A program made the translations under genes and the position numbers. Shown here one piece after another: positions 1 through 64,000 of a stretch of DNA of 64,000 nt. Source of the DNA: Parcubacteria group bacterium Gr01-1014_8. Lineage in GTDB: Bacteria > Patescibacteriota > Minisyncoccia > Phycocordibacterales > UBA2100. Every line of letters begins with the position of its first letter. Within the stretch, counting starts at the first letter, position 1. The stretch lies in contig VMGC01000001.1 of assembly GCA_007376385.1 (NCBI GenBank), positions 64,001 through 128,000 on the forward strand, read 5' to 3'. Under the pieces are notes generated by a model. It did not search any database, was not told where the DNA came from, and saw nothing but the letters and a program-made list of their open reading frames with translations.

Positions 1-194
1 TTTTTTGACATTTCTCATACCCTATTCCCTAGTTTCTATTACAGTGCTATACTCGCTTGTACACCATTAATATTTCGTATGAATTTCAACCTTGCTAGCT
101 GCCTTGCACCCGAAACGAGCGTATCGATGTTTTTGCTTCTATAACTGCTGATGATGCTTCAGTAACTAATGCGTTTTGAGTAGGTGCAGACAGC

Positions 195-1745
195 GTGTGG
201 GGAATCCTTACACGTATGTCACTAAAATTAATTCTCGCGCTCCTAGCGCTCTCAGGGATCTTGGGAGTGGGATTCGGGTATTTCCTTCGCTGGATAATCA
301 GTCTCGGAAAACGCGGTTCGATGGAGTTGGAGATAAAGCAGATGATGCTGAACGCGCAAGAGCGCTCACAGAAAATCACAGAAGAAGCAGAAAATCGTGC
401 AAAAGAAAAAGAGGAGCAGCAAACGAGCGACTATAAAGAACGCGAGCGTGACCTGAAACAGACCGAAGAGAGGCTTATCCGAAAGGAGGAGCTTTTGGAT
501 AAGAGACAGACAAACCTCGAAGTCGAGCAAGAATCGCTAAATTCGAAAACAGAAGAGGTACAGAAAGTAAAAGCTCTTGCGGAAGAGGCAGTGCGTGCGC
601 AGCAAGAAAAACTCGAGTCGGTTGCAAAACTTTCCGTAGACGAGGCAAAGGTAGAACTCATAAAGGCGATCGAGAAACGATATGAAAGTGACATCGAGGG
701 TCGCATGCACAAGCTTGAGATCGCAGGAAATGAAAAGTTGGAGCAGCGAGCAAAGGAAATTCTTACGACAGCCGTTCACCGACTCGGTAATTCTGTCGTT
801 TCTGATGTTCTAGCGACAACGGTTAGTCTTCCCAATGACGACATTAAAGGAAAAATAATCGGAAAAGAGGGACGAAACATCCGTTCTTTCGAACGCGCGA
901 CCGGTGTCGACGTTATCATCGACGACACGCCGGGGACCATTACACTTTCGTGTTACGACCCCATCCGAAGACAGATCGCGCGCATCGCGCTCGAGAACTT
1001 AATCCTCGATGGACGCATCCAACCTGCAAAGATCGAGGAAGCAGTGCAGAAAGCCGAATCCGAGATCAATGCGATCATCAAGAAAAAAGGAACCGAAGCC
1101 GCGTACGAAGCTCGTGTGCCGAACGTTGACCCGAAACTCCTAATGATCCTCGGGCGTCTATATTTCCGCACCAGCTATGGACAGAACGTGCTCGACCACT
1201 CGGTTGAAGTGGCTCACCTCGCAGGCATGCTCGCCGAGCAGCTCGGTGCAGACCCAGGCATTGCTCGCGCCGGCGCACTCTTTCACGATGTCGGTAAAGC
1301 GCTCGACCATGAGGTACCTGGCACGCACGTTGAGATCGGCAGACGTATCTTGCAGAAATTCGGCATGGATGAGCGGGTAGTAAAAGCAATGCAGGCCCAC
1401 CATGAAGAATACCCATACGAGACACCCGAATCGATGATAGTGCAGGTTGCCGACGCAATTTCTGGAGGCAGACCCGGCGCTCGCCGTGATTCAGTCGAGA
1501 ATTACATCAAGAGACTTGAAGAACTTGAGGCACTCGCCAAGCAACATCCGGGAGTTGAGAAGAGCTTTGCGATCTCGGCTGGCCGTGAAATCCGTGTCAT
1601 CGTTAAGCCGGAAGATATTTCCGACCTTGACGCCCGTAAACTAGCTCGCGATATCGCCGACCAAATAGAGAAAGAATTGCAATATCCCGGTGAAATAAAA
1701 GTCTCCGTAATTCGGGAGACCCGCGTTATCGAGTACGCGAGATAA
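195..1745 (+). CDS. rny: Ribonuclease Y (N-terminal TM anchor, coiled coil, KH and HD domains)
   Basis: 516-aa ORF with N-terminal hydrophobic segment, a long charged coiled-coil, a KH-like GKEGRNIRSFE segment and HD motif (HDVGK...H). This is the typical RNase Y architecture. The start may be the downstream Met (MSLKLIL). Confidence 0.88.
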   Translation: MWGILTRMSLKLILALLALSGILGVGFGYFLRWIISLGKRGSMELEIKQMMLNAQERSQKITEEAENRAKEKEEQQTSDYKERERDLKQTEERLIRKEELLDKRQTNLEVEQESLNSKTEEVQKVKALAEEAVRAQQEKLESVAKLSVDEAKVELIKAIEKRYESDIEGRMHKLEIAGNEKLEQRAKEILTTAVHRLGNSVVSDVLATTVSLPNDDIKGKIIGKEGRNIRSFERATGVDVIIDDTPGTITLSCYDPIRRQIARIALENLILDGRIQPAKIEEAVQKAESEINAIIKKKGTEAAYEARVPNVDPKLLMILGRLYFRTSYGQNVLDHSVEVAHLAGMLAEQLGADPGIARAGALFHDVGKALDHEVPGTHVEIGRRILQKFGMDERVVKAMQAHHEEYPYETPESMIVQVADAISGGRPGARRDSVENYIKRLEELEALAKQHPGVEKSFAISAGREIRVIVKPEDISDLDARKLARDIADQIEKELQYPGEIKVSVIRETRVIEYAR

Positions 1746-1995
1746 TTCTCTTTACGAGCTCTCTTGCTCACCCTACAATCGTCCCATGATAACGGACGAG
1801 TTCGGCAGTGGACCGCCTACTGACGTCGGTGCAAAAATAGAGAAGATCGAGGGCAACGTCGTTCATACTAGTGTCGGCACATTCACCAGATTTACCGACG
1901 ACGACATTAAAAAGATGGCGGATAGCGTCCGCGTACCCTATACGATGGTCCATCTCACCCCAATGTTCGACCTTGTGCACTTCAAGCCTTAGAGT

Positions 1996-2559
1996 CTAAA
2001 CCTTTTCAGCCGCAATGAAACTCGTGTAGTTGAACTTGGAGTCCTGAATCGATTCCTCAAGTATTTTCAGCTTATACATATGTGCCGCAGCGTGTGATGC
2101 GATGACGGCAGTAGATCCTGATAACTTCCCTTCTGAGAGGTCCTCGGCGGCTTTCGCCGTGTCTTCATATTCCCGAACCTTTACTTTTGGCCATCGCCGC
2201 TTCAAATACATTTTGCATTGCTTTAACGCCTGCTCATGAGACGTAATAACCTTGATGGCATGTGCTGCCACCCCCTTCTTGACCAATAGATTATGATGTA
2301 TGTCTATCTCGAAGAGCTTTTTTATTGAAAACTTGTGCCGCGTCATCGCATAAATCGTCTCGAGAACTACGCCGCCGTTCGAATTCTCAATCGGGAATAT
2401 AGCGAGGTCTATAGCACCTTTTTCCAGGCTAGACAGGACGTTTTCAGCAGAAATCAGATAGGCAATACTGTATTTTTTCAGATTTCCGAACTTTCTTGCA
2501 TACACCCTCGCCGCCTCTTCAGAGAAACTCCCCTTGGCTCCCATCACGCCGATTTTCAT
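1996..2559 (-). CDS. pheA: Prephenate dehydratase (PDT catalytic domain) protein
   Basis: 187-aa ORF with PDT-domain hallmarks (IGVMGAKGSFSEEAA ... IENSNGGVV ... TSHEQALKQC). It is shorter than bifunctional PheA, with no clear ACT domain. Confidence 0.62.
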   Translation of the reverse strand: MKIGVMGAKGSFSEEAARVYARKFGNLKKYSIAYLISAENVLSSLEKGAIDLAIFPIENSNGGVVLETIYAMTRHKFSIKKLFEIDIHHNLLVKKGVAAHAIKVITSHEQALKQCKMYLKRRWPKVKVREYEDTAKAAEDLSEGKLSGSTAVIASHAAAHMYKLKILEESIQDSKFNYTSFIAAEKV

Positions 2560-2739
2560 TTAGCTGATACTATCTCGTGCTCATTCTTTCCGCAACCAAA
2601 AAAGACCGAGAATACGCCACATTATTGAGAAACGCGCAAATATGTGGAAATGTTGGGTTAGGCATTGACACCCCGAAATTCGGGCTCAAAATGGTCCAAG
2701 TCGGTCGATATTAACCGCAAAACAAGTCGTTAATTACAT

Positions 2740-3015
2740 ATGGCAAATAAAATGGATCTGGTCGACCGAGTACATTCGACCATTGGCGGCACTAAGGCCG
2801 ACGCAGAACGTGCAGTTGAAGCAATAATCGCTGCAGTCACCGAGTGGCTCAAAAAAGGCGAAGAGGTTTCTGTTGCGGGCCTCGGCATATTTGAAGCCAA
2901 GACGCGAGCAGGCCGAACAGGTCGTAACCCGCGCACAGGCGCAACAATTCAGATAAAAGCGATGCGAGTCCCGAAATTCCGCGCATCCAAGACCTTGAAG
3001 GACGCAATTAAATAG
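2740..3015 (+). CDS. hup: DNA-binding protein HU
   Basis: 91 aa. MNK-DLV... GFGIFE...R.GRNPRTG motif; canonical HU/IHF fold signature. Confidence 0.9.
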   Translation: MANKMDLVDRVHSTIGGTKADAERAVEAIIAAVTEWLKKGEEVSVAGLGIFEAKTRAGRTGRNPRTGATIQIKAMRVPKFRASKTLKDAIK

Positions 3016-3035
3016 TTTTTCAGAAGTTAAGAGCA

Positions 3036-3060
3036 AAAACCCGCGCAGCGGGTTTTTGTG
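3036..3060 (+). terminator. Rho-independent terminator after hup
   Basis: GC hairpin acccgc-gca-gcgggt followed by tttttgtg; preceded by an A-run, so possibly bidirectional. Confidence 0.7.
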
Positions 3061-3189
3061 TGGGTCAAAGATTTCGTGTAAAGTGTCTCGATACACTCAC
3101 GTGTGCGAGCACGCGACTGGACAATGACCGCCGAAGCGCGCTCTTTTGTGGGCTTGAAGCCCTCTGTTGTTCAGGCTATGGTGGGCAGC

Positions 3190-3260
3190 GCGGGATTCGT
3201 TTAATGGTAGGACATCAGTTTTCCAAACTGAGGACGGGAGTTCGATTCTCCCATCCCGCA
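3190..3260 (+). tRNA. tRNA-Gly(UCC)
   Basis: Cloverleaf read by eye: acceptor GCGGGAT/ATCCCGC, anticodon stem tcagt/actga with loop tt-TCC-aa, T-arm GGGAGTTCGATTCTCCC, discriminator A. The 3' CCA is not encoded (followed by caaa). Confidence 0.85.
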
Positions 3261-3266
3261 CAAAGT

Positions 3267-4442
3267 ATGAGTCCTCGAATATATGAGATTCTCTCCAACA
3301 TAGGAGCGCTAGGATTCCTTGTCATTGTAGTCCTTTTTCTTGTGGACCCGAGAGGTCTCACGACTCGCATTTCTGCGGTCAATACAGGATCTCAAGGAGA
3401 ACGTAACGTACTGGCTCCAGAAATTCAGCGGATCGGAACAAGCACAACAGAGGAGGGCAAAAAAGTGCCTCAAAGTGAGGACATTATCAGTATCGCTGAT
3501 ATAGTCCCTTCAATAAAATCTGCTGAAGAACAAAAGCAAGGCAACGATGAAGTCACTCGAATCATCGATCCGTATCCTCTCCCTCAGCACGATGCATCGT
3601 TCCTCAATCAGGAAGCAAGGTCAGCTCTTATCAACATTCTGTGCGAGAGCGGCAACTCTTCTCTTAAATCTATAAGCGGCAGCGGTGTCATCGTTGATCC
3701 GCGCGGTATAATCATCACAAATGCGCACGTTGCACAATACGTGCTCCTCTCGAACCACTCCAACGCGGACGTAACATGCAAAATTCGCGTTGGTTCCCCC
3801 GCCAGAGCTATGTGGTATCCAGAAATTGTCTTTTTTCCAAGCAAATGGATATCGAAACATGCCTCAAGCATCGTCGAATCAAGCCCCGTAGGGACCGGAG
3901 AACACGACTACGCGATTCTCCGCATAGCGAGAACGATAGATGGCACCCCTCTCCCAAATACATTCCACTATCTCCCAATAGACACACGCGAAGGCATAGG
4001 CTTTGCAGGCGACCCCATACTGATAGCAGCATACCCAGCTGAATTTGGCGGCAGCGCGGCGGCACGTGATTCATTGTATGCATCTACAGTCTTTACGAAT
4101 ATTAAGCAAATGCTGACCTTCAGTGAAAAGCTTGTGGACACAATATCTCTGGGTGGCACAGTTCTTGCGCAAAGCGGCTCCTCCGGCGGAGCAGTCATCA
4201 ATTATTGGGGCCACCTCATCGGCATCGTCTCAACAACAAGCGAAGGAGAGACGACCCAAACTCGCGACTTACGGGCCATTACGACTGCCCACATAGATAG
4301 GAGTGTTCGCGACCATACCGGGATGAGTCTGACTTCCCTGCTCTCGCAGGATCCCCAAGCCTTCGCACAAGAATTCTCCTCAGAGGCAAAAGTACTCGCA
4401 GGAATTCTGGTCGAAGAGGTAACGAAAAAACAAGCACCGTAG
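3267..4442 (+). CDS. Membrane-anchored trypsin-like (S1/HtrA-like) serine protease, no PDZ seen
   Basis: The ORF-track start (3060) runs through the tRNA-Gly gene, so the first ATG after the tRNA (3267, MSPRIYEIL...) is used. It has an N-terminal TM helix, a His region (ITNAHV), GDPIL and a catalytic-Ser motif GSSGGAV typical of chymotrypsin-fold proteases. Confidence 0.68.
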   Translation: MSPRIYEILSNIGALGFLVIVVLFLVDPRGLTTRISAVNTGSQGERNVLAPEIQRIGTSTTEEGKKVPQSEDIISIADIVPSIKSAEEQKQGNDEVTRIIDPYPLPQHDASFLNQEARSALINILCESGNSSLKSISGSGVIVDPRGIIITNAHVAQYVLLSNHSNADVTCKIRVGSPARAMWYPEIVFFPSKWISKHASSIVESSPVGTGEHDYAILRIARTIDGTPLPNTFHYLPIDTREGIGFAGDPILIAAYPAEFGGSAAARDSLYASTVFTNIKQMLTFSEKLVDTISLGGTVLAQSGSSGGAVINYWGHLIGIVSTTSEGETTQTRDLRAITTAHIDRSVRDHTGMSLTSLLSQDPQAFAQEFSSEAKVLAGILVEEVTKKQAP

Positions 4443-4472
4443 AGCCCACCGGACCTAAAGAGATTTTCTCTG

Positions 4473-4543
4473 TCGGGGCGCTGGGAATCGAACCCAGTCT
4501 ACTTGCTCCCAAAGCAAGCGTACTACCGGTATACGACGCCCCG
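4473..4543 (-). tRNA. tRNA-Pro(UGG)
   Basis: On the minus strand: acceptor CGGGGCG/CGCCCCG, anticodon stem CTTGC/GCAAG with loop tt-TGG-ga, T-arm CTGGGTTCGATTCCCAG, discriminator A. CCA is not encoded. Confidence 0.8.
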
Positions 4544-4666
4544 ACAAAACAAACCTCTATTGAATTAGTTTACAAATATTTAACATGCCTATCGCATCCT
4601 AACATAATATTAATAAAGGACACATTTAAATATATCGCGTCCGTTATGATGTCCTATCAAATATCG

Positions 4667-5059
4667 TTACATAATTTGTTCAAACAACCGGCAGCGTGCT
4701 GTTCGTTTCTTTTCGTCAACAAAAACTCCAACAGCGTCTATTTGAAATTCGCGTGAATCGTTTTTCTCATTCATGTATAACTCCGCAGTTCGCGAGATTT
4801 TTTGCAGCTTGACTGGATGGATCTGTTCCTCCGGTCGATAATTCCCCTTTTCACGTGAAATGTCCAAGTTGCTTTCACGTGAAAGAGCCTTCACCTCAAC
4901 AAAATGGATAATATTCTGTTTCTCGGCAATTATGTCTATTTCTCCCCATGGTTTCCTATAATTTCGTTCGACAATCTTATATCCCTTCCTCTCTAAAAAT
5001 ATACTTGCGATTCTCTCGCCGATTTGACCGACTCTTGTTCTTTTGCTGCTAATACCCAT
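4667..5059 (-). CDS. yraN: YraN-family (UPF0102) endonuclease
   Basis: 130 aa; GE.IA...GEIDIIA...FVEVKA motif pattern of UPF0102/YraN restriction-endonuclease-like fold. Confidence 0.78.
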   Translation of the reverse strand: MGISSKRTRVGQIGERIASIFLERKGYKIVERNYRKPWGEIDIIAEKQNIIHFVEVKALSRESNLDISREKGNYRPEEQIHPVKLQKISRTAELYMNEKNDSREFQIDAVGVFVDEKKRTARCRLFEQIM

Positions 5060-5223
5060 GTTTTCACGTGAAATACGTTACTTAAGTACCATTTGTGCTA
5101 TTTTTCTCAAAAACAAAGGACAAAGGACGTATAAATATGTCCTTTATCCACATATCAACATGCTTTTCCACAGCTTCAACATAATTAAGGCGGGAATCGA
5201 ACTCCCGTCGATTACAATAAATC

Positions 5224-5928
5224 TTGATGCGAACTGATAGGCAACTAGCCATAAAGATGAGATCTGAAGGAAAAAGCTACGCAGAGATTTTTCATGAGTT
5301 AAAAATCCCAAGGAGCACACTATCGGGTTGGCTTGGCAATCTCGACTGGTCTACACACATAAAGAAAAGACTGAGCATATTGTCTAACGTCAATAGTACT
5401 ATACGTCTTCGAGAACTAAACAGAATTCGAGGACTTCATTTGATTAGGGTGTACGAACAGGCGAAAAAAGAGGCTGGGGATGAATTTAAGCGTTTCAGAT
5501 ACCATCCTCTATTTATTTCCGGTGTCATGCTCTACTGGGGGGAGGGCGACAAAAGATCCCGTCACCATACGCGACTTATCAATACTGATCCCGAAATGAT
5601 AAAGCTTTTCAGCCTTTTTTTAAGACAGTTATGTAGAATACCTGATCAGAAAATCAAAGCTGCGCTTACTATCTATCCAGATCTAGACGAAAAAGAATGC
5701 CGAAAATATTGGTCCTGGAAATCTGGCATTGATGAGACCAACTTCACTAAGTCCATGATCATCCAAGGACGCCATAAGACCAATAGGCTTTCGTACGGAA
5801 TGTGTACGATACTCGTGACAAGTACCTATTTAAAAGTAAAAATGCTCGAGTGGCTGCAAACGTTACCACAGGAATTGATGAAGCGACAATATTATGAGAG
5901 TATAGGCCGCGAAGCGGATATGGTTTAG
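5224..5928 (+). CDS. Hypothetical protein with N-terminal HTH (resolvase/Hin-like helix-turn-helix)
   Basis: 234 aa; N-terminus KSYAEIFHELKIPRSTLSGWL resembles an HTH_23/Hin-type HTH; the rest is unrecognised. A weak LAGLIDADG-like stretch (LYWGEGDK) is not convincing. The 3' end overlaps tRNA-Gly(GCC) by 15 nt. Confidence 0.4.
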   Translation: MMRTDRQLAIKMRSEGKSYAEIFHELKIPRSTLSGWLGNLDWSTHIKKRLSILSNVNSTIRLRELNRIRGLHLIRVYEQAKKEAGDEFKRFRYHPLFISGVMLYWGEGDKRSRHHTRLINTDPEMIKLFSLFLRQLCRIPDQKIKAALTIYPDLDEKECRKYWSWKSGIDETNFTKSMIIQGRHKTNRLSYGMCTILVTSTYLKVKMLEWLQTLPQELMKRQYYESIGREADMV

Positions 5929-5984
5929 TGGTAGAACGGTACCTTGCCAAGGTACAGATCGGGGTTCGATTCCCCGTATCCGCA
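5914..5984 (+). tRNA. tRNA-Gly(GCC)
   Basis: Acceptor GCGGATA/TATCCGC, anticodon stem gtacc/ggtac with loop tt-GCC-aa, T-arm CGGGGTTCGATTCCCCG, discriminator A; CCA not encoded. Confidence 0.85.
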
Positions 5985-5995
5985 CACGATGCGAT

Positions 5996-6067
5996 TGCTC
6001 CCGCCAGGATTCGAACCTGGAACGTCAGTTCCGAAGACTGATGTGATATCCATTTCACCACAGGAGC
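5996..6067 (-). tRNA. tRNA-Arg(UCG)
   Basis: On the minus strand: acceptor GCTCCTG/CGGGAGC, anticodon stem TCAGT/ACTGA with loop ct-TCG-ga, T-arm CCAGGTTCGAATCCTGG, discriminator A; CCA not encoded. Confidence 0.78.
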
Positions 6068-6119
6068 GTGAGACCCATCATACAGCCCATTTATGTCTGC
6101 ACAATGCTAGAATCTGCAC

Positions 6120-7589
6120 ATGAATAAGGTTCTTCTTTCCGTACCGCAGGAAGTGACTAACCTCCATTCACGTCTCAAAGGAGCTGGTTTTGAGGCCTAT
6201 TTGGTCGGAGGGTGCGTTCGTGACGTTATAGCAGGTAGAATCCCCAAAGATTGGGATATTACAACCAATGCAAAGCCGCAGGAGATCCAAGCGCTTTTTG
6301 AAGAAACATTTTACGAGAACGAATACGGAACTGTCGGTGTCGTTACTGGATCTGATGATCCCAGACTAAAAGTAGTCGAGATTACGCCGTATCGTATAGA
6401 GGGAAAATACTCCAACGCACGCCACCCGGATGAAGTAAAATTCAGCGATACCCTTGAAGATGACCTGAAAAGACGTGATTTCACCATCAATGCTATCGCA
6501 TACGAACCGGACACGGGGGAATTGGTCGACCTGCATGGGGGAAAGAGCGATCTTGAGCGGAAGATCATTGCAACCGTGGGAAATTCGGATGAGCGATTCG
6601 CCGAAGATGCCCTGCGCATGCTTCGCGCGATCCGACTTTCCGCAGAATTGGATTTTGCTATCGATACAAAGACAGCAAGCGGTATCGCGAACAACGCGTC
6701 ACATTTGGCAAAGATATCGAGGGAACGTGTCAGAGATGAGTTGATAAAGATCCTGGAGAGCAACCGACCCATGCAAGCGCTTTATGTGGCTCAAAAATTG
6801 GGTATTTTGAAATACATCATTCCAGAGCTAGAAGAGGGAATTGGCGCTTCTCAAAACCAAGCCCACTCGTACGATGTGTTTGAGCATTCATTGCGGACTC
6901 TACAGCACGCTGCTGACAAGAAATGGCCGCTCGATGTGCGAGTTGGAGCACTCTTGCACGACATAGGTAAACCTGCGACGCGGCAATGGTCTGATGAGAA
7001 AAAAGATTGGACATTTTACGGACACGACGTCGTCGGAGCTAGGATAGCAAAAAGAATTCTCATTGACCTTCGATTTCCGAAAGAACTTATTGAGCGCGTA
7101 CATACCCTTGTGCGTTGGCATATGTTCTTTTCAGACCCAGATAAGATAACACTCTCTGCAGTCAGACGTGTCATAAATAGGGTAGGTACTGATAACATCA
7201 TGGACCTTCTTAATCTGCGCGTCTGCGACCGCATAGGGACTGGCAGACCGAAAGAGCATCCATTTCGCCTGCGCAAATACATGTCGATGGTAGATGAAGC
7301 AATGCGCGATCCTGTATCGGTCTCTATGCTGAAGATCGACGGCGAAGGAATCATTACATTAGGAGAAAGACCTGGACCCCGCATTGGTTGGATTCTGCAT
7401 GCACTTCTTGAAGAGGTACTGGACGACCCCACAAAAAATACCCGCGAATATCTTGAAACACGCTCAAAAGAGATGATGAAATTACCTGAACCTCAATTGC
7501 AAGAGATCGGCGAAAAGGGAAAGGAACGAAAGACGGAAGAAGACGAAGCCGCTATTCAAAAACTAAGAGAAAAACACCACGTACACTAG
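6120..7589 (+). CDS. cca: CCA-adding tRNA nucleotidyltransferase with C-terminal HD domain
   Basis: 489 aa; N-terminal polymerase-beta-like nucleotidyltransferase motif (GGCVRD...DWDI.T) and head/neck region, then an HD motif (HDIGK). Consistent with the tRNAs here lacking encoded CCA. Confidence 0.82.
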   Translation: MNKVLLSVPQEVTNLHSRLKGAGFEAYLVGGCVRDVIAGRIPKDWDITTNAKPQEIQALFEETFYENEYGTVGVVTGSDDPRLKVVEITPYRIEGKYSNARHPDEVKFSDTLEDDLKRRDFTINAIAYEPDTGELVDLHGGKSDLERKIIATVGNSDERFAEDALRMLRAIRLSAELDFAIDTKTASGIANNASHLAKISRERVRDELIKILESNRPMQALYVAQKLGILKYIIPELEEGIGASQNQAHSYDVFEHSLRTLQHAADKKWPLDVRVGALLHDIGKPATRQWSDEKKDWTFYGHDVVGARIAKRILIDLRFPKELIERVHTLVRWHMFFSDPDKITLSAVRRVINRVGTDNIMDLLNLRVCDRIGTGRPKEHPFRLRKYMSMVDEAMRDPVSVSMLKIDGEGIITLGERPGPRIGWILHALLEEVLDDPTKNTREYLETRSKEMMKLPEPQLQEIGEKGKERKTEEDEAAIQKLREKHHVH

Positions 7590-7603
7590 AGTCATAGAAA
7601 GGT

Positions 7604-7680
7604 TAAACCCCGCTTCACTCAGCGAATAAGTCACTCTTTTTCTGGACTTATCCGCAGTTGTAAAGCGGGGTTCAGTGGAT
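7604..7680. other. Long imperfect hairpin (about 75 nt) immediately after cca stop
   Basis: Outer 10-bp stem aaccccgctt/aagcggggtt, inner stem gcgaataagtc/gacttatccgc with one mismatch, 12-nt loop. Function unknown; could be a bidirectional terminator or a structured RNA. Confidence 0.4.
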
Positions 7681-7716
7681 ACGAGGTATCCACAGTTATG
7701 TAGTTTTCCAGAGATT

Positions 7717-7751
7717 GGTACCTATAAGGATAAGCGAACGGTACTTTTTTT
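7717..7751 (+). terminator. Possible weak intrinsic terminator
   Basis: ggtacc ... ggtact stem (6 bp, large loop) followed by T7 run; weak. Confidence 0.3.
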
Positions 7752-7943
7752 CACATTTGGGCCCTCAATGAGAAGCCACGTTTTGGTGAGTGTACCTGCT
7801 ACCTTGGACCTAAAAGAACTTGGAAAACCGAAGGAAAGGTATGAACCTATCCTCTGTCCTAAAGAATACATGGCTTATGGACACTGTAAAGGACATGCTG
7901 TGGATAATCTTGGCTCATTTTCGACATAATATCCTATCGGACA

Positions 7944-8741
7944 TTACTTCAATTCCAGAGAAATCGGGCAGTGATCGGAGCCAAATATGTCAGGATGAAT
8001 TTCTGCTTTGTGGATTCTTGACGCAAGAGATTTTGAAACAAAAAAATAATCTATGCGCCAACCAACATTACGCGCACGCGCATTTCCGAAGTGGCTCCAC
8101 CACGTATAGAACCCTTTTCCTTTGTGCTCGAGCCTGAACGAGTCTATAAATCCGGCGTCGACCAACATTTGGATACCCTCGCGCTCCTCTTTGGTGAATC
8201 CGTGCTCGCCCTCGTTAGCCTTGGGATTGGCCAAATCATCCTCCGTGTGTGCTACGTTCAGGTCTCCCGTAAAAATGACAGGTTTTTTCTTCTCTAGCTG
8301 TTTTATATAGGACAGAAACGCAGGGTCCCAGTGCTTATGCCGCAACGCCAATCGGCTCAAATCCGGTTTCGCATTGGGCGTATACACGTTCACAAGAAAA
8401 AAATCCTTGAATTCCGCGGCCATAACGCGGCCCTCGGCGTTCGGATCCCCGTATCCGTCACCTGATAACTTGAACTTCTTAGCTATTTCCTCAGGAAGTC
8501 CGAGTAAAAGGCCCAGAGGCTTAACTTTCGTAAAAATGGCTGTGCCGGCGTACCCTTTCTTCCTTGTTGAAGAGTTCCAGTACTCCTCGTACTCTGGCAA
8601 GTCGATTACAGCCTGTCCCTTCTCTGCCTTAGTCTCTTGGAGGCAAATAATGTCTGGTTTCAGAGCTCGGACAAAGGGCACAAAAAGCTCCTTTCTATGG
8701 ACAGCTCGCAGTCCATTCACATTCCATGAAACCAGTTTCAT
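7944..8741 (-). CDS. xth: Exodeoxyribonuclease III (AP endonuclease, EEP family)
   Basis: 265 aa; MKLVSWNVNGLRA ... QETK ... GDLNVAH ... SDHCPI motifs of ExoIII/Xth. Confidence 0.9.
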   Translation of the reverse strand: MKLVSWNVNGLRAVHRKELFVPFVRALKPDIICLQETKAEKGQAVIDLPEYEEYWNSSTRKKGYAGTAIFTKVKPLGLLLGLPEEIAKKFKLSGDGYGDPNAEGRVMAAEFKDFFLVNVYTPNAKPDLSRLALRHKHWDPAFLSYIKQLEKKKPVIFTGDLNVAHTEDDLANPKANEGEHGFTKEEREGIQMLVDAGFIDSFRLEHKGKGFYTWWSHFGNARARNVGWRIDYFFVSKSLASRIHKAEIHPDIFGSDHCPISLELK

Positions 8742-8775
8742 GACAAAACACTAACACACCACATCACAGATTGAT

Positions 8776-9636
8776 TTATGCGCTTAAGGTGCTGTCTATG
8801 TAGCGGAACAATTCTTTCATTGTTTTTGCAACCTTTTCATCTTCGATCAGTACTGCGAGAGGATGTTCTTTCGCAAAAGACGCTATAAGGATCTTATTTT
8901 CGTAGATGGCAAGTTCTATATCGAAATCGAACCCGGGCGGCAAGACCTTAGTCAAGCGGAAATCTTTAGAATCGCGTGCCTTTATCCAATGAGGCTCATT
9001 CTTACTGGCTGTTGCAATGTCGAGAAATTCAACTCCGGCTTTTTTTCGGCGAGCGATATAGTATTCTATCCAATCCATATCGATGGATTTCTCACTCAAC
9101 ACTGTATCCGTCCCGGTAAAACCGTATATAACCTTTGATGAATTGTTACGAATCGTATCTTCATATGCCTGTTTCAGCCCTTCCACGCCGTCAAAGTATT
9201 GGATCGCGGGATAGGCTTTGCCACCTGTTTTTCTGACTTGTTCGATTACCGGAACAATGTCCCGCACCCGCTCGATATCAGACGAAAGTCTTTCTCTTGA
9301 TCGCTCAATATAGTCCACAAGGAGGTGCGGCTGGATGGATCGATAAGTTAGGATTCCTCCATCCTCAACTGAAGAAACAAGCCCACGTTTTGAAAGTGTT
9401 TTTAGTATTCCATACAGGGTAGTACGGTTCACTTTCGTATTCTTCGAGATAGTTGAAATTCTCTCTGCACGTCCACTCTCCAACAAGTACGTAAAGACCT
9501 GCCCTTCAGAAGCAGAAAGTCCCAGGTGTTCTAGAACTTCGTTTAGATTGTGTTGCATAAGCCTTGGAGCATGCATACTGTTGTCGGAATTTAACAACAA
9601 AATTACCACAAAACATTGACTCTTGTCAAGCGCCAC
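8776..9636 (-). CDS. TrmB-family transcriptional regulator (HTH + C-terminal effector domain)
   Basis: 286 aa; N-terminal winged HTH (GLSASEGQVFTYLLESG ... ISKNTKVNRTTLYGILKTLSKRGLV) as in archaeal/bacterial TrmB sugar regulators. Confidence 0.68.
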   Translation of the reverse strand: MALDKSQCFVVILLLNSDNSMHAPRLMQHNLNEVLEHLGLSASEGQVFTYLLESGRAERISTISKNTKVNRTTLYGILKTLSKRGLVSSVEDGGILTYRSIQPHLLVDYIERSRERLSSDIERVRDIVPVIEQVRKTGGKAYPAIQYFDGVEGLKQAYEDTIRNNSSKVIYGFTGTDTVLSEKSIDMDWIEYYIARRKKAGVEFLDIATASKNEPHWIKARDSKDFRLTKVLPPGFDFDIELAIYENKILIASFAKEHPLAVLIEDEKVAKTMKELFRYIDSTLSA

Positions 9637-9691
9637 GTAATATTGCCTCGTTATTTTAATAATTTAGAGTTGTATAGCCCTGTCGAATTAT

Positions 9692-10819
9692 ATGGACAAT
9701 TCAGCTAAGTTCATCGGATGGGCCGCAGGAATCGCGGTCGTTGCGGCAGTAATTGTGTTTATGTATGTGGGTACCTCAACCCCTTCTGAGACTGGACCTA
9801 TAACCATCGGCTTTATTGCGCCACTTACTGGGGATGTCGCATCAATAGGCTCCGTCGCACGTACGGCAACGGAGCTTGCAGTAGAAGAGATCAACAGCGC
9901 CGGGGGCATTGACGGCCGACAGCTCAACGTTGTCTACGAGGATGGGCAGTGTTCGGCAACGCCTGCAAACAATGCGGCGACAAAACTCATTAATGCCGAC
10001 AGAGTAATTGCAATAATCGGTGGTGTATGTTCTTCTGAAACCGCTGCATTCGCGCCGACAGCGATGCAGAATAAAATTGTCGTCATTTCGGAATGTTCTT
10101 CTGCGCCGAATCTAAGCAAGACCGGGAAGTACTTCTTCAGAAATTACCCATCCGATGCTTATCAGGGAAAGTATGCGGCGGAGCATGCATATAACATGCT
10201 TGGTGCCCGAAACGCTGCATTGATTTTCCATCAAACTGACTGGGGAACCGGTATTAAAGATGTATTCAAGCAGCGCTTTACGGAGCTCGGAGGCAATATT
10301 GTTGTTGAAGATGGCTCGCCGCAGGAAGCGCGTGATTATCGGACTGCGCTTTCGAAAGTAAAAGTAGCAAATCCTGACTACATCTACGCGCCAACATACC
10401 CCGAAGGCGGAACCGTGCTTCTGAGACAGATAAAAGAAATGGGTATCAACTCGAAAATTCTCGCCGGAGATGCATGGTCTGATACGAGGTTGCAAAAAGA
10501 CGTTGCAAGTTTTGATCTCGACATTCTGTACGTCGAATCAAAAGGAAATGTCACGGATGAGTTCAAGTCAAAGCTTCTAGCGAAAACTGGCGGCGATCAA
10601 GTTCCACTGTGTGCGCCTCAAGTCTATGACGCAACGTACATTCTTGCGGAAGCACTAAAGAAGGCAGGTACTGACCCAGACAAACTCGCTGACGCAATGC
10701 GTGCAACAAAATACGACGGCGTATCGGGACACATTGAATTTGATGCGAATGGCGACATGACGGTCGCAGAATATATCGTTAAACGAATTGAAAACGGCAC
10801 TGCGGCACAAGTTCAATAG
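9692..10819 (+). CDS. ABC transporter substrate-binding protein, branched-chain amino acid (LivJ/K, type I PBP) family
   Basis: 375 aa with N-terminal TM/signal anchor and Peripla_BP_6-like pattern (IGFIAPLTGDVASIG ... GGIDGRQLNVVYEDGQC). Confidence 0.8.
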   Translation: MDNSAKFIGWAAGIAVVAAVIVFMYVGTSTPSETGPITIGFIAPLTGDVASIGSVARTATELAVEEINSAGGIDGRQLNVVYEDGQCSATPANNAATKLINADRVIAIIGGVCSSETAAFAPTAMQNKIVVISECSSAPNLSKTGKYFFRNYPSDAYQGKYAAEHAYNMLGARNAALIFHQTDWGTGIKDVFKQRFTELGGNIVVEDGSPQEARDYRTALSKVKVANPDYIYAPTYPEGGTVLLRQIKEMGINSKILAGDAWSDTRLQKDVASFDLDILYVESKGNVTDEFKSKLLAKTGGDQVPLCAPQVYDATYILAEALKKAGTDPDKLADAMRATKYDGVSGHIEFDANGDMTVAEYIVKRIENGTAAQVQ

Positions 10820-10853
10820 CTGAAGCGGTACATTCGAAGGTATACTGCCGCTT

Positions 10854-11720
10854 ATGGAAATCGCGGTGCAAATCGCACTGAACGCAGTCATCGCTGGCGC
10901 TCTGTACTCGCTCGCGGCACTAGGTTTCAATCTTGTCTACAACACCGCACGATTCTTCGACCTCGGATACGGAGCAGTCGCGGCAACGGGGGCGTACGCT
11001 GTCTTCTATTTCTACAAAACTCTTCAATTCGATCTTCTTTCTTCGATAGCTCTCGGCATTCTCATAGCCGGCGCGCTTGGTTTTTTAATAGAAAAGGTCG
11101 TATATAGACAGCTTCGGGCACGTAAGGCATCTCAAACGGTTCTCCTCATCGCCTCCCTTGGTGTTTTGACTGTCGTGCAGGCAATAATTGCAATAATTTT
11201 CTCCAGCCAGTTCCAAACGTTGTCACGGAATATCGGAGCAAGTCGCATTTATAACGTATATGGGGGTGTCATGACAGAAACGCAAGTCATTATCTTGTGC
11301 TCGGGTCTCAGTATCATGACGGCACTAGGCATAATTCTGCGCTATACACTATTTGGCAAGGCAATAAAGGCGGTTGCAGACGACGAGGAGGTCGCGCAAA
11401 TAGTTGGCATCAACAGCGAGCGCCTTATCGGCATAGTTTTTTTCATCGGCTCCGCGATAGGCGGCATTGCGGGAATTGCAGTTGGCTTTGACACTGGGAT
11501 TCAGCCGACTATGGGAATGACATTACTACTTTCCGGTGTAGTCGCGGCGATAATTGGGGGAATGGGGAATGTATATGGTGGAGTTATCGGCGCGTTCTTA
11601 CTCGCAGCAATCGAAAATGCCGGCGTTTGGTACCTCTCCGGAGAATGGAAGGCCGCTATCGCATTTGCGATTCTTATTCTATTCCTCCTTTTCCGTCCGC
11701 AAGGACTCTTTCAAAAATAA
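10854..11720 (+). CDS. livH: Branched-chain amino acid ABC transporter permease (LivH-like)
   Basis: 288 aa polytopic membrane protein; BPD_transp_2 pattern; conserved order SBP-permease-permease. Confidence 0.85.
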   Translation: MEIAVQIALNAVIAGALYSLAALGFNLVYNTARFFDLGYGAVAATGAYAVFYFYKTLQFDLLSSIALGILIAGALGFLIEKVVYRQLRARKASQTVLLIASLGVLTVVQAIIAIIFSSQFQTLSRNIGASRIYNVYGGVMTETQVIILCSGLSIMTALGIILRYTLFGKAIKAVADDEEVAQIVGINSERLIGIVFFIGSAIGGIAGIAVGFDTGIQPTMGMTLLLSGVVAAIIGGMGNVYGGVIGAFLLAAIENAGVWYLSGEWKAAIAFAILILFLLFRPQGLFQK

Positions 11721-11723
11721 TAT

Positions 11724-12590
11724 ATGGAATATCTTGTACATATAGCAGTGCTGATTTGTATATACGGCATTCTCGGACTCTCGTTAAATCTTGCTGTGGG
11801 GCAGGCGGGATTGCTTTCGGTTACTCACGCAGCATTTTACGGAATCGGAGCATACGTAGTTGCACTACTGCTGATAGCAGTTGGGCTCAATTTCTTTATC
11901 GCGGTACCGATTGCAATGATCCTCGCAGGGGTTGTTGCGCTCGCAGTCGGCGTCGTGTTCTCGAGACTCCGTGAGGTGTATTACGTATTCGGAACACTAG
12001 GGTTCAATATCATCGCATATAGCGTCTTTCTCAATTGGGATAGCGTGACACGTGGACCTCTCGGGATTCCGGGGATCCCGCGACCCGAGATTTTTGGTTT
12101 TCGATTCGGTGAGAATGAATTTTTTCTGATTCTTGCGACAATTTTTCTCGCAATTACATATGCGGTATGCCAATTTGTCACATCCTCGTCATTCGGCCGT
12201 GTGCTTCGCGCGATTCGTGAAGACGAAGAAGTAACATCCGTATTCGGATATGCAACGCACTATCATAAACTCGCTGTTTTTGTCATTTCAGGCATGCTTG
12301 CTGCATTCGCCGGAACACTTTTTGCGACGTACATAACATTCATTGACCCCTCGAGTTTTAATTTGAACGAATCGATATTTATTCTTGCCATCATAATCCT
12401 AGGTGGACTCGCATCACATCGCGGCGCGATTCTGGGAGCGTTTCTTCTCATTATCCTTCCCGAGGCACTTCGATTCGTGGGATTTCCCTCGGACGTCGCG
12501 GCACAGATGAGACAGGTAACCTACGGTTTAATTTTAATTTTACTTATGCTCTATCGTCCACAGGGAATTTGGGGCGAGTTCAGGATGTAG
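11724..12590 (+). CDS. livM: Branched-chain amino acid ABC transporter permease (LivM-like)
   Basis: 288 aa polytopic; follows livH with a 3-nt gap. Confidence 0.85.
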   Translation: MEYLVHIAVLICIYGILGLSLNLAVGQAGLLSVTHAAFYGIGAYVVALLLIAVGLNFFIAVPIAMILAGVVALAVGVVFSRLREVYYVFGTLGFNIIAYSVFLNWDSVTRGPLGIPGIPRPEIFGFRFGENEFFLILATIFLAITYAVCQFVTSSSFGRVLRAIREDEEVTSVFGYATHYHKLAVFVISGMLAAFAGTLFATYITFIDPSSFNLNESIFILAIIILGGLASHRGAILGAFLLIILPEALRFVGFPSDVAAQMRQVTYGLILILLMLYRPQGIWGEFRM

Positions 12591-13332
12591 TCGTCTCGAT
12601 TGCCGGCTTCGATATTTGCCACATCGCTTCGAACATGGCGCGGAAAGCGTTTGCTATATCTTCACTTTCAATCTTTACAGTGAAATATTCTTTTTTTGCT
12701 GAGGTAATCAGTGTCGTATTGCCAAATATGCCTATATCGGTAGCAAAAGGAGAGAATTCTTTTGGCATGAGTCGAACTTGCCGATACGGTCCACTAGCGC
12801 GTCGCGCATAAGCACGCGAAACCTCGCTGTCGTCAGCAATTTCGCGCGTGCGAAATGCGGGCGAAAGAGAAACATACTCGAACTTCTGAAGAGTGCGCGC
12901 AAACACTTCTTGTACCAAATCCATATTGCTCATGTAGAGTATTTCTCCCTTCACAACAAAGCTATCGTCATACGCTCGATCAAGCGCTTCTTTTCCTTCG
13001 AAAACTACCACACGCGGGCGACTATCTTTGTTCAACATCATCGCCTCAAATTGCGGAATCATGTTTTGTATCTCCTTAAGACGAATCTCCGCCTCAGCGA
13101 GAATTTTTCGTGGATGCTGGGGAGCGTAAAGCGTCTGACGTTTTTTCTCTACTCTTGAGACAAGCCCCTTCGATTCGAGCGAATGCAAAATCAAATAAGC
13201 AGTCGGTCGTTTAATTACAGCTTTTTTTGCAATCTTCAAAACAGAAGCCTCTCCGATCTCCAAAAGCGCTAAATAGACGGAAGACTCTTTTTCGTTGAGT
13301 CCGATGTGGCGAAGGGTCTCCCTTGATTCCAT
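12580..13332 (-). CDS. TrmB-family transcriptional regulator (second copy)
   Basis: 250 aa; N-terminal wHTH (LNEKESSVYLALLEIGEASVLKIAKKAVIKRPTAYLILHSLESKGLV); same family and architecture as 8776..9636. Confidence 0.68.
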   Translation of the reverse strand: MESRETLRHIGLNEKESSVYLALLEIGEASVLKIAKKAVIKRPTAYLILHSLESKGLVSRVEKKRQTLYAPQHPRKILAEAEIRLKEIQNMIPQFEAMMLNKDSRPRVVVFEGKEALDRAYDDSFVVKGEILYMSNMDLVQEVFARTLQKFEYVSLSPAFRTREIADDSEVSRAYARRASGPYRQVRLMPKEFSPFATDIGIFGNTTLITSAKKEYFTVKIESEDIANAFRAMFEAMWQISKPAIETTTS

Positions 13333-13515
13333 GCACGTAGATTAGCCAAGTTATGTCCTATTGTCAATATTTCTGACAACACGACATAAAAGATGGTCCA
13401 AAAAGCTTATTAAAAAGGGCTTTTTTGGTCTAAAATCATTGACCCACAATATATAAAAAAGTCAAACTACTGGCCGTGCAGGGGGATTAGCCATAACCAC
13501 CCCCTTCCGAGCTAC

Positions 13516-14682
13516 ATGAAAAACGTACTTGTTTGGGGAATCGGTGGATTGGTAGTGATCAGTGGATTGGTGTTTTATGGAACGGGAATCAGTGGCGGCA
13601 ATCCTTTCACTGCTGCAGTAGGGGGACTTTTTACCAATAGCGATACGATCAGGGTCGGTGCAGCGCTTGGTCTCACCGGGGTGTGTGCCCAATGGGGAGA
13701 AGGGGAGCTGCAAGCCGTTCAGTTGGCGGTGGATGAAACAAATACTAACGGAGGCATCGAGGGGAGACAAATCGAGTTGTTCGTCGAGGATACCCAGTGC
13801 GACCCGAAGGGTGCCGTGAGCGCCATGAAGAAATTGACCGAGGTAAACAGTGTTGAGGCTATCATCGGCCTCACGTGGGGAGACAGCTTCCAAGCTGGAC
13901 ACTTCGTGAACCAAGAAAAGCAAATACTTGCTGTTGCGCCGTCTGCTGCGATGGAAGCGCTGCTTCTTAACAAAATACCGATCACGCACACATTCTCGAC
14001 ATGGTTCCCAGTGCAAACACAAATTGATACACTGCAGGCGTATATGCGAAAGACAGGAAGGACAAACATTGTCGTAGTACATGACCAAGACCCGTATGGG
14101 AAGATGCTTGCGACAGTCTTTGTGAGCAATGCGCAGAAAAATGAGCTCGTGATCATGAGCGAGGAAGAATTTCCTATTGGTTTCGACGATTTCAGGACCA
14201 CCATCATTAAACTCAAGAACACGAAGCCCGATGCGGTCTTCGGCGCGTTCCAATCACCTGATCTTAAAGCCAAATTCTTAAAGCAGTCGCATGAACTCGG
14301 TCTCAAAGTCCAATTGTTCAGTTCTGAAGACATTCAAGATGAAGGCATACTCAAGGAATTCGGCTCGGTAATGGAAGGGGTCATTTATACGTATCCGACT
14401 GCCTCAGGAAACTTCGAAGAGCTGTTTGAAAAACTCAAACAGAAACACGGAGCCGTGCCCGCGGGGGCGAGTGTTGCAAATGCATATGATGCAACGCACG
14501 TGGTAATCCATGCATTAACCGAACACTACAGAAATGGCACCTCTCTTAACGGCGCCGTCGAAGGAATGGCAATCCCCGGCACAGCAGTAAAAGAAATCAG
14601 GTTCAATGAAACGCATCAAATTACCGGAACCGTCTTCCAAGTTAAAACAGTTCGCAACGGCGAATTCGTGGTGATAGAGTAG
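13516..14682 (+). CDS. ABC transporter substrate-binding protein, Liv family (second copy)
   Basis: 388 aa; N-terminal TM anchor; LGLTGVCAQWGEGELQAVQLAVDETNTNGGIEGRQIELFVEDTQCDP matches the LivJ/K family. Confidence 0.75.
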   Translation: MKNVLVWGIGGLVVISGLVFYGTGISGGNPFTAAVGGLFTNSDTIRVGAALGLTGVCAQWGEGELQAVQLAVDETNTNGGIEGRQIELFVEDTQCDPKGAVSAMKKLTEVNSVEAIIGLTWGDSFQAGHFVNQEKQILAVAPSAAMEALLLNKIPITHTFSTWFPVQTQIDTLQAYMRKTGRTNIVVVHDQDPYGKMLATVFVSNAQKNELVIMSEEEFPIGFDDFRTTIIKLKNTKPDAVFGAFQSPDLKAKFLKQSHELGLKVQLFSSEDIQDEGILKEFGSVMEGVIYTYPTASGNFEELFEKLKQKHGAVPAGASVANAYDATHVVIHALTEHYRNGTSLNGAVEGMAIPGTAVKEIRFNETHQITGTVFQVKTVRNGEFVVIE

Positions 14683-14686
14683 CTAG

Positions 14687-15421
14687 ATGGGGTTGTTGGA
14701 AACACGCAAACTCACAAAATCATTCGGTGGAGCTCAAGCGGTGGATCATGTTGACCTCTCGTTCGAAGCGGGAAAGATAACTGCGCTTATTGGCCCCAAC
14801 GGGTCGGGAAAAACTACGCTTATCCATACGATAACCGGCATGATGCCGATGGGTGGTGGCACGGTCGTTATCAGTGATTCAATCGAACTTTCAAAAATAG
14901 CTGCTCAGGACGTAGCATCCTACGGAATCACGCGAACATTCCAGAATTCACGGCTCATCCAGCAAATGAGCGTGCTCGATAATGTGCTGTTTGTTCTTAC
15001 TGAACGAAATTTTTTCGGTTCTTTATTTGAAAGACACGGAACATTTCATCTGGACGCCGCCGAGGATATATTGAAAAAGATCGGACTGTGGGAAAAACGT
15101 GACGAAAAAGCGGAAAATTTGTCGTACGGCCAGCGCAAGCTACTTGAAGTTGCGCGAGCCGTATTGATGAAGGCAAATGTATATTTTTTTGACGAGCCGT
15201 TCGCAGGATTATTCCCTGAAATGCGTAAAACTATTTCAGATATCATGCGCAAATTGAAAAATGCCGGCGCTGCAGTTGTACTTGTCGAACATGACATGGA
15301 ACTCGTGCGCGAACTCGCCGACCACTGTTACGTCCTCGATAGCGGCAAAGTTATTGCCGAGGGAACACCGGAACAGGTTCTCAAGCAAGCTAATGTCGTT
15401 GAGGCGTATTTGGGTAAATGA
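14687..15421 (+). CDS. livG: Branched-chain amino acid ABC transporter ATP-binding protein (LivG-like)
   Basis: 244 aa; Walker A GPNGSGKTT, ABC signature LSYGQRKLLEVARA, Walker B VYFFDEP. Confidence 0.9.
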   Translation: MGLLETRKLTKSFGGAQAVDHVDLSFEAGKITALIGPNGSGKTTLIHTITGMMPMGGGTVVISDSIELSKIAAQDVASYGITRTFQNSRLIQQMSVLDNVLFVLTERNFFGSLFERHGTFHLDAAEDILKKIGLWEKRDEKAENLSYGQRKLLEVARAVLMKANVYFFDEPFAGLFPEMRKTISDIMRKLKNAGAAVVLVEHDMELVRELADHCYVLDSGKVIAEGTPEQVLKQANVVEAYLGK

Positions 15422-15422
15422 T

Positions 15423-16142
15423 ATGAAAGACACATTGCTTCAGCTCAAAGATGCATATGTGCAGTACGGCGGAGTAACTGCTCTCGCTGATGCGACTGTG
15501 CGCATAGATGATGGGGAAATTGCGGCACTGATGGGACCGAACGGGGCAGGAAAATCGACTGTTTTAAAGGCTTTATTCGGAATCGCACCGATGACACATG
15601 GAAAAGTTTTGTGGCACGAGCAAGAACTCAAACCTGTGCCGTATGAGATGGCAGCACGCGGAATTGCATATGTTCCACAGGGAAGACAAGTATTTAAAAA
15701 CCTCACTGTCTATGAAAATCTAGAGCTCGGCGGATATGCCCTGCCGAATAGAAAAGACACAAAGAAAAATATCGAGGCGGTATTGCATATTTTTCCTGCC
15801 ATTGAAGAAAAACTCAATACAAAAGCAGGATTACTCTCCGGAGGCCAGCAGCAAATGCTCACTATCGCGCGTGGGCTTGTATCTGACCCGAAAGTACTTC
15901 TGCTCGATGAGCCATCACTTGGACTTGCACCAAAAATTGTGAAGGACGTGTTCGAGAAAATCAAAGAAATAAACGCTATTCGGAAAATTGCGATTGTCGT
16001 CGTGGAGCACAGCGTGAAATCCGTCCTTTCCATCGCGCATCGTGCGTATATTCTTTCAAGAGGAAAGATATTCGCAGAAAAAAGCGCGCAAGAACTGATG
16101 ACAAGTGATACGCTTTCAAAAGCATTCCTAGGAACAAGCTAA
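15423..16142 (+). CDS. livF: Branched-chain amino acid ABC transporter ATP-binding protein (LivF-like)
   Basis: Start moved to ATG 15423 (MKDTLLQL...), 1 nt after the livG stop. Walker [10 protein letters not shown], signature [15 protein letters not shown], Walker B LLLDEPS. Confidence 0.9.
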
Positions 16143-18358
16143 CGACGTCGTTTACCGTGGAAGGCCTTATGAACTTCTCTAAGGTGCTTATCAGTGACGT
16201 GCGTGTACACTTGCGTAGTTGCAATATTTGCGTGGCCCAAAAGTGCCTGAACGGAACGCAAGTCGGCACCATTCTCCAGCAAGTCTGTTGCGAAAGAGTT
16301 GTGAGAAATGAAACCATCGGTAATAAAGTTGTGCGTTGGTTCTACTGTAAAGTCGTAGACAATTGATGGTTCGCTTAGATTCTCAATACGTTTAACGCGT
16401 AACCAGCGAATCGAATCCAGAGAATGTACAAGTCGCAAATGTTCTACGCACAAGTGCTTTACGTTGTTTTCATCGCACGCTTTAATTAAGGACTGTAATA
16501 ACGTTGGCGTTGTGCATATGCGCGTATATCTTTTAAGATATCGAATACCATACTCCTCTCCCAATAGGTGCATAAAACCCTTCTTTTCCAACAAAACTGG
16601 GTACAGAGTCCGCACTATATTTTGTGTTGGCAATGCAATATCGAGGCGCATCCACTTTTTCTTGGACTGTAAATTTTGCTTAAATGTTGGAATTAGTTCC
16701 ACAAATCGATTCTGACTTGGGGGATATGTAACATACAACGTATATATCGTATGTTGAATCGTACGTCCCTGTGGTAATTTAACCATTCTTGTTCTTGGTA
16801 AAAGGATACTCTCAATCGAGAGTCTTAGTAACAACATTTGCACATCCTTTAAGAGTTCTTTACTTGCTGAAAACATTTTTATCGCGCCATTATTTCCTTC
16901 AGCATCGTAATATCCAGCCAAAAATGAACGAATATTTTCTTCTGATTCTTGAAAGAGTTGCGGAGGGACACGTCTGTATTTTGAACGCTGCGTTATACCA
17001 AATGATCGTACTTTTTTAAGAAAATCGACATTGTAAATATTGAGCGCAAAACCATGACCATTTGACAAAGCAACTATTGTTCCGTACCGACCAGTCACAT
17101 GATGCACAATCTCGTTGTACAAATCGATATGTCGCCTGTCTTTGTCGTTCAAGATTATTCCGCGCCTTGCCTCGCTCAAGGTCCCATCGCCGAGAATATA
17201 GCCGAGTAGGCGCCAGAAGTCGGTTGATTCGGTTTCTGCGTGCTTTTCAAGATGCATCTCAATACCGCGCACCCCGGCAACATAATCACCGATCTTCAGT
17301 TCCTGCACCTGAATAGCAGTAATTCCGTTTTCTGTAACTGTGAAAAAACTATGGTACGGAGTACATAGTATTTCCCGTCCATCCGCCCATAGTGAGATCA
17401 TATGGTCGGTTTTATGTGTTTCTTTGTGCGTAATCGCTGCACGGATAAAGCGATTATTGAACCAGTCGAAGCCAAGTACTTTTTTTGTGTCATTGGCGGT
17501 AAATAATTTTTCTGCTGTAGTCAGAGAAGGATTGCCCATGACTCTCGTTTCAGGATGAAGACAATGGCGAATGACGTGAGGAGTCACTTTGCGTGTGATG
17601 CCAGCCCTGATCGCGTACTGTTTCACTATCCGTTCAACAGAGCGGGGGGTGAGCGTCTGAAGTTTTTTGCCAGCTCGCCCATAGCTGACAAACAATGCGC
17701 CCTCCACATCACCGCGCTTCTCCAAATACTCTTTCACGGCTTTCTTTGCAGTAGGAGAGAGAAATACAACGCGGACTTTATCGCCCTTGCCGCGTATTGA
17801 AAATTCATCTCGGGAGAGATCGAGATCTCTATCGAGCGAACAGAGTTCGGAAACACGAAGACCAGTTGAAAAAAATAATTCAAGAATCGCACGGTCACGA
17901 AGTGCCGTCAGCGAATTACCGCTCGGACCTTTCATGAGCCGCTCAAGTTCCGCAGCCGTGATCAAGTCAAGATCCCGCCCACCGACTTTCGCAAGTTCAA
18001 TACGCTCGGGGGAGAGCGATTCAATGTTCTGTTTCCGCATGTATTTCAAAAACGAGCGCAGAGCGATGAGATAGTAATTCTGCGTCTTTTTTTTCATGTC
18101 ACCAGACACTCCCGGTTGACGATTCAACCACAATCGAAATTCGCGAACCAAAGGCTCAGTGAGTTTCGCGGGAGATGCCACCTTCGTATGAGTGAGGAAA
18201 CGAGTCAGATAGCGGTCGTAATTCTCGACCGTTTTTACGCTCCTTCCTTTTTCTATCTCCAAGTATTCGAGAAATTGCGTCTTCATCTCCTGCAAATCGG
18301 ATGCCATGTGTCGATTATACATCCCATGTCGCACAATATTTTTTTCAACCGCCGGCAT
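16139..18358 (-). CDS. xerC: Tyrosine recombinase XerC/XerD-like, interrupted by an in-frame intein (precursor 739 aa)
   Basis: The N-terminus has Xer core-binding and catalytic regions up to ...KVTPHVIRH. The C-terminus, [34 protein letters not shown]..., completes the R-H-S-F-A-T box and carries the catalytic Tyr. A 422-aa insertion lies between them. Confidence 0.85.
16298..17563 (-). mobile_element. Intein (about 422 aa) with LAGLIDADG homing-endonuclease motifs inside xerC/xerD
   Basis: The insert begins Cys (CLHPETRV, block-A-like) and ends HN, followed by Ser(+1). Two LAGLIDADG-like motifs: [11 protein letters not shown] and [11 protein letters not shown]. The flanks join to give a colinear recombinase. 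Codon boundaries checked on the nucleotide sequence (C266 = 17561-17563, N687 = 16298-16300). Confidence 0.8.
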
Positions 18359-18484
18359 ATGCTACACTTTCAATATGAAGAGCCACGTAACAATGATGAC
18401 CATGATGGGTATGTAGAGCCCGTGGCTGTCACCGATTAATAAAGCAGCCACGGGCACCGTGGCTTTTTTGATCCAACAACAGCT

Positions 18485-19411
18485 ATGCCCCTCATCATCA
18501 ACAAAAAATTACCCGCCTACAAAGCGCTAAAAAAAGAATCCGTCTTCGAAATATCGCCCGAGCGCGCTTCGAAGCAGGATATACGCCCGCTTGAGATAGG
18601 AATCCTGAACCTCATGCCAAGCGCTGTTGTTGAGCGGACAGAACTGCAACTCTTGCGATTTCTTTCGAACACGCCATTGCAAATTCACCCAACCTTCATC
18701 TATTTCGACGAACACAAATCGAAATCGAAGCAGGGACACTTCGACACGTTCTATAAACCATTCAAAGAAGTACGCTCCCAGGGACTCGATGGTCTTATCG
18801 TAACTGGCGCAAACCTAGAAGAATACGACTTTGAAGACGTGCACTATTGGAAAGAACTTGGACCATTCCTTGATTGGGCGGGAAAAAGCGTGACATCAAC
18901 CATCTTCAGCTGCTGGGCAGTGCATGCATCGCTGTACCGCAGCTATGGACTGCGTGCGCGAACGTACAAAAAAAAGCAGTTCGGCATCTTTCAGCACACT
19001 GTGCATCACGGATCGAATTCGCCGTTTATCCTTGGGATGGATGACGTCACATTCATTCCACATTCGAGATGGCGAGGCGTCGAACGAAAAGATATCGCTC
19101 CGCACAAGGAATTAGAGATATTGATCTCAAGCGAGGAAGTTGGACCGCACCTAATAGTCGGACGAAAAGGCCGCGAGCTCTATATCCAGGGGCATCCGGA
19201 GTATGACAGGGGCGATATAGCGGAAGAATACTTTCGCGACAAAGAAAAAGGCGTACGTATAAACAAACCAAAAAATTATTTTCCTGGAGATGACGAAAAA
19301 CGCACGCCTCTCAAAACGTGGGCGGCGAATGGCCAGGTATTTTACGCAAACTGGATAAACTGGGTCTACCAAACCACCAACTTCGACGTCAAAAAGCCGC
19401 TGATGGATTGA
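18485..19411 (+). CDS. metA: Homoserine O-acyltransferase (MetA family, HTS)
   Basis: 308 aa; IGILNLMP ... motif set of MetA (homoserine O-succinyl/acetyltransferase). Confidence 0.85.
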   Translation: MPLIINKKLPAYKALKKESVFEISPERASKQDIRPLEIGILNLMPSAVVERTELQLLRFLSNTPLQIHPTFIYFDEHKSKSKQGHFDTFYKPFKEVRSQGLDGLIVTGANLEEYDFEDVHYWKELGPFLDWAGKSVTSTIFSCWAVHASLYRSYGLRARTYKKKQFGIFQHTVHHGSNSPFILGMDDVTFIPHSRWRGVERKDIAPHKELEILISSEEVGPHLIVGRKGRELYIQGHPEYDRGDIAEEYFRDKEKGVRINKPKNYFPGDDEKRTPLKTWAANGQVFYANWINWVYQTTNFDVKKPLMD

Positions 19412-19417
19412 GATAAC

Positions 19418-20554
19418 CTACTTCAGGTATTTCTTTTTCTTTAGTTTCTCTGGCAAGTAACTTTCGCTATCGTAGAGCGTATAGCCTTTGTGATATCCCA
19501 AGTCTTTCATCAATTTCGTCGGTGCATTTCGGATATTCAATGGAATCGGAAGATTACCGAATTTTTTAACGTCATCGAGTGCTTCAAATATTGCGTCATA
19601 TGAGCGTCTGTCTTTTTTACATTGTGCGAGATACGCAACTCCATGCGCCAGACTTATCGTCGCTTCCGGATAACCTATCTTGTTGACCGCGTCGAACACC
19701 GCATTCGCGACAACGAGCGCAGTCGGTTGTGCCAATCCAATATCTTCGCTCGCAAAAACAACCATACGGCGCGCTATGAACTTCGGATCCTCTCCGGCCT
19801 CAACCATCCGAGCCAAATAATAGAGCGCAGCATCAGGCTGGGATGCGCGCATTGATTTAATGAACGCCGAGATAGTATTGTAGTGCTCCTCGCCTTTTTT
19901 ATCATATCGAAGATGTTTTGATTGGACGGCCTCTTTCAAAGTCTCGACGGAAATCTTTCCATAAAGTTTGTCCGCAGTTTCGAGAACAGTGATTGCTTGC
20001 CTCGCATCGCCTCCGGCCATCTGTATTAACCAGTCGCGTGCCTCTTTTGGAATTTTAAATTTTGTACGGACTAATATCTTCTCCATTTCCTTCTCGCTCA
20101 ATTCGTTCAAGACGAACGCCCGGCAGCGCGAAAGAAGAGGGGAAATGATCTCGAACGAAGGATTCTCCGTTGTTGCCCCAATAAGTGTGATGTCGCCGCG
20201 TTCTACGAACGGGAGCAAGAAATCTTGTTGTGCCTTGTTAAATCGGTGAATTTCATCAACAAACAGGGCCTTTGGCTTCTGTTTTAACAAGGTGCCGCGA
20301 GCACCAATGACCCTCTTTATGTCATCTTTGCCAGAATCAACAGCCGAGAGCTCATAGAATTCAGCGCCAACGGCGTTCGCATAGATACGAGCCAGTGTCG
20401 TCTTTCCAGAGCCGGGTGGACCCCATAATATGAAGGAAAATAGCTCTTTTTTTTCGATCGCAATCCGAAGCGGCTTACCTTTTCCGACCAAATGTTCCTG
20501 ACCAATGAACTCTTTTAAAGCGGTCGGGCGGATGCGTGATGCCAGTGGTTCCAT
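19418..20554 (-). CDS. rarA: Replication-associated recombination protein A (AAA+ ATPase RarA/MgsA)
   Basis: Walker A GPPGSGKTT, Walker B LFVDEIHRFNK, sensor ATTENP. Start set at MEPLASRIRP (conserved PLA.R.RP N-terminus) rather than the longer ORF-track start. Confidence 0.85.
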   Translation of the reverse strand: MEPLASRIRPTALKEFIGQEHLVGKGKPLRIAIEKKELFSFILWGPPGSGKTTLARIYANAVGAEFYELSAVDSGKDDIKRVIGARGTLLKQKPKALFVDEIHRFNKAQQDFLLPFVERGDITLIGATTENPSFEIISPLLSRCRAFVLNELSEKEMEKILVRTKFKIPKEARDWLIQMAGGDARQAITVLETADKLYGKISVETLKEAVQSKHLRYDKKGEEHYNTISAFIKSMRASQPDAALYYLARMVEAGEDPKFIARRMVVFASEDIGLAQPTALVVANAVFDAVNKIGYPEATISLAHGVAYLAQCKKDRRSYDAIFEALDDVKKFGNLPIPLNIRNAPTKLMKDLGYHKGYTLYDSESYLPEKLKKKKYLK

Positions 20555-20649
20555 GCCTGGCAGTATACTCTTTGGACTGTAGTACCCGACATACACAAAA
20601 TACCGCGCAGGCCTATTGCACGAATCGGAAAATGCGTTATCGTTTGGAC

Positions 20650-21150
20650 ATGGGAAAAATAATCGCAATTTTAGTTGTCATTATTCTTATTGGCGGAGGT
20701 ATTTATTATTGGATGACCATGCAACCTACTACGGGAGAAACCCCGAATACAGACCAGCAAGCTGAGGCCACTACTGCTTCAGATCAGGTACAAGGACAAG
20801 ATGTGAAAGTTGGTGAAGGAAAAGAAGCGACGCCAGGTTCACAGGTATCGATACTCTATGAGGGCAGGCTCCAGGACGGCACGATCTTTGACAGCTCTGC
20901 CGCGCACAATAATGAACCATTGGTGTTTGTGCTTGGCGCTCAAGGACTTATTCCGGGCTTCCAGATCGGCGTTAACGGCATGAAGGAGGGAGGAGAACGT
21001 CTCATACTCATACCTCCATCCCTTGGATACGGGGAGCAAGAAGTCAAAGATGCGGCTGGTAAAGTCATAATTCCTGCAAATTCGCCGCTTGTGTTCAGTA
21101 TCAAGCTCCAAAAAGTTGAGGCGGCTCCTGCGGCACCAGTGACGCCATAA
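20650..21150 (+). CDS. FKBP-type peptidyl-prolyl cis-trans isomerase with N-terminal membrane anchor
   Basis: FKBP_C signature (V.YEG.L.DGT.FDSS ... G.G.LIPGF..G..GMK.GG.R.L.IPP.LGYG). Start chosen at MGKIIAILVV (TM anchor); an alternative ATG lies at 20632. Confidence 0.78.
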   Translation: MGKIIAILVVIILIGGGIYYWMTMQPTTGETPNTDQQAEATTASDQVQGQDVKVGEGKEATPGSQVSILYEGRLQDGTIFDSSAAHNNEPLVFVLGAQGLIPGFQIGVNGMKEGGERLILIPPSLGYGEQEVKDAAGKVIIPANSPLVFSIKLQKVEAAPAAPVTP

Positions 21151-21284
21151 AGGCTACCCATTGCCCTTGTTGCGTCTTCAGCCAGGATAATAGCGAAGCA
21201 AGCTATCGCTTTGTGGTTTCTCGCTCGCCGCAATAACCTTCCATAGTATTGCAAAATGTGGCGGAATATGATACCTTTTTGGGG

Positions 21285-21551
21285 ATGCTTACTAAGCGAA
21301 AGAAAAAGAACGAGGTCAAAAAGACCCAGCGTCATGATACCGACACCGGCTCGCCGGAGGTTCAGGTCGCGATTTTAACGCGCCGCATCGAAGAGCTTTC
21401 AGCTCATTTAGATAAGAATCGTAAGGATAAGAGTTCTCGCCGGGGCCTGCTCGGCCTCGTCGCTGACCGACGTAAGCATCTTAAATACCTTGAGAGCACG
21501 AATAAGCGAGCATATTCGGCACTCACCAGAAAACTCGGACTTAAGAAATAG
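21285..21551 (+). CDS. rpsO: 30S ribosomal protein S15
   Basis: 88 aa from MLTKRKK...; GSPEVQVAILT.RI..L..HL..N.KD..SRRGLL..V..RR.LL.YL matches S15. Confidence 0.92.
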   Translation: MLTKRKKKNEVKKTQRHDTDTGSPEVQVAILTRRIEELSAHLDKNRKDKSSRRGLLGLVADRRKHLKYLESTNKRAYSALTRKLGLKK

Positions 21552-21579
21552 TTCGTAGAGAAAAGTCCGCTTTTTTTGT

Positions 21580-21610
21580 GTCGCATCCAGCTGCGACCTT
21601 CATTATTTAT
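21580..21610 (+). terminator. Possible intrinsic terminator after rpsO
   Basis: Hairpin gtcgca-tccagc-tgcgac followed by an interrupted T-rich tract (cttcattatttatta). Confidence 0.4.
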
Positions 21611-21660
21611 TAGAGATGTAGGTTTATACTACGCTCTACGAACTAGTAATCATATGTACT

Positions 21661-22266
21661 ATGGCAATAATCAAACATTCAGAGCAGCGAGTTGGTGTAT
21701 TCATCGACACGCAAAATCTGTACCACAGCGCGAAGAATCTGTACCGTGCACGCGTTAATTTCAGCAATGTTCTTAAGGACTCCGTAGCAGGACGCCGCCT
21801 TATCCGCGCTCGCGCGTACGTCGTTACGACTGATACAGCTGAAGAAAAGAGTTTTTTCGAGGCACTCGCAAAGATAGGCATCGAAACGCGCACAAAAGAC
21901 CTCCAGGTTTTCTTCGGCGGAGCAAAGAAGGCCGACTGGGACGTCGGACTTGCAGTCGATGCTATTACCGCCGCACCAAACCTGGACACCATCATCCTAG
22001 TAACAGGAGACGGGGACTTCGTTCCTCTCGTTCAGTATCTCCAAGTCCACGACGGGTGCCAAGTGGAGGTTGTTTCATTCGGCCGCTCGACATCAGGAAA
22101 ACTGAAGGAGGCCGCTGATGACTTTCTTGACCTTGATCTCGAAGCAAAACGCTACCTTCTGAACTACAGGCCTATGCGACGTACCCCGGGCCGAGGTGGA
22201 ATGCCGGCAAACGGTCAGCCGGAGAGCGGTGTTGATGAGATAGGCGAAAAATTGGGGGTCGAGTAA
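21661..22266 (+). CDS. NYN-domain (LabA-like, PIN-related) protein
   Basis: 201 aa; VGVFIDTQNLYH...ILVTGDGDFVPLV...VEVVSF matches the NYN/DUF88 nuclease-fold pattern (conserved D residues). Confidence 0.72.
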   Translation: MAIIKHSEQRVGVFIDTQNLYHSAKNLYRARVNFSNVLKDSVAGRRLIRARAYVVTTDTAEEKSFFEALAKIGIETRTKDLQVFFGGAKKADWDVGLAVDAITAAPNLDTIILVTGDGDFVPLVQYLQVHDGCQVEVVSFGRSTSGKLKEAADDFLDLDLEAKRYLLNYRPMRRTPGRGGMPANGQPESGVDEIGEKLGVE

Positions 22267-22760
22267 CCCGAAAGTTTGAACTTCGAGCTGCTATTCGTCT
22301 TCCACATCGTCCTCCTCATTGGGTTTGAAGTTTCTTTTCTGCGCATCACGCTACGCTCGCGTGGAAACTTGGGCGAGTTTATCTGTGCGATGCGCATCGC
22401 GGCCCGCTGTCTATCTTCAGGTAGCGTGCCTTGTGCGAGCCATTCACGAAACGTCGTAAACCCTCGAGATTCGACATATGCTTGCGCATCATTAAGCTCC
22501 GAAAGAAAAATTGGTGCCGTGTCTTTGGTTATCTCTCCGTCTTTCTCGAGAGAAGCCACTGCCACCGCGACTGACTTATTTCTTCCGATAACTTGTGCAA
22601 TAAAAGCCCTGACATATGAAAAATTCTCTTTCGCAGAAAGTAACGGGAGACGGATCGCATGTTTGAGTTCCGGCGCCTGTGCCGGCCGAACGGTTCTGTC
22701 GAGGGGGGCCGAATGATACCGCTCAAGCTTCGGAAGCTTGTGTTGGCCGTCATCCGTCAT
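22215..22760 (-). CDS. Hypothetical protein
   Basis: 181-aa ORF. Its composition looks more protein-like than the opposite-strand ORF 22276..22716, which is Cys/Ser-rich. It overlaps the NYN gene 3' end by about 50 nt (convergent). Confidence 0.35.
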   Translation of the reverse strand: MTDDGQHKLPKLERYHSAPLDRTVRPAQAPELKHAIRLPLLSAKENFSYVRAFIAQVIGRNKSVAVAVASLEKDGEITKDTAPIFLSELNDAQAYVESRGFTTFREWLAQGTLPEDRQRAAMRIAQINSPKFPRERSVMRRKETSNPMRRTMWKTNSSSKFKLSGYSTPNFSPISSTPLSG

Positions 22761-22903
22761 GCATAAACTGTATCATGCACTCTGTACGTCTTTCCAATAC
22801 GAAAAATATGCGTATACTGCATCCATTAGCACTAACCGTGGCGCCTGGATAGGCAGCATGGGCACAAAAGGCTCATACTGAAATCTGGTCGTCACACAAG
22901 ACA

Positions 22904-25105
22904 ATGCAAAAGAAGGAATATTCCGTCGAGATCGGCGGAAAAACATTAACAGCTGAATTCAACGATTGGGCGGACCAGGCAAGCGGTTCGGTACTTGTTC
23001 GCTATGGCAACAGCGCAGTATTTGCGACTGCCGTCATGGGAAACAAAGATTCGAACCTTGATTATTTCCCGCTCTCAGTAGAGTACGAGGAAAAATTCTA
23101 TGCGGCAGGCGCTATCTTAGGCAGCCGGTTCATGCGGCGCGAAGGACGTCCATCCGATGAAGCGACGCTTTCAGGACGCATCGTCGACAGAACTATCCGT
23201 CCGCTCTTTCCGAAAGGATTGAAGAGGGATGTACAAGTCATCATCACCGTACTCTCTCTCGAAGATTATGACCCCGATGTGCTCGCCGTGACCGCAGCAT
23301 CGCTCGCACTTGGCACCTCGAACATCCCGTGGAACGGGCCGGTGTCTGCGATTCGCCTCGGCCTTGAAGAGGGAAACGAGGAGTTCATTGTGAACCCGAC
23401 ATACAAACAACGCGAGGAAGAATTGCCGCCAAAAGCGCGCCTCGATCTTCTTGCGTGCGGAAAAGACGGCCTCATCAATATGATAGAAGTCGGTGCGAGA
23501 GAGGTCGGCGAAGATGTGCTTGAGGCTGGATTAAAACGTGCCAGCATAGAGATAGAGCGACTGCAAACATGGCAACAGCAGATAATTGCGGAAAAAGGCG
23601 CCGAAAAAACGACCTTCATCCCGCCATTTCAAGATGACGTGCACCTGGCACCGGCATTCGACGAGATAATCGTCCCGCTTCTGAGCGAAAAGAACGACCG
23701 GCTCGACAAGAAGGATATTGGAAAACTGAAAAGCGAATGGCTCGGCCAAGCTGCTCTTCGATTCGAAGAAATACCTCTCAATCGACTGGAGACATACTAC
23801 GAGCACCGAATGGACCAATACGTGCATGACCTCGCGACAAAAAAAGAAAAACGCGTGGATGGACGCCGGTTTGACCAGGTGCGAGAACTGTATGCGCAGG
23901 CAGGCGGCGTTTCCCCGGTCATTCACGGGACTGGCCTATTCTATAGAGGCGAGACGCACGTTCTCGCCGCGCTCACACTTGGAGGACCAGGAGACGCGCA
24001 GCTCATCGACACCATCGAATACCAAGATGCAAAAAAGCGATTCATGCTCCATTACAACTTTCCTCCCTTCTCTGTCGGAGAAACGGGAAGAGTGGGAGGT
24101 GCAAATCGAAGAATGATAGGGCACGGCGCACTTGCAGAAAAAGCTCTGCGCGCCGTTCTTCCTCAAAAAGAAGTATTTCCCTACACGGTGCGCATCGTAT
24201 CAGAATGCCTTGCGTCAAACGGCTCAACGTCCATGGCGACAGTATGCGCAGGAACGCTCGCGCTGATGGACGCTGGTGTCCCGATCGCAAAACCTGTCGC
24301 CGGTATCGCGATGGGAATGATGAGCGACCCGAAAGCAAAGATATATAAAGTTCTGACTGATATCCAAGGACCCGAAGATCATCATGGCGATATGGATTTT
24401 AAAGTTGCCGGTACCTCAGACGGTGTTACTGCGGTCCAAATGGACGTGAAGGTTGAAGGAGTGCCGATACCAGTACTTGTGGAGGCGTTTGCGCAGGCGA
24501 AAAAAGCACGTCTTGAGATACTGAACGTCATCAAAGAGGCCCTCTTTGAACCGCGAGCAGATATTTCGCCGCGCGCTCCGAAAATAATCACGATGAAAGT
24601 ACAAGTGGATCAGATAGGCCTTGTCATCGGACCGGGAGGAAAGACCATCAATGGCATCCGCGAGCGCACAGGCTGTGAGGACATCACGATAGAAGAAGAC
24701 GGAACCATCTTCATAACTGGCAGGAACGGGACTGCGGAGGCGGCGCATAAAGAGATACACGACCTTACGCGCGAGTACGAACCAGGAGAGCGGTTCGAGG
24801 GTACTGTCACACGACTCATGGACTTCGGAGCATTCGTGAAAATAGGTCCAAATACGGAAGGATTGGTTCATGTGTCGGAGGTCGCACCGTTTCGCATCGA
24901 TGCAATATCCGACGCGGTGCACGTCGGGGACGTTGTTCCGGTCATGCTCAAAGAAATTGACGAGAAAGGACGGTATAATCTCTCCATCAAGGCTGCCGAT
25001 CCGGAGTTTGCTTCAAAGAAGGGGCTGACTCCATCTCAAGGCGGCCCACCACGAGATCATGGCAACGACAGACACAGGAACGAACGGTCCCGACGACGCA
25101 TCTAA
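22904..25105 (+). CDS. pnp: Polynucleotide phosphorylase (PNPase): two RNase PH domains, KH and S1
   Basis: 733 aa; classic PNPase N-terminus and C-terminal KH (GPGGKTINGIRERTG) and S1 (GTVTRLMDFGAFVKIG...GLVHVSE) domains. Confidence 0.95.
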   Translation: MQKKEYSVEIGGKTLTAEFNDWADQASGSVLVRYGNSAVFATAVMGNKDSNLDYFPLSVEYEEKFYAAGAILGSRFMRREGRPSDEATLSGRIVDRTIRPLFPKGLKRDVQVIITVLSLEDYDPDVLAVTAASLALGTSNIPWNGPVSAIRLGLEEGNEEFIVNPTYKQREEELPPKARLDLLACGKDGLINMIEVGAREVGEDVLEAGLKRASIEIERLQTWQQQIIAEKGAEKTTFIPPFQDDVHLAPAFDEIIVPLLSEKNDRLDKKDIGKLKSEWLGQAALRFEEIPLNRLETYYEHRMDQYVHDLATKKEKRVDGRRFDQVRELYAQAGGVSPVIHGTGLFYRGETHVLAALTLGGPGDAQLIDTIEYQDAKKRFMLHYNFPPFSVGETGRVGGANRRMIGHGALAEKALRAVLPQKEVFPYTVRIVSECLASNGSTSMATVCAGTLALMDAGVPIAKPVAGIAMGMMSDPKAKIYKVLTDIQGPEDHHGDMDFKVAGTSDGVTAVQMDVKVEGVPIPVLVEAFAQAKKARLEILNVIKEALFEPRADISPRAPKIITMKVQVDQIGLVIGPGGKTINGIRERTGCEDITIEEDGTIFITGRNGTAEAAHKEIHDLTREYEPGERFEGTVTRLMDFGAFVKIGPNTEGLVHVSEVAPFRIDAISDAVHVGDVVPVMLKEIDEKGRYNLSIKAADPEFASKKGLTPSQGGPPRDHGNDRHRNERSRRRI

Positions 25106-26297
25106 GAGTCCTGCTTCGGGAGTGCCGAATATATCTCCCGACAGTGCAAAGAACATTCCCTCGCCATTCCCGCAAACTCCTGTACCAGGAGCATCCTCAC
25201 CGCTGCCAACCGGGACGCCGGGGGAAGGGCCCCCAGGCAAAACGCTACAGACCGATATCGCTCATATACTCGAGGGTGTAAAACTTCCTGAACGAAGAGG
25301 CGCGGCAACAACTCGCGATACGTCAAAGCCTTCCATATATCCCGCGAGCCCTGCGCCAGAGATGGCTGCACCCCCACCGCAAACACAACAACAACCGCTC
25401 GAAAAAAGCTCAGTAACACCGCTCCATACGCTCAAAGATGACCTGCAATCAGTCGTTCGCGATCAAAAGATATCGGTAGTTCACGCAGCGGCGCTTGAAG
25501 AAGACAAGCGTGCAACACAAGCGAGCATCATTGCACACACAAATGTTCATTCCGCCCAGAAAAGACGCGTCGTAAGTACGTTCGCCGTCATTACGGGCCT
25601 CATTGTTCTTGGTCTCCTCGCACTCGGCGCAGTCTTCATGATAATGAACGAGCGCGCAGGAACTACCGCGACGGAGGTCTTTTCGACCGATTCACTACTT
25701 TTCTCTGAACAAACGATACCGTTCCCGATACAAAACAGAAGCGCCGCAGAATTAAAGCGCTTACTTGCAGATGCCAGGGTCTCGGCAAGCTTAACGCTCG
25801 GGGCCATCACGCGGATAGCGCCTATCGTCGAAGACACGAACCTCGAAACGGGGGAGGTAACGGAGAGACTTGCGACAACTGAAGAATTCTTGGATGCACT
25901 CCGCGCTCAAGCCCCCGAAGAACTCGTGCGCGCACTGGGCAGTGAATTCTTTTTTGGGTTTCATACAGTGGATGAGAATGCCCCTGTACTTATCATCCCC
26001 GTAACGTCATATGAGCGCGCGTTCGCAGGTATGCTCCTCTGGGAAGACATGATCAATACAGAACTCTCGCCTGTATTCACAGCAGTTCCATCGCTCATAC
26101 AAGAAAATGGCTTGCTGAAAAAGCGAACCTTCAAGGACCTCGTGATGCGCAACTACGACGTGCGCGCCCTCACAGACGATAAAGGCGAAGTGCAACTATA
26201 TTATTCTTTCCCGACAAGGGAACTGCTCGTCATCGCAGAAAGCTCTTTCTCATTCACGGAGATCCTTTCGCGCTTGCGCGCAGATAGACGTTTGTAG
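25059..26297 (+). CDS. Hypothetical bitopic membrane protein with Pro-rich disordered N-terminus
   Basis: 412-aa ORF overlapping the pnp 3' end by 47 nt; PT/PS-rich first about 130 aa, one TM helix (VVSTFAVITGLIVLGLLALGAVFMIM), extracytoplasmic C-domain. Start uncertain. Confidence 0.5.
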   Translation: MATTDTGTNGPDDASKSPASGVPNISPDSAKNIPSPFPQTPVPGASSPLPTGTPGEGPPGKTLQTDIAHILEGVKLPERRGAATTRDTSKPSIYPASPAPEMAAPPPQTQQQPLEKSSVTPLHTLKDDLQSVVRDQKISVVHAAALEEDKRATQASIIAHTNVHSAQKRRVVSTFAVITGLIVLGLLALGAVFMIMNERAGTTATEVFSTDSLLFSEQTIPFPIQNRSAAELKRLLADARVSASLTLGAITRIAPIVEDTNLETGEVTERLATTEEFLDALRAQAPEELVRALGSEFFFGFHTVDENAPVLIIPVTSYERAFAGMLLWEDMINTELSPVFTAVPSLIQENGLLKKRTFKDLVMRNYDVRALTDDKGEVQLYYSFPTRELLVIAESSFSFTEILSRLRADRRL

Positions 26298-26327
26298 CTC
26301 CCTCGTATTTCCGGTACTATTCTACCT

Positions 26328-26687
26328 ATGCAACATTTTTCAAAAGAAGACGCACAAGAATTGCGCAGCGCACTCGAAGCAGAAAAAAATAATCTCGAAC
26401 AGGAACTCCGAGAGCACGGGAAAAAACAAGGCGGCGACTGGCAGGGAACAGCTGCGGGCTTTTCGGGGAACGAACCTGATGAAACAGATCTCGCCGATAC
26501 AATGGAGGAGCTCGCAACAAACGTCCCGCTTGTCGAAGCCCTTGAAGCGCGCTTAAAAGATGTTATGGATGCCCTCGCAAAAATGGACAGCGGCACATAT
26601 GGCATCTGCGAAAAAACAGGCAAGCCCATCCCTATCGCTCGGCTTCGCGCAAACCCAGCAGCACGCACGCACGTTGAACACTCCTAA
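26328..26687 (+). CDS. DksA/TraR-family zinc-finger-like protein
   Basis: 119 aa; coiled-coil N-half, C-terminal GTYGICEKTGKPIPIARLRANPAARTHVE resembles the DksA/TraR C4 finger region (the Cys set appears incomplete). Confidence 0.55.
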   Translation: MQHFSKEDAQELRSALEAEKNNLEQELREHGKKQGGDWQGTAAGFSGNEPDETDLADTMEELATNVPLVEALEARLKDVMDALAKMDSGTYGICEKTGKPIPIARLRANPAARTHVEHS

Positions 26688-26691
26688 GTCT

Positions 26692-28218
26692 ATGTCCTTT
26701 GCGCGAGTGTTCGGTGCACAGCCGTCCTTGCCCAAAGCGCATATTGTGAGCGTCGAGGCGGACCTTGCTCGCGGCCTGCACACATTTTCCATCGTAGGTC
26801 TCCCGGATAAAGCAGTCGAGGAAGCACGAGACAGGGTCGCGTCTGCTATAAAGAACAGCGGTCTTGTTTCCCCCAAAAGTCTCAATAAAAAAATAGTCAT
26901 ATCGCTTGCACCGGCCGAACTCAAGAAAGAAGGCTCGACATTCGACCTGCCCGTCGCGCTTTCTTATCTTCACGCAGCTGCAGATATTTCGTTTGACCCT
27001 GCGGGGAAGATGTTCGCTGGCGAAGTCGCGCTCGACGGAACACTGAATCCTATCCGAGGCGCGCTTTCCATAGCGCTTGCAGCTCGGGAAGGAGGATTCA
27101 AGGAGCTATTTCTACCCGATGCGAACGCGGAAGAAGCAGCGCTCGTCTCCTCCATCACCATTTATCCCGTACGAACACTCGGCGACGTACTCAAACACCT
27201 GTCGAAAGACGACTTCACACTGCCCGTGTATAAAAGACGGCACGCAAAACCAGTATTAGATGAGAGCGAGGGTCCGACACTGGATGACATCCGCGGACAA
27301 GAAAGCGCGAAAAGGGGACTCGAGATAGCATCGGCAGGACGACACAATATCGCTCTCTATGGCCCGCCGGGAACAGGTAAAACAATGCTTGCGCGCGCAG
27401 CGAGGGAACTTCTGCCAGACCTCTCCCTCGATGAGACCATCGAGGTTACTGCGATCCATTCGCTTGCTGGGACGTTATCGGGGGGACCCGTGTTTCGACC
27501 GCCGTTTCGCTCGCCTCATCACACATCGTCGTACGCGTCGCTCATCGGCGGCGGCTCCGTACCACGACCAGGAGAAGTCACGCTCGCGCATCGCGGCGTT
27601 CTTTTCCTCGATGAATTCGCGGAGTTTCATCGTGACGTCGTAAATGCACTGCGTGAGCCCCTGGAAGATAAGGTTGTATCCGTGGCACGCGCTCGAGCAT
27701 CGAGCATCTTTCCTGCAAATTTTATGCTCATTGCCGCTCTGAATCCGTGCCCATGCGGACACCTTGGAACAGCGAGGTGTGAATGTTTGCCGCACAACGT
27801 GGAAAAATACAAACGCAAAATTTCTGGCCCCGTTGCAGACAGAATCGATATGTGGGTACAGGTTGGAGACATGCCGCCGGAAGCTCTGACCAAAAAAGCG
27901 AAAAAGGCGAGCGGAGAGGGAGAGAGGACCCGCACGCACATTTCCAGAGCGCGAGAAATCCAGCAGCAGCGATTTAGGGACACTAAAGGGCTTACGACAA
28001 ATGCTGATATGAAAGCAAAACATATAGAAACACATGCAGACCTTTCCGAAAAAGCGGAACAGACACTCGTTGAGGCTGCGCGCCGGCTCAAACTATCGCC
28101 TCGCGGCTTCCATCGAACGATCAAATTGGCGCGCACCATCGCCGATCTTTCTGAGAGCAAAACTATCGAACCCTCTCATATGCTGGAGGCACTGCAGTAT
28201 CGGGTGAGAGAACTTTAA
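26692..28218 (+). CDS. comM: YifB/ComM family Mg-chelatase-like AAA+ ATPase
   Basis: Start at MSFARVFGA... (ATG 26692). ChlI/YifB N-domain, Walker A GPPGTGKT, Walker B LFLDEFAEF, C-terminal Mg_chelatase_C. Confidence 0.9.
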   Translation: MSFARVFGAQPSLPKAHIVSVEADLARGLHTFSIVGLPDKAVEEARDRVASAIKNSGLVSPKSLNKKIVISLAPAELKKEGSTFDLPVALSYLHAAADISFDPAGKMFAGEVALDGTLNPIRGALSIALAAREGGFKELFLPDANAEEAALVSSITIYPVRTLGDVLKHLSKDDFTLPVYKRRHAKPVLDESEGPTLDDIRGQESAKRGLEIASAGRHNIALYGPPGTGKTMLARAARELLPDLSLDETIEVTAIHSLAGTLSGGPVFRPPFRSPHHTSSYASLIGGGSVPRPGEVTLAHRGVLFLDEFAEFHRDVVNALREPLEDKVVSVARARASSIFPANFMLIAALNPCPCGHLGTARCECLPHNVEKYKRKISGPVADRIDMWVQVGDMPPEALTKKAKKASGEGERTRTHISRAREIQQQRFRDTKGLTTNADMKAKHIETHADLSEKAEQTLVEAARRLKLSPRGFHRTIKLARTIADLSESKTIEPSHMLEALQYRVREL

Positions 28219-28535
28219 ACTTTACGCAGGAATTTTTCACTCGCAGCCGCGTCGATAGCCTCCTCCTCTTGTTCTATGTCTGCCAAGAGTTGCGTCGTCG
28301 GCTCGAAACCAGCAGGCAATGCGCCACTCAGGATCGCTTCTATTTCACCGATAGCGCCCGAAAGCTTTGCTTGTTGGGCGTCTATAGCGCCGTTGACCTC
28401 ATCTACCGCTCTCACAATATTTCCGATGCGTAGACGTCTTTCAGCTCGAAGACTTTCGGTTGCAGTTCTGATGTCGGCTAAGAGCCTCTCCGGTGTATCG
28501 TCTGCTGGGGGAACGTATATTTCTTGTGCTTTCAT
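28215..28535 (-). CDS. Hypothetical small acidic coiled-coil protein
   Basis: Start taken at MKAQEIYV (ATG 28535), 4 nt downstream of the upstream gene's stop. No recognisable domain. Confidence 0.4.
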   Translation of the reverse strand: MKAQEIYVPPADDTPERLLADIRTATESLRAERRLRIGNIVRAVDEVNGAIDAQQAKLSGAIGEIEAILSGALPAGFEPTTQLLADIEQEEEAIDAAASEKFLRKV

Positions 28536-28539
28536 ATTA

Positions 28540-29781
28540 TTATGCGGCCTTTTGTTTTTCCTTAAACGCTTCTTTCTCCTCGGCAACACCCATATCAGTG
28601 ATGCCTGATATCACATCTTGGAAATTAACATCGTACAATTCGTGCAGTTTTTTCCCGAACTCAACCAGTGTTAATTCTGTGTCATTGTTCGCTCCGAAGA
28701 TCTTTTTTCCCTTGTCTCCTATCTTATTCTTAGGCGAATCCTCATTTATGCGGTTCCATGCATCGATGAGATTGTCCCTCCCGAATGGTTCTGTCACAAA
28801 TGAAGCATTTTTGAATCGAACCTGCATCAATTCTTTCAAGCTCGCTTCAATATCTGTATTTTCTCTGCCGAGAAGTTCCGCAATTTCCTTGTAGTACTGG
28901 TCGCCTCTTTCTCCAGCTTCTTTCTGCGGGGTGACGCGAGTGCCATCTGGCCCACGCCCTCCTTTTCTTCGCCTCGCATCTTTCAAGTTAACAACTTCCC
29001 CTCCCTTGGACCCAGCGGCCGCGCCAGGCTTCGGCGCTTCTGCTTTCCTTTCTGCAGCAGACGTATCAAATAAGCCGTTCTTTGCAATCTCACCATTACG
29101 CTTTGCCCATCTCGCTGCAGAGCCATGTCGAGCATCCCACTTATCAATCCGAGCACTTGTTGAATCAAGGATGGTATCCACGTCCCTAATATTTTTCTCT
29201 GTGATATTCATTTCGTCTGCGAGTATTGCCATACCTTCTACGATCTGGCGCCTTATATCAGGATTCGCATAGTCCCGTTTTTGTACCAGCGCATCATACC
29301 GGGCCTGAAATTTGACGAATTTCGCACGCTGCTCCGTAAGTTTCGTATCCAATGTACCTCTTTCCTCTCTGCTGGCTTTTATTTTCTCCCTCTGTGTTCC
29401 CATTTCGAGCGGCTCTTTCAACTTTTCTCCATACTTTCGATCCATCACGCCTGCAACGTCGCGCCGCCTGCCTCCCAGTTTCGTTATTCTGTCTATGTGG
29501 GCATTCCGCCTTCTGGTGAGTTCGACAATGCTTGCGGCATCACCACCCTTTTCATTAATCCCATTGATCTGCGCACCGATCGCATCCGCCTCAAGTTGAG
29601 AGTTACCGATCTTCTTTCCAAGACTCTCGACTCTCATACCTGCAATCCAACGCACCCCTGGCGCATCTTGATTCTTGATGCGCTGCCATGTTTTAGTCTC
29701 TCCGATGACCTCCGCGGCTTTTGTTACCGCATCCACGGTGGCATCTTTTGCTCGTTTCACCATCTGTAGCGGACGAATCAT
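28540..29781 (-). CDS. Hypothetical highly charged (K/E/R-rich) protein
   Basis: 413 aa, no TM, no recognised motif; apparently co-transcribed with purA upstream and the 106-aa ORF downstream. Confidence 0.5.
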   Translation of the reverse strand: MIRPLQMVKRAKDATVDAVTKAAEVIGETKTWQRIKNQDAPGVRWIAGMRVESLGKKIGNSQLEADAIGAQINGINEKGGDAASIVELTRRRNAHIDRITKLGGRRRDVAGVMDRKYGEKLKEPLEMGTQREKIKASREERGTLDTKLTEQRAKFVKFQARYDALVQKRDYANPDIRRQIVEGMAILADEMNITEKNIRDVDTILDSTSARIDKWDARHGSAARWAKRNGEIAKNGLFDTSAAERKAEAPKPGAAAGSKGGEVVNLKDARRRKGGRGPDGTRVTPQKEAGERGDQYYKEIAELLGRENTDIEASLKELMQVRFKNASFVTEPFGRDNLIDAWNRINEDSPKNKIGDKGKKIFGANNDTELTLVEFGKKLHELYDVNFQDVISGITDMGVAEEKEAFKEKQKAA

Positions 29782-29874
29782 ACCGTTTCCAGCATTCTAC
29801 ACTAGAAAAAACCCGGATCATCCCGCGTGTGCAAAAAATACTCGATGCATATGCGGCTCAACGACCGGACGAAA

Positions 29875-30900
29875 TCAAATACCGTCCTTATTCTCAGAGA
29901 AGAACAATTTGGAGCGAGGAATGCCGAGCGACGCAAGTCTTTTTTGGAGAAACGATTTCATCTCCCTTTCGCTCTTGAAGGGCATGACTCCCCCATTGTC
30001 TACAACTGCCCACGCGCCAACGGCGCGGAGCACATCTACCTTATTGAACACGACATGCGTTACGGCATTCATGCGGATAGCGCGCTCAAGAAGCTGCATG
30101 TCCATCCAGTTTGTTTGCCGACGGCGTCCAGTTGTAGCGCCAAATTCTTCACCTGCGTCAGCAATTTTATTGAACACCTCGCCTTCAGGCTGGAATTTTT
30201 TCTTACCGACATAGGTCTCGTACATTTTTGCGACCCCCCACACTTCCTTCACCGCAGAGTGAGGTACACCGTTCAAAATTGCTCCCCCTACCGTGCAGTG
30301 ACTTGAAGTCACGTATGGATAATCACCCCAGTCGATGTCGAGACCGAATCCTTGGGCGCCTTCGGCGAGCACTTTGACTGCTTTTGTGCCGCCAAACCAC
30401 GCATCATACAGATCAATGAGATAGGGCTTTAGTTCCGGAACATGTTCTGCTCGAATACCAGTCCGGGCAAATTTATCTCGGTACGCAGGACCATTTCCTT
30501 GCCCCGTGGTCCCTACTTTCGTATCTTTGTTATCCTCTGCTTTATGTGCATCGGTGATAATGTGCACATTGTTCGCGACAAAAACAGTATCTCTCGCTTT
30601 TATGCCGCCATCTTCAAGGCCTTGTATCTCTTTTAGGAATTTTTCGGGATCTACGACGCAACCCGGACCAATAACTGATGGGGTTCCTGCAAATACCCCG
30701 GCAGGAACATGGTGTGTCACGAATTTCCTTCCTTTATGGAAAATTGTGTGACCCGCATTGCATCCGCCGTTGTAGCGAAGGACGTGGGTATATTTCCTCG
30801 TTGTGCAGAGATAGTGGGCTACTTTACCCTTACCGCAGTCTCCATATTGGAGATCCACGATGACATCCATCGAAACCGGATTTTTCGACATCTGCCTCAT
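29875..30900 (-). CDS. purA: Adenylosuccinate synthetase (short form)
   Basis: GDCGKGK P-loop-like motif (canonical GDEGKGK), GTTGQGNGPAY (canonical GTTGRGIGPAY), C-terminal GATTGRRR. About 340 aa from M20. Confidence 0.85.
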   Translation of the reverse strand: MRQMSKNPVSMDVIVDLQYGDCGKGKVAHYLCTTRKYTHVLRYNGGCNAGHTIFHKGRKFVTHHVPAGVFAGTPSVIGPGCVVDPEKFLKEIQGLEDGGIKARDTVFVANNVHIITDAHKAEDNKDTKVGTTGQGNGPAYRDKFARTGIRAEHVPELKPYLIDLYDAWFGGTKAVKVLAEGAQGFGLDIDWGDYPYVTSSHCTVGGAILNGVPHSAVKEVWGVAKMYETYVGKKKFQPEGEVFNKIADAGEEFGATTGRRRQTNWMDMQLLERAIRMNAVTHVVFNKVDVLRAVGAWAVVDNGGVMPFKSEREMKSFLQKRLASLGIPRSKLFFSENKDGI

Positions 30901-30993
30901 GATAACAGGCAGATCGAACGCGAGCAAATTTTTCGCTTTAGCAAAAGAGACGCACAAGGAGAAGCAGATGTTGCATCAGTTGCGGATACATAT

Positions 30994-32019
30994 TTAGAAG
31001 GGATTCCTCGGACCGCCACGGATCTCAAAGTGAACATGAGCGCCTGTCGACCGGCCGGTCGAGCCGACGTACCCGATGACTTGTCCTTGCACTACATGCT
31101 GGCCAACCCCGATGATGAGACTCGAAGCATGAGCATAGAGCGTTTGCGTGCCGTTGTCATGCTTGATGACAACGTACTCACCATACCCGCCGTTCCAACC
31201 AGTACCTTTAGAAACGATGACATCGCCAGGAGCAGATGCAAGGATTGGGGTCCCAGCAGGAGCCGCAAGGTCAACACCGTTATACCCGTGTATGCCCTGA
31301 GAACGGATGCCACCAACGATAGGTCGAAGATAGTACCCTGCGTATTGTGCAGAACTGCCTCCCGACGCTGATAATTTTGGAGTGGCCACCCGAGGCGCCG
31401 ATGCCAATTCACCGTCCGGAATGATGATCTCATCGCCCAACGTCAGCGACGAAGCCGCAATGCCGTTGAAATTTGCAATTTCATCCGCATCGCCATGGAA
31501 TACTTTAGCAATAGAAGCAAGCGTATCTCCCTTCTTAACTTTGTATTTAATACCCGTTACCGGAAGTATGGTTAGGGTCTGGCCGACTCGAATGGTGCCG
31601 CTTGCAGAGATATCGTTGGCCCATTTAATGGTATTCATCGACACGTCAAACATCTCTGCAATCTCCGAAAGCGTGTTGCCTTCCTGCACAACATATATGC
31701 TGATGGATTGATTCTTCGTCTTTACAATGTCCGCTATGGTGCCCGATGGACCTTCATCCGGAAGAAGCGCCGAATCATCGACAACGGTTACGTCACCACC
31801 GCCTTTAGATGGATTAGGGTCAATGTTCATTGCCGCTTTGGGAAGCGGCAACGTTTGTAGGTTCGGGATATTTTGTTCGAGGGCTTCGGCTTTCTTCTCT
31901 TGTGTCATGCTCTCTGTCATCGAGATAAGAAAGCTCCCAACTTTGCCTGCTCCCTCGGATAAGATGCCCAACATAGACGCATGCACCGTACTCGGCAGCA
32001 CCGTTCCTGCAAGAAGCAT
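30994..32019 (-). CDS. Secreted LysM-repeat M23-family metallopeptidase
   Basis: Start set at MLLAGTVLPSTVHA (signal peptide); the upstream in-frame part of the ORF is Arg-rich and not protein-like. Two LysM repeats (YVVQEGNTLSEIA..., YKVKKGDTLASIA...) and the M23 motif block (H..G.D.......I.A...G.V.....GYG..V.I.H..G..T.Y.H.....V..G..V..G..IG.VGSTG.STG.H.HFE). Confidence 0.8.
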   Translation of the reverse strand: MLLAGTVLPSTVHASMLGILSEGAGKVGSFLISMTESMTQEKKAEALEQNIPNLQTLPLPKAAMNIDPNPSKGGGDVTVVDDSALLPDEGPSGTIADIVKTKNQSISIYVVQEGNTLSEIAEMFDVSMNTIKWANDISASGTIRVGQTLTILPVTGIKYKVKKGDTLASIAKVFHGDADEIANFNGIAASSLTLGDEIIIPDGELASAPRVATPKLSASGGSSAQYAGYYLRPIVGGIRSQGIHGYNGVDLAAPAGTPILASAPGDVIVSKGTGWNGGYGEYVVIKHDNGTQTLYAHASSLIIGVGQHVVQGQVIGYVGSTGRSTGAHVHFEIRGGPRNPF

Positions 32020-32369
32020 AAGGGAAATGAAAGAAACGCCTGCCTTGCCGCGTCCAATCCTTCGTATGGTCTGAAGATATCCCCTTTGGGCTACTCCAGA
32101 ACGTGTTTTTTTGTACAAAATATGCCCTTTACGGTCTGTTAACCCGTCTCGTGCGAAAGATGTAGGCCTCTGTCTGAATCTCCTATGAAGGCCTGCACGA
32201 CAGGCCGGAGGATGATTGCCTAAATCTTCAATAACGATTGCGGTACAAAGCCGTTTTTTTGGGGTAGCTGGCCAGAAATGCGGGATTCTTTGGCTCAAAA
32301 TCTCACTTTTTTGAGATTCTCGCCTGACTGGAAAATCAGAATCGCTACCGCCTCTATAACTGTAGCCGG

Positions 32370-34400
32370 ATGGAGTGGGGAGTCAACAACCCTTATATTT
32401 CACAAGGGGATAACTATTTTGTCAAATTAAGCTGTCGATCATGCTATAGTGCGCCAGTGAAGCACTTGCATGGCTTAAATGAAAGACAAATGGAGGCAGC
32501 CCTCCATACAGAAGGGCCTCTCCTCATCGTCGCGGGGGCGGGGGCTGGCAAGACAAAAACCATTACACACCGCATTGCACACCTCATGTCAAAGGGGGTA
32601 TCAGGAGCAAGCATCCTCGCTGTCACATTCACTAACAAGGCTGCCGGGGAGATGAGGGGGCGCATCCGAAAACTCCTTAGCAATAGTGTCCACGAGATGC
32701 CATACGTAGCTACCTTCCATTCGCTGGGGGTAAGGCTCCTCCGAGAGTTTGCAAACAAGGCTGGAATATCACGGCAATTCGTCATTTGGGATAGGGACGA
32801 CAGCACACGGGCGCTAAAAAAAGTCCTAAAGGATAAGAGTCTGGATGAAAGATACAATCCAAGAGCAATCTTGAGCGTGATCTCGCGGGAGAAGGGCGAA
32901 GGAAGGGTCGCCGAAACATATGGCGAAAGCACGCGGACTCCGTTTGAAAAGGCCGTTGCGGAAGCTTGGACACAGTACGAAAAGGATGCCGCAACGGAAC
33001 ATGCGCTCGATTTCGATGACCTTCTCCTACGTACGCTCTTGCTGCTGCAGAAAGATATCGATGTCTTATCCGAACTGCAACAGCGATGGTCATATATCAC
33101 TATTGACGAATACCAGGATACAAACCGCGTGCAATATGAGTTGGCACGCCTCCTTGGGGGAGCGCGGATGAATGTCTGTGCGGTCGGCGATGTCGACCAG
33201 AATATCTACAGCTGGAGAGGGGCTGATATCGCACATCTGCTTTCGTTTGAAACAACATACCCGCACACAAAGACAATTCTCCTCGAAAAAAACTACCGCT
33301 CTACGCAAACCATTCTCACGGCAGCAAACGCAGTCATAGCAAAAAATACGCGCCGCTATGCGAAGAACTTGTACACCGACAACCCGACGGGGGAGGCCAT
33401 CACCCTCTATGGCGCGCCAGATGAACGAATGGAAGCGCAGTTCGTTGTTAGGAGTGCGAGGGAACTCATGTCAAGCGGCGTGGATGCCTCCGAAATTGCG
33501 GTGCTATATCGGGAAAATTTTCAATCTCGATCTCTGGAAGAAGTGTGTATCGAGCTTGGGATCCCGTATCGCGTGCTCGGAGTGCGCTTCTTTGAACGCA
33601 CTGAAGTGAAAGATTTGCTTTCGTATCTGCGTGCTGCACTAAATCCAGCAAGTCGGATGGATATTTCACGCATCATAGCCTCGCCGCCTCGCGGCATCGG
33701 CAAGCAGACATTAGAAAAGCTATTTTCCGGAAATGAGACGCTGCTGCAGGCCAGCGCTCGCGCAAAAATATTGGTTTTTCGCACACTACTCTCGAAGATA
33801 CGGGAAAAAATCGAAACAGCAAGCGCTTCCAAGGCCGTGCACTTTGCCTTCATCGAGAGCGGACTCGAAAAACATTTTAAGGAAGGGGACGAAGAAGACA
33901 GAGAGCGGTTCAACAACGCTCGGGAACTCGTCTCACTCGCAACAAAATATGATGCGCTCCCAGCGCCCCTTGGCATCGAACATTTGCTTGAGGACGCTGC
34001 GCTTATGAGCGAACAGGATTCTCTTGATCCAGCTCTTTCCGGGGGCAAAACTAAACAGAGCGCGATATCACTCATGACCGTTCATGCTTCAAAAGGGTTA
34101 GAATTCGACGCAGTATTCATAACTGGCCTCGAACAAGGTCTTTTCCCATCGATGCACGAATCAGACGACAGGGACCCGGAAGAGGAGCGGCGTTTATTTT
34201 ATGTTGCGCTCACTCGGGCACGAAAACACCTTTTCCTCTCGTACGCGGCAAGCAGATTAAAATATGGCTCTCGCGAATATACGATGCCTTCAGAGTTTCT
34301 CGAAGATATTGATACCCGGCTTTTTGCTCCAGCACCAAGCCCATTTGTGCATCGAAAACGCGGGCTTCTCGACACCTGGAGTGAAGACGCTATTACATGA
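32370..34400 (+). CDS. pcrA: UvrD/PcrA/Rep-family ATP-dependent DNA helicase
   Basis: Helicase motifs: LNERQMEAAL, Walker A GAGAGKTKT, motif II TIDEYQDTN, motif VI VALTRARKHLFLSY. The start may be GTG 32457 rather than ATG 32370. Confidence 0.9.
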   Translation: MEWGVNNPYISQGDNYFVKLSCRSCYSAPVKHLHGLNERQMEAALHTEGPLLIVAGAGAGKTKTITHRIAHLMSKGVSGASILAVTFTNKAAGEMRGRIRKLLSNSVHEMPYVATFHSLGVRLLREFANKAGISRQFVIWDRDDSTRALKKVLKDKSLDERYNPRAILSVISREKGEGRVAETYGESTRTPFEKAVAEAWTQYEKDAATEHALDFDDLLLRTLLLLQKDIDVLSELQQRWSYITIDEYQDTNRVQYELARLLGGARMNVCAVGDVDQNIYSWRGADIAHLLSFETTYPHTKTILLEKNYRSTQTILTAANAVIAKNTRRYAKNLYTDNPTGEAITLYGAPDERMEAQFVVRSARELMSSGVDASEIAVLYRENFQSRSLEEVCIELGIPYRVLGVRFFERTEVKDLLSYLRAALNPASRMDISRIIASPPRGIGKQTLEKLFSGNETLLQASARAKILVFRTLLSKIREKIETASASKAVHFAFIESGLEKHFKEGDEEDRERFNNARELVSLATKYDALPAPLGIEHLLEDAALMSEQDSLDPALSGGKTKQSAISLMTVHASKGLEFDAVFITGLEQGLFPSMHESDDRDPEEERRLFYVALTRARKHLFLSYAASRLKYGSREYTMPSEFLEDIDTRLFAPAPSPFVHRKRGLLDTWSEDAIT

Positions 34401-35200
34401 TACGAAACATCAAGAGAAAAGGAGCGCGGCTGGGACAACATTTTCTCAAATCGTCCTCCGTTGCGGCAGCCCTCGCCGACAGCGCACACATAGCGAACAA
34501 TGATACGGTTTTAGAAATAGGACCTGGCACAGGTGCCTTAACAGGAGAATTATTGCGGCGCGGCGCGCGTATCGTCGCAGTTGAAAAGGATGAGGCATTG
34601 GCTCACATACTAGGGACAACATTCAAAAATTCCCTCGCGAATGGCGCTCTCACCATTGTTGTCGATGATATCCGCAATGTCACACCAGAATCTCTACAAC
34701 TTTCGGAGGGACAATACATACTTGCTGCAAATATCCCGTACTACATCACCGGAGAAATTATCCGGCAATTTCTGTCAGCACACTCACAGCCAAAGACAAT
34801 GGCGCTCCTTATACAAAAAGAGGTCGCTGAGCGGATCGCGAAAAGTAAAAAGGAGAGCATTCTTTCTCTATCTGTAAAAGTGTATGGAATTCCGCACCTT
34901 GCTAAAGCCGTCGGGCGCGGCAATTTTTCCCCGCCTCCGTCGGTCGATTCTGCTATCCTCGCTATCACTGATATTTCACGAGCAAATTTTAAACACATGT
35001 CCGAAGAACAATTTTTCCGTACGGTACGTGCCGGCTTCGCCTCCAAGAGAAAAGTGCTCCGAGCAAACCTTGCCAAAATCTCGTCCGCCCCACGCGTCGA
35101 ACATGCATTTTCCGTCTGCAACCTTCCATTCAATGTTCGTGCGGAAGACGTGCCACTTCAATCATGGCTCGAACTTGCAAAAGCGATTGAACACGACTGA
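34397..35200 (+). CDS. rsmA: 16S rRNA (adenine1518/1519-N6)-dimethyltransferase
   Basis: 267 aa; GQHFL...VLEIGPG.G.LT..L motifs of KsgA/RsmA. 4-nt overlap with the helicase stop. Confidence 0.9.
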   Translation: MIRNIKRKGARLGQHFLKSSSVAAALADSAHIANNDTVLEIGPGTGALTGELLRRGARIVAVEKDEALAHILGTTFKNSLANGALTIVVDDIRNVTPESLQLSEGQYILAANIPYYITGEIIRQFLSAHSQPKTMALLIQKEVAERIAKSKKESILSLSVKVYGIPHLAKAVGRGNFSPPPSVDSAILAITDISRANFKHMSEEQFFRTVRAGFASKRKVLRANLAKISSAPRVEHAFSVCNLPFNVRAEDVPLQSWLELAKAIEHD

Positions 35201-36145
35201 TTACCGTCCCGGCGTGGGAGACGCTTTATCTATCCAGTCTGACGCAGTGTCGGTGTCTCTTGTCGGCAAGCTTCTTGCCATTGAGTGCCCGTCAGGTACA
35301 ACAGGAACCGACGGACTGAACGCATTCGTGTTCGTGCCCCACGACGCTGCATCTGCGGGCGATGCAGAAATTGAACTGCGAATTCGTACCACATCTCCTC
35401 CATTCGTGAGTCCATTTCCGATGGAGCTACCTAGTATTACGACAACAGTGTCCGAAGGAATATTCCATTTATTCTTTGTATTTTCATTTGCGACAATGAG
35501 CATGTATTTTCCGGGCGCAAGCGTTGTGTTACTTGGCAGAGTATCGGAACCTCCTGCATTTTGGATGATCCAGCCTGAAAGATTTACCGTATTCCCAGTG
35601 CCGTTGTACAACTCCACCCATTCATTATCAGGATCGTCTCCATGTGCCCAGTCGACATCGTAGTAAATTTCATTGATCACAAGCTTCGGTGTCTCCGGAG
35701 GCGGCACAGGACTTGGCGATGGAGAGGGAGATGGCGAAGGTGACGGACTCGGGCCTGGGCTTGGACTTGGTGATGGATTTGGCGGCGGCCTGTATGCTGG
35801 CGCAGCCGGACCGCTCGAGCCCATCATCATTATGGAAATAGCAGGCTGCACATAAATGGGACTGACGGACCACAAGCAGTCATATGGAATACCCGTTAAC
35901 CCTAATAGCCACTGTCCTACATTGCGCGGCGGTCCGAACTGGTACGTTCTTGTCGAGCGCGTCCACACATAATCTCCGGGGACTGGCGGTGAGAGCCTTG
36001 TAAAAATTGTTTCGTTGTAGCAGACGTGATAGACCGTGATGCGCCCGCCGAACGGAAATGCAAGCGCGGGGGCGCTGAACAGCGCCCAGAAAAGCAGAGA
36101 CATCAATATGAACAAGGAAAGCTTCGACGCTAAAGCCATATGCAT
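35201..36145 (-). CDS. Secreted lamin-tail-domain (LTD) protein with (Pro-Ser)n linker
   Basis: N-terminal signal/TM; C-terminal LTD-like pattern (VINEIYYD...EWVELYN.....L.GW.I). Confidence 0.6.
   Translation of the reverse strand: MHMALASKLSLFILMSLLFWALFSAPALAFPFGGRITVYHVCYNETIFTRLSPPVPGDYVWTRSTRTYQFGPPRNVGQWLLGLTGIPYDCLWSVSPIYVQPAISIMMMGSSGPAAPAYRPPPNPSPSPSPGPSPSPSPSPSPSPSPVPPPETPKLVINEIYYDVDWAHGDDPDNEWVELYNGTGNTVNLSGWIIQNAGGSDTLPSNTTLAPGKYMLIVANENTKNKWNIPSDTVVVILGSSIGNGLTNGGDVVRIRSSISASPADAASWGTNTNAFSPSVPVVPDGHSMARSLPTRDTDTASDWIDKASPTPGR
35696..35785. repeat. Low-complexity (Pro-Ser)n coding repeat within LTD protein
   Basis: PNPSPSPSPGPSPSPSPSPSPSPSPVPPP; seen on the plus strand as ggcgatggagagggagatggcgaaggtgac repeats. 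Confidence 0.8.
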
Positions 36146-36289
36146 AGTCTAGCATCCACAAAATTACTCGATGCTCTACGCCGTGAGATAGGTGTAGATA
36201 TCGCTCTAAGCGAGTTTAACCGCGTCACAACAAAAAACTGTATATAACAAAACCTCACCTATATCTCATGGGGTATAATAGTTGTGCAT

Positions 36290-37180
36290 ATGCATTGGAT
36301 GGTCGCGCATATATATGTGACCGCACTCGTCGTTGTCGGACTTCTCCTCATCGCAGGTACCGCCCTCGTCACATCACGAACGCCTGTCGGCTCATCCCAA
36401 TCAGAAACAACGTGGGGAGGTGCAGGAGGCATCGCATTTTTGAATGCAATCGGGGGAAGAGCTGGTTCTTCACAAGGCCGCATAAAAACACAGCAACTGC
36501 TGGAACAGCAAGCGCAAGATCATACGCCAGTGAGCATCATACCCACAGATGGATCTGAAATATCACAGGGATATGCCGACATCGAATGGCAGTCGCTCCT
36601 CACACAACTGGTAAGACCGAAATCGACAACAGATGAAGTTGCGACAGAACCGGACGGGACTCCGAGCCTCTATTCTTTCATCCCAAGCGGTCTCATGAGT
36701 ACGACCGGTTCTGCGAAACAAAGAACGCCAGCGCAAGATGAGCTTTTCGAGTACGGAAACAGCGTCGGTTCATATATCCAAGGCTTTGATGATCTGCATG
36801 GGAACATGATACAAGTTTTGAAGGACGCATATGAAGATAGAAAAGATCCAGAAAAAATTGCACGCGCGATGCAAATAGGGGCAGATTATGTTCAATTGGG
36901 AAAAGAACTCGAAGAAATGGAAGTTGGACCTAAAGTGGTGCGATCAGCTCATCTTGCTCTTGCAAAAGCGTACCAGGTCGCGGGTTCGAATATGATCGCG
37001 AAGATGAAAACATCGAGCGACGAAGATTTCATTGCGGCAGTGAACACGTACAATCAGAGCGTCGAGGACTTTACAAAACGCTACATCGCACTCGTCACCA
37101 TATTTGAAGTGGCAGAGGTTCAATTCAGCCAAGACGATCCAGGAAAAGTATTCATGTTTCAGTCCGCACCGTCCCTCTAG
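36290..37180 (+). CDS. Hypothetical N-terminally anchored membrane protein (T4SS-like cluster gene A)
   Basis: N-terminal TM (VAHIYVTALVVVGLLLIAGTALV), otherwise no recognised domain. A perfect TATAAT sits at 36274-36279, only about 10 nt upstream of the first ATG (36290), so this may be a leaderless mRNA. The ORF-track start 36284 is GTG. Confidence 0.45.
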   Translation: MHWMVAHIYVTALVVVGLLLIAGTALVTSRTPVGSSQSETTWGGAGGIAFLNAIGGRAGSSQGRIKTQQLLEQQAQDHTPVSIIPTDGSEISQGYADIEWQSLLTQLVRPKSTTDEVATEPDGTPSLYSFIPSGLMSTTGSAKQRTPAQDELFEYGNSVGSYIQGFDDLHGNMIQVLKDAYEDRKDPEKIARAMQIGADYVQLGKELEEMEVGPKVVRSAHLALAKAYQVAGSNMIAKMKTSSDEDFIAAVNTYNQSVEDFTKRYIALVTIFEVAEVQFSQDDPGKVFMFQSAPSL

Positions 37181-37215
37181 CCAAAGACACGCGAAAGCGC
37201 TGGTATAATTCAAGC

Positions 37216-38055
37216 GTGGAAGGCGGAAGACCATCCTCCATTGTTATTACTGCCGGGCTTGCGGCAGCGATTTTGCTTTCCGCCATCGGCTGGCAGCTCG
37301 GCGGATACTGGGCCAAACATCACGTCGTAAAAAAACCAATTCAATTTGATAGAGCGCCAGATGAGACATCGAAAGCGCCCGTCATCGGCTCGATAAGCAA
37401 CGACTGGCGCGATGAGTTAGCGAGACTCGGACTAGTAAATACCACGACGGACGCAGCCGTTGCGACCTCCTCGGATCCACTCGCGACATTTGGCGATACC
37501 ATTGCTCAAGAATTCCTTACCACCTACCTGTCACTCAAACAATACGGCAGCTATTCCCCGGAAAAAGCTGCGCAACTAGGCAAAGCGCTCGGAAGTAATG
37601 CTCATGTTCCGACAAATTTCACATTACACGCAAGCAGCGAGCTGACCCTTGCTTCCGATACGTCAAAGGAGCGTATCTTGAAATATCGAAGCGAAATGCG
37701 AGATGCCTTACGCATGTTGGTAAATGGCTCGCCGCCAGAATTCGAAACATTGGCGCTCTATATTGAGACAAAAAACCCCGAGCGTCTCATTGAACTCTCG
37801 GAAGCGGCCGAACGCTATCGAGATGCGGAGAAAAATGCCCTCGCCGTGGTCGTGCCAAGCGATGCTGCTGAGCTTCACATCCGGGTCGTTAATGCGCTCG
37901 GTGCATATGGAAGCGCAGTGGATCAACTTGTCCGCAGTATGGCGAGCCCCGTCACCACTTTAGCGGTTTTGAGAACGTATAATGAGGCTGAGCGCGAAAT
38001 GCTCTACGCATTTGACGCGCTTGCTAGCTATTATGTACGAAAGAGTAGTCAGTAA
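37216..38055 (+). CDS. Hypothetical N-terminally anchored membrane protein (gene B, probable paralog of A)
   Basis: 279 aa; same N-terminal TM plus helical C-domain architecture as gene A; the C-terminal regions look weakly alignable. Confidence 0.45.
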   Translation: MEGGRPSSIVITAGLAAAILLSAIGWQLGGYWAKHHVVKKPIQFDRAPDETSKAPVIGSISNDWRDELARLGLVNTTTDAAVATSSDPLATFGDTIAQEFLTTYLSLKQYGSYSPEKAAQLGKALGSNAHVPTNFTLHASSELTLASDTSKERILKYRSEMRDALRMLVNGSPPEFETLALYIETKNPERLIELSEAAERYRDAEKNALAVVVPSDAAELHIRVVNALGAYGSAVDQLVRSMASPVTTLAVLRTYNEAEREMLYAFDALASYYVRKSSQ

Positions 38056-39697
38056 TTTTTACGGTGCCGCATTGCTGCTTCTTCTTGTAGCAATGATCTT
38101 TGGTTTTGACCTTCCGAATGCCCATGCCGCAGAATGCCGAGACGGAAAACTCTATGAAAAACTCGCCGACGGCACTGAAGTTCAAGCGGGCACGTGTGCA
38201 GACGGCAAAGATGTACCCGCATCCCAAAATGCACTTTTAAGAGACGGCATCTTTGGATGCAATGCGAGCAAATACGCAAACATCGGCACACTTTCTGCAG
38301 TTGGCGGCATCTATGTACCGGTCAACGACGCCGCGGTGACCATCAACACTGGTTATTTGGTTTACAAAGAGTGTATTCTCGACGGGGTTGTTTCAAAAAT
38401 AAGCGAAGCGGCCCGCACCGAGCTTGCAGGCACCATTATTCGCCAAATCAATACCGGCCGTGCGGGGCAAGCTCTCTTTGTAAAAAATATCGCGAAAGAA
38501 TTGGACGCACGCGCTGACAGGGTTGCCCTCACGGCTGTAGACAACGCGAATATCGGGGTGATGTGCCCGGCATTTCGCGATGATGTTCGTCGTATTCAGA
38601 TCCGCCGCTACTTGTCCGCCCGCAACTCTCCTAACTCCAGCTTTGCCTGCTCGGTTCCCGTTTCGGCAACAGACCATATAACTGCAATTCGCGCTGGGAT
38701 ATACGCGCCCGACGTACTCGATGCGCTCATCACGCCGGGAAATGACCCGTACACGGCTGATATGATCTTCAACGAATATATGAACGCTTCGATAGCAGAA
38801 GACGCCTATAACCAATATGCGCAGTGGGGATGGGGAAACGGCTTCTACCCGGTGACAACCGAAACAGATAATCCATTCGATGAAGAAACAATGACACCGG
38901 GCCATCTCGTCGCTCAAGGCGCCGCGCAGGTCATCACCGGCGGTTTTCGTTGTCTTGAAGAGGCAGACGAGCCGAGCAAAATATGCGGACCGATGTTCAA
39001 CGCGCTCGCTCAAGCAGCTCTTGACCGCGGTCTCACAGGATTAACACAGGCGCAGAACGGCTTGCCCTCGTATGTAAGCCGCATGGTGTCTGAAGCATCC
39101 GCTGCCGTTCGTCAAGAAGCGGTGAACGCCGCGCTCAATATACTCCTCACATCGAGGCAGATAGAAGCGGCGTACAAACGCGCAAAAGAGGGAATAGCGG
39201 AAGTTTTGACGGGGGCTATAAACAGACTTCGGAGTGCAGAACGAGCTTGTTGGGAGCTCATCATTCCTAAGGTAGAAGAATACGCGAGCACGCAAGGCGC
39301 CCAAATACAGGTCGCAACGACCACCGAATTCTCCCAGGCAGTCATCAACGACCAAATATTGCCCATCGCAGAGTTGGTCGCAGCAGACTTGCAAAAAGCA
39401 GAAAGGGCACTGCAGCAAATTGATAGCCTGATCGCGAGCGTATCGAATAGCGCATCTGCAACAAACCAGAGGGCCGCCCTTGAGCGGCTTGACACCATGG
39501 TCGCAAACGGCCAGCTTCACACTTCGAGTGATGCGACGAACGCTAATAAGCAATTAGAGGATGTGACTGCAAGCGCGAACACTCTCGTTGAAGAGACATT
39601 ACGGGCGTGGGGCGACTCAACTGACCCAAATGTCGGCTGGTGCAACGTGAACAACCCCGCCGTCATCGAGAAGTGGTTCAACAAATGGAAGAAATAA
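38033..39697 (+). CDS. Hypothetical secreted Cys-containing protein with C-terminal coiled coil (gene C)
   Basis: Start at MYERVV... (signal peptide ...LPNAHA/AE); 554 aa; about 10 Cys in the N-half, coiled-coil heptads in the C-half; overlaps gene B by 23 nt. Confidence 0.5.
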   Translation: MYERVVSNFYGAALLLLLVAMIFGFDLPNAHAAECRDGKLYEKLADGTEVQAGTCADGKDVPASQNALLRDGIFGCNASKYANIGTLSAVGGIYVPVNDAAVTINTGYLVYKECILDGVVSKISEAARTELAGTIIRQINTGRAGQALFVKNIAKELDARADRVALTAVDNANIGVMCPAFRDDVRRIQIRRYLSARNSPNSSFACSVPVSATDHITAIRAGIYAPDVLDALITPGNDPYTADMIFNEYMNASIAEDAYNQYAQWGWGNGFYPVTTETDNPFDEETMTPGHLVAQGAAQVITGGFRCLEEADEPSKICGPMFNALAQAALDRGLTGLTQAQNGLPSYVSRMVSEASAAVRQEAVNAALNILLTSRQIEAAYKRAKEGIAEVLTGAINRLRSAERACWELIIPKVEEYASTQGAQIQVATTTEFSQAVINDQILPIAELVAADLQKAERALQQIDSLIASVSNSASATNQRAALERLDTMVANGQLHTSSDATNANKQLEDVTASANTLVEETLRAWGDSTDPNVGWCNVNNPAVIEKWFNKWKK

Positions 39698-39707
39698 CAA
39701 TGAGCAT

Positions 39708-42104
39708 ATGAAGGCTTTCTTGAGAACAGCGAAATATAAAGGGAAGACCATGACGGTAATACTCTTATTATTGTTCTTGTTCCCAATTATTCTCGGAATA
39801 TTTACCCCCGCGACCGCAGCGGCGGCTGAGGAATGTCCCCCAGGCCAAATTTGGGATCCTGGTGAAGATTATGGCGCAGATGTTAGTAGACCAGGTAGGG
39901 CTCCCGGCTGTGTACCAAACACGGCCGAAAACAAAACCGTAATCGCAACGCAGGAAGCACGTCCGGACACAACGGTCGGCCCTGGCGAATGTACTCGCTG
40001 GTGGCATCCCCTCACGCAGCCCATCAACTGCGCGTTCATACCGCTCGCAAGCTGGTCTGGGGCACTCTTCATGTCATTTGGAGCCGCGCTACTGCAGGCG
40101 TCCGGGGCTGTTTTCAATACTCTGGTGAAGTGGATAGTTGTCGAGTTCGGCAGCACCATACAAACGCTCGGCCTCTTGGACGGAATACACCAGGCATGGG
40201 AGATCTTGCGTGACATTTCGAACATCGTCATCATCGGCATGTTCGTCTTTATTGCCATATCGATGATACTGGGGAACGAGACATTCGGAGCAAAAAAATT
40301 AGTCGCGCACGTCCTCATCATCGCCGTCCTGATAAATTTTAGCTTGCTTTTCTCGAAGCTCATTATTGATGCTGGAAACTTTACTGCATACCAATTTTAC
40401 AAAGCCATGGGGGGTACCGCAGACGATGAGTTCGACATTGCGGGCAGATTTTACAGCGTCGTCGGTATAACAAGCGCATGGGACAGCTTTGCCGTTGCCG
40501 AACGCTTCGCGCGCGGCTCGCAAAAAGCAGGTACAAAGCCAGGAGAAAGTAGCACGACGGGTAACAATTTTGCCGCCGGCGTAAGCGGTTTCTTGTACGG
40601 CATATTCGGCGGGATGCTGCTCATCGCATCCGCTATCGTTTTATTCTACGGCTCATATCTCATCATCGTCCGAGCCGTCCTCCTCGTTTTTCTTATGCTT
40701 GTTTCCGCACTCGCATTCGCATCATGGCTCGTACCAAAAATGAACAGTGGCAGCATCAGTTTCAGTGCATGGTGGAAATCGCTCATCAATGCTTCAGTGT
40801 TCGCGCCGCTCCTTATGATCATGCTCTACGTATCACTCCTCATCATGAACCCTGCAGCAGGAAAACGAGAAGGGAGCTTAGGCGCTATCGCAGGTAACCC
40901 GGAAAAAGTGGGGCAAAACTGGAAGACGCTTATCATTTTTATCTTCGGCATCGGCATGCTCTACGTGTCGTTCAAGGTCGCGAACACATTCTCGAGACAG
41001 ATAGCCGGGTTTAGCGTAGCGAGCGGCGCCGTCGGCAAGGCATTTGGAGCAACGGCGGGTACAGCCGGACTTTTTGGCCGCTACTCGCTGGGACTCCTAG
41101 GCTCACAGCTCGCTGCGAGAACTGGGCTTGGCACAATGGACGGCCTCAAAGGCAGGATAGCGCGTGCTGGATTAAGTTCTCTTGCTACAGGCAGTTTTGA
41201 CGTGCGTCGCATCCCTGGCGTTGCCTCCGGCGCAAAATACGGCGTAGATTTTGGTAAAGCAAAAGGAGAAGGCGGATACCTCAAGGCTGTTTCCGATAGA
41301 GAAAAGAGAATAATCGCAACGGAAGCAGGATATCGCCAGATGGTGACCACAAAAACAAACTCCGACTTTAAGGAAGAGCGTTTGCTTGAAGAACAGAAGC
41401 AGGCTGCCGCGAAGCGAATTAGAGAACAAGAAGCTCGTGCGGCAGAGCTTTCTAAACACCCTGCAGTCGCAGGCAAGCCTGCTGAAAAAGCTCAGCCAAC
41501 TCCAGCACCAGCCACGCAAGGCGCTTACGGTAGAACGCAGACCGCGCGCGATATCGCGGACGCTCAGCAACGGCAAGCGCAAACTGCAGCAGCTGGAAAA
41601 GAAGAAGGAAAGATCTCGACAGACGCAGAAACGGCTCGAATTGCTCGCATCGAACGGGGTCTACGAGCAGAAGAGAAACAAAGCTATCTTACCGAAGGCC
41701 AAGTAAGGTCTGCCGCACAAGCTACTCTTGCCGCAGGCGTTGCACCGACCGATGAAAACAGGGCAGTCGTTGAGGAATTACGAAAGGTGCGAGAATCCAT
41801 CACTGCCGAAAAAGAATTGCTAGCGCGTCTGGAAAAAACACCCACATCAAGAGATATCCGTGGACAGAAGTTCGATGACGCTATGAGGAATAGCTTCTAC
41901 TTCTTGGACTTCAGCAAACACCGCACGGCTGCTCGCGCAGAAAAGATAGCAGAGACGGCACGCAAGACAGACTATCAGAAGCTTGCTGAACGATTGGCAA
42001 AAGATATGGAGGATGTCGCCAAAAAAGAAGGAAAAAAGACTGCCGACGTAGTAAAAGAGGCAGTCGAAAAAGCGGCAGGGCCTGCTAAGGAGGCCGGACA
42101 CTAA
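39708..42104 (+). CDS. VirB6/TrbL-like polytopic membrane protein with Cys-rich N-terminal ectodomain and long charged C-terminal tail (gene D)
   Basis: 798 aa; signal peptide, Cys-rich about 100-aa segment, then about 6-7 TM helices in a TrbL/VirB6-like arrangement, then an about 330-aa K/E/A/R-rich predicted coiled-coil tail. Assignment is by topology and synteny with PrgI/VirB4, not strong sequence identity. Confidence 0.5.
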   Translation: MKAFLRTAKYKGKTMTVILLLLFLFPIILGIFTPATAAAAEECPPGQIWDPGEDYGADVSRPGRAPGCVPNTAENKTVIATQEARPDTTVGPGECTRWWHPLTQPINCAFIPLASWSGALFMSFGAALLQASGAVFNTLVKWIVVEFGSTIQTLGLLDGIHQAWEILRDISNIVIIGMFVFIAISMILGNETFGAKKLVAHVLIIAVLINFSLLFSKLIIDAGNFTAYQFYKAMGGTADDEFDIAGRFYSVVGITSAWDSFAVAERFARGSQKAGTKPGESSTTGNNFAAGVSGFLYGIFGGMLLIASAIVLFYGSYLIIVRAVLLVFLMLVSALAFASWLVPKMNSGSISFSAWWKSLINASVFAPLLMIMLYVSLLIMNPAAGKREGSLGAIAGNPEKVGQNWKTLIIFIFGIGMLYVSFKVANTFSRQIAGFSVASGAVGKAFGATAGTAGLFGRYSLGLLGSQLAARTGLGTMDGLKGRIARAGLSSLATGSFDVRRIPGVASGAKYGVDFGKAKGEGGYLKAVSDREKRIIATEAGYRQMVTTKTNSDFKEERLLEEQKQAAAKRIREQEARAAELSKHPAVAGKPAEKAQPTPAPATQGAYGRTQTARDIADAQQRQAQTAAAGKEEGKISTDAETARIARIERGLRAEEKQSYLTEGQVRSAAQATLAAGVAPTDENRAVVEELRKVRESITAEKELLARLEKTPTSRDIRGQKFDDAMRNSFYFLDFSKHRTAARAEKIAETARKTDYQKLAERLAKDMEDVAKKEGKKTADVVKEAVEKAAGPAKEAGH

Positions 42105-42108
42105 ATCT

Positions 42109-42657
42109 ATGGCTGACGATATAAAAAAGGTACTTGAGGAGCGTTTCAATTCACTGCCAGATGCCGTGCAAAAGGCCATTCTTTCCGGCCATATCCAGGA
42201 AAAATTTCAGGAGTTGGCAAGAAAGCACCAGCTGCATGTCGACGCGTGGCAACAAGTCGAGAACAAAATAATGCTGACGGTGCTCGGCGTCATACAGCCT
42301 GAAGAGCTGGTCGACAAAATAGTGAACGAAACCAATGTTGGTGCGGAGAAGGCGGCTACCATCGTGAGCGACATCGCTCTTTCAGTCTTTAAGCCAATTC
42401 GGGAAGAACTTGAGAGAGAGTTGGGACATCCTCAAGCGAGAGAAGAAGTCATATCGGACATAGAGAAAGTCCGACAAGAAGTGTTATCACAGGCGCCTGC
42501 ACCCCAAGTAGCGGCTCCTGTACCTGCAACACCCCCAAATCCGCTGCCGACTGAAAAAGTTGCCCGCGCTCCCGCTTCAGGCGCATACAAACCAGGAGAG
42601 ACGAGCGTCGAGAGAGCAGATGTTCACGACGACCCTTACAGGGAGCCGCCTCTCTGA
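42109..42657 (+). CDS. Hypothetical soluble acidic protein (gene E)
   Basis: 182 aa, no TM, Pro/Ala-rich C-terminus; starts 5 nt after gene D stop. Confidence 0.45.
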   Translation: MADDIKKVLEERFNSLPDAVQKAILSGHIQEKFQELARKHQLHVDAWQQVENKIMLTVLGVIQPEELVDKIVNETNVGAEKAATIVSDIALSVFKPIREELERELGHPQAREEVISDIEKVRQEVLSQAPAPQVAAPVPATPPNPLPTEKVARAPASGAYKPGETSVERADVHDDPYREPPL

Positions 42658-42797
42658 AGAGTTTGCTCACAATACGTACAGAAGATGCGTAACGTACTAA
42701 ACTCATTGTAGTACAATGGTGAGACTGCTAGGGAAATCGAGCATACGCTGCTTGTTGGTCAGCAGTATCTTCTGTGTTGCTCCCTAGGCTTTGATAC

Positions 42798-43298
42798 ATG
42801 CAATTTCAAGTACCCCAATTTATTGAGGTCGAGGATAAGATATTCGGTCCACTCACCTTTAAGCAATTCGTCTATGTCGCAGGAGGCGGCGGATTGGCCT
42901 ACCTCATCTGGCGGGTACTCCCCATCTATCTCGCGGCGCCGCTCGTCGCAGGCTCCCTTGGTCTCGGAGCAGCCCTCGCTTTTATGCAGTACAACGGGCG
43001 CCCCTTCATTCTCGCTCTTGAGCACGGCTTTTATTTTTTTCTGCGTTCGAAACTCTACTTATGGAATAATCAGCGGCGAAACAAGAAGCTGGCGGCGTCT
43101 GCAAACGAGCAACATCAACAGACACCAGAAATTTATGTGCCGAAGCTGTCGGAGAGCAGGTTGCACGAACTTGCGTGGAGCCTCGACATCAAGGAGCGGA
43201 TCGCTGCTGGTGTTGCGAATGAGGATGATAGAAATGAAATGCCTCGTTCCCGGCTCGTTGCTCCTATTCGAACCGCCCGCAGCGCTTTAGTGCAATAA
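42798..43298 (+). CDS. PrgI-family (VirB3-like) small membrane protein
   Basis: The N-terminus FQVPQFIEVEDKIFGPLTFKQFVYVAGGGGLAYLIW plus two TM helices matches the PrgI family, which precedes VirB4 in Gram-positive-type T4SS. Confidence 0.6.
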   Translation: MQFQVPQFIEVEDKIFGPLTFKQFVYVAGGGGLAYLIWRVLPIYLAAPLVAGSLGLGAALAFMQYNGRPFILALEHGFYFFLRSKLYLWNNQRRNKKLAASANEQHQQTPEIYVPKLSESRLHELAWSLDIKERIAAGVANEDDRNEMPRSRLVAPIRTARSALVQ

Positions 43299-43304
43299 TA
43301 GAGT

Positions 43305-43976
43305 ATGTCAGAGATCACATCATCAATACCGCGCGTGAGCAGCAAAGCAACCCAAGATTTTGTGCCCGTGCATGAAGTTCGGGATGGCGTCGTTGTCCTC
43401 AAAGATGGAGGCCTTCGAGCAATACTCCTAGCCTCGTCATTGAACTTCGCACTGAAATCCGAGGACGAGCAAACCGCATTTATCGTTCAATTCCAGAATT
43501 TTCTCAACTCACTGGATTTTTCCGTACAGATATTCGTGCAATCACGAATGCTCGACATACGCCCCTACATCGCCACCTTGGAGTCACAGTTCAAACAACA
43601 ATTGGACGACCTTATGCGCATACAGATACGCGAATACATCGGCTTCATAAAAAGCTTCACTGAAGCCGCTAACATCATGACGAAGAATTTCTTTATCATC
43701 GTGCCGTACTCGCCCGCGATCATCCAAACCGGTCAAGGAATACTCGGCAAATTGCCCTTTACCGGCAAAAAGAAAAATTCTGAAGAAGAGAACCGCACTT
43801 TTGAAGAACAAATATCGCAGCTCGAGCAGCGCATCTCCATCGTCCAGCAGGGGCTCATCCGCACCGGCGTCCGCACCGTCCAGCTTGGAACTGAGGAAGC
43901 GATAGAATTGATGTACAAAATGTTCAACCCCGGTGAAGAAGGGAAGCCAATGGCCGTTCCTGAATCGCAAAAATAG
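43305..43976 (+). CDS. Hypothetical protein between prgI-like and virB4 (gene G)
   Basis: 223 aa soluble; stop TAG 43974-43976 and virB4 ATG at 43978. The N-terminal part (VPVHEVRDGVVVLKDGGLRAILLASSLNFALKSEDEQ) weakly recalls VirB4/TrbE N-terminal segments. Confidence 0.45.
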   Translation: MSEITSSIPRVSSKATQDFVPVHEVRDGVVVLKDGGLRAILLASSLNFALKSEDEQTAFIVQFQNFLNSLDFSVQIFVQSRMLDIRPYIATLESQFKQQLDDLMRIQIREYIGFIKSFTEAANIMTKNFFIIVPYSPAIIQTGQGILGKLPFTGKKKNSEEENRTFEEQISQLEQRISIVQQGLIRTGVRTVQLGTEEAIELMYKMFNPGEEGKPMAVPESQK

Positions 43977-43977
43977 T

Positions 43978-45969
43978 ATGGCGCTCCTCGATCTATTCAA
44001 GAAAAAAGGGCCGCAGTCCGTAGTCTTGCCCGTATTGCCTGAAGAGATATTCCGCACGGGAGTTCTTGACCTTCAAGACGTCATCGCACCTCACGCTCTC
44101 CGCATTTCACCTCGCGAACTCGACCTTGGGGAAAAGATCGCACGCACATTCTTCGTTATCTCGTATCCGCGTTTTCTTACGACAGGATGGTTCGCGCCCA
44201 TCATTAACATGGATAAAATAATCGACATTTCGATATTCATTCACCCGATGGATACGAATGAAATGCTTCGAAAATTCCAAAAGAAAGTGGCAGAGGTTCA
44301 GAGCCAGATATCAACGCGGGAAGGGAAGGGCATGGTCAGAGACCCTATGCTTGACACCGCCTACGCTGACCTTGAAAAATTGCGTGATTCACTCCAGCAA
44401 GCACAGGAGCGCATCTTTGAAGTAGGATTGTATCTCACCATTTACGGCTCCACTCGCGAAGAAGTTGATAAGATAGAAAGCGAGGTACGCTCAATTCTTG
44501 AATCGCGCCTTGTGTATATCCGTCCCGCGCTATTCCAGCAAGAGCAAGGCTTCAGAAGCGTTCTGCCGACGGCAACCGATGAACTGAATGTGCACACAAA
44601 ATTGAATTCAGCCCCTCTTTCATCGGTATTTCCGTTCATTTCCTTCGACCTGACGTCCGACCGGGGAATTCTATATGGCATAAACCGCCATAATTCATCT
44701 CTCATTCTTTTTGATCGCTTCTCGCTTGAGAACTACAATTCAGTGACCTTTGCCAAGTCCGGTGCGGGAAAATCCTACACGACAAAACTTGAGATCCTGC
44801 GTTCGTTGATGTTCGATACAGAAGTCATCGTCATCGACCCCGAACGTGAATACGAATATCTCGCAGAGACGGTCGGCGGACGTTATTTCAATATCTCACT
44901 CTCCTCGGAGCACCACATCAATCCCTTTGACTTGCCGATACCGCGAGAAGATGAGAACCCCGGGGATGTGCTGCGCAACAATATCATCACGCTTGTCGGA
45001 CTTTTCCGTATCATGCTCGGAGGTTTGACGCCCGAAGAAGACGCCATCATCGACAAGGCCATCACCGAAACGTATGCCCTGAAAGACATCACGCAAGATG
45101 CGAATTTCGCAGCAGTCGAGCCGCCGCTTCTTTCCGACTTCGAACTCGTACTCTCCGGCATGGAGGGCAGCGATTCACTGGTTCAGAGACTCTCGAAATA
45201 TACAAAGGGCACGTGGTCAGGATTTATGAACCGCCCGACGAACGTTGACATGAATAAAAAATTGGTCGTCTTCTCGGTGCGAGACATGGAGGACGACCTG
45301 AAACCTGTCGCTATGTACATCATCACGCACCACATCTGGAATACCGTGCGAAAGGAACTCCGTAAACGACTCCTGGTGATCGATGAGGCATGGTGGATGA
45401 TGCGTTCCCAAGATACTGCGTCTTTCCTGTTTTCAATCGCAAAACGTGGACGTAAATACTATCTTGGAATCTCTACCATCACGCAAGACGTATCAGACTT
45501 TTTGAACTCCCCGTATGGAATACCGATGATAACCAACTCTTCTATCCAGCTCCTGCTCCGCCAATCGCCAACATCGGTCGACCTCGTGCAACAGACATTC
45601 AAATTGTCAGACGAGGAAAAATACCTGCTCTTGGAATCCGATGTAGGTGAAGGCATTTTCTTCGCAGGGCTGAAGCACGTAGCCATAAAAGTCATTGCTT
45701 CGTATACGGAAGACCAAATAATCACGTCCGACCCATCGCAGATACTTGCCATCCGCAAAGCGAAACAGGAACTGGTCTTGGCAAACGAGCCACAGAATGT
45801 AGCCCAGACGACCCCGATATCTCAAACCAAGGAAGCGGCCGCTATACTCCAAAGCTCGGCGTTAAAACCCGCTGAAGTGCCAAATACGCCAACGCCGCAG
45901 GCATCACCAACATCCGCGCCAAATACTACCCGACAAGTAGCATCAATTTTGGAGAGACCGGGTAATTGA
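43978..45969 (+). CDS. virB4: VirB4/TrbE/CagE-family type IV secretion ATPase
   Basis: 664 aa from MALLDLFKKK.... Gram-positive-type VirB4 N-terminus (L.D.IAP...IG....RT..V..YPR), Walker A FAKSGAGKS, Walker B LLVIDEAW, conserved C-terminal motifs. Confidence 0.85.
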   Translation: MALLDLFKKKGPQSVVLPVLPEEIFRTGVLDLQDVIAPHALRISPRELDLGEKIARTFFVISYPRFLTTGWFAPIINMDKIIDISIFIHPMDTNEMLRKFQKKVAEVQSQISTREGKGMVRDPMLDTAYADLEKLRDSLQQAQERIFEVGLYLTIYGSTREEVDKIESEVRSILESRLVYIRPALFQQEQGFRSVLPTATDELNVHTKLNSAPLSSVFPFISFDLTSDRGILYGINRHNSSLILFDRFSLENYNSVTFAKSGAGKSYTTKLEILRSLMFDTEVIVIDPEREYEYLAETVGGRYFNISLSSEHHINPFDLPIPREDENPGDVLRNNIITLVGLFRIMLGGLTPEEDAIIDKAITETYALKDITQDANFAAVEPPLLSDFELVLSGMEGSDSLVQRLSKYTKGTWSGFMNRPTNVDMNKKLVVFSVRDMEDDLKPVAMYIITHHIWNTVRKELRKRLLVIDEAWWMMRSQDTASFLFSIAKRGRKYYLGISTITQDVSDFLNSPYGIPMITNSSIQLLLRQSPTSVDLVQQTFKLSDEEKYLLLESDVGEGIFFAGLKHVAIKVIASYTEDQIITSDPSQILAIRKAKQELVLANEPQNVAQTTPISQTKEAAAILQSSALKPAEVPNTPTPQASPTSAPNTTRQVASILERPGN

Positions 45970-46027
45970 CCTCCAAAACATACTGAAGCTAAGGATTAAC
46001 ATCAGACGTTGAAAAACGACTCAATTC

Positions 46028-46468
46028 ATGGATGAAAATCCTCTAGACCAGGTACCAAGTGACGAGGTCGCTGAGTTATCGGTCATGGATCCGCAAGAGG
46101 AGCCTGACTTTCCATTCGTCATCGTGGCAACGGCCGTTCTAAAAGACCTGCTAGACGGATTGGATCTATCTATCATCTTCATAATCCTGACGACTGTATT
46201 ATCCGTTCTGCTGACAATAATTTTGTTCCTATGGGTTGTCGGTAAATTGGGTGGCGGCTGGTGGAAGCGGCAGTTAATAAGATGGTTGTGGACTCGGTAC
46301 GTAGCAACAATTCTTTTAGAATTTATCCCGTTTCTCAAGATGGTACCAGCGGCCACAATTTTCGTTCTCATGGCCCATCACCACGAGAAAAAATCTGTGA
46401 AATTATTCAATGCAGCCTTGGAAGCCTTCCGCGACGGATTATTCAAGGCGCTGCGACAAAAAAACTGA
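46028..46468 (+). CDS. Small polytopic membrane protein (possible VirB2-like pilin candidate)
   Basis: 146 aa; acidic N-terminus then 2-3 TM helices; directly downstream of virB4. Confidence 0.35.
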   Translation: MDENPLDQVPSDEVAELSVMDPQEEPDFPFVIVATAVLKDLLDGLDLSIIFIILTTVLSVLLTIILFLWVVGKLGGGWWKRQLIRWLWTRYVATILLEFIPFLKMVPAATIFVLMAHHHEKKSVKLFNAALEAFRDGLFKALRQKN

Positions 46469-46569
46469 ACGCCTGAAGGGACCCCCTGGTGGCTGCAGAT
46501 CGTTTGCCAATTGCCTGGAATTCACCGCCCTAACATGCAAAACAAATAAGGGATGAAGTCGGCTGTATA

Positions 46570-47619
46570 ATGATGCCAATGTCATCGCGGTTGTTCTTCA
46601 GTATTCCGGCGTTCGCTCTTTTGTTACTTTTTGCTGCGCCCGTATACGCACAATACATCCTTCCTCCTTCTGCTGACCCAATATTATTCAAGCTTAGTCC
46701 TTCGAATCCCGAGCCCGGCTCAATCGTCCATATTTTTGCAAATAGTCTGACATTTGACCTCAAAAAGACTCACGTAACATGGTACGTAAATGACGCTCTG
46801 CTACTTGAAGGCGACGGTCTTACGGAAGTTGATGTGACGCTTGGCTCAACAGGTTCTGCAACTCACGTCATTGCTCTCGCTGAGAAAGACGGCGAGACGC
46901 TGGCCAGCGCAGAAGTATTCATGCGCCCCGCAGAAGTTGATCTCTTGTGGGAAGCGAATTCATATGTTCCCCCCTTCTATAAGGGGAAACATCTCGCTTC
47001 ACCAAATTCGGTAGTTCGTGCAGAAGCCTATGCGCGATTGCGCGATCAAGAGGGAAATCTGATACTGCCTTCCGAAATCGAGTATACATGGCACCGTAAC
47101 GGCGCACTGCTCGCGTCCCAATCCGGCCGAGGGAAATCTTACGCCTCTTTCCCTGCTCCGCTCCTATTCGGAAGCGACACAATATCAGTCGAGGTAACCT
47201 CGATAGATGAGAGTGTGAGTGCTAGCGCGACAACTATTATTCCCTCCGTGGACCCATTTGTCGTCCTCTATCAGGAACATCCTCTGTTTGGGATCTTTTA
47301 TCACGCAGCTGTTGCACGTGCTGCATTCCTGCCAGACGTCGAAGCGACGTTCGTTGCCATTCCATATTTTGCGAGCAGCATCACGAGCCACTCCGACGCA
47401 AGACTATTATATGCCTGGCGCGTGAACGACAGGCCAATAACAGTGGATGGAGCAGAGCCTCATCGCTTGACCATCAATGCTGAAAATTCAACGGGAGAAG
47501 CGCACGTCGAAGTCGCTGTTTCGCACCTCACTAACTACTTTATGGACGCTCGCGGAGCGTGGGACATAGCATTCGACAGAATACCGGGCGGGGACCCATT
47601 CTCCACAAACGGACTATGA
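46570..47619 (+). CDS. Secreted protein with three tandem about 100-aa Ig-like repeats
   Basis: Signal peptide (…AAPVYA/QY); repeated modules starting VTWYVNDALL, YTWHRNGALL and YAWRVNDRPI. Confidence 0.5.
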   Translation: MMPMSSRLFFSIPAFALLLLFAAPVYAQYILPPSADPILFKLSPSNPEPGSIVHIFANSLTFDLKKTHVTWYVNDALLLEGDGLTEVDVTLGSTGSATHVIALAEKDGETLASAEVFMRPAEVDLLWEANSYVPPFYKGKHLASPNSVVRAEAYARLRDQEGNLILPSEIEYTWHRNGALLASQSGRGKSYASFPAPLLFGSDTISVEVTSIDESVSASATTIIPSVDPFVVLYQEHPLFGIFYHAAVARAAFLPDVEATFVAIPYFASSITSHSDARLLYAWRVNDRPITVDGAEPHRLTINAENSTGEAHVEVAVSHLTNYFMDARGAWDIAFDRIPGGDPFSTNGL

Positions 47620-48980
47620 TTCATACGGATATTTCCCGCATATTCAAGTACGCAAGTATCGGGCTCATCTTCGTTCTTATTATAGGGCTTGGCGGATGGT
47701 ACATATACTTGCGCACGCAAACATCATCAATTGACGCGGCGTCAAGCGGACGCGGGTTCCGCGCGAGCATTCCCACTTCAAGTTCGCTGGGGAGTACTTT
47801 CACCAACATAATTTCCGGATTCAGAAGAACCCCCAGTGAAGCGAGCGAAAATCCGCCAGGAATAAGCCCGCAAAGCTTTTCGAGTGGTATTTCTAACTTT
47901 TCCGAAGGCGTAAAAACTGCGTTCGGTAACTTGATATCAGGACTCGGCTCCCTCGTCCCTGGTTCCGCAAGCTCAACGCCGATAAAACAAACCCCTCGTC
48001 TTTGGCAGGTGCAAAAAAGCCCCGTCGCTGGATTCAGGTTCATCGCTGCAACAACGACAACGCTTCGCTTTATGGAACGCTCAAGCGGCTATATTTTCGA
48101 CGTGAACCCGGCGACAGGGAAAACAACGCGAGTAACAAATACTCTTATCCCGAAAGTATATGATGCACGGTTCGCCAGGGACGGTTCTCCGGTTATAAAA
48201 ACTCTTGAAAACGACGTGCGGACAACCTATAGCGCGACATTAGCATCAAGTTCGAACGAAACTCTTGCCACACTCGTTCTAACGCCGCTAGGAAATAACG
48301 TGGCAGATGCAGTACCAAACGCTACATCACGCGAGCTTCTCTCGCTCATCGAAAGTGAGAATGGATCCTCTATTGTGCGCTCAGGATGGAACGGCTCTAA
48401 ACCAACGACGCTCTTTAGCTCATCGCTCTCGGGATGGAGAATGTACTGGACCTATGACAACAAGGTCTACATCGCGCAAAAAGCGGCGACAGGAGTCCCA
48501 GGTAACGCGTACGAACTTCTTGGCAATGGAGAACTTGTTCCACTAGCGCGTTCTGTTTCGGGGCTCACGATAGTGCCAAAAGCAACTTCTACTGCTCTGC
48601 TTATTGCTTCTGATGCTGGCGTTGTGTCTACCCTTGTCAGGCCAAATGCTGACACAGCGTTCATAATACTACCCGTGAAGACGATAGTCGACAAATGTCT
48701 ATGGGCTCCAGGAAATAATCTGATCGCGTATTGCGCAGTGCCATCGAGCATTCCTTCAAAACAATTCTTGGATGAGTGGTATCGAGGGGAGATACATACG
48801 GCTGACTCGTGGTGGCGCGTTGACGCGAGCGCAGGCTCGGCGCAATTGCTGTTTTCGCCCGCGCGCGAGAGCGGCTCTTCGCTTGATGCGGAAACCCCGA
48901 GAATAGACAATAGCGGGACGTACATAGCATTCCTCGATTCACATGACAAGTCACTGTGGATACTGCGCATCAATGAATAG
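47616..48980 (+). CDS. N-terminally anchored extracytoplasmic protein (possible beta-propeller)
   Basis: ATGA start/stop overlap with the upstream gene (translational coupling); one TM (ASIGLIFVLIIGLGGWYIY), Ser/Gly-rich linker, large C-domain. Confidence 0.5.
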   Translation: MIHTDISRIFKYASIGLIFVLIIGLGGWYIYLRTQTSSIDAASSGRGFRASIPTSSSLGSTFTNIISGFRRTPSEASENPPGISPQSFSSGISNFSEGVKTAFGNLISGLGSLVPGSASSTPIKQTPRLWQVQKSPVAGFRFIAATTTTLRFMERSSGYIFDVNPATGKTTRVTNTLIPKVYDARFARDGSPVIKTLENDVRTTYSATLASSSNETLATLVLTPLGNNVADAVPNATSRELLSLIESENGSSIVRSGWNGSKPTTLFSSSLSGWRMYWTYDNKVYIAQKAATGVPGNAYELLGNGELVPLARSVSGLTIVPKATSTALLIASDAGVVSTLVRPNADTAFIILPVKTIVDKCLWAPGNNLIAYCAVPSSIPSKQFLDEWYRGEIHTADSWWRVDASAGSAQLLFSPARESGSSLDAETPRIDNSGTYIAFLDSHDKSLWILRINE

Positions 48981-48982
48981 CC

Positions 48983-49138
48983 ATGAAAAAAGTTGCATCT
49001 AAGGTGCGCAGCGCGCGGAAGACGTTCGCATTTATCTCCCTTTCCGGCCTGAATGGTCCGGAATTCGCTCCGTTCCTCACCGCCGCGTTCAATAGCCAGA
49101 ATTTTCCCACATTCGTGAACGCTCTCTTTAAGGGTTGA
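48983..49138 (+). CDS. Small ORF (51 aa), paralog 1 of duplicated module
   Basis: MKKVASKVRSARKTFAFISLSGLNGPEFAPFLTAAFNSQNFPTFVNALFKG*; starts 2 nt after the upstream gene's stop; contains the 99-bp repeat. Confidence 0.3.
   Translation: MKKVASKVRSARKTFAFISLSGLNGPEFAPFLTAAFNSQNFPTFVNALFKG
49035..49133 (+). repeat. 99-bp perfect direct repeat, copy 1
   Basis: tctccctttccggcctgaatggtccggaattcgctccgttcctcaccgccgcgttcaatagccagaattttcccacattcgtgaacgctctctttaagg is identical at 49645..49743. Confidence 0.9.
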
Positions 49139-49589
49139 ACATTGTGGGCAGGATGAAGCCACTTCCTGCCGCTCCGAGGCTTCCTACGAGCACCGCGCCT
49201 GCGGAAAGCACTTTTACCCCGCCAGACCCGGATCAAACTGTGGTCGCCCCCGTGAATAGCAACGTTGATCGATGGTGTACAACATCAAGTTCTGGAGGAG
49301 CCACACTATGTTTTACCGGGCCTCAAGCGCAGCGAAATTGCAACGCGCAATACGCATCAAGAGGCATCGATAGGCAGTGCACGTCCTTCCCAGCTCAATA
49401 AAGGTTCCTCGGAGCAAGCTCTGAGGTATTGAACCTGTGTTTGCGCATATTGCCCATTTAAAAATAATCATACATCGCTAGAGATGCCCTGCACTCGCGA
49501 TATAATAGAACTGCAGACAACTATAGTGCCTTGCTGCCAGACATTACGACATGCGTAAAGATATGTGTTCGCGACCTGCCTCGCGTACA

Positions 49590-49871
49590 ATGAAAAAAAT
49601 ATTGTCCAAGTTTCGGGAGCTGCCTCACGCGTTCCAGGGTTTCGTCTCCCTTTCCGGCCTGAATGGTCCGGAATTCGCTCCGTTCCTCACCGCCGCGTTC
49701 AATAGCCAGAATTTTCCCACATTCGTGAACGCTCTCTTTAAGGAACAATTCACGCAACCGCCTGCACAGAATTCGTTCTTCGGAGGAGCAGGCGGACAAT
49801 TTGATCCTTCGCTCAATGGAGTTGGCGTCTCAGGTAATGAAATAGGGAACCCAAACCCATCATCACCGTAG
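49590..49871 (+). CDS. Small ORF (93 aa), paralog 2 of duplicated module with Gly-rich C-terminus
   Basis: MKKILSKFRELPHAFQGFVSLSGLNGPEFAPFLTAAFNSQNFPTFVNALFKEQFTQPPAQNSFFGGAGGQFDPSLNGVGVSGNEIGNPNPSSP. It shares the SLSGLNGPEF...FVNALFK core with paralog 1. Confidence 0.35.
   Translation: MKKILSKFRELPHAFQGFVSLSGLNGPEFAPFLTAAFNSQNFPTFVNALFKEQFTQPPAQNSFFGGAGGQFDPSLNGVGVSGNEIGNPNPSSP
49645..49743 (+). repeat. 99-bp perfect direct repeat, copy 2
   Basis: Identical to 49035..49133 by eye over about 99 nt; the flanks diverge. Confidence 0.9.
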
Positions 49872-49872
49872 T

Positions 49873-50376
49873 TTATACATCGCTCGTATATCTAATCACG
49901 ACTCGTCGACTGCGTCCCTCCCCTTGTGATTCTGTTTTAACGTTCGGAGAATCTGCGAGCGTCGTGTGCACAATGAGGCGCTCATAGGCACTCATGGGAG
50001 AGAGCTCCACATCGTATTGAAATGAACGAGCTCGTTCTGCCATCATCAAGGCTTTCGCCTGCAAGTCCTTTATCTGTTTTGAACGATAGTCATTTACGTC
50101 CACCAAAAAATGAGTCTCGTTTGAATTTTCATCAGGTGCGATCGGGACAGTGCGATTGCCCATGAGTCGCTTTTCGACTATTTTTTTTACCAGCTGATCT
50201 ATCGCATGTACCGTATCTCCGTGCATCCCGATAAGGGAGCGCGCATCGTCCGCCTGGATAGCAAATACCGATTGCCCGGCTATTTCTTCGTACTTGACAC
50301 CGGAGTACGCCGCACCCATCGCTGAAAGCGTCTCTTTTAGGACTGATCCGACGATCTCATTGAGCTCAGACTTCAT
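49873..50376 (-). CDS. jag: Jag/KhpB-family RNA-binding protein (KH + R3H)
   Basis: 167 aa; KH-like (IGMHGDTVHAIDQLV) and R3H (SPMSAYERLIVHTTLADSPNVKTESQGEGRSRRVVI); conserved position downstream of yidC. Confidence 0.8.
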   Translation of the reverse strand: MKSELNEIVGSVLKETLSAMGAAYSGVKYEEIAGQSVFAIQADDARSLIGMHGDTVHAIDQLVKKIVEKRLMGNRTVPIAPDENSNETHFLVDVNDYRSKQIKDLQAKALMMAERARSFQYDVELSPMSAYERLIVHTTLADSPNVKTESQGEGRSRRVVIRYTSDV

Positions 50377-50420
50377 CCAGCATTCTTATCACAAAAAGAG
50401 AGCGCCTCCAAATTTCGCCC

Positions 50421-51188
50421 TCAAACCCCCGGCGCCGTAGGCTGCCTGACCTGTTCTGTTGCTTTTTTTTCTTTAAGACGTCGTCCCATGGCAAGCTCCT
50501 GCAGAATCATGAACGTGTTGCTCGCGACCCAGTATAACGGAACAGCAGCGGAAACGGTGTATGCGATGCCACCGATCATGATAGGGAGCACGTAACGGGC
50601 CTGCAGATCGAAACTCCGCGCCATATCCGCAGAGAAAGAGCCGTCCGATTGCGTGGCAGGTTTGCGCGGTCCCATCGAGAGCCGTGCATATATCAATTGC
50701 GTAATCCCGGCAAAAAACGCGAGCAGAATGCTATGCGAACCCATGTTGATGAGACCCAGAAATTCCATGTTCACACTTTCCGGGGTGGGTACGAATGAAT
50801 ACAGATATTCTGGGTGCACATTCGGCAACCCTCCCTTCCAAAAAACCCAGTAGAGGCCGAACAAAATGGGCAGCTGTAAAAGTACTAGAAAAAAGGAGGC
50901 GAACGGACGAATGCTTTTCTCACGATACAGAGCAAAGATGGCGCGCGCCTGTTCCTCCTGCTTGTCCTTGAATTTCTTTTTTATTTCGTCGATTTCCGGA
51001 GCGACTTCTCTCATCGCCGCTTGCGTGCGCACAGCTTGGCGCGAAAGGGGAAAGAGAATGACGCGGACAACGAGGGTCAGAATGACGACCGCGATACCAA
51101 CATCATGCAGAGGAACAACATCTACAAAAAAAACAAGCCCGTTGTAGAGCGGGGTGTAAACGAGTGCGTTGAATATAGCAGAGATCAT
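50421..51188 (-). CDS. yidC: Membrane protein insertase YidC/Oxa1 (short form)
   Basis: 255 aa; 60KD_IMP pattern and polytopic topology. Confidence 0.9.
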   Translation of the reverse strand: MISAIFNALVYTPLYNGLVFFVDVVPLHDVGIAVVILTLVVRVILFPLSRQAVRTQAAMREVAPEIDEIKKKFKDKQEEQARAIFALYREKSIRPFASFFLVLLQLPILFGLYWVFWKGGLPNVHPEYLYSFVPTPESVNMEFLGLINMGSHSILLAFFAGITQLIYARLSMGPRKPATQSDGSFSADMARSFDLQARYVLPIMIGGIAYTVSAAVPLYWVASNTFMILQELAMGRRLKEKKATEQVRQPTAPGV

Positions 51189-51529
51189 TCGGCGTATTGT
51201 ACTGCCTCTCGTATCAGCGACGCAATGTCCTTCGAGAGTTCCGCTCTCGGCGCCTTCAGGGCAGCGGGTTTAATGTGCAACACGAACGCAACAGGTCTTT
51301 TAATGTGGGCAAGCGCTGCACGAGCTAATTCTCTGCACGCGCGTTTCGCAGAATTTCTGTCTACTGCACGCTTCGCGGTTTTTTTTGAAATAACACACGC
51401 GCACTTAGGGCCCGCCGCCTCTTGGAGGATGATTGTCATCAACGAATAGTACTTGCCGCGAAAATGTGCCGAACGAACGCTTGAAAGATGTTTCAAGTCA
51501 CTCCGGCTAATGCGTCTTGCAGCAGGCAT
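51185..51529 (-). CDS. rnpA: Ribonuclease P protein component
   Basis: 114 aa, basic; AVDRNSAKRACRELARAA matches the RnpA RNR-motif region; conserved rpmH-rnpA-yidC order. Confidence 0.85.
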   Translation of the reverse strand: MPAARRISRSDLKHLSSVRSAHFRGKYYSLMTIILQEAAGPKCACVISKKTAKRAVDRNSAKRACRELARAALAHIKRPVAFVLHIKPAALKAPRAELSKDIASLIREAVQYAE

Positions 51530-51664
51530 CTAGAGCGCCAACGTGGCTCGGCCCTTCCTGCGGCGGCGCATAATGATGCGTCTGCCGTTCTTGGTCTTTA
51601 GTCGCGCTCGAAATCCGTGTGTCCGCGCGCGTTTGCGCTTCTTTGGTTGGTATGTTCGTCGCAT
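51530..51664 (-). CDS. rpmH: 50S ribosomal protein L34
   Basis: Not in the ORF track (<60 aa). The minus-strand translation [44 protein letters not shown] is the canonical L34 sequence. Its stop abuts the rnpA start. Confidence 0.9.
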
Positions 51665-51816
51665 CGGGCCAACATATCATAATGAAGAATATTTGACCAC
51701 TCCGAAAATACACGTCGACCAAATATCCCCACTCTATCCACAGCTTGTGAACATACCTCCTTGAGCGCGTATGCGCTTCACGTCTCCTACTTCACGCGTA
51801 TAATGACTCAACTCTC
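51665..51816. promoter_or_regulatory. rpmH-dnaA divergent intergenic region with DnaA-box-like motifs
   Basis: Contains ctcTATCCACAgc and a ttgtgaaca variant, plus AT-rich stretches; classic position of dnaA promoter/oriC-associated boxes. Confidence 0.5.
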
Positions 51817-53175
51817 GTGCGTATGATGTCCAATCGTGAACTTTGGCAGAATGCTTTGGTGCAAATTGAATTGGGCACGTCTGAAGCAAGTTTCAGAACG
51901 TGGTTTCGGGGAACAGACATAATTGGCAGAGAGGGAGGCTCCGTAAACATCGCGGTCCCCAGCAAAATCGTTAAGGAATGGCTTTCCGACAAGCACAACA
52001 AGCTCATTTTGGGCATATTGCGTACCCTAGACAGTACAATTCGCTCAATAGAGTATTCAGTGCATCGCTCCGCAATACCGGTAGAGAGAAAGAACGAGAA
52101 ATCCCCACAACCGCCCCAAAATGCCTCGCTTGACCTTCAGTCTCTGTACATAGATAAACGAGACAATCTGAACCCTCGCTACACCTTTGAGACGTTCGTA
52201 GTAGGGCCATTCAATCAACTAGCGCATGCCGCGGCGAAAGCTGTCATAGAAAGACCCGGGCTCGCTTATAATCCGTTATTCATCTACGGCTCGACCGGAC
52301 ACGGTAAAACGCACCTCATTCAGGCAATAGGCAATTACTTTAAAAAAACGCATGCGAATAAAAAAGTCTTTTACGTGACGTCTGAACGCTTTACGACTGA
52401 TTTTTTGAACGCAATACGCGCTGGAAAAGCAAGCGGATTCAAGGATCAGTACCAGCAATACGATGTTCTCATCATGGATGACGTGCAATTCATCGCAAAT
52501 ACAGAAAAAACACAAGAGGAACTATTCCACGTCTTCAATCGACTGCACGATGACAACAAACAGATAGTATTTTCGTCAGACAAACATCCGAACATGATGC
52601 CCGGCTTCGAAGACAGGCTCAAGGGACGATTCAGCGCGGGTATGATAGCGGAAATTCCAGAGCCTGATGTCGAATCGCGCATCTCCATCATCCGCGCCAA
52701 AATAGAACAGCTCGGGTTTAACATCCCGGACGACATTATCTCTTACATTGCAGAAAGCGTGCGCGGAAATATCCGCGAACTGGAGGGTATTTTGAATATG
52801 ATCGTGTGCAAATCACAGCTCAAGGGCAAGGTTATATCGCACGCAGACGTCCGGATGCTGATAAAACACAACGTGCGGCCGAATAAAGGCGTTTCTATGG
52901 ATGAAGTAGTGAGACGCATCGCGCAATACTACGAAGTAGCGGAGAAAAGCATTTACGAGAAGACAAGAAAGAAAGAGGTGGTGAAGCCGCGCCAGGTCAT
53001 TATGTATATTTTGCGCGAAGAATTCAGTGTTTCATATCCTTCTATCGGAGAAAAACTCGGGGGACGCGATCACACGACGGTCATCCATTCATGCGAGAAG
53101 ATAAAAGAAGAGGCAAAAAGAAATCCATCACTCGAACAAGAGTTGGAGCATGTGCGTTCGCTGGTGCATGCATAA
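51817..53175 (+). CDS. dnaA: Chromosomal replication initiator protein DnaA
   Basis: 452 aa; AAA+ Walker A GSTGHGKTHL, Walker B LIMDDVQF, C-terminal DnaA-box-binding HTH. Confidence 0.95.
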   Translation: MRMMSNRELWQNALVQIELGTSEASFRTWFRGTDIIGREGGSVNIAVPSKIVKEWLSDKHNKLILGILRTLDSTIRSIEYSVHRSAIPVERKNEKSPQPPQNASLDLQSLYIDKRDNLNPRYTFETFVVGPFNQLAHAAAKAVIERPGLAYNPLFIYGSTGHGKTHLIQAIGNYFKKTHANKKVFYVTSERFTTDFLNAIRAGKASGFKDQYQQYDVLIMDDVQFIANTEKTQEELFHVFNRLHDDNKQIVFSSDKHPNMMPGFEDRLKGRFSAGMIAEIPEPDVESRISIIRAKIEQLGFNIPDDIISYIAESVRGNIRELEGILNMIVCKSQLKGKVISHADVRMLIKHNVRPNKGVSMDEVVRRIAQYYEVAEKSIYEKTRKKEVVKPRQVIMYILREEFSVSYPSIGEKLGGRDHTTVIHSCEKIKEEAKRNPSLEQELEHVRSLVHA

Positions 53176-53394
53176 CGCATGTGGATAACAACTGTATGAA
53201 CACTGGATGGAATTGGGGAGAAGAAAAATAAAATACTATCCACATCTTCTTCATGTCACCATTACATTATCTATCCACAAACCAAAATATAAAATATCCA
53301 AGGAGCAGGTCATAAAAATCACTTATTCACCTATCCACACTACCAACAACAGCAACAGTATTTATATACAATAAGTATTAATACGATCTCTACT
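53176..53394. promoter_or_regulatory. Candidate oriC: DnaA-box cluster and AT-rich region between dnaA and dnaN
   Basis: At least four matches to TTATCCACA or its complement: tgtggataa 53180-53188 (perfect reverse complement), and cTATCCACA at 53236-53244, 53271-53279 and 53331-53339; also ttattcacc. The interval is AT-rich. Confidence 0.7.
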
Positions 53395-54495
53395 ATGCAT
53401 TTCACGGTCACAAAAGAAAAATTACAGAATGCCGTTGTACTGGCGGAAAGGGTTGTCGGAAAAAAAGAATCATTACCAGTCCTTTCGTGCGTGCTTCTTA
53501 GTGCGAATAAGGATTTTTCCGTTCGTGCCACAAACCTTGAAGCAGGTATCGAAGTGCATGTACCGGGAGACGTAGGAGAAAAGGGGGTTGTCGCAGTGCC
53601 TGTTTCGGTATTTTCTCAAACACTGCGGGCCATAGCGGGCGACAAGGTTAGTCTAAAAGTTGAAAGTGAAAATTTACTCGTTGAATCGCGAGGAAGCAAA
53701 ACTCTTATTAAGGCGATCCCCCACGGAGAATTTCCAGATCTTTCGTCTTCGGAGAAAGGGAAGTATGGCGTGAATATCCATCGTCAGACTCTACTGCAGG
53801 CATTGCAAGCGGTTTCATACGCGGCATCGCCTTCAATGATCCGACCAGAGCTTGGTTCAGTGTTTGTGTCAATAAAAAACGGCGCTCTCATTACAGCTGC
53901 AACAGACTCATTCCGACTTGCGGAAAAGACATTTCTGAAAGCGGCGGACGATGATGACAAGGAAGTTCTCATCCCACTTAAGCACGCACTCGAAGTAAGT
54001 CATATCCTTGAGCGCATACCCGATGAGCAGATCTCGCTTATAGCGGATGAATCGCAGCTCGTGTTGCGTGCAAGTGGCCTTGAGTATGTTTCGCGCGTCG
54101 TCGAAGCATCATTTCCAAATTATAAAGAGATCGTCCCTAAAACGTTCACGACCGAAGCAACACTTCTCAAAGCTGATCTCATTGAGATGCTGCGCAAAGC
54201 ACGCGTTTTTTCGGGCTCGGAACAAAAAGTGGGATTGCATGTATATCCAAAGAAAAAGATATTCGATGCAACGGCTCAGAGCGCCGCAATAGGCGAAATG
54301 TCTGATTCTATCGATGCGGCGCTTTCAGGGGAAGATATCGACATCAATTTTAATATTGCGTATCTCTCGGATTGCCTGCCGCTCATTCAATCAGAAAGTG
54401 TTACCCTCGGGTTTTCCGGAGGGGGGAAACCGCTCGTTATACGAAGTGCGTCGGACCTCACCTTTACGTATCTGGTGATGCCGCTGAATCGTTAG
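53395..54495 (+). CDS. dnaN: DNA polymerase III beta sliding clamp
   Basis: 366 aa; three-domain clamp pattern (MHFTVTKEKLQNAV...); immediately downstream of dnaA. Confidence 0.9.
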   Translation: MHFTVTKEKLQNAVVLAERVVGKKESLPVLSCVLLSANKDFSVRATNLEAGIEVHVPGDVGEKGVVAVPVSVFSQTLRAIAGDKVSLKVESENLLVESRGSKTLIKAIPHGEFPDLSSSEKGKYGVNIHRQTLLQALQAVSYAASPSMIRPELGSVFVSIKNGALITAATDSFRLAEKTFLKAADDDDKEVLIPLKHALEVSHILERIPDEQISLIADESQLVLRASGLEYVSRVVEASFPNYKEIVPKTFTTEATLLKADLIEMLRKARVFSGSEQKVGLHVYPKKKIFDATAQSAAIGEMSDSIDAALSGEDIDINFNIAYLSDCLPLIQSESVTLGFSGGGKPLVIRSASDLTFTYLVMPLNR

Positions 54496-54746
54496 GGATT
54501 ATTATCGGTGAGGGCTGTGAGAGACATGAACATGTCCGCATGTTTATTTGGAGCGGGGAGACACAAAGTGTCGAAGACCCTTTACTGGGCGGACGTCGAG
54601 AATGCCCCGCAGCTCTGCTGCGGGGATGAATCGGCGCCGGTTCAAATGAGTGCGCCCGGCGGGCGCTCCTCTTCCAGCAAAAACGCCACGGTGGTTTTCC
54701 GCAAATGCCCCGACGCCCGCATCGGGGATCGACGGAAAACCCGTTT

Positions 54747-57146
54747 TTACTGAGCGCCGAACGAGACGCTATTCTCGCGGGGTCCCAGCAGCGTGTCAGC
54801 GACGGCTTTTAAGACAGCAGGCCCGGCGGTCGGGATGAATTCCAGTTCGAACGGTGCCTCTGTAGCCGAACCTATCAGCGCGTCATTGAGATAGTACGTA
54901 ACTTTTTTTATGGAAAGTGATGATTCATACTCTACCGCCGCAGTGATGCGCGTTCCTGCTTTGTACACTTGTCCCCCACTTGGGGAGGCGACAACGAAAT
55001 CTATCACCCCCGTTCCTCCCGGATTTATAGGTTGCTGGTTCGCCCACAGTGATACTGGGTACTCCCACAGTACGAATTGCGGATCTGCGGACGGATTCGA
55101 CGGAGGACCGGAGCGAGGATTGTCTTTATTCACCCAGAAGAGAATTTCATGGACTCCGCGAGAAGGGTCGCTATTCCAATTACCACGGAGGACCGGCGGG
55201 AGAGAATCATATTCCGGGTCCGGCGGGACGGGGGCGAAATCCTCAGACGGGTATTTCTCCAGCGCGTATCGCATGAATTCATTCCATATCGGGGCGATGA
55301 TAAAACCTGCAACTTTCTTTTCCATCACCGAATTGTCGTTGTTTCCTGCCCATGCTCCTGCAGCAAGTCCGGGCGTGTAGCCGATTATCCATGCATCGCG
55401 ATAATCGTTGGTGGTTCCTGTTTTTGCAGCAACATTATGGCCTGGAACTGTGAGCGCAGAGTTCGCTCCGAACGCCGGGATTTTTGCGTTGTCGTCCGAG
55501 AGAACGTCGTTGAGCGTCCGTGCTATTTGCGGCTCGACAACCCGACTCCCCTTGTCCTCATATTTTTCCAACACGTCCTCACCCTCCTTGATTTCCAGAA
55601 TTCCCGTCGGCGGGTTCAAGATTCCGTCGTTCGCGTATCCTGCGTAGGCCCCAGTCATTTCAAGGAGCGTAACCTCGCCGCCGCCAAGAACTAATGTGAG
55701 GCCATAGCGGCTCTTGTCGACAAGTGTCGTTATTCCCATACGCTTGGCCATGTTCAGCGCGTCATCGAGTCCAACCAGGTACAGCACTTTTACTGCAACG
55801 ACGTTGATAGATTGTGCGAGCGCATCGCGCAGACTCATCGGTCCGCGGTATTTTTCATCGTAGTTGCCCGGGGAATAGCAATTATCGTGCGTTGCGAGGT
55901 CATTTGGAGAGCAATAACCGGTGAATTGCGTTGCGAGGTCAAAAAGAATTGTTTCGGGCGTGTATCCTTTCTCAAATGCCGCCGCGTAGACGAACGGCTT
56001 GAATGAGGAGCCAGGTTGGCGCTTCGCAAGAGTGACGTTTACTTTTCCGTCGATCTCCTCGTCAAAGTAGCCGCGCGATCCAACCATACTGAGGATCTGT
56101 CCCGTCTTTGGATCGATGGCGACAAGTCCCGCATTTTCTGCGTTGAAGTTTTTCTTATTTGCGAGCGCGCCTTTTTCCACAACTACTTCAGCTTTTTTTT
56201 GCAGATCATAGTCAAGTGTCGTGATGACGCGAAGTCCGCTGTTCGAGACGACGTCTGCTCCGTACTTTTCTTCCAAATATTCTCGGATAAAGAAGACAAA
56301 GTGCGGCGCTTTGATGCCGGCCTCTGTTTCTTGCTTGAATTCCACTGTTTCCTTCATTGCGGCCTCGTACTCCTCGGCGCTAATGACGCCTAATTTTTGC
56401 ATTTGCGCTAGGACAAGATTTTTTCTGTCTTCCAACTCATCGCGATGATTTCCGTACGGTGAATACCGCGTCGGTGCTCGCGGTAATGCGGCCAAATACG
56501 CAGCTTCTGCAAGCGTTACATCTTTTGCGAGCTTGCCGAAAAAAAATTCGCTTGCTTCCTCGATGCCGTAAATAGTGCCGCCGTATGGATTTTCATTCAG
56601 ATATATCTCCAGGATCTTGTCCTTTGTCGTTGCGCGCTCGAGTTTTATGGCAAGCACCCACTCTTTCATCTTGCGGATGATGGTTTTGTCTTGCGTCAGA
56701 AGAGTGTTTTTCACAACCTGCTGCGTAATGGTGGAACCTCCTTGGCTGAAACCGCCCGACGTAATGTTCGCCCATACGGCTCGCAAGATGGAGAGCGGTC
56801 GTATGCCCTTGTGTTGATAGAACGTGTCGTCCTCTATCGCGATGGTGGCATTCTGGATGAAAATAGAAATTTCGCTCAAGGGGACGTCGGTGCGGCGCAT
56901 CGAACCGTGAACGTCGTAGAGAAGTACATTGCCGGTGCGGTCGTATATCTTGGTTGATTCGGATACCTTGCGGTTCTCAAAGCTATCTACCGAGGGAATA
57001 GAAACGACCATCGCCCACGCGAAAAAAACGCCGAGGGCGCCTATGATGGAGAAGCTGATTATCTTGGTCGATGTCCGCACTTCAGGATGGAATGAACGCC
57101 ACATTTTCCGCAGGGTTCTGGGTGTCTTAAAATCGCTCTCGGGCAT
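54747..57146 (-). CDS. Class A penicillin-binding protein (transglycosylase + transpeptidase) with C-terminal extension
   Basis: 799 aa; N-terminal TM, GT51 motifs (EDDTFYQHKGI, GGSTITQQ), transpeptidase SxxK/SxN/KTG-type motifs (SSFKP; KTGTT). Confidence 0.9.
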   Translation of the reverse strand: MPESDFKTPRTLRKMWRSFHPEVRTSTKIISFSIIGALGVFFAWAMVVSIPSVDSFENRKVSESTKIYDRTGNVLLYDVHGSMRRTDVPLSEISIFIQNATIAIEDDTFYQHKGIRPLSILRAVWANITSGGFSQGGSTITQQVVKNTLLTQDKTIIRKMKEWVLAIKLERATTKDKILEIYLNENPYGGTIYGIEEASEFFFGKLAKDVTLAEAAYLAALPRAPTRYSPYGNHRDELEDRKNLVLAQMQKLGVISAEEYEAAMKETVEFKQETEAGIKAPHFVFFIREYLEEKYGADVVSNSGLRVITTLDYDLQKKAEVVVEKGALANKKNFNAENAGLVAIDPKTGQILSMVGSRGYFDEEIDGKVNVTLAKRQPGSSFKPFVYAAAFEKGYTPETILFDLATQFTGYCSPNDLATHDNCYSPGNYDEKYRGPMSLRDALAQSINVVAVKVLYLVGLDDALNMAKRMGITTLVDKSRYGLTLVLGGGEVTLLEMTGAYAGYANDGILNPPTGILEIKEGEDVLEKYEDKGSRVVEPQIARTLNDVLSDDNAKIPAFGANSALTVPGHNVAAKTGTTNDYRDAWIIGYTPGLAAGAWAGNNDNSVMEKKVAGFIIAPIWNEFMRYALEKYPSEDFAPVPPDPEYDSLPPVLRGNWNSDPSRGVHEILFWVNKDNPRSGPPSNPSADPQFVLWEYPVSLWANQQPINPGGTGVIDFVVASPSGGQVYKAGTRITAAVEYESSLSIKKVTYYLNDALIGSATEAPFELEFIPTAGPAVLKAVADTLLGPRENSVSFGAQ

Positions 57147-57193
57147 ATGCTCGTGGTAGAGGACGCAGTTGTCTCTAGCAAATTACAGACATT

Positions 57194-57682
57194 TTAGCCG
57201 ATTTTGCGTGCGTGAGCCAGATGAGTGACGCCGACGGCGATAGCATCGTATTCATCGTCGTGTTGTATGTCTTTTTCTATCTTGATGAGCGCATGAAGCA
57301 TCGTCGCGACTCCTTTTTTATCTGCTCTCCCAGAGCCAGTCGTCGCCGATTTCACCTGTCCCGGCGTGTATTCAAAAACGGGCACGTTCGCGAGTTCAGC
57401 GACGTGCAAGATGGCGCCTCGTACTTCCGCGACTTGCATCGCTGTCTTTTGATTTGAGTTGAAAAACAGTCTTTCCATTGCGAGCGCCTGGGGAGAGTGT
57501 TTTTTCAAGAGGCGCGAACATTCGTCCGCGACGTGTGAGAGTCTTTCGCCGAAGGAAGAAGAGGCGGATGTTTCGATGCATTCAGAATAGAGAAGTGTCT
57601 CCTTACCGTTCTCCCTTTCCAATACGGCAACGCCGCATCGTCCGTACCCGGGGTCGATGGCAAGCACTTTCATACGCATCAC
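57194..57682 (-). CDS. ruvC: Holliday junction resolvase RuvC
   Basis: 162 aa; VLAIDPGYGRCGVAV ... ERLFFNSNQKTAMQVAEVRG ... DAIAVGVTHL catalytic acidic residues. Confidence 0.9.
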   Translation of the reverse strand: MMRMKVLAIDPGYGRCGVAVLERENGKETLLYSECIETSASSSFGERLSHVADECSRLLKKHSPQALAMERLFFNSNQKTAMQVAEVRGAILHVAELANVPVFEYTPGQVKSATTGSGRADKKGVATMLHALIKIEKDIQHDDEYDAIAVGVTHLAHARKIG

Positions 57683-58290
57683 TCAAGCGGTACCAGGTAG
57701 TGAGTCACCGTTTTTCTCTCCTCTCCTTCCATTTCAGTTTCCGTACGCATGACGCTGCCCTGATTTAGTTCTATGCCCAGCTTTTTGACCAAGGCTTCGC
57801 TCGCTTTATTTCCTTCAACAACAGGAAAAATCAATCTTTCGATAGGCGCTCCTCGCGCTTTTTGTTCTTTTGCGAGTCTGACAACTGCATGAAGCATTTC
57901 GATGCCGTATTTCTTGTTTCGCAATTCCGGAGCAACCCACAACGTTATCTTGTATTCATTGGCGCGTTTGGTCGGGAAGATACCACATCTTCCTATCAAT
58001 TTATTGGTCATCGGGTGCAACGCAACGAGATCAAAGAGCGTTTTTCCTCTGCGCTCGACACGATCGCGTGTTTCCGCGATAGAGGCTTCTATCTCTGAAA
58101 TCGTCTGGGGACGCTTGCCATCAACCCATCTGTCAGCAACCTCCTCAGTGAATGTCGGAAGAATACGAGCTGCATCTTCGTTCCGGATAAATCTGAGTTT
58201 TAAATGCAAACGGGGCGTGTCGATTTTTGTACCTAAAAGGCTCTTGTCTACGACCGGATCTACGTCCATGTCTTCCGGGTGCTGTCTCAT
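57679..58290 (-). CDS. GNAT-family N-acetyltransferase
   Basis: 203 aa; acetyl-CoA-binding motif-like segment (RNKKYGIEMLHAVVRLAKE); 4-nt overlap with the ruvC start. Confidence 0.65.
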   Translation of the reverse strand: MRQHPEDMDVDPVVDKSLLGTKIDTPRLHLKLRFIRNEDAARILPTFTEEVADRWVDGKRPQTISEIEASIAETRDRVERRGKTLFDLVALHPMTNKLIGRCGIFPTKRANEYKITLWVAPELRNKKYGIEMLHAVVRLAKEQKARGAPIERLIFPVVEGNKASEALVKKLGIELNQGSVMRTETEMEGEERKTVTHYLVPLE

Positions 58291-58820
58291 TGAGCATTAG
58301 TATACACCTCCTGCACGTCGTCGTGCGAGTCGATCTGTTCCATTATTTGCATGAGCGTTGCGTCGTCTGTCTCCGACAGGGGAACCGTTGTTTTTGGGTT
58401 GTATGTGCCATCCGGGGTCTTTTCAAATGCCCAGAGGGCACTGCCGGGGGCGGCCAGAGCCAAGCCATTTTTGGAAAGGAGGTGTTTTATTTCCTGGGCC
58501 GTGCGGTTACGGTTGTCAGTCAGAGCATCAATGACAATGGCAGCCCCGCCGGGTCCGTACGCTTCGTAAGTAATAGATTCAAGTTCACCAGCGTCCGCTG
58601 AAGTTCCCTTAGCGATGGCCCGTTCGATAGTGTCTTTCGTCATGTTCGCCGCCTTTGCGGTATCAATAATGGCCCGGAGACCGGCGGAATTCACATCGCC
58701 ATTCGCTTTCTTGCTCTCCACCGCGATGCGTCGCGCGAGCTTGCCCCATACGTTGCTCTTCGCAGCGTCATTCGCGCCTTTCTGTCTCTTTATCTGCGCC
58801 CATTTGTTATGTCCTGCCAT
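58287..58820 (-). CDS. yebC: YebC/PmpR-family DNA-binding regulatory protein (short form)
   Basis: Start at MAGHNKWAQIKRQK (canonical YebC N-terminus MAGHSKWAN...); conserved neighbourhood with ruvC. Confidence 0.8.
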   Translation of the reverse strand: MAGHNKWAQIKRQKGANDAAKSNVWGKLARRIAVESKKANGDVNSAGLRAIIDTAKAANMTKDTIERAIAKGTSADAGELESITYEAYGPGGAAIVIDALTDNRNRTAQEIKHLLSKNGLALAAPGSALWAFEKTPDGTYNPKTTVPLSETDDATLMQIMEQIDSHDDVQEVYTNAQ

Positions 58821-58890
58821 GATTCGGCCACTATACCGCAGAGACCGCGAAAAAAGCAAAATACTCCGCGAATGTTTGTATACTGGGCCT

Positions 58891-59454
58891 ATGGTAGTCA
58901 TGTCACTTCGCGGCTGGATATTGGCGGGCTTTGCACTCATTGGAGTGCAAGCTCTTGCTCTCTACTTCATGGGGCAGCCGTTAATAAGTGCGAGTGGAAT
59001 GGTGAAGCTGTGGCACGGAGCTGTACTCAGTTCTGACAATTCACAGCAGATATCGGATTGGTACACGTTTTCGCATGTCATCCACGGATTCCTTTTTTAT
59101 CTGGGGCTGTGGTTTTTCTTTCCGCGCATGCCGATAGCGATGCGCTTTGCGCTTGCATCCGGGATTGAAGTAGGGTGGGAACTATTCGAGAATACTGACT
59201 TCATCATAAGCCGCTATCGCGAACAGGCGCTCGCACAAGGATACATAGGAGACAGCGTCATCAATTCAATCTGCGACACGCTTGCGATGGTTGTCGGGTT
59301 CGTTCTCGCATGGCGATTACCCGTATCTGCATCCATTGCCGTCATCATTTTCATTGAAGCGTTCATGTTGAATTGGATACGCGACAGCCTCACGTTGAAT
59401 ATCATCCAGCTCATTCATCCTCTTGAAGGAGTAACGAACTGGCAAAGTAGTTAA
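58891..59454 (+). CDS. Hypothetical integral membrane protein
   Basis: Start moved to ATG 58891 (MVVMSLRGWILAGF...), because the upstream part of the ORF-track ORF overlaps yebC on the opposite strand; about 5 TM helices. Confidence 0.45.
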   Translation: MVVMSLRGWILAGFALIGVQALALYFMGQPLISASGMVKLWHGAVLSSDNSQQISDWYTFSHVIHGFLFYLGLWFFFPRMPIAMRFALASGIEVGWELFENTDFIISRYREQALAQGYIGDSVINSICDTLAMVVGFVLAWRLPVSASIAVIIFIEAFMLNWIRDSLTLNIIQLIHPLEGVTNWQSS

Positions 59455-60370
59455 CAAAGCTCTTCACGGCAAGCAAACTGTCGAGGACCTTAATACCAAG
59501 ATCATAAAGCCGTGTTCCGATGCTTGTGCGAGACGGACGATCATGTGGCTGGACCCAGTCTTGGAGATTCACGGTTACCTCGATCATTCCGTCGTGTGAC
59601 GTATAGTCGGATGTAAATGGCTCGAGCGCGTATCCAATGATTCGACCACTTTCGAGCGCTTTCATGCCGGCCCCTGGTGTCGTGCGAGAAATGGTGATCG
59701 CATCGCCAATAGATACGCCGCCGCCGTCAAGTGTCATGCGCACAGGAACGTGACCAGAAAGGCCAATAGGCTGCGGGTGTTTAGCGACGGAGAGAATATC
59801 AACACCAATTATCTGTGCAGGCTGGGTCGCGACAACACCGAGTGCGTTGTTTCGTGATGCGTAGTCGGCTTTTCTCATAATAGGCGTGCTAACGATGTAT
59901 GTTTCCCCGGTCTTCTTTTTCGTTAGCGGATCTCTAATTTCGATTTCACGCGAGACAAGTCCGTCGCTCGGTACGATAATGTCACCGCGAATAACATCGC
60001 TTCTCGTCTCGTGCCATTCCGCGATGTCGCCGTCAGTAATATCGCTGCAGCCGCTCATCACAACATTGCTTTTCCAAAGTTTTCCGTCGCTATCTACACA
60101 CACCGGCTTCAGACCCGTTCCTTGATCGGTCACGGCTTGCGGCAATCCGGCAAAATACACATATGCATCTGCCTCGACATCGTTCTGTACATATAGTTCT
60201 CCGTTTCCTGTGGCATTAGAATTTATACCTCCGGATCCAATTCGTACTGAAAAGGGGAGTGTAACAGCAGAAACATTTTTTGGAAAAATAAGAAAAAGCG
60301 CGGACAATACGAGTGCCGCGCAAATGTAGAAATAGGTGCTACTCCGCCCACGATATGCCGAGACGCTCAT
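59411..60370 (-). CDS. Hypothetical secreted protein
   Basis: 319 aa; N-terminal signal peptide (…IFPKNVSA/VT); Gly/Asp/Val-rich beta-type composition; no motif recognised. Confidence 0.45.
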   Translation of the reverse strand: MSVSAYRGRSSTYFYICAALVLSALFLIFPKNVSAVTLPFSVRIGSGGINSNATGNGELYVQNDVEADAYVYFAGLPQAVTDQGTGLKPVCVDSDGKLWKSNVVMSGCSDITDGDIAEWHETRSDVIRGDIIVPSDGLVSREIEIRDPLTKKKTGETYIVSTPIMRKADYASRNNALGVVATQPAQIIGVDILSVAKHPQPIGLSGHVPVRMTLDGGGVSIGDAITISRTTPGAGMKALESGRIIGYALEPFTSDYTSHDGMIEVTVNLQDWVQPHDRPSRTSIGTRLYDLGIKVLDSLLAVKSFVNYFASSLLLQEDE

Positions 60371-60518
60371 GCAGATTACTGTTACATAGTTTCGAAACTA
60401 TGCAACAAGGAACTGTTAACATATGCCTCATATCCCAACGTGCATAAAACAGTACACTGGTGTTTCTCTGTGACATTTGTCCATTGTTCGTATAGTATGT
60501 TTTTAAAGTTGCGATATC

Positions 60519-60830
60519 ATGAAATCTTCTCTTCCGAAAACCTCGTACGCGCGTAACGCCTCTATATATAAAATTCTCGCGCACCCCACGCGTCTTGAGA
60601 TCCTTAATTTACTGAAGTACAGAGAAATTTCCGTGGAGGAATTGGTTAAAATTCTACGTCTGCCGAAGGCCAATGTTTCTCAGCATCTGGCTCTCTTAAG
60701 GCATACGCGCGTCGTGTCAGTGAGGCGCAACGGTCTTAGAGCATATTACAAGCTAGTTGATCCTCGAATTGTCGAACCTTGTAAGATCCTTCATGAATTG
60801 TGGAAGTCAAAGACCTGGCAGACACCTTGA
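60519..60830 (+). CDS. ArsR/SmtB-family transcriptional regulator
   Basis: 103 aa; wHTH: ILAHPTRLEILNLL ... ISVEELVKILRLPKANVSQHLALLR. Confidence 0.8.
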   Translation: MKSSLPKTSYARNASIYKILAHPTRLEILNLLKYREISVEELVKILRLPKANVSQHLALLRHTRVVSVRRNGLRAYYKLVDPRIVEPCKILHELWKSKTWQTP

Positions 60831-60891
60831 TTAACCAGAACCCATCTCAAAATAAACCGCAGAATATCTGGACAATAGCACTTGGCTACTA

Positions 60892-60995
60892 CGAGGGTTT
60901 TTGCGCGGCTGCGTCACAAAACGGCTCGGTCTCAATGTATCGCGGATACATTTTGTGCTCCACCGCGCTGTCTCGCTCGCACAAAAACCCTCTCG
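60892..60995. other. Nested imperfect inverted repeats (about 104 nt) between convergent arsR and ruvB
   Basis: Outer stem cgagggtttttgcgc / gcacaaaaaccctctcg, middle cacaaaa/ttttgtg, inner tgtatc-gcg-gataca. Possible bidirectional terminator or structured RNA. Confidence 0.3.
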
Positions 60996-61021
60996 TTACG
61001 CCATGTATTTTGAGATGTGTT

Positions 61022-62044
61022 CTAGATGCTTCGGATGCCAAGTAACTGTTTCTGGGGGACTTCAAACCCCAGATGTTGATGGCCTTTTTCGGTAACCATA
61101 CGTCCTCGCGGGGTGCGTTCAAGGAGGCCAAGTTGCATAAGGTACGGTTCGTGCACTTCTTCGAGCGTTGCTTCTTCTTCAGAAAGTGCTGCAGCGAGAG
61201 TTTTTAAGCCCGCTGGTCCACCTTTAAATTTTTCCACGAGGACAGTAAGAAGGTCGCGGTCTGTCTGATTGAGTCCTATTTCATCTATCTCAAGAAGCGC
61301 GAGTGCCTTTTTTACTGTTTTCAAATTAAGCGGTTCGCCGGATACTTCTGCGAAATCGCGCGCTCGTTTCAAAAGGTAGTTCGCGGTGCGAGGCGTCGCG
61401 CGGCTTCGTTTCGCAATTTCTTGTATCGAATCATCGTCGGTAGCAATACCGAGAATTTTTGCTGAGCGTTTAAGGATGGTCCGGATCTCGTCCTCGGTGT
61501 AGTAGGTAAGTCTGAACGTGCCGCCGGAAAAGCGCGAGCGTAGCGGTGCCGAGAGCATAGAGACGCGCGTTGTTGCTGCGATAAGCGTGAACGCCGGGAG
61601 CTCCAATTGTACGGTGCGAGCGGATGGACCTTTGCCGATGACGATGTCGAGAACGCCAGCTTCCATGGCAGGGTACAGAACCTCTTCAATAGTGCGATTC
61701 AAGCGGTGGACCTCGTCTATAAAAAGAACATCGCCGGGGGAGAGGTTCGTGAGGATGGATGCAAGGTCGCCAACGCGCTCGATAGCAGGGCCGGAAGTCG
61801 CGCGCAGGGATGCTCCAATTTCCCGTGTCATCAAATGGGCGAGCGTTGTCTTGCCCAAACCGGGCGGTCCGTATAAAAGCACGTGTTCCGGCTGTTGTTT
61901 TCGTCCTTTTGCGGCAGTAAGGAGGATGCGAAGGTTCTCTTTAATGCCTGCTTGGCCGACGTATTCCTTCCAATCGGCGGGTCGAAGCGCATGATCGAGC
62001 GTTTTAGCACTTCGTTCAATTGGGTTTGTTTCTTTTGTGGTCAT
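61022..62044 (-). CDS. ruvB: Holliday junction branch-migration ATPase RuvB
   Basis: 340 aa; Walker A GPPGLGKTTLA, Walker B FIDEVHRL, sensor 2; RuvB_N/AAA/RuvB_C architecture. Confidence 0.95.
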   Translation of the reverse strand: MTTKETNPIERSAKTLDHALRPADWKEYVGQAGIKENLRILLTAAKGRKQQPEHVLLYGPPGLGKTTLAHLMTREIGASLRATSGPAIERVGDLASILTNLSPGDVLFIDEVHRLNRTIEEVLYPAMEAGVLDIVIGKGPSARTVQLELPAFTLIAATTRVSMLSAPLRSRFSGGTFRLTYYTEDEIRTILKRSAKILGIATDDDSIQEIAKRSRATPRTANYLLKRARDFAEVSGEPLNLKTVKKALALLEIDEIGLNQTDRDLLTVLVEKFKGGPAGLKTLAAALSEEEATLEEVHEPYLMQLGLLERTPRGRMVTEKGHQHLGFEVPQKQLLGIRSI

Positions 62045-62086
62045 ATTTCAAGCCCTTAATGGTGAGCTCCAAGCTCATGAAAGGGG

Positions 62087-62113
62087 TTGACAAAGCTATA
62101 TTTTATGCTAAAG
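62087..62113 (+). promoter_or_regulatory. Sigma70-like promoter (TTGACA -35; extended -10 TGcTAAAGT)
   Basis: Perfect TTGACA at 62087-62092, 15-nt spacer, TG-n-TAAAGT at 62105-62113; it points into a 330-bp non-coding interval. Confidence 0.45.
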
Positions 62114-62119
62114 TCCTGG

Positions 62120-62416
62120 CTGCTTAAATTGTACGCGCGGAGGCGCGAATTTCGCAGCGATATAGGACTTTGCCGAGGATGTAGGCGGTTCCCAGTCTTA
62201 CGATTGGGAGTGCTACCTCTCCCCTTAGGTTCGGATCCACTTTTGATGCATTTCGAAAGCATCGCTGCGAAATTCGCGCTTTCGCGTTTCGCTCCACTTC
62301 CAAACATATCACCTCGTTCCCACTTCACAACTTGCCCGTCACACGAAAAGACACGGTTGCCTACTATGTCAATGTTGTGTGCTAAACATATTCGGTAGAT
62401 CCAATTTTTTTGTTTT
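62120..62416 (+). ncRNA. Candidate structured ncRNA of unknown class
   Basis: Downstream of the promoter: GC hairpin cgcgc-ggag-gcgcg (62134-62147), then an 18-bp perfect long-range inverted repeat cgcgaatttcgcagcgat (62144-62161) / atcgctgcgaaattcgcg (62261-62278) enclosing about 99 nt, and a T-tract at 62404-62416. The ORFs in this interval do not look like coding sequence. Confidence 0.3.
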
Positions 62417-62576
62417 GCTAATATTTTGCAACATGCAGAGAATATCTTTTCGTGTGTGCGGGCTTGCCAAACGGCATTTTTGTTCGTTATTGGTGACGTA
62501 GAGTGAGTGAAATGAAAATGTAGCCGTTTTCATTTCCGAGCCGAGGAGTCAAAATAGATTGTCCTAACGGCAATCT

Positions 62577-63437
62577 TTATAGAGATATTGAAATAATGCC
62601 GACCACAACACATCCAAGCGCAGCCACTTTTAAATAGACATGATGCTCTTTGAAGTAGATCGAGCCGGAGCAAATAGCCCAGAACACAGAAAGAGCGCGT
62701 TTGGCGGCTGTTGCGACGGACGCCGGCATGTAGAGAATGGCAAAACTGAACATGCCGTTGGCTATCGCCCCCGTCGCAAATTGCGCTAATTGAGCAGGGT
62801 GAAATATTCGGTGCAGCGGCCGCTCTCTCTTCATGGTTGCCATTGTAAAAAAGAAGACAACCAACACAAACAGTATGATGCCCTGTTCTGCTTCGACCGA
62901 GTTGTAGTATGTGATGTCGTATTTATAGAGTGAGATGGTGACGACGGCATTCAGCGCGGTGAAAAGAACGAGGAGAGAGCCTCTTTTTTTTATGCCATGA
63001 TACCCAAAAAGGAGGGCGAGCGAGGCGACGATGGCAACGGTGCCAAGTATCTGCGCGCTGGTCATCGCGTACCCGAGCACAAGGTCAGCGACAAGGAGGA
63101 GCGGGATCGTTAGAACGCGGAGGAATGCAAATGTGCTTCGGTCTGCTCGAATGACGGCAAAAAGAGTGACGTATGATTGCGCCACTTCCAAAATGACGCG
63201 CGGAATGAGCGTTGGAAGGGACGCGAGAGAGAACACAAATCCTCCGGGGAAATGCGGCGCAAAATAATTGAGAGGAAGATACAATCCAATGATGAGGATA
63301 CCAATAAGTCCCGCGAGCGTTGAGGTGAAGCCTGTTGTGAACGGCCTCTCCAAGCGCTTGGCGATGGTGTACTTGCCGACAGAGCTTCCGAGCTCTTCGG
63401 CGAACGTCGCGATCGCAACGAGGAAAGCTCCGAACAT
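62577..63437 (-). CDS. Polytopic membrane protein (about 8-10 TM; possibly DMT/EamA-like transporter)
   Basis: 286 aa, hydrophobic throughout; family call is tentative. Confidence 0.45.
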   Translation of the reverse strand: MFGAFLVAIATFAEELGSSVGKYTIAKRLERPFTTGFTSTLAGLIGILIIGLYLPLNYFAPHFPGGFVFSLASLPTLIPRVILEVAQSYVTLFAVIRADRSTFAFLRVLTIPLLLVADLVLGYAMTSAQILGTVAIVASLALLFGYHGIKKRGSLLVLFTALNAVVTISLYKYDITYYNSVEAEQGIILFVLVVFFFTMATMKRERPLHRIFHPAQLAQFATGAIANGMFSFAILYMPASVATAAKRALSVFWAICSGSIYFKEHHVYLKVAALGCVVVGIISISL

Positions 63438-63440
63438 GAA

Positions 63441-64000
63441 TTACTCTTGTCCAAGCGTGTCGTCATGTACGTCAACGATACGGGTCAATTCTTCTAACGA
63501 AGTTACGCCTTGAAGAACTTTTACCGCTCCATCTTGCGCCATGCGACGGATCTTTTGGTGCACAGCTGCTTTCCATAGATCGCGCTCGCTGGATGAATGC
63601 CGAACGGCTTCTTCCATTTCTTTATCCATCAAGATAACCTCAACGATGCCTATTCGTCCTTTGTATCCAAGGCCACCGCATTTTTCACAGCCTTTTGCCT
63701 TCCACATGGTCTCGCGATTTGCCGGCAAGTCTTCTTCGTGTGGAATATTTTTTAGAAGCCTGTCCATAACGATCTTGTCTTCGCCCTGGATGACGGCGGA
63801 TTCTCGGCATTTCTCGCACAATCGCCGGACGAGCCGTTGTGCCATAGCAACAGTCACCGCCGCGCCCAAAATATCTGCGTTCACGCCCATGTCGATGAGG
63901 CGAGGAAATGTGCCCGCGGCGTCGTTAGTGTGAAGTGTCGAGAATACGAGGTGACCTGTCAGCGACGCATGAACGGCAGTCGAAGCGACTTCTGCGTCTC
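63441..64000 (-). CDS. pilB: Type II/IV secretion system ATPase GspE/PilB family (C-terminal part; gene continues beyond window)
   Basis: Hand translation upstream of the ORF-track Met gives ...LTGHLVFSTLHTNDAAGTFPRLIDMGV..., followed by a C-terminal tetracysteine motif CEKC...CEKCGGLGYKGRIGIVE. The N-terminus lies outside the window. Confidence 0.85.
   Translation of the reverse strand, partial: DAEVASTAVHASLTGHLVFSTLHTNDAAGTFPRLIDMGVNADILGAAVTVAMAQRLVRRLCEKCRESAVIQGEDKIVMDRLLKNIPHEEDLPANRETMWKAKGCEKCGGLGYKGRIGIVEVILMDKEMEEAVRHSSSERDLWKAAVHQKIRRMAQDGAVKVLQGVTSLEELTRIVDVHDDTLGQE

Follow-up and report, generated by a model that had tools for sequence, protein, structure and literature searches.

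The locus lies on the minus strand of a 64-kb window (the whole stretch of DNA that was analysed, 64,000 nucleotides), where an ORF of 739 aa occupies 16139..18358, the frame being open as far as 18358. The start codon of the gene is probably M18 of this ORF (nt 18307), which would give a precursor of 722 aa (300 + 422), the same length as a public record (P0001) that is 100% identical to it. Counted from M18, the spliced gene measures exactly 903 nt, as do the intein-free alleles found in other genomes. The features, with residues numbered from M18, are as follows.

16139..18307, minus strand: precursor gene, 722 codons plus stop (83.2 kDa), an Xer/XerA-like tyrosine recombinase split by a predicted intein
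17564..18307, minus strand: N-extein, aa 1-248, containing the SAM-like core-binding domain and the larger part of the catalytic domain (Pfam Phage_int_SAM_1 and Phage_integrase), ending in ...TPHVIRH
16298..17563, minus strand: predicted intein, aa 249-670 (422 aa, 48.9 kDa), class 1, running from Cys1 to His-Asn and followed by Ser+1 (Pfam and NCBIfam intein models, AF2, Foldseek)
17237..17563, minus strand: N-terminal portion of the Hint splicing domain, aa 249-357, containing Cys249 of block A (17561-17563) and T316-P-Y-H319 of block B (within 17342-17368)
16688..17236, minus strand: LAGLIDADG homing-endonuclease domain, aa 358-540 (Pfam LAGLIDADG_3; structural matches PI-PfuI and I-DmoI)
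17177-17209, minus strand: LAGLIDADG motif 1, LLGYILGD374G, with the predicted catalytic Asp374
16892-16924, minus strand: LAGLIDADG motif 2, FLAGYYDAE470G, with the predicted catalytic Glu470
16415..16687, minus strand: helical subdomain of the intein, aa 541-631, confidently folded and weakly conserved in sequence
16298..16414, minus strand: C-terminal portion of the Hint domain, aa 632-670, with block F (16319-16360, including VYDFTV and Asp652) and block G GFISHN (His669-Asn670)
16139..16297, minus strand: C-extein, aa 671-722 plus stop, starting with Ser671 (the +1 nucleophile) and carrying His692 (LLGH) and the nucleophile Tyr701 (QVYTH)

From profile matches and structural models we predict with high confidence that the insert belongs to the canonical class-1 inteins, carries a two-motif LAGLIDADG homing endonuclease and is capable of splicing and homing. 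It would sit between His248 and Ser671 of the HxxRH/SFAT box (box II, with the slash at the insertion point) in the Xer/XerA-like recombinase of a Parcubacteria/Kaiserbacteria-type CPR bacterium. The sequence-only reading had proposed just such an element between RH and SFAT of box II in a 739-aa minus-strand ORF, and our analysis bears it out: the ORF is present as claimed, with only its start shifted to the probable M18; the span of 16298-17563 is exact, the 422 aa (aa 266-687 in the numbering of the 739-aa ORF) beginning with CLHPETRV and ending with GFISHN; and both LAGLIDADG-like blocks fall within the endonuclease domain. In Pfam, PF14890 Intein_splicing reaches 74.3 bits (cut-off 35.8) and PF14528 LAGLIDADG_3 reaches 45.3 (cut-off 22.5); among the NCBIfam models, TIGR01443 intein_Cterm scores 26-28 bits (cut-off 15.6), TIGR01445 intein_Nterm is by itself weak at 19.1 bits, under its cut-off of 24.5, and further matches are to the intein parts of the DnaB, RpoA'', RNR, IF2, RFC, VMA and GyrA models.

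The AF2 model of the precursor has a mean pLDDT of 85.7, with the intein above 90 and the C-extein below 50; the latter may be a modelling artefact. Foldseek aligned the intein with the TliVMA intein (E 5.6e-23), PI-PfuI (4.4e-20), PI-TkoII, PI-SceI, I-DmoI and I-Tsp061I (7qss, 1dq3, 2cw7, 1ef0) and the exteins with XerA and XerD, while phmmer against solved structures recovered PI-PfuI (2.8e-11) and also TliVMA. The helices at 562-629 of the helical subdomain are modelled with a pLDDT of 92-96, column conservation there is low, and the subdomain (aa 541-631) might possibly be an accessory DNA-binding region.

Across 117 aligned intein-bearing homologues, Cys249 is invariant (121 of 121 in a wider count), as are H319 of block B, D652 of block F and the terminal N670; H669 is found in 116, and residue 316 is T in 86 homologues, S in 31. 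As the +1 residue (671), 105 homologues have S and 12 have C. In the endonuclease, D374 is kept in 116 of the 117, and residue 470 is acidic throughout (E in 109, D in the other 8). On the extein side, R151, K174, H244, R247 and H248 before the insert and H692 and Y701 after it are all invariant.

The insertion point lies one residue past the catalytic Arg of box II, and Ser671 is the native Ser of the RHSFAT box of the host. The N-extein supplies Arg151, the GKGxK hairpin (K174/K177), His244 and Arg247. The insert parts Arg151, Lys174, His244 and Arg247 from His692 and Tyr701, and the R, K, H-x-x-R, H, Y set of an Xer-type tyrosine recombinase is complete only once the intein is out. When we excised the intein in silico, the box became uninterrupted and the catalytic Tyr fell into place, as the earlier reading had expected: Phage_integrase, which matches the precursor in two pieces, gives one match over profile positions 3-172 of 172 (E 1.6e-43), and the product is an Xer/XerA-like tyrosine recombinase of 300 aa whose catalytic domain is unbroken. 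The identification of the host as XerC/XerD, in contrast, stands only as far as the Xer type is concerned. The spliced protein misses the XerC/XerD equivalog level in NCBIfam (TIGR02224, 246 against a cut-off of 335; TIGR02225, 240 against 330) and passes that of XerA (NF040815, 235.1 bits against 220), and these profile scores place it nearest to the single-recombinase XerA type. Its likely home would be the 'Cand' Xer subgroup, which was defined for candidate phyla by Smyshlyaev et al. 2021 (PMC8138268).

The intein-free xer allele for which a search had been proposed does exist, and it defines the empty site: intein-free orthologues are exactly 300 aa long and up to 90% identical. Their DNA, compared in L002-L004 in place of the closest intein-free allele (P0122), runs uninterrupted across the insertion site. 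The empty site reads ACACCACACGTGATACGTCAT/TCGTTCGCAACTGATCTTCTC in L003 and CATCCGCATACTTTGAGGCAT/TCTTTTGCGACGCAT in its archaeal version, with a core of CCN CAY NNN NTN MGN CAY / TCN TTY GCN ACN. Two findings had been named beforehand as refuting an intein, namely that the 422 aa belong to an ordinary recombinase domain or that intein blocks are missing; what we observed is that the segment is precisely absent from ordinary orthologues, and that none of blocks A, B (T316-x-x-H319), F and G (H669-N670) is missing, all four being conserved.

The intein recurs at an identical position in at least 120 public proteins, and 271 matches were obtained at E <= 1e-5. The length of the intein is steady at 414-430 aa. 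It is nonetheless a minority allele of patchy distribution, present in seven of the 150 best representative clusters, and intein-bearing and intein-free alleles interleave in a ranking by extein identity. Among those 150 clusters we found no mini-inteins (versions without the endonuclease) at the Xer site; matches of 420-435 aa that could be taken for such were rejected, as they carry N-terminal extensions. Matches of 650-870 aa without the RHC junction were likewise rejected as intein carriers, their two LGH motifs suggesting tandem double recombinases. A further insert was noted in P0436 and P0438. Members of the intein family occur in many CPR lineages, in XerA of DPANN archaea, in a small number of other tyrosine recombinases and on a single phage-like contig. 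The DPANN loci hold the intein at the same site: one of them (L019) adjoins the archaeal uS9, uL13 and L18e genes, and another archaeal protein (L050) scores 239 on the XerA model NF040815 with its intein still in place. We distrust the MAG labels 'Gammaproteobacteria', 'Pseudomonadales' and 'Nevskiaceae' attached to some members because their exteins cluster with those of Microgenomates and Woesebacteria.

We then considered the signals of selection and mobility. First, against the closest relative (L087), the intein has a dN/dS of ~0.06, with values of 0.05-0.06 in every intein subdomain (0.063 in the LAGLIDADG domain, 0.051 in the helical subdomain), a sign of strong purifying selection on the whole intein. 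Second, pS in the same comparison is 0.59 in the intein and 0.78-0.86 (saturated) in the flanking exteins; AT-rich third codon positions (GC3 of 0.39 in the intein against 0.48-0.52) could partly explain the lower intein value, although 0.59 is still well under saturation. The comparison with L087 shows no co-conversion tract in the exteins on either side. Third, 177 of 7021 pairs have a higher similarity in the intein than in the extein (e.g., 0.74 against 0.51), and some members are placed differently in the intein and extein trees. Fourth, the identity of archaeal to CPR inteins is 0.40, equal to that within CPR (0.40), whereas for the exteins the corresponding values are 0.32 and 0.52. The low GC of the intein (0.41 against 0.49) was rejected as a sign of recent import: a deficit, averaging 7.6 points, recurs in 58 of 63 loci and intein GC follows that of the host (r = 0.84), and low GC is therefore a property of the intein family. 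This tracking of host GC, together with intein and extein trees that mostly agree within CPR, implies that much of the transmission has been vertical or within-clade.

Because the key residues are kept, dN/dS is low and synonymous divergence is lower than in the exteins, these sequence comparisons point to a living homing element and not a relic, though the endonuclease of the present copy could be inactive despite its intact motifs. We consider it unlikely that the intein splices but no longer homes, having either persisted vertically, since an insert is seldom deleted precisely from an active-site box, or been recruited as a conditional-protein-splicing switch that gates Xer activity. Vertical persistence would fit the amelioration of intein GC to that of the host and the CPR intein clades, which largely match the extein clades (Mantel-type correlation 0.59, reached by 0 of 500 permutations). 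A switch would fit the placement of the element where splicing would control activity, as well as a conserved Cys adjoining block B (LCTPYH), which may resemble that of some redox-sensitive inteins. Yet the endonuclease domain and its acidic residues are under strong purifying selection and mini-inteins are lacking among the best clusters; such upkeep counts against a loss of homing because decay is expected once homing stops. The lower synonymous divergence of the intein and the discordant pairs indicate transfer, and closely related intein-free alleles are the majority, which argues against an indispensable regulatory role.

A second alternative, to which we give slightly less credence, concerns the host: the gene might be a mobile-element integrase on which the intein rides, and not the chromosome-dimer resolvase of the cell. 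Here, the failure to reach the XerC and XerD cut-offs would be in keeping with an integrase, as would the occurrence of the same intein in an Xer-like integrase of a phage-like 94-kb contig (L084) and in divergent non-Xer tyrosine recombinases (L061, L074 and P0447). Against it, the XerA cut-off is passed, and close orthologues of the host number at least 8000 across CPR at E <= 1e-10. The neighbours in the window are housekeeping genes (metA-type HTS, MgsA/RarA, S15 and a branched-chain ABC transporter), and intein-free orthologues of other genomes are flanked by the same genes, with S15-FKBP-MgsA-HTS upstream and the ABC transporter downstream. Further, neither a second tyrosine recombinase nor a second intein was found in the 64-kb window, whose RNA genes, by Rfam and a tRNA scan, are four tRNAs only. 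Judging by family membership and housekeeping gene context, the host Xer would act in chromosome-dimer resolution. The spacer upstream of the gene varies between loci (38 bp in L002), and dif is therefore not adjacent.

It is very improbable that the 422-aa segment is a permanent insertion domain, i.e., a Hint/LAGLIDADG-derived DNA-binding module kept in the mature recombinase: LAGLIDADG folds have been domesticated elsewhere as DNA-binding modules, WhiA is among the Foldseek matches (8dy9_I) and AF2 folds the insert as an independent domain, but there is no variation in Cys1, in the His of block B, in the Asp of block F or in the final Asn, and 116-117 of 117 homologues keep the His before that Asn and a nucleophile at +1. 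These residues matter for splicing only. The insert moreover splits the catalytic pentad from the Tyr nucleophile, and orthologues that are otherwise colinear to the residue function without it.

In its organisation, the Xer intein is like TliVMA/PhoVMA (7qss, 7qst), PI-PfuI (the RNR intein, 1dq3), PI-TkoII (2cw7) and yeast PI-SceI (VMA1), with a Hint domain split by a two-motif LAGLIDADG endonuclease (Foldseek E 5.6e-23 to 8e-10). It also has in common with inteins of the TliVMA, PI-PfuI and PI-SceI type Cys1, the TxxH of block B, the terminal HN and a housekeeping protein as host, interrupted in a conserved catalytic motif. It differs from these archaeal and yeast inteins in sequence (identity of only ~10-20%), in its extra helical subdomain (aa 541-631), in its host, a tyrosine recombinase as opposed to an ATPase, polymerase or RNR, and in its organisms, CPR bacteria and DPANN archaea as opposed to Thermococcales or yeast. 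The spliced extein resembles XerA of Pyrococcus and Thermoplasma (4a8e, 5hxy), with a SAM-like core-binding domain, a catalytic domain and the R-K-H-R-H-Y set. Among recombination and repair proteins, mycobacterial RecA and Pyrococcus RadA host inteins. These, too, are DNA-recombination enzymes interrupted in the active site, but they are RecA-fold ATPases, whereas a site-specific tyrosine recombinase has another fold and chemistry. In hosts of the RecA/RadA type, too, splicing is required for activity and is a possible control point (Novikova 2016, PMC4760082; Topilina 2015, PMC4513877). XerA, XerC, XerD, XerH and XerS as described, and the description of the 'Cand' subgroup (PMC8138268), are without an intein, whereas the Xer protein of this locus would have to await splicing.

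In the mechanism we propose, the 83.2-kDa precursor would be translated first, and the Hint domain would fold. Cys249 would carry out an N-S acyl shift, the resulting thioester would be attacked by Ser671, and Asn670 would cyclise with the help of His669, releasing the 48.9-kDa intein. An O-N shift would then establish a native RH-SF peptide bond, leaving a scarless 34.3-kDa recombinase with a complete active site. As the active site would be whole only after splicing, recombinase activity is predicted to depend on it. The freed intein would cut intein-free xer alleles as a site-specific endonuclease, and repair of the double-strand break off an intein-bearing copy would spread the intein (homing). 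As the catalytic box that it targets hardly varies, the intein would in this way have passed from one CPR lineage to another, reached XerA of DPANN archaea and entered a small number of other tyrosine recombinases. [quoted passage not shown] That one intein family crosses the domain boundary between them by targeting the near-universal HxxRH/SFAT box, with integrases of phages or mobile elements (such as that of L084) as possible shuttles, is a scenario whose chances we see as evenly balanced; the family would then be both a marker of genetic exchange and a natural 'splice-to-activate' tyrosine recombinase.

Catalogues of inteins are arranged by the protein that hosts them and by the site of insertion. 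The earlier remark that Xer lies outside the usual intein hosts holds for the intein surveys and Xer reviews searched, from which tyrosine (Xer) recombinases are absent as a host class. In the literature searched, a body that excludes the supplementary tables of Novikova 2016, we found no description of an intein in an Xer or other tyrosine recombinase, nor of inteins in CPR or DPANN. The JGI pipeline labels some family members 'site-specific recombinase XerD/intein/homing endonuclease'; the host protein and the cross-domain spread are thus new to the literature searched, while both parts have already been named by automatic annotation. At NCBI, the labels hide such precursors, which appear as 'tyrosine-type recombinase/integrase' or, when fragmentary, as 'LAGLIDADG family homing endonuclease'. 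The mechanism is ordinary and the novelty lies in the host and the spread; the surprise is moderate because the biochemistry is expected to be textbook.

On the practical side, the precursor would be a natural splicing-dependent tyrosine recombinase of the kind imitated by engineered split-intein recombinases, and the family offers LAGLIDADG enzymes with a conserved recombinase motif as their predicted target. For the biology of these organisms, the intein family could serve to trace gene flow among CPR and DPANN members because its inteins are as similar across the two domains as they are within CPR.

The 739-aa ORF described in the sequence-only reading is present on the minus strand, and the interpretation of its 422-aa insert as an intein in a Xer gene is borne out along with the observation itself by profiles, structure, conservation and empty alleles. 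The locus comprises:

16139-18358, minus strand: 739-aa ORF of the recombinase precursor
16298-17563, minus strand: 422-aa insert, aa 266-687 of the 739-aa ORF
15261-16142, plus strand: convergent ABC-transporter ATPase ORF

The insert opens with CLHPETRV directly after ...KVTPHVIRH and closes with GFISHN. Intein-free orthologs are 300 aa long, their first residue being the equivalent of M18; a start at this codon (nt 18307) yields a spliced gene of 903 nt, exactly as in the free alleles. The public copy of the protein (P0001, 100% identical) has 722 aa, and residues are numbered here by this M18-start form, in which the intein spans aa 249-670. The xer stop codon overlaps the end of the convergent ATPase ORF by 4 nt (16139-16142), leaving no room for an intergenic terminator between the two genes.

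In Pfam searches, the precursor showed a Phage_integrase match broken into two pieces, together with Intein_splicing (74 bits; cut-off 35.8) and LAGLIDADG_3 (45 bits; cut-off 22.5). Removal of the insert restores a single Phage_integrase match over profile positions 3-172 of 172. Among the NCBIfam equivalogs, the spliced protein passes XerA (235 versus a cut-off of 220) and falls below the cut-offs of both XerC and XerD; the insert exceeds the intein_Cterm cut-off and matches the intein portions of many intein-containing models. The precursor was modeled with AlphaFold2 from 117 homologs at a mean pLDDT of 85.7; the intein scores above 90 and the 52-residue C-extein below 50, so that the model gives no confident docking of the C-extein in the presence of the intein. 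The best Foldseek matches in the PDB were the TliVMA intein (5.6e-23) and PI-PfuI (4.4e-20), followed by PhoVMA, PI-TkoII and PI-SceI; the exteins were matched by XerA, XerD and IntI, and the endonuclease core by I-DmoI. By sequence, PI-PfuI is the nearest solved relative (2.8e-11). The predicted mechanism shows no departure from that of class-1 inteins with LAGLIDADG endonucleases.

The whole architecture is common to at least 120 public proteins at 40-85% identity (271 matches at E ≤ 1e-5), with a narrow range of intein lengths (414-430 aa). Across an alignment of 117 of these intein-bearing homologs, Cys249, the block B His319, the block F Asp652 and the terminal Asn670 are invariant, His669 is present in 116, position 316 is Thr or Ser, and the +1 residue is Ser in 105 sequences and Cys in the other 12. 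The endonuclease Asp374 is retained in 116 of the 117, and position 470 is occupied by Glu in 109 and by Asp in 8. The recombinase residues Arg151, Lys174, His244, Arg247, His692 and Tyr701 are all invariant; as the insert separates them into two groups, the pattern indicates selection on the joined halves, i.e., on splicing. One intein copy (L063, 3001-4270) carries stops or a frameshift just ahead of the C-terminal splice junction, which points to an allele in decay or to a fault in the assembly.

With the spliced sequence as query, at least 120 intein-free proteins were recovered that are about 300 aa long and 80-90% identical to it; they are nearer to the window exteins than almost all intein-bearing homologs. 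These free alleles share the locus, with S15-FKBP-MgsA-HTS upstream and two ABC ATPase genes downstream, and their DNA is unbroken across the site, as in the L003 allele (...CACGTGATACGTCAT|TCGTTCGCAACT...). Occupied sites (60 CPR and 6 archaeal) have the flank core CCN CAY NNN NTN MGN CAY | TCN TTY GCN ACN. Among the 150 best 50%-identity clusters found with an intein-free query, the intein is present in only 7, and mini-inteins are absent from all of them. Nine proteins of 650-870 aa (P0325, P0344, P0361, P0364, P0366, P0369, P0378, P0382 and P0385) have two LGH motifs but not the RHC junction of the intein; each probably consists of two tandem tyrosine-recombinase units, possibly a fused Xer pair, and does not contain an intein.

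When one genome per GTDB species was scanned, 115 relatives were detected, and 79 loci were retained. In every locus that includes a splice junction, the intein interrupts a tyrosine recombinase at RH|S, except in L083, which has a different host protein (26% identity). Among the bacterial hosts are Kaiser-, Nomura-, Yanofsky-, Taylor-, Zambryski-, Azam-, Brenner-, Woese-, Gottesman-, Roizman- and Peregrinibacteria, Kazan and Saccharimonadales. Six MAGs (L027, L028, L030, L044, L047 and L069) are titled Nevskiaceae, Gammaproteobacteria or Pseudomonadales; these labels look wrong, since their exteins group with Woesebacteria and Microgenomates. Six loci belong to DPANN archaea and have XerA-type exteins (SFATHLLE). 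One of them, L019, is genuinely archaeal, since genes for archaeal uS9, uL13 and L18e adjoin it, and with it as query about 16 archaeal clusters were recovered, some of them located on contigs of 48-151 kb. Two DPANN loci have an ORF for an HNH endonuclease upstream of xerA and in the same orientation: in L033 (1092-1574) it is the immediate neighbor, and in L019 (110-571) two ORFs and a distance of about 1.5 kb separate it from xerA; in P0444, a C-terminal HNH domain is fused to XerA.

The family also occupies the equivalent RH|S position in divergent non-Xer tyrosine recombinases, namely P0447 (from a Thermoprotei MAG), L061 (2255-3520) and L074 (863-2149), whose C-exteins start with SRLTNAA, SFAINWIK and SFAIHCIK, respectively. 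Further, a 719-aa intein-bearing Xer-like integrase (L084, 4278-6437) is encoded on a phage-like 93.9 kb IMG/VR contig (UViG_3300025015_000021), with flanking genes for a replication-initiation protein, a DnaB/RecA-like ATPase, a DNA methyltransferase and an HNH protein. The contig may act as a carrier in the spread of the intein.

The DPANN-type XerA proteins P0436 (626 aa) and P0438 (621 aa) are interrupted at exactly the same RH|S site by a distinct insert, about 347 aa long, that starts with CVTEEVEILT and ends with IFITGN before SFATHLLE. This insert has no intein match in Pfam or NCBIfam, and hhalign against the Xer-intein profile gave a probability of only 37%, though the alignment keeps its register at block B (CTQEH) and the LAGLIDADG-like GWILTDGNIS. 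The insert probably represents another intein family at this site, highly divergent and lacking the penultimate His.

Relative to L087, the locus of the closest intein-bearing relative (P0002), dN/dS is 0.05-0.06 in each intein subdomain, the endonuclease among them. For this pair, synonymous divergence is saturated in the exteins (pS 0.78-0.86) and unsaturated in the intein (pS 0.59); thus, the intein copies appear younger than the host genes, although lower intein GC3 may account for part of this gap. The lower intein GC itself was ruled out as a mark of recent arrival, being common to the whole family. Across 7021 pairs, intein identity is correlated with extein identity (r = 0.59), with inteins evolving faster on average (mean identity 0.41 versus 0.55); 177 pairs show the reverse, with greater similarity in the intein than in the extein, e.g., 0.74 versus 0.51. 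Neighbor-joining trees of inteins and exteins recover the same major CPR groups, apart from a few taxa that are misplaced (L042, L017 and L045). Between archaea and CPR, intein identity (0.40) equals that among CPR, whereas extein identity is 0.32 as against 0.52 within CPR; a shared divergence plateau is an alternative explanation for the equal intein values. In the intein tree, the archaeal sequences fall among CPR clades without the long archaeal branch of the extein tree, and this placement, together with the equal identities, favors transfer of the intein between archaea and CPR. We read the Xer intein as a putative homing element with mostly clade-internal inheritance, repeated loss or absence, and occasional transfer.

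The literature searched contained no report of an intein in Xer or any tyrosine recombinase and no study on inteins of CPR or DPANN; the classification defining the 'Cand' Xer subgroup of candidate phyla (Smyshlyaev et al. 2021; PMC8138268) leaves inteins unmentioned. Some homologs are named 'site-specific recombinase XerD/intein/homing endonuclease' by JGI automatic annotation, so the presence of an intein in Xer was already latent in databases. The novelty lies in the host protein, the site of insertion and the range of taxa; the mechanism is ordinary. The Xer host and the apparent CPR-DPANN distribution, both directly testable, would be of interest to specialists on inteins and on Xer.

Follow-up and report, generated by a model that had tools for sequence, protein, structure and literature searches.

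Related systems

Most Patescibacteria (CPR bacteria) carry a chromosomal, relaxase-less T4SS near the replication origin. The system was described between 2023 and 2025, including its origin-proximal position and its missing relaxase (Wang et al. 2023; Quinonero-Coronel et al. 2025), and it was reviewed in PMC12857230. The component set found here, the absent relaxase and the dnaA/ksgA neighbourhood have been described for Patescibacteria (PMC12102498). The sequence analysed, referred to as the window, is a 64-kb stretch of a Kaiserbacteria-like Parcubacteria genome, the patescibacterial MAG Parcubacteria group bacterium Gr01-1014_8; the product of its gene D shows 100% identity to a protein of this organism. 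Its block at 36284-48980 is very probably a relaxase-less T4SS of the Patescibacteria clade, chromosomal and vertically inherited, derived from the monoderm MPF-FATA conjugation machinery and present in the Kaiserbacteria/Paceibacteria arrangement beside the replication origin. The initial annotation had likened it to poorly characterised minimal VirB4/VirB6 sets of the Rickettsia kind; it belongs instead to a Patescibacteria clade of T4SSs with a literature of its own (PMC10633639, PMC12102498, PMC12857230).

The closest known system is that of Southlakia epibionticum (SEML1_0006-0019; Wang et al. 2023, PMC10633639; Quinonero-Coronel et al. 2025, PMC12102498). Shared with the systems of this clade are VirB4, TrsD, PrgI/VirB3, a VirB6-like protein and VirB2-like pilin(s), the absence of a relaxase and coupling protein nearby, and the monoderm (MPF-FATA) affinity of VirB4; shared with the reports on Paceibacteria is the chromosomal position near dnaA, dnaN, ksgA and rnpA. 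Unlike that of S. epibionticum, the locus is arranged in the Kaiserbacteria manner, includes six conserved partners without annotation (A, B, C, E, J and K) and has no peptidase or lysozyme gene directly downstream of virB4. The Saccharibacteria locus holds a six-gene pilin array, whereas the loci related to the one studied here have a pilin gene after K, and assembly breaks suggest two tandem copies in this organism.

Among conjugation systems, the MPF-FATA CD1110/CTn2 type and pCF10 Prg/Pcf are exemplified by the Clostridium perfringens plasmid pSXP-169_2 (NZ_CP143494.1). The CD1110-type systems have in common with the window a CD1110-family VirB4 (358 bits, 29-36% identity), a gene for PrgI directly 5' of virB4 and a gene for a polytopic membrane protein before PrgI, although D has no sequence similarity to the membrane protein of pSXP-169_2. 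The plasmid cluster also encodes MobC, a relaxase, a VirD4-like CD1115 protein and an SLT transglycosylase, all four missing from the window; its 783-aa VirB4 is unsplit and it has no pilin, whereas in the window VirB4 is divided between G and H and there are pilin genes of the VirB2-like kind. The staphylococcal pGO1/pSK41 Trs system likewise has a separate small homologue of the VirB4 N-terminal domain beside the VirB4 gene (G matches NF041427 TrsD/TraD), but it is a plasmid conjugation system with relaxase and coupling protein (T4CP); the pGO1 subclass has no VirB6 homologue (PMC12102498). VirB2-family pilins and equivalents of VirB3 and VirB4 are shared with R388 Trw and Agrobacterium VirB (MPF-T), whose outer-membrane core proteins VirB7, VirB9 and VirB10 are lacking here, as are VirB8, VirB11, VirD4 and a recognisable VirB5; H is distant from R388 TrwK (E 1e-6), and D is about three times as long as TrwI. 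The reduced T4SS of Rickettsiales, with its extended VirB6 paralogues, is also a chromosomal, non-conjugative system of a host-dependent bacterium with a reduced genome, and its VirB6-like protein also carries a large hydrophilic extension. It is, however, a diderm MPF-T system that has kept VirB8-11 and VirD4 (PMC2653234), none of which occurs here.

Organization of the gene cluster

All 11 co-directional plus-strand ORFs (A-K) were found at 36284-48980 (Table 1), tightly packed with intergenic gaps of -74 to 140 nt. The starts listed for C, H, J and K are those of independent gene calls; an alternative start of A is possible at ATG 36290. The end originally set at 48980 had to be moved, as pilin gene remnants continue the cluster at 48983-49871.

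Table 1. Features of the T4SS locus and its neighbours (positions within the window)
Feature	Position	Strand	Basis
LysM + M23 peptidoglycan endopeptidase	30994..32298	-	Pfam Peptidase_M23 E 2.4e-29, LysM E 2.7e-23
Lamin-tail-domain protein, divergent from gene A	35201..36145	-	Pfam LTD E 6.3e-16
A: N-anchored bitopic protein, 298 aa; putative family-specific extracytoplasmic component	36284..37180	+	one TM segment, residues 3-33
B: N-anchored bitopic protein, 279 aa; distant paralogue of A	37216..38055	+	hhalign
C: helical protein, secreted or anchored, 554 aa; large family without annotation	38033..39697	+	signal anchor, Cys content
D: extended VirB6-like polytopic membrane protein, 798 aa	39708..42104	+	fold, topology, position
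E: soluble acidic protein, 182 aa, Pro-rich tail; conserved cluster member	42109..42657	+	no TM segment
F: PrgI/VirB3-family membrane protein, 166 aa, TM hairpin ~33-63	42798..43298	+	Pfam PF12666 PrgI
G: TrsD-like, free-standing homologue of the VirB4 N-terminal domain, 223 aa	43305..43976	+	NCBIfam
H: VirB4 ATPase, 663 aa, without N-terminal domain (supplied by G)	43978..45969	+	NCBIfam, Pfam, Walker motifs
I: small membrane protein with 2-3 TM segments, 146 aa; sporadic accessory gene in the H-J slot	46028..46468	+	locus comparison
J: secreted protein, 348 aa, three ~105-aa beta-rich Ig-like repeats	46573..47619	+	hhalign
K: N-anchored protein, 454 aa, large ectodomain	47616..48980	+	one TM segment
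Garbled VirB2-like T4SS pilin gene(s)	48983..49871	+	HMM, related loci, independent assemblies

The cytoplasmic-membrane core consists of VirB4 (H) with its N-terminal domain as the separate protein G, VirB3/PrgI (F) and the extended VirB6-like protein D. Assignment of H to the VirB4 ATPases with intact Walker motifs was confirmed by NCBIfam conju_CD1110 (358.5 bits, cut-off 325, aligned over model positions 185-733 of 752), by Pfam P-loop_TraG (E 1.5e-23), and by the Walker A (AKSGAGKS, nt 44752-44775) and Walker B (LLVIDE, nt 45370-45393) sequences. By sequence comparison H is a VirB4 of the monoderm CD1110/MPF-FATA type: its closest solved structure is monoderm VirB4 4ag5 (E 1e-41, against 1e-6 for TrwK), and its best plasmid homologues come from Bacillota and Actinomycetota (29-36% identity). 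G, which had been left as an anonymous 223-aa protein, matches VirB4_plasma positions 100-234 (E 3.7e-10), TrsD/TraD NF041427 (E 1.9e-5) and CD1110 positions 2-118; its orthologues carry PF26593 TraC-like. F scores above the gathering threshold of Pfam PF12666 PrgI, as had been proposed (E 5.4e-10; 40.1 bits, cut-off 27).

D combines a signal/anchor with an ectodomain containing 4 Cys, a helical TM core (about 100-430) and a charged helical tail of 333 aa. It was proposed to be VirB6/TrbL-like, with a Cys-rich ectodomain and a charged tail; ectodomain and tail were confirmed and the fold is VirB6-like, but the Pfam and NCBIfam VirB6 profiles did not match and sequence comparison found no VirB6/TrbL or PrgH similarity. 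The VirB6-like assignment is therefore supported by fold, topology and position. Since F passes Pfam PrgI although D fails the VirB6 profiles, the joint profile failure of both proteins that would speak against a T4SS was not found.

Median identity across related loci is 89% for H, 79% for G and 63% for F (70 loci). In the same genomes DnaA reaches 78% and UvrD 60%, and the extracytoplasmic partners 32-38%; VirB4 is thus under strong constraint.

Pilin genes

The pilin genes lie directly after K. In at least 61 related loci this slot holds a gene of about 160 aa matching PF18895 T4SS_pilin or TrbC; the pilin alignment has 27 rows, 25 of them locus pilins, and 22 members match PF18895 T4SS_pilin. 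In the window the slot contains two N-terminal pilin fragments, each with a perfect 99-nt repeat (49035-49133 and 49645-49743). Both lack the TM hairpin, and the pilin HMM matches their N-terminal part only (E 0.002 and 0.004). In an ENA assembly of this organism the sequence continues from the repeat into pilin TM1 (HMM E 1.4e-13), and a second contig starts with pilin TM2 (E 2.4e-19). These intact segments in independent assemblies, with the intact genes of orthologous loci, establish a VirB2-like pilin gene, or genes, at this position. The ENA contigs stop exactly 139 nt, and the Logan contig 30 nt, into the repeat, consistent with assembly breaks set by k-mer length where a repeat is present in two copies; breaks in two independent assemblies suggest two tandem pilin genes, and 48983-49871 is most likely a mis-joined pair of them. 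Were the missing hairpin real rather than an assembly error, the strain would have no local pilin.

Gene I had been considered as the possible pilin. This was rejected: the pilin HMM gave no match to I, and the slot between H and J is occupied sporadically. Most loci lack I, and the distance between H and J is then typically -3 nt; a similar membrane protein of 101-144 aa with the common motif E-F/A-I/V-P-F...P-A/W-W is encoded in this slot in about 9 of 64.

Partner proteins

Putative roles for A, B, C, E, J and K follow from their topology and conservation only. Orthologues were found at the same position for A in 68 related loci (median identity 33%), and for B in 72 (32%), E in 76 (40%), J in 64 (38%) and K in 62 (35%); the medians of A, B, C, D, J and K all lie at 32-38%. 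A gave no match in Pfam, NCBIfam or PDB sequences and B none in database searches including Pfam and NCBIfam. The suggested paralogy of the two holds as a weak relation over the C-terminal ~90 residues (hhalign E 8.9e-5, probability 60%). C is Cys-rich and has a signal anchor, as annotated (10 Cys, 4 of them invariant); its structure model has no specific fold match. Matches of E to Pfam are below threshold. The three repeats of J were recovered by hhalign (E 1.4e-9 and 3.4e-7), their Ig-like nature appearing as weak Ig_3/BiPBP_C matches in 3-4 of 25 orthologues. K has no PDB-sequence match, and none of 25 orthologues tested matched Pfam. No VirB8-like or VirB1-like protein was identified among the cluster proteins.

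Genomic context

The block is flanked by ksgA and by jag-yidC-rnpA-dnaA. About 60-75 of 80 related species-level genomes share the order M23, UvrD, KsgA, A-K, pilin, Jag, YidC, DnaA, far beyond chance, and there is no GC or GC3 shift across the block. Both observations support vertically inherited chromosomal DNA next to oriC and not an island.

The M23/LysM endopeptidase gene, 4 kb upstream of the cluster, keeps its position in 52 loci and by analogy is a candidate cell-wall remodelling partner corresponding to VirB1; VirB1-like proteins with M23/LysM have been noted in Patescibacteria (PMC12102498). The lamin-tail-domain protein has a BLAST match at the same position in 65 loci, but in just 8 does the match extend over more than half of its length. 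This conserved neighbour is a candidate surface protein and possibly a member of the system.

No relaxase, VirD4 or VirB11 was detected among window ORFs of at least 140 aa, in agreement with the initial annotation, and no relaxase or coupling protein in the 64-kb window or the 10 kb flanking it on each side. With both lacking, the cluster is probably no classical conjugative element; this earlier view of it as T4SS-like was upheld by the curated PrgI and VirB4 profiles, the fold of D and synteny. Distant VirD4 homologues have been reported in many Patescibacteria (PMC12102498). The search covered the window and 10 kb on either side, and a coupling protein may be encoded elsewhere in the Gr01-1014_8 genome.

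Proposed function

Because the VirB4, PrgI and TrsD families are typical of monoderm conjugative elements, and a gene for a tyrosine recombinase is found 18 kb upstream (16139-18358), the block might be taken for a decayed integrative conjugative element, or its transfer module, without relaxase, coupling protein and integrase. This is highly improbable and is effectively refuted by synteny and conservation: the same housekeeping genes flank the block in most related species, composition does not shift, and a VirB4 more conserved than DnaA is the reverse of what decay would give. The Xer-like recombinase bears an intein and has housekeeping genes between it and the cluster, and no att-like repeats were seen except the 99-nt pilin repeat. 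That the locus would be only a surface filament, a VirB2 pilus built by VirB4, VirB3 and VirB6 for host attachment with no translocation, is unlikely. The pilin genes do belong to the conserved cluster, no substrate-recruiting coupling protein was found among the window ORFs, and the surface proteins J and K diverge fast, as adhesins do. However, type IV pili, which mediate adhesion in Saccharibacteria (PMC12857230), are already encoded (PilB/T2SSE genes at the window end and just outside), the T4SSs Ptl and Brucella VirB secrete proteins without a coupling protein (PMC12102498), and the large charged cytoplasmic tail of D and the conserved soluble E suggest cytoplasmic partners.

A functional variant of the same apparatus, possible but doubtful, would be mainly an importer, a pilus-tipped conduit taking up host nucleic acids or other macromolecules and feeding a cell unable to make nucleotides, amino acids or lipids. 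The archaeal Ced and Helicobacter ComB systems, which take up DNA, would be its analogues. The absence of a relaxase and coupling protein to recruit outgoing DNA is consistent with import, as is a weak NCBIfam match of H to CedB, a protein of DNA import (E 6e-9, far under the cut-off), although this match is restricted to the common P-loop region. Import has been explicitly proposed for the Patescibacteria T4SS (PMC12102498), and a 2026 preprint describes feeding on host RNA and, where parasite and host meet, tubular structures that may be T4SS pili (10.64898/2026.06.21.733656). Against this, no sequence feature gives the direction of transport, the cluster proteins have no nuclease or nucleic-acid-binding domain in Pfam or NCBIfam, and comEC-independent essentiality in S. 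epibionticum neither proves nor excludes T4SS import (PMC12857230).

For the T4SS of the Patescibacteria clade the following mechanism is proposed. A VirB4 hexamer docked on VirB3/VirB6 would draw pilin out of the membrane at the expense of ATP, and the pilin would polymerise on the VirB6 platform into a pilus or conduit. A, B, C, J and K, which are extracytoplasmic and evolve fast, may form a wall-spanning scaffold and host-contact parts, in place of VirB8, VirB5, VirB1 and adhesins. The cargo could be exported effectors or imported host material. Such a machine would serve contact-dependent exchange of macromolecules with a host bacterium rather than conjugation, a reading that matches the essentiality of the homologous T4SS for epibiotic growth in Southlakia epibionticum (PMC10633639).

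Gene cluster and genomic setting

The cluster is made up of eleven tightly packed plus-strand open reading frames (A to K, in order) with intergenic gaps of -74 to 140 nt. This layout, described in the initial annotation, also emerges when genes are called independently on a different assembly from this organism. The source MAG, Gr01-1014_8, is placed in the Parcubacteria group of the Patescibacteria group, and proteins D and C are 100% identical to its G01um10148_98 and G01um10148_97, respectively. The upstream flank encodes PNPase, a ComM-like ATPase, adenylosuccinate synthetase, a LysM/M23 peptidase, UvrD/PcrA and KsgA, the last ending 1.1 kb upstream of A. The downstream flank encodes Jag, YidC, DnaA, DnaN, PBP1, RuvC and RuvB, the first four lying 0.9-4.4 kb downstream of K. 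With these housekeeping genes, including DnaA, on its flanks, the cluster lies about 3 kb from dnaA and adjoins the replication origin. The GC content of the cluster is 0.506, compared with 0.493 for the window, and its GC3 is within the range of the housekeeping genes.

TATAAT boxes end 4-6 nt before the GTG starts of A and B, and B is preceded by the extended -10 element TGGTATAAT. So short a distance points to transcripts with no leader or only a very short one, or to start codons a little downstream of those called. A promoter and terminator scan of the cluster gave counts at or below the level of shuffled sequence, and an Rfam scan of the window yielded four tRNAs and nothing else. The LysM/M23 peptidase, with uvrD and ksgA intervening, is a conserved neighbor in 52 related loci, and a lamin-tail-domain (LTD) protein is a conserved neighbor in 65. 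Both could be functionally linked to the cluster, in cell-wall remodelling or as surface proteins.

PilB-like ATPase genes of the type IV pilus/T2SS type (MshEN and T2SSE domains) are found at the right end of the window and approximately 9 kb past its left end, so the genome has a separate pilus system. The window also encodes a homoserine O-succinyltransferase and an ABC transporter of the branched-chain amino-acid type, which comprises an ATPase, two permeases and two solute-binding proteins and has a TrmB-like regulator on either side; one intervening ORF was left out of the domain scan. Together they represent more metabolism than is often assumed for CPR genomes.

Coordinates of the features in the window and in the sequences beyond its ends (L083, L084)
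Feature	Position	Strand	Remark
ABC transporter and homoserine O-succinyltransferase region	9692-16142 and 18485-19411		
ORF left out of domain scan	14687-15421		
ABC transporter ATPase	15261-16142		
Xer-type tyrosine recombinase	16139-18358	-	18 kb from cluster
LysM/M23 peptidase	30994-32298	-	4 kb upstream of cluster
Lamin-tail-domain protein	35201-36145	-	
Region of TATAAT box and GTG start, gene A	36264-36286		
Cluster A-K	36284-48980	+	
Region of TATAAT box and GTG start, gene B	37196-37218		
C, start codon	38033	+	554 aa, independent gene calls
H, start codon	43978	+	663 aa, independent gene calls; H spans 43978-45969
I	46028-46468	+	
J, start codon	46573	+	independent gene calls
K, start codon	47616	+	independent gene calls
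Pilin slot	48983-49871		two ORF fragments without hairpin, each with a 99-nt repeat copy
99-nt direct repeat	49035-49133 and 49645-49743		
PilB-like ATPase	63441-63890	-	
PilB-like ATPase	L083 5686-7374		
PilB-like ATPase	L084 19621-20564		

Conservation and synteny

A profile of the D family, run against one genome per species, recovered 80 loci; MAGs of Candidatus Kaiserbacteria or Paceibacterota account for nearly all of them. Exactly the Kaiserbacteria-type synteny is seen in many MAGs that bear the title 'uncultured Candidatus Saccharibacteria bacterium' (L004, L009, L011, L014, L016 and others), and their D proteins are 30-47% identical. These titles are probably coarse pipeline labels on genomes that are not true Saccharibacteria. 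The conserved order is M23/LysM(-), UvrD, KsgA, LTD(-), A, B, C, D, E, F, G, H, J, K and a small gene, followed by Jag(-), YidC(-), RnpA, RpmH and DnaA, and it holds wherever the contig reaches; rnpA and rpmH also stand on the dnaA flank in the orthologous loci, and the arrangement around dnaA recurs in about 60 loci. Gene order and position are fixed in about 60-75 of the 80 genomes, and single cluster genes were found in 62-82 loci.

Median identity to the window proteins is 89% for H (the VirB4 ATPase), 79% for G, 78% for DnaA, 63% for F, 60% for both UvrD and YidC, 56% for KsgA, 40% for E, and 32-38% for A, B, C, D, J and K. With VirB4 at 89% and DnaA at 78%, the ATPase core is under stronger constraint than the replication initiator, and the extracytoplasmic parts diverge rapidly. 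Because of the synteny, the conservation, and a GC and GC3 like those of the rest of the window, the cluster is regarded as a chromosomal system inherited vertically and not as an island.

VirB4 core

Protein F, annotated initially as PrgI-family, scores 40.1 bits against PF12666 (PrgI; cut-off 27) and is a PrgI/VirB3 homologue near virB4. H carries the intact Walker A (AKSGAGKS) and Walker B (LLVIDE) motifs reported for it and scores 358.5 bits (cut-off 325) against the NCBIfam model conju_CD1110, 'VirB4-like conjugal transfer ATPase, CD1110 family'. The next-best NCBIfam scores are those of Mycoplasma ICE VirB4 (251), TraC-F (195) and VirB4_CagE (112). The closest solved structure is the VirB4 of the monoderm Thermoanaerobacter (4ag5, E 1e-41), with R388 TrwK at 1e-6, and the best plasmid homologues, from Bacillota and Actinomycetota, are 29-36% identical. 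H is accordingly classified, by sequence, as a VirB4 with monoderm (MPF-FATA) affinity. Identity to its orthologues is 78-93% over about 67 genomes of Paceibacteria and at most 36% for the best non-CPR plasmid homologues.

H covers only positions 185-733 of the CD1110 model, and G, encoded directly upstream, matches positions 2-118, so G is the N-terminal VirB4 domain in detached form, and it is TrsD-like. Further matches of G are to NF041427 (TrsD/TraD, E 1.9e-5) and, at E 3.7e-10, to the N-terminal region of VirB4 models other than CD1110; its orthologues carry PF26593. As a single sequence, G gave nothing meaningful against PDB sequences. The initial annotation had listed G as a 223-aa protein without recognizing this identity.

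VirB6-like protein D

D combines a four-Cys ectodomain with a polytopic core, in which residues 105-432 form six or more hydrophobic helices, and a charged tail of 333 aa (63 K+R, 50 D+E). Its gene lies two genes upstream of F. A Foldseek search placed several TrwI chains among the top matches, with a probability of up to 0.96; fold comparison was the sole approach that gave a VirB6 signal. D has no match in Pfam or NCBIfam, VirB6 included, TrbL is absent from Pfam scans of all 34 D-family members, and the D-family profile recovered no VirB6 chain among PDB sequences. In hhalign, D and the membrane protein that a clostridial plasmid encodes at its PrgH position aligned with a probability of 0.3%. 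The VirB6/TrbL-like assignment made earlier is thus kept as a structural one: D is VirB6-like by predicted fold, by topology (≥ 5 TM helices) and by its place beside virB3 and virB4, although the sequence profiles are negative.

Pilin genes downstream of K

The small gene 3' of K encodes, in at least 61 related loci, a protein of about 160 aa with a signal peptide and a two-helix hairpin. In a 27-row alignment (25 locus pilins and the two window fragments), 22 rows match T4SS_pilin and 4 match TrbC/VirB2 in Pfam. For the two fragments in the window, similarity to the pilin profile is confined to its N-terminal part (E 0.002 and 0.004), and both end exactly at the expected start of TM1. Each contains one copy of a perfect 99-nt direct repeat. 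An ENA contig of the same organism is identical to the window for 19.4 kb, diverges at position 49135, then reads NALFKGAISIGAIIAVLQ, which is pilin TM1 (HMM E 1.4e-13), and ends. Another ENA contig, which approaches from the jag side, opens with the pilin TM2 sequence HIMRDAMVGLLLLMGIWLILRQINPQLLELN (E 2.4e-19). Contigs of the ENA assembly (prefix k139) end exactly 139 nt into shared sequence on both sides, and a Logan contig 30 nt into it. Such k-mer-sized breaks in independent assemblies are the signature of an exact repeat of at least 278 nt that is present twice. The likeliest explanation is that the deposited MAG was wrongly joined across two tandem pilin genes with an identical center. 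The organism is therefore regarded as having intact VirB2-like pilins and the window version as a probable assembly artefact. A VirB2-like pilin near virB4 would then hold for the organism as well as for the lineage. The probable mis-assembly matters for pilin counts taken from MAGs.

Gene I, initially proposed as a possible pilin gene, is rejected as such: the pilin HMM does not match it, the pilin genes follow K instead, and it is a sporadic gene of the slot between H and J. Its family comprises membrane proteins of 101-146 aa, encoded between virB4 and J in only about 9 of 64 related loci (relatives in L013, L038, L047, L048, L057, L069, L076 and L080), which share the short C-terminal motif E-F/A-I/V-P-F...P-A/W-W.

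Extracytoplasmic and other partners

The general features given initially for the remaining proteins were confirmed: A, B and K have one N-terminal TM segment each, C has a signal anchor and 10 Cys, and E is acidic and soluble. The proposed paralogy of A and B is limited to a relation over the last ~90 residues, which is weak (hhalign E 9e-5, probability 60%). The three repeats of J were recovered when profiles of its thirds were aligned with one another (E 1.4e-9 and 3.4e-7); as to their Ig-like nature, a Pfam scan of 25 J orthologues gave weak Ig-type matches in a few and nothing else. The same scan of 25 K orthologues gave no match. No relatives of A, B, E, J and K were found in Pfam, NCBIfam or PDB sequences, and searches of PDB sequences with profiles built from the A, B, C, J and K families gave nothing meaningful. 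A possible identity for C is that of a VirB5 analogue, a secreted and elongated bundle of three helices bearing a globular appendage, as in TraC/TrwJ. A, B, C, E, J and K are conserved unannotated genes of the lineage, left grey in a published survey (PMC12102498).

Relation to conjugative elements

Two readings would tie the cluster to conjugation: an integrative or plasmid-type element of the MPF-FATA class, and a horizontally acquired island or ICE remnant. No relaxase, VirD4/TcpA (VirD4/TraG in the initial annotation), VirB11 or SLT hydrolase (lytic transglycosylase) was found among the window ORFs of ≥ 140 aa over 64 kb. The initial annotation had allowed for VirD4 and relaxase genes just outside the window; the 10 kb past each end contain housekeeping and type IV pilus (PilB) genes only, with no relaxase or coupling protein. 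Nor do A-K include a cell-wall hydrolase of the VirB1-like SLT/CHAP kind; the LysM/M23 peptidase is the closest hydrolase. A plasmid of Clostridium perfringens whose VirB4 belongs to the CD1110 family carries genes for MobC, a relaxase and a VirD4-like protein, along with two small genes, and for PrgI, a VirB4 that is not split and an SLT hydrolase. Its relaxase and coupling protein lie 1.5-5 kb upstream of PrgI, whereas the window has neither. Since relaxase and coupling protein are absent from the window and from 10 kb on either side, the cluster does not appear to be a plasmid or ICE MPF-FATA conjugative element.

A horizontally acquired island or ICE remnant is ruled out by synteny, composition and conservation. 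Flanking integrase genes or att repeats, a shift in GC or codon usage, and a patchy distribution were not found at the cluster. The single recombinase in the window is of the Xer type. It has a Phage_integrase and an N-terminal SAM-like domain and is split by an intein with a LAGLIDADG homing endonuclease domain. The component identities and the missing relaxase and T4CP support the initial view of a T4SS-like, possibly non-conjugative apparatus.

Function and biological significance

Patescibacteria may make up a quarter of bacterial diversity and are obligate epibionts. To our knowledge, their T4SS is the only one known to be essential for the growth of its own bearer. Wang et al. (2023; PMC10633639) reported by Tn-seq that the homologous locus of the Saccharibacteria epibiont Southlakia epibionticum is essential for epibiotic growth; that system resembles Gram-positive conjugative T4SSs, has essential pilins, and lacks recognizable coupling and relaxase proteins. 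Quinonero-Coronel et al. (2025; PMC12102498) surveyed 3,035 genomes, of which 2,417 had a VirB4; these VirB4 proteins formed a single monophyletic group within MPF-FATA. TrsD was the commonest partner; PrgI/VirB3, VirB6, VirB2-like pilins and pilin arrays were also found, with almost no relaxases, and the T4SS of Paceibacteria was close to dnaA, dnaN, ksgA, rnpA and rpmH. A 2025 review describes the Patescibacteria T4SSs as unique among monoderms (PMC12857230). The window cluster shares with this clade the monoderm-type VirB4, the TrsD-like G, PrgI/VirB3, the VirB2-like pilin and the lack of a relaxase or coupling protein nearby, and it fits the Paceibacteria pattern in being chromosomal and near dnaA, dnaN and ksgA, with rnpA in orthologous loci. 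It is a Patescibacteria T4SS, an already known system, and each feature singled out in the initial annotation is already documented.

The component identities are those described here; the steps of a mechanism are drawn from established T4SS biology (R388 and Gram-positive systems; PMC12102498, PMC12857230). G and H would together make up VirB4, docked on VirB3 (F) and VirB6 (D) at the cytoplasmic membrane. VirB4, driven by ATP, would pull pilin out of the membrane and build a pilus or conduit on the VirB6 platform, and A, B, C, J and K would supply the structures that cross the wall and touch the host. Conjugation is unlikely for a machine that has neither relaxase nor T4CP. The apparatus may serve either effector export or the import of host macromolecules. 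Import is favored in PMC12102498, and a 2026 preprint on host-RNA feeding (10.64898/2026.06.21.733656) is compatible with it. A wider proposal, which we consider rather unlikely, is that the six conserved proteins for which Pfam, NCBIfam and the PDB show no relatives (A, B, C, E, J and K) constitute, with the pilins and the extended VirB6 protein D, a lineage-specific extracellular module whose fast-diverging parts set the host range, in a machine that imports host macromolecules and does not export DNA. Such a module, if it exists, would give a pilus-bearing T4SS of the monoderm type a novel architecture.

The window thus offers no new kind of system but a clean, well-conserved Paceibacteria example, with a core of VirB3, a split VirB4 more conserved than DnaA, and a structurally VirB6-like protein. 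The remaining interest lies in the fast-evolving partner proteins without assignment, a defined set at the surface that could guide structural or host-range studies.

What the first reader, a model, noticed from the sequence alone, without database searches (positions are those of the whole stretch)
43305..45969. Extra ORF wedged between the PrgI-like gene and virB4; its stop sits one nucleotide before the virB4 ATG, and an in-frame upstream extension of virB4 overlaps it
The 223-aa ORF G ends at TAG 43974-43976, and virB4 ATG 43978 follows 1 nt later. The virB4 reading frame is also open upstream to 43933 (MKKGSQWPFLNRKNS...), overlapping the last 44 nt of ORF G. The N-terminal region of G (…PVHEVRDGVVVLKDGGLRAILLASSLNFALKSEDEQ…) weakly resembles the extreme N-termini of Gram-negative VirB4/TrbE. 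The 664-aa VirB4 itself starts with a Gram-positive-type N-terminus (L.D.IAP...IG...RT..V..YPR). There are three possibilities: G is a genuine separate T4SS component; G-H is a fused VirB4 split by an assembly frameshift; or it is a programmed frameshift.
Basis: partly seen in the sequence, partly recalled or inferred. Interest (0 to 1): 0.5.

Follow-up and report, generated by a model that had tools for sequence, protein, structure and literature searches.

The report
Stand-alone N-terminal piece of VirB4 (TrsD-like)
The "extra" gene is the N-terminal part of the type IV secretion ATPase VirB4, encoded as its own small protein just upstream of the rest of the enzyme; this natural two-gene layout is conserved in thousands of Patescibacteria genomes, is already published, and is not a frameshift or an assembly error.

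Summary
ORF G (43305-43976, 223 aa) ends at TAG, one nucleotide before the ATG (43978) of a 663-aa VirB4-type ATPase (H).

G is not an extra component. It is the detached N-terminal half of the VirB4 N-terminal domain, a TrsD/TraD-like protein:
- G matches the first ~120-180 positions of VirB4 profiles, and H matches the remainder.
- G's AlphaFold model hits only TrwK/VirB4 in the PDB.
- Staphylococcal plasmid pSK41 has the same order (trsC, trsD 227 aa, trsE 672 aa), and TrsE starts at the same point as H.

In 76 of 76 scorable related genomes G ends in a stop and H starts at the aligned ATG. The spacers run from 1 to 411 nt and use all three frame offsets, so neither an assembly frameshift nor a programmed frameshift fits. 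A second assembly is identical at the junction.

A sister clade (Colwellbacteria and others) carries the two parts fused as one ~790-aa VirB4.

A 2025 paper reports TrsD homologues as the most abundant T4SS component in Patescibacteria, mostly beside virB4, and essential in one cultured strain.

The upstream in-frame extension of H is at chance level and is not conserved.

Verdict: real, ordinary and already known.

The parts
42798..43298 (+). PrgI-family (VirB3-like) small membrane protein, 166 aa. It is the presumed membrane anchor that contacts the VirB4 N-terminal domain.
   Evidence: Pfam PF12666 PrgI, E 5.4e-10. Present upstream of G in 79/80 related loci. It occupies the same position as trsC in pSK41.
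43305..43976 (+). ORF G, 223 aa: a TrsD/TraD-like stand-alone protein that corresponds to the N-terminal half of the VirB4 N-terminal domain. The conserved motif NFALKSEDEQ lies at 43443-43472 and the conserved C-terminal FNPGEEGKP at 43923-43949.
   Evidence: NCBIfam hits to the N-terminal positions of VirB4 models and to TrsD. hhalign against pSK41 TrsD: probability 81%, E 1.2e-5, 175 columns. AlphaFold model with pLDDT 89, whose top 14 PDB hits are all TrwK/VirB4. More than 7,900 homologues, nearly all stand-alone.
43974..43980 (+). Gene junction TAG-t-ATG: the stop of G, one spacer base, then the start of H.
   Evidence: The same 1-nt arrangement (TAA/TAG-t-ATG) occurs in 15 of 76 related loci, and 42 of 76 have spacers of 10 nt or less. 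It is identical in a second assembly.
43978..45969 (+). ORF H, 663 aa: a short VirB4-type ATPase made of the second half of the N-terminal domain plus the ATPase domain. Walker A (SGAGKS) is at 44758-44775 and Walker B (VIDEAW) at 45376-45393. The N-terminus MALLDLF...VLPVLPEE is conserved, and the last ~70 residues are low-complexity.
   Evidence: NF045971 CD1110-family VirB4, 358.5 bits, model positions 185-733 of 752. Pfam P-loop_TraG, E 1.4e-23. PDB 4AG5 VirB4 C-terminal domain, E 9.7e-42, and TrwK residues 446-735. Collinear with pSK41 TrsE from residue 7. The start at the aligned ATG is conserved in 76 loci.
39708..42104 (+). 798-aa protein, judged by eye to be a polytopic membrane protein, at the head of the conserved gene block. 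It is a candidate VirB6-like channel subunit; this identity was not tested.
   Evidence: No Pfam hit. Syntenic on the same strand in 67-68 of 80 related loci. The assignment is an inference from position only.
42109..42657 (+). Conserved 182-aa protein of unknown role between the large membrane protein and the PrgI-like gene.
   Evidence: No significant Pfam hit. Present in 75/80 related loci.

Best explanation
G and H together are one VirB4, the core ATPase of a Gram-positive-type (MPF-FATA) type IV secretion system, encoded as two polypeptides.

Shown:
- G (223 aa) is the N-terminal half of the VirB4 N-terminal domain, equivalent to TrsD of pGO1/pSK41 and TraD of pIP501.
- H (663 aa) is the rest of that domain plus the Walker A/B ATPase domain, equivalent to TrsE/TraE.
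- The genes sit in domain order directly after the VirB3-like PrgI gene.
- This arrangement is inherited and under purifying selection in this lineage.

Inferred:
- G folds on its own and docks non-covalently onto the N-terminal part of H, rebuilding the complete N-terminal domain.
- That rebuilt domain is what the PrgI/VirB3-like membrane protein wraps around, so G helps tether the H hexamer to the membrane translocon.
- The 1-nt stop/start spacing favours coupled, roughly equimolar translation of the two halves.

No frameshifting is involved.
For: Sequence:
- G hits the N-terminal parts of VirB4 profiles: CD1110 family 2-118 of 752, Mbov_0397 family 100-234 of 894, TIGR00929 3-182 of 792. 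It also hits the TrsD/TraD family.
- H hits CD1110 positions 185-733 with E 7e-107.
- 16 of 82 G-family members hit Pfam TraC_F_IV. The precomputed annotation names the domain PF26593 TraC-like.

Structure:
- The G model has pLDDT 89.1 and pTM 0.79.
- Foldseek ranks 14 TrwK/VirB4 chains first (probability 0.98-1.00, TMq 0.37-0.57, 189-215 columns), followed by a sharp drop.

Precedent:
- pSK41 has trsC (135 aa), trsD (227 aa), trsE (672 aa) in that order.
- The G-family profile aligns with TrsD over 175 columns.
- H aligns with TrsE from residue 7 to residue 5 onwards, E 3e-35, so the split point is the same.

Conservation of the split:
- 76/76 scorable loci have the stop and the aligned ATG. 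Spacers are 1-411 nt, frame offsets are 35/21/20, and all three stop codons are used.
- Of the 150 best 50%-identity cluster representatives, 149 are stand-alone proteins of 146-443 aa.

Natural fusion:
- P0255 (797 aa) joins a G-like part (41% identity) to an H-like part (56% identity).
- More than 115 further clusters of 775-807 aa have this fused form, encoded right after PrgI.
- TIGR00929 covers P0255 residues 17-750 in one stretch.
- The P0255 model aligns end to end with TrwK (803-849 columns, E down to 5e-26).

Assembly: an independent ENA contig is identical over 15.8 kb, including the junction.

Literature:
- TrsD is the most abundant T4SS component in Patescibacteria. 1,664 of 2,272 homologues lie next to virB4, and the gene is essential in Ca. 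S. epibionticum ML1 (PMC12102498).
- In R388, VirB3 wraps around the VirB4 N-terminal domain (residues 15-400), and that domain mediates VirB4 dimer contacts (PMC9259494).
Against: - No direct evidence here that G binds H or PrgI. No complex was modelled and no experiment exists for this organism.
- G scores far below the curated cut-off of the NCBIfam TrsD model (24.6 against 200 bits). The link to TrsD is remote homology plus synteny, not family membership by threshold.
- The local Pfam copy gives no hit for G, even at E up to 10.
- PDB sequence searches with G or with its family profile find nothing.
- Translational coupling is inferred from spacing only. One third of relatives have spacers of 70-100 nt, so tight coupling is not obligatory.
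- In Gracilibacteria, TrsD homologues are reported not to lie next to virB4.
Confidence: 0.88

Rival explanations
1. G and H are one virB4 gene broken by an assembly or sequencing indel, or by a recent pseudogenising frameshift, near 43930-43980.
For: H lies in the +1 frame relative to G and is separated from it by a single base. The H frame is open 22 codons upstream. Fused ~790-aa versions exist in other Patescibacteria.
Against: - The stop and the aligned ATG start are conserved in 76/76 scorable loci from different species, with spacers of 1-411 nt and all three frame offsets.
- The G C-terminus (FNPGEEGKPMP...) and the H N-terminus (MALxDL...VLPVLPEEIY) are conserved as termini.
- An independent assembly is identical at the junction.
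- The fused clade has a different, shorter linker and lacks the H N-terminal motif. It is therefore a distinct architecture, not the same gene minus an indel.
Confidence: 0.01
2. A programmed +1 ribosomal frameshift at the G stop (AAA-TAG-T) makes a full-length fused VirB4 in addition to the separate products.
For: With a 1-nt spacer, a +1 slip at the stop would read ...ESQK-S-MALLD... in frame. The same 1-nt spacing recurs in 15 of 76 relatives, and offset 1 is the commonest class (35/76).
Against: - More than half of the relatives have offsets 0 or 2, or spacers of 70-411 nt full of stops, yet keep both genes intact. A fused product therefore cannot be required.
- No conserved slippery or stimulatory element is visible upstream of the stop.
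- The excess of offset 1 is not significant (my chi-square on the counts is about 5.6 with 2 degrees of freedom) and the loci are not phylogenetically independent.
Confidence: 0.03
3. G descends from the VirB4 N-terminus but now works independently of H, for instance as a regulator or inhibitor of assembly, or as an adaptor for another ATPase or substrate.
For: [quoted passage not shown] TrsD homologues in Gracilibacteria are not linked to virB4 (PMC12102498). Many family members carry long low-complexity C-terminal tails, up to 443 aa in total, which could be interaction modules.
Against: - H lacks exactly the segment that G supplies.
- The fused clade shows that the two parts function as one chain.
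- Gene order equals domain order and adjacency is near-universal in this lineage (78/80 loci).
- G is highly conserved (median 79% identity), alongside H (89%).
Confidence: 0.08

Closest known systems
TrsD (pGO1/pSK41) and TraD (pIP501), with the short VirB4 TrsE/TraE, of the MPF-FATA conjugation systems of Firmicutes
   Same: - A stand-alone protein of about 225 aa (G 223 aa, TrsD 227 aa) is encoded between a VirB3-like gene and a short VirB4 of about 665 aa (H 663 aa, TrsE 672 aa).
- Full-length remote homology: hhalign E 1.2e-5 over 175 columns.
- H and TrsE are collinear from their first residues, so the split point is the same.
- TrsD is described as remotely homologous to the VirB4 N-terminus (PMC12102498).
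   Different: - Sequence similarity is low: 24.6 bits against a 200-bit cut-off for NF041427.
- The gene is chromosomal, lies in a Patescibacteria genome, and has no relaxase seen in the neighbourhood examined.
- The Patescibacteria system is thought to be repurposed from conjugation and needed for epibiotic growth.
- The spacer is 1 nt here and 14 nt in pSK41.
N-terminal domain of full-length VirB4 (TrwK of R388, PDB 7O43/8RTB/8RTD; CD1110-family and F-type TraC proteins)
   Same: - The predicted fold of G matches TrwK chains only.
- G aligns to the first ~120-180 positions of VirB4 profiles.
- In R388 this domain is where VirB3 binds and where VirB4 dimer contacts form (PMC9259494).
   Different: - Here the segment is a separate polypeptide ending in a conserved stop.
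- Sequence identity to TrwK is 10-17%.
- TM-scores are moderate (0.37-0.57).
Fused TraC-like/VirB4 proteins of other Patescibacteria (for example Candidatus Colwellbacteria; P0255, 797 aa)
   Same: - They combine a G-like N-terminus (41% identity) with an H-like remainder (56% identity).
- The genomic context is the same, directly after PrgI.
- Precomputed domains are PF26593 TraC-like followed by P-loop_TraG.
   Different: - They are a single chain with a short linker.
- They lack the conserved H N-terminal segment MALLDLF...VLPVLPEE and the G tail.
VirB3-VirB4 fusion proteins of some conjugative systems
   Same: They show that the boundaries between the VirB3, VirB4 N-terminal and VirB4 ATPase modules are evolutionarily plastic (mentioned in PMC12102498).
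   Different: The direction is opposite (fusion rather than fission). No VirB3-VirB4 fusions were found in Patescibacteria, and PrgI is a separate gene here.

Membership tests
TrsD/TraD family conjugative transfer protein (NCBIfam NF041427) | Score at or above the curated whole-protein cut-off of the family model (200 bits) | tested here: not met
   24.6 bits, E 1.9e-5, G residues 14-133 against model positions 13-142 of 201.
TrsD/TraD family conjugative transfer protein (NCBIfam NF041427) | Homology over most of the length to a bona fide TrsD (pSK41 WP_000979860) | tested here: met
   hhalign of the 82-sequence G-family profile against pSK41 TrsD: probability 81%, E 1.2e-5, 175 aligned columns, G 14-209 against TrsD 32-217. 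This is remote homology, not close similarity.
TrsD/TraD family conjugative transfer protein (NCBIfam NF041427) | Stand-alone protein of about 200-230 aa encoded directly upstream of a short VirB4 and downstream of a VirB3-like gene | tested here: met
   Window: PrgI 166 aa, G 223 aa, H 663 aa. pSK41: trsC 135 aa, trsD 227 aa, trsE 672 aa.
TrsD/TraD family conjugative transfer protein (NCBIfam NF041427) | Hit with the CONJScan/MacSyFinder MPF-FATA TrsD profile used in the Patescibacteria survey | not testable with these tools
   That profile is not in any available library. The survey reports 2,272 such hits in Patescibacteria (PMC12102498).
VirB4 N-terminal domain (TIGR00929 N-terminal part; Pfam PF11130 TraC_F_IV; PF26593 TraC-like) | Sequence match to the N-terminal positions of VirB4 family profiles | tested here: met
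   NF045975 positions 100-234 (E 3.7e-10), TIGR00929 positions 3-182 (E 1.4e-5), NF045971 positions 2-118 (E 2.4e-4). 16 of 82 family members hit PF11130.
VirB4 N-terminal domain (TIGR00929 N-terminal part; Pfam PF11130 TraC_F_IV; PF26593 TraC-like) | Pfam PF26593 (TraC-like) domain hit | tested here: inconclusive
   Precomputed annotation lists PF26593 for the identical protein P0001 and for all 120 listed homologues. The local Pfam scan of G returns nothing even at E up to 10. The model is probably absent from the local copy.
VirB4 N-terminal domain (TIGR00929 N-terminal part; Pfam PF11130 TraC_F_IV; PF26593 TraC-like) | Fold matches the N-terminal domain of a solved VirB4 | tested here: met
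   Foldseek of the G model (pLDDT 89) against the PDB: ranks 1-14 are all TrwK/VirB4 chains, probability 0.98-1.00, TMq 0.37-0.57. The next hit has probability 0.21. The tool does not report target residue ranges.
VirB4 N-terminal domain (TIGR00929 N-terminal part; Pfam PF11130 TraC_F_IV; PF26593 TraC-like) | Covalently continuous with the ATPase domain | tested here: not met
   A conserved stop separates G from H here and in 76 related loci. Continuity is present only in the fused clade.
VirB4/TraC-type T4SS ATPase (ORF H) | Family profile score above cut-off, with Walker A and Walker B motifs | tested here: met
   NF045971, 358.5 bits against a 325-bit cut-off. Walker A SGAGKS at residues 261-266 and Walker B VIDEAW at 467-472. 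PDB 4AG5 VirB4 C-terminal domain, E 9.7e-42.
VirB4/TraC-type T4SS ATPase (ORF H) | Complete N-terminal domain within the same polypeptide | tested here: not met
   H covers only model positions 185-733 of 752 (NF045971) and 275-724 of 792 (TIGR00929). G supplies the missing part.
Programmed ribosomal frameshift gene pair | Conserved frame relationship, overlap and slippery or stimulatory site across orthologues | tested here: not met
   Frame offsets are 35/21/20, spacers run from 1 to 411 nt, and no overlap or shared motif is present.

The most novel reading that the evidence does not exclude
The fission of VirB4 is functional rather than neutral. As a separate polypeptide, G together with PrgI would form a membrane docking platform that the H hexamer joins reversibly. 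This would give these epibiotic bacteria an on/off or stoichiometry control over a T4SS they need for growth, and the fused and split lineages would then differ in how the machine is regulated.

A weaker variant is that the fission was created by one of the IVS-like palindromic elements, some carrying a four-helix-bundle gene, that occupy this very junction in about a third of relatives. However, the same elements also occur in the PrgI-G spacer, so the junction is not a special target.
Probability: 0.12. Interest if true: 0.45.

Novelty: already known. Interest (0 to 1): 0.15.

Why it matters
For this window the result is mainly an annotation fix. The "hypothetical protein" G should be named TrsD-like / VirB4 N-terminal module, and H is a short VirB4 that is complete only together with G.

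More broadly, the Patescibacteria T4SS is reported to be essential for epibiotic growth. Knowing that its core ATPase comes in two pieces (or fused, depending on lineage) matters in three ways:
- for building structural models of the machine;
- for counting T4SS components in metagenomes;
- for not mistaking such gene pairs for frameshifted pseudogenes.

The co-existence of fused and split clades is a natural "Rosetta stone". It predicts a G-H physical interaction and suggests a function for the so-far function-less TrsD/TraD proteins of staphylococcal and enterococcal plasmids.

Tried and rejected
- Local Pfam scans of G at E up to 0.1 and up to 10 found nothing. The precomputed PF26593 hit could not be reproduced.
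- PDB sequence searches with G alone and with the 82-sequence family profile gave only chance hits, E about 1-2. Only the fold comparison found VirB4.
- The assembly-frameshift and programmed-frameshift readings were rejected on comparative evidence.
- I checked whether the lack of a Shine-Dalgarno sequence before H argues for coupling. It does not, because only 4 of 48 long ORFs in the window have one.
- I considered that the IVS-like hairpins are specific to the G/H junction. This was rejected because similar hairpins, in L024 nearly the same element, also sit in the PrgI-G spacer of several loci.
- A tblastn search for the four-helix-bundle gene in the window found nothing.
- The model of the fused relative has only moderate confidence (pLDDT 71.5, pTM 0.50). 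I used it only for overall collinearity with TrwK, not for interface details.
- Read pile-ups could not be inspected with these tools.
Full report
**Source and observation.** The window comes from the metagenome-assembled genome "Parcubacteria group bacterium Gr01-1014_8". ORF G is 100% identical to its protein G01um10148_101, annotated as hypothetical.
- ORF G runs from ATG 43305 to TAG 43974-43976 (223 aa).
- One base follows, then ATG 43978 opens a VirB4-like ORF that ends at 45969. It is 663 aa, not 664.
- The H frame is open upstream to a GTG at 43933, and stop-free back to 43912.

That extension is not meaningful. A stop-free run of 15-22 codons is expected 34-48% of the time at this base composition, and its extent is not conserved in relatives. 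The gene upstream of G is PrgI-like (PF12666, E 5.4e-10).

**What G is, by sequence.** NCBIfam places G on the N-terminal positions of several VirB4 family models:
- Mbov_0397 family, positions 100-234 of 894, E 3.7e-10
- TIGR00929 VirB4_CagE, positions 3-182 of 792, E 1.4e-5
- CD1110 family, positions 2-118 of 752, E 2.4e-4
- TrsD/TraD family, positions 13-142 of 201, E 1.9e-5

H matches the same CD1110 model from position 185 to 733 (E 7e-107) and TIGR00929 from 275 to 724. G and H are therefore complementary pieces of one VirB4.

H carries Walker A (SGAGKS, residues 261-266) and Walker B (VIDEAW, residues 467-472). It matches the solved VirB4 C-terminal domain 4AG5 (E 9.7e-42) and TrwK residues 446-735.

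The local Pfam copy gives no hit for G itself. However, 16 of 82 family members hit TraC_F_IV, the N-terminal domain family of F-type VirB4. Precomputed annotation calls the domain PF26593 "TraC-like".

**What G is, by structure.** An AlphaFold2 model of G was built on an 82-sequence alignment of diverse homologues and is confident (pLDDT 89.1, pTM 0.79). Foldseek against the PDB returns 14 chains of TrwK/VirB4 of plasmid R388 as the top 14 hits (probability 0.98-1.00, TMq 0.37-0.57, 189-215 aligned columns). The next hit has probability 0.21. Sequence-only searches of the PDB found nothing.

**Is the split real?** I fetched 80 loci from species-representative genomes (Kaiserbacteria, Paceibacterota and relatives).
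- In all 76 loci where both genes could be scored, the G orthologue ends in a stop: TAA 37, TAG 31, TGA 8.
- In the same loci the H orthologue starts at an ATG aligned with H residue 1.
- The spacer is 1 nt in 15 loci, 10 nt or less in 42, 70-98 nt in 24, and up to 411 nt.
- The frame offset between the two genes is 1, 2 or 0 in 35, 21 and 20 loci.
- The end of G (…FNPGEEGKPMP…) and the start of H (MALxDL…VLPVLPEEIY) are conserved as termini.
- G, H and PrgI have median identities of 79%, 89% and 63% across these genomes. The block large membrane protein - orf182 - PrgI - G - H - orf349 - orf454 is syntenic in most of them.
- An independent ENA assembly carries the identical protein. It is base-identical to the window over 15.8 kb, including the junction.
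- Of the 150 best 50%-identity cluster representatives in an exhaustive search, 149 are stand-alone proteins of 146-443 aa.

These results exclude an assembly frameshift, a pseudogene, and any required programmed frameshift.

**A natural fusion.** One representative, P0255 (797 aa), joins a G-like N-terminus (41% identity) to an H-like remainder (56% identity over 571 residues).
- It is one of more than 115 clusters of 775-807 aa, many named Candidatus Colwellbacteria.
- It is encoded directly after PrgI.
- TIGR00929 covers its residues 17-750 in one stretch.
- Its moderate-confidence model (pLDDT 71.5) aligns end to end with TrwK (803-849 columns, E down to 5e-26).
- The fused linker is short and lacks the conserved H N-terminal segment, so fused and split are two stable architectures rather than one gene with or without an indel.

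**Precedent and literature.** Plasmid pSK41 has the same layout: trsC (135 aa), trsD (227 aa, annotated TrsD/TraD family), then a 672-aa DUF87 protein, TrsE.
- The G-family profile aligns with TrsD over 175 columns (hhalign probability 81%, E 1.2e-5).
- H aligns with TrsE from residue 7 against residue 5 onwards (E 3e-35), so the split is at the same place.

Quiñonero-Coronel et al. 2025 (PMC12102498) report:
- 1,664 of these lie near virB4.
- The homologue in Ca. S. epibionticum ML1 is listed as essential.

The same paper notes KsgA and replication genes near virB4. The window has a KsgA-type methyltransferase at 34397-35200. The finding is therefore already described at family level.

**How it most likely works.**

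Shown: G is the N-terminal half of the VirB4 N-terminal domain. H is the second half plus the ATPase domain. Both are conserved and adjacent, in domain order, after a VirB3-like gene.

Inferred: G folds autonomously and docks onto H to complete the N-terminal domain. In R388 that domain (residues 15-400) is what VirB3 wraps around, and it mediates VirB4-VirB4 dimer contacts (PMC9259494). G would therefore help tether the H hexamer to the PrgI/VirB6-like membrane platform. The TAG-t-ATG junction is compatible with termination-reinitiation coupling. This rests on spacing alone: the genome hardly uses Shine-Dalgarno sequences (4 of 48 ORFs), and a third of relatives have long spacers.

**Rivals.**
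- Assembly or pseudogene frameshift: about 1%.
- Programmed +1 frameshift at the stop: about 3%. It is possible geometrically with a 1-nt spacer but is not conserved.
- A diverged, H-independent role for G: about 8%. TrsD has no assigned function and is unlinked to virB4 in Gracilibacteria. Against it stand the complementarity of G and H, the fused clade and the synteny.

**Side observations.** In about a third of related loci the G-H spacer is a 70-98-nt hairpin.
- The arms of the hairpin are short tandem repeats. They differ in sequence between loci but stay complementary.
- In three loci the spacer is 411 nt, has the same kind of arms, and encodes a four-helix-bundle protein (TIGR02436, E 1.7e-21). 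This family is known from 23S rRNA intervening sequences; the Coxiella IVS is 428 nt (PMC4990558).
- Similar elements also occupy the PrgI-G spacer in some loci and lie upstream of G in L072. They are general intergenic elements, not markers of the junction.
- Their presence confirms that the G/H boundary is true intergenic DNA.

**Verdict.** The arrangement is conserved, has a plasmid precedent, and is published. Interest is low.

Noticed in passing
Related loci, not the window: for example L041 1124-1203, L024 4664-4765, L069 4631-4730, L078 4655-4737 (G-H spacers), and L024, L038, L069, L079 (PrgI-G spacers): Intergenic hairpin elements of 70-100 nt. The two arms are short tandem repeats (for example GCTTCTAG x3 ... 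CTAGAAGC x3). The arms differ in sequence between genomes but stay complementary. The loop starts AAAATACAA...ATG. Folding energies lie 2.7-6.4 sd below shuffled controls. They occupy the G/H junction in about 24 of 76 loci and also the PrgI/G spacer in several loci.
   Followed up: partly
L033 4649-5065 (ORF 4673-5026), L035 4676-5092, L046 4646-5062, and L072 3563-3895: A 411-nt version of the same palindromic element sits between the TrsD-like gene and virB4. It carries a 117-aa four-helix-bundle protein gene (TIGR02436, E 1.7e-21), the family known from 23S rRNA intervening sequences. Here the element lies between protein-coding genes of the T4SS cluster. The short hairpins look like ORF-less derivatives that keep the ATG in the loop.
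   Followed up: partly
window 49035-49133 and 49645-49743: A perfect 99-nt direct repeat, 610 nt apart, lies inside two small + strand ORFs (48983-49138 and 49551-49871). Both share the peptide SLSGLNGPEFAPFLTAAFNSQNFPTFVNALFK. The independent ENA contig ends at about the first copy, which suggests the repeat breaks assemblies.
   Followed up: no
window, whole: for example upstream of ATG 36290, ATG 10854, the start of 19418-20554 (-) and the start of 57679-58290 (-): Only 4 of 48 long ORFs have a Shine-Dalgarno-like motif. Several instead have a TATAAT/TATACT-like box 7-12 nt before the ATG, which hints at frequent leaderless or very short-leader mRNAs.
   Followed up: no
P0176, P0208, P0229, P0186 (G-family members), and window 45760-45966 (H C-terminus): Many TrsD-like homologues of 300-443 aa carry long Pro/Gln/Ala/Thr-rich low-complexity C-terminal tails. 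H in the window ends in a similar tail of about 70 residues.
   Followed up: no
L083 1282-3470: A close relative (88% identity) of the fused-type VirB4 has its N-terminal module disrupted. Residues 1-89 lie in one frame and residues 193-796 in another, with about 100 residues missing, and the gene is called as a 600-aa protein. This is either a genuine decay of the module or an assembly error in that MAG.
   Followed up: partly
window 30994-32298 (-) and 35201-36145 (-): A LysM + peptidase M23 protein and a lamin-tail-domain protein lie near the T4SS block. The 2025 survey mentions M23/LysM domains among the additional domains carried by some VirB1 homologues in Patescibacteria.
   Followed up: no
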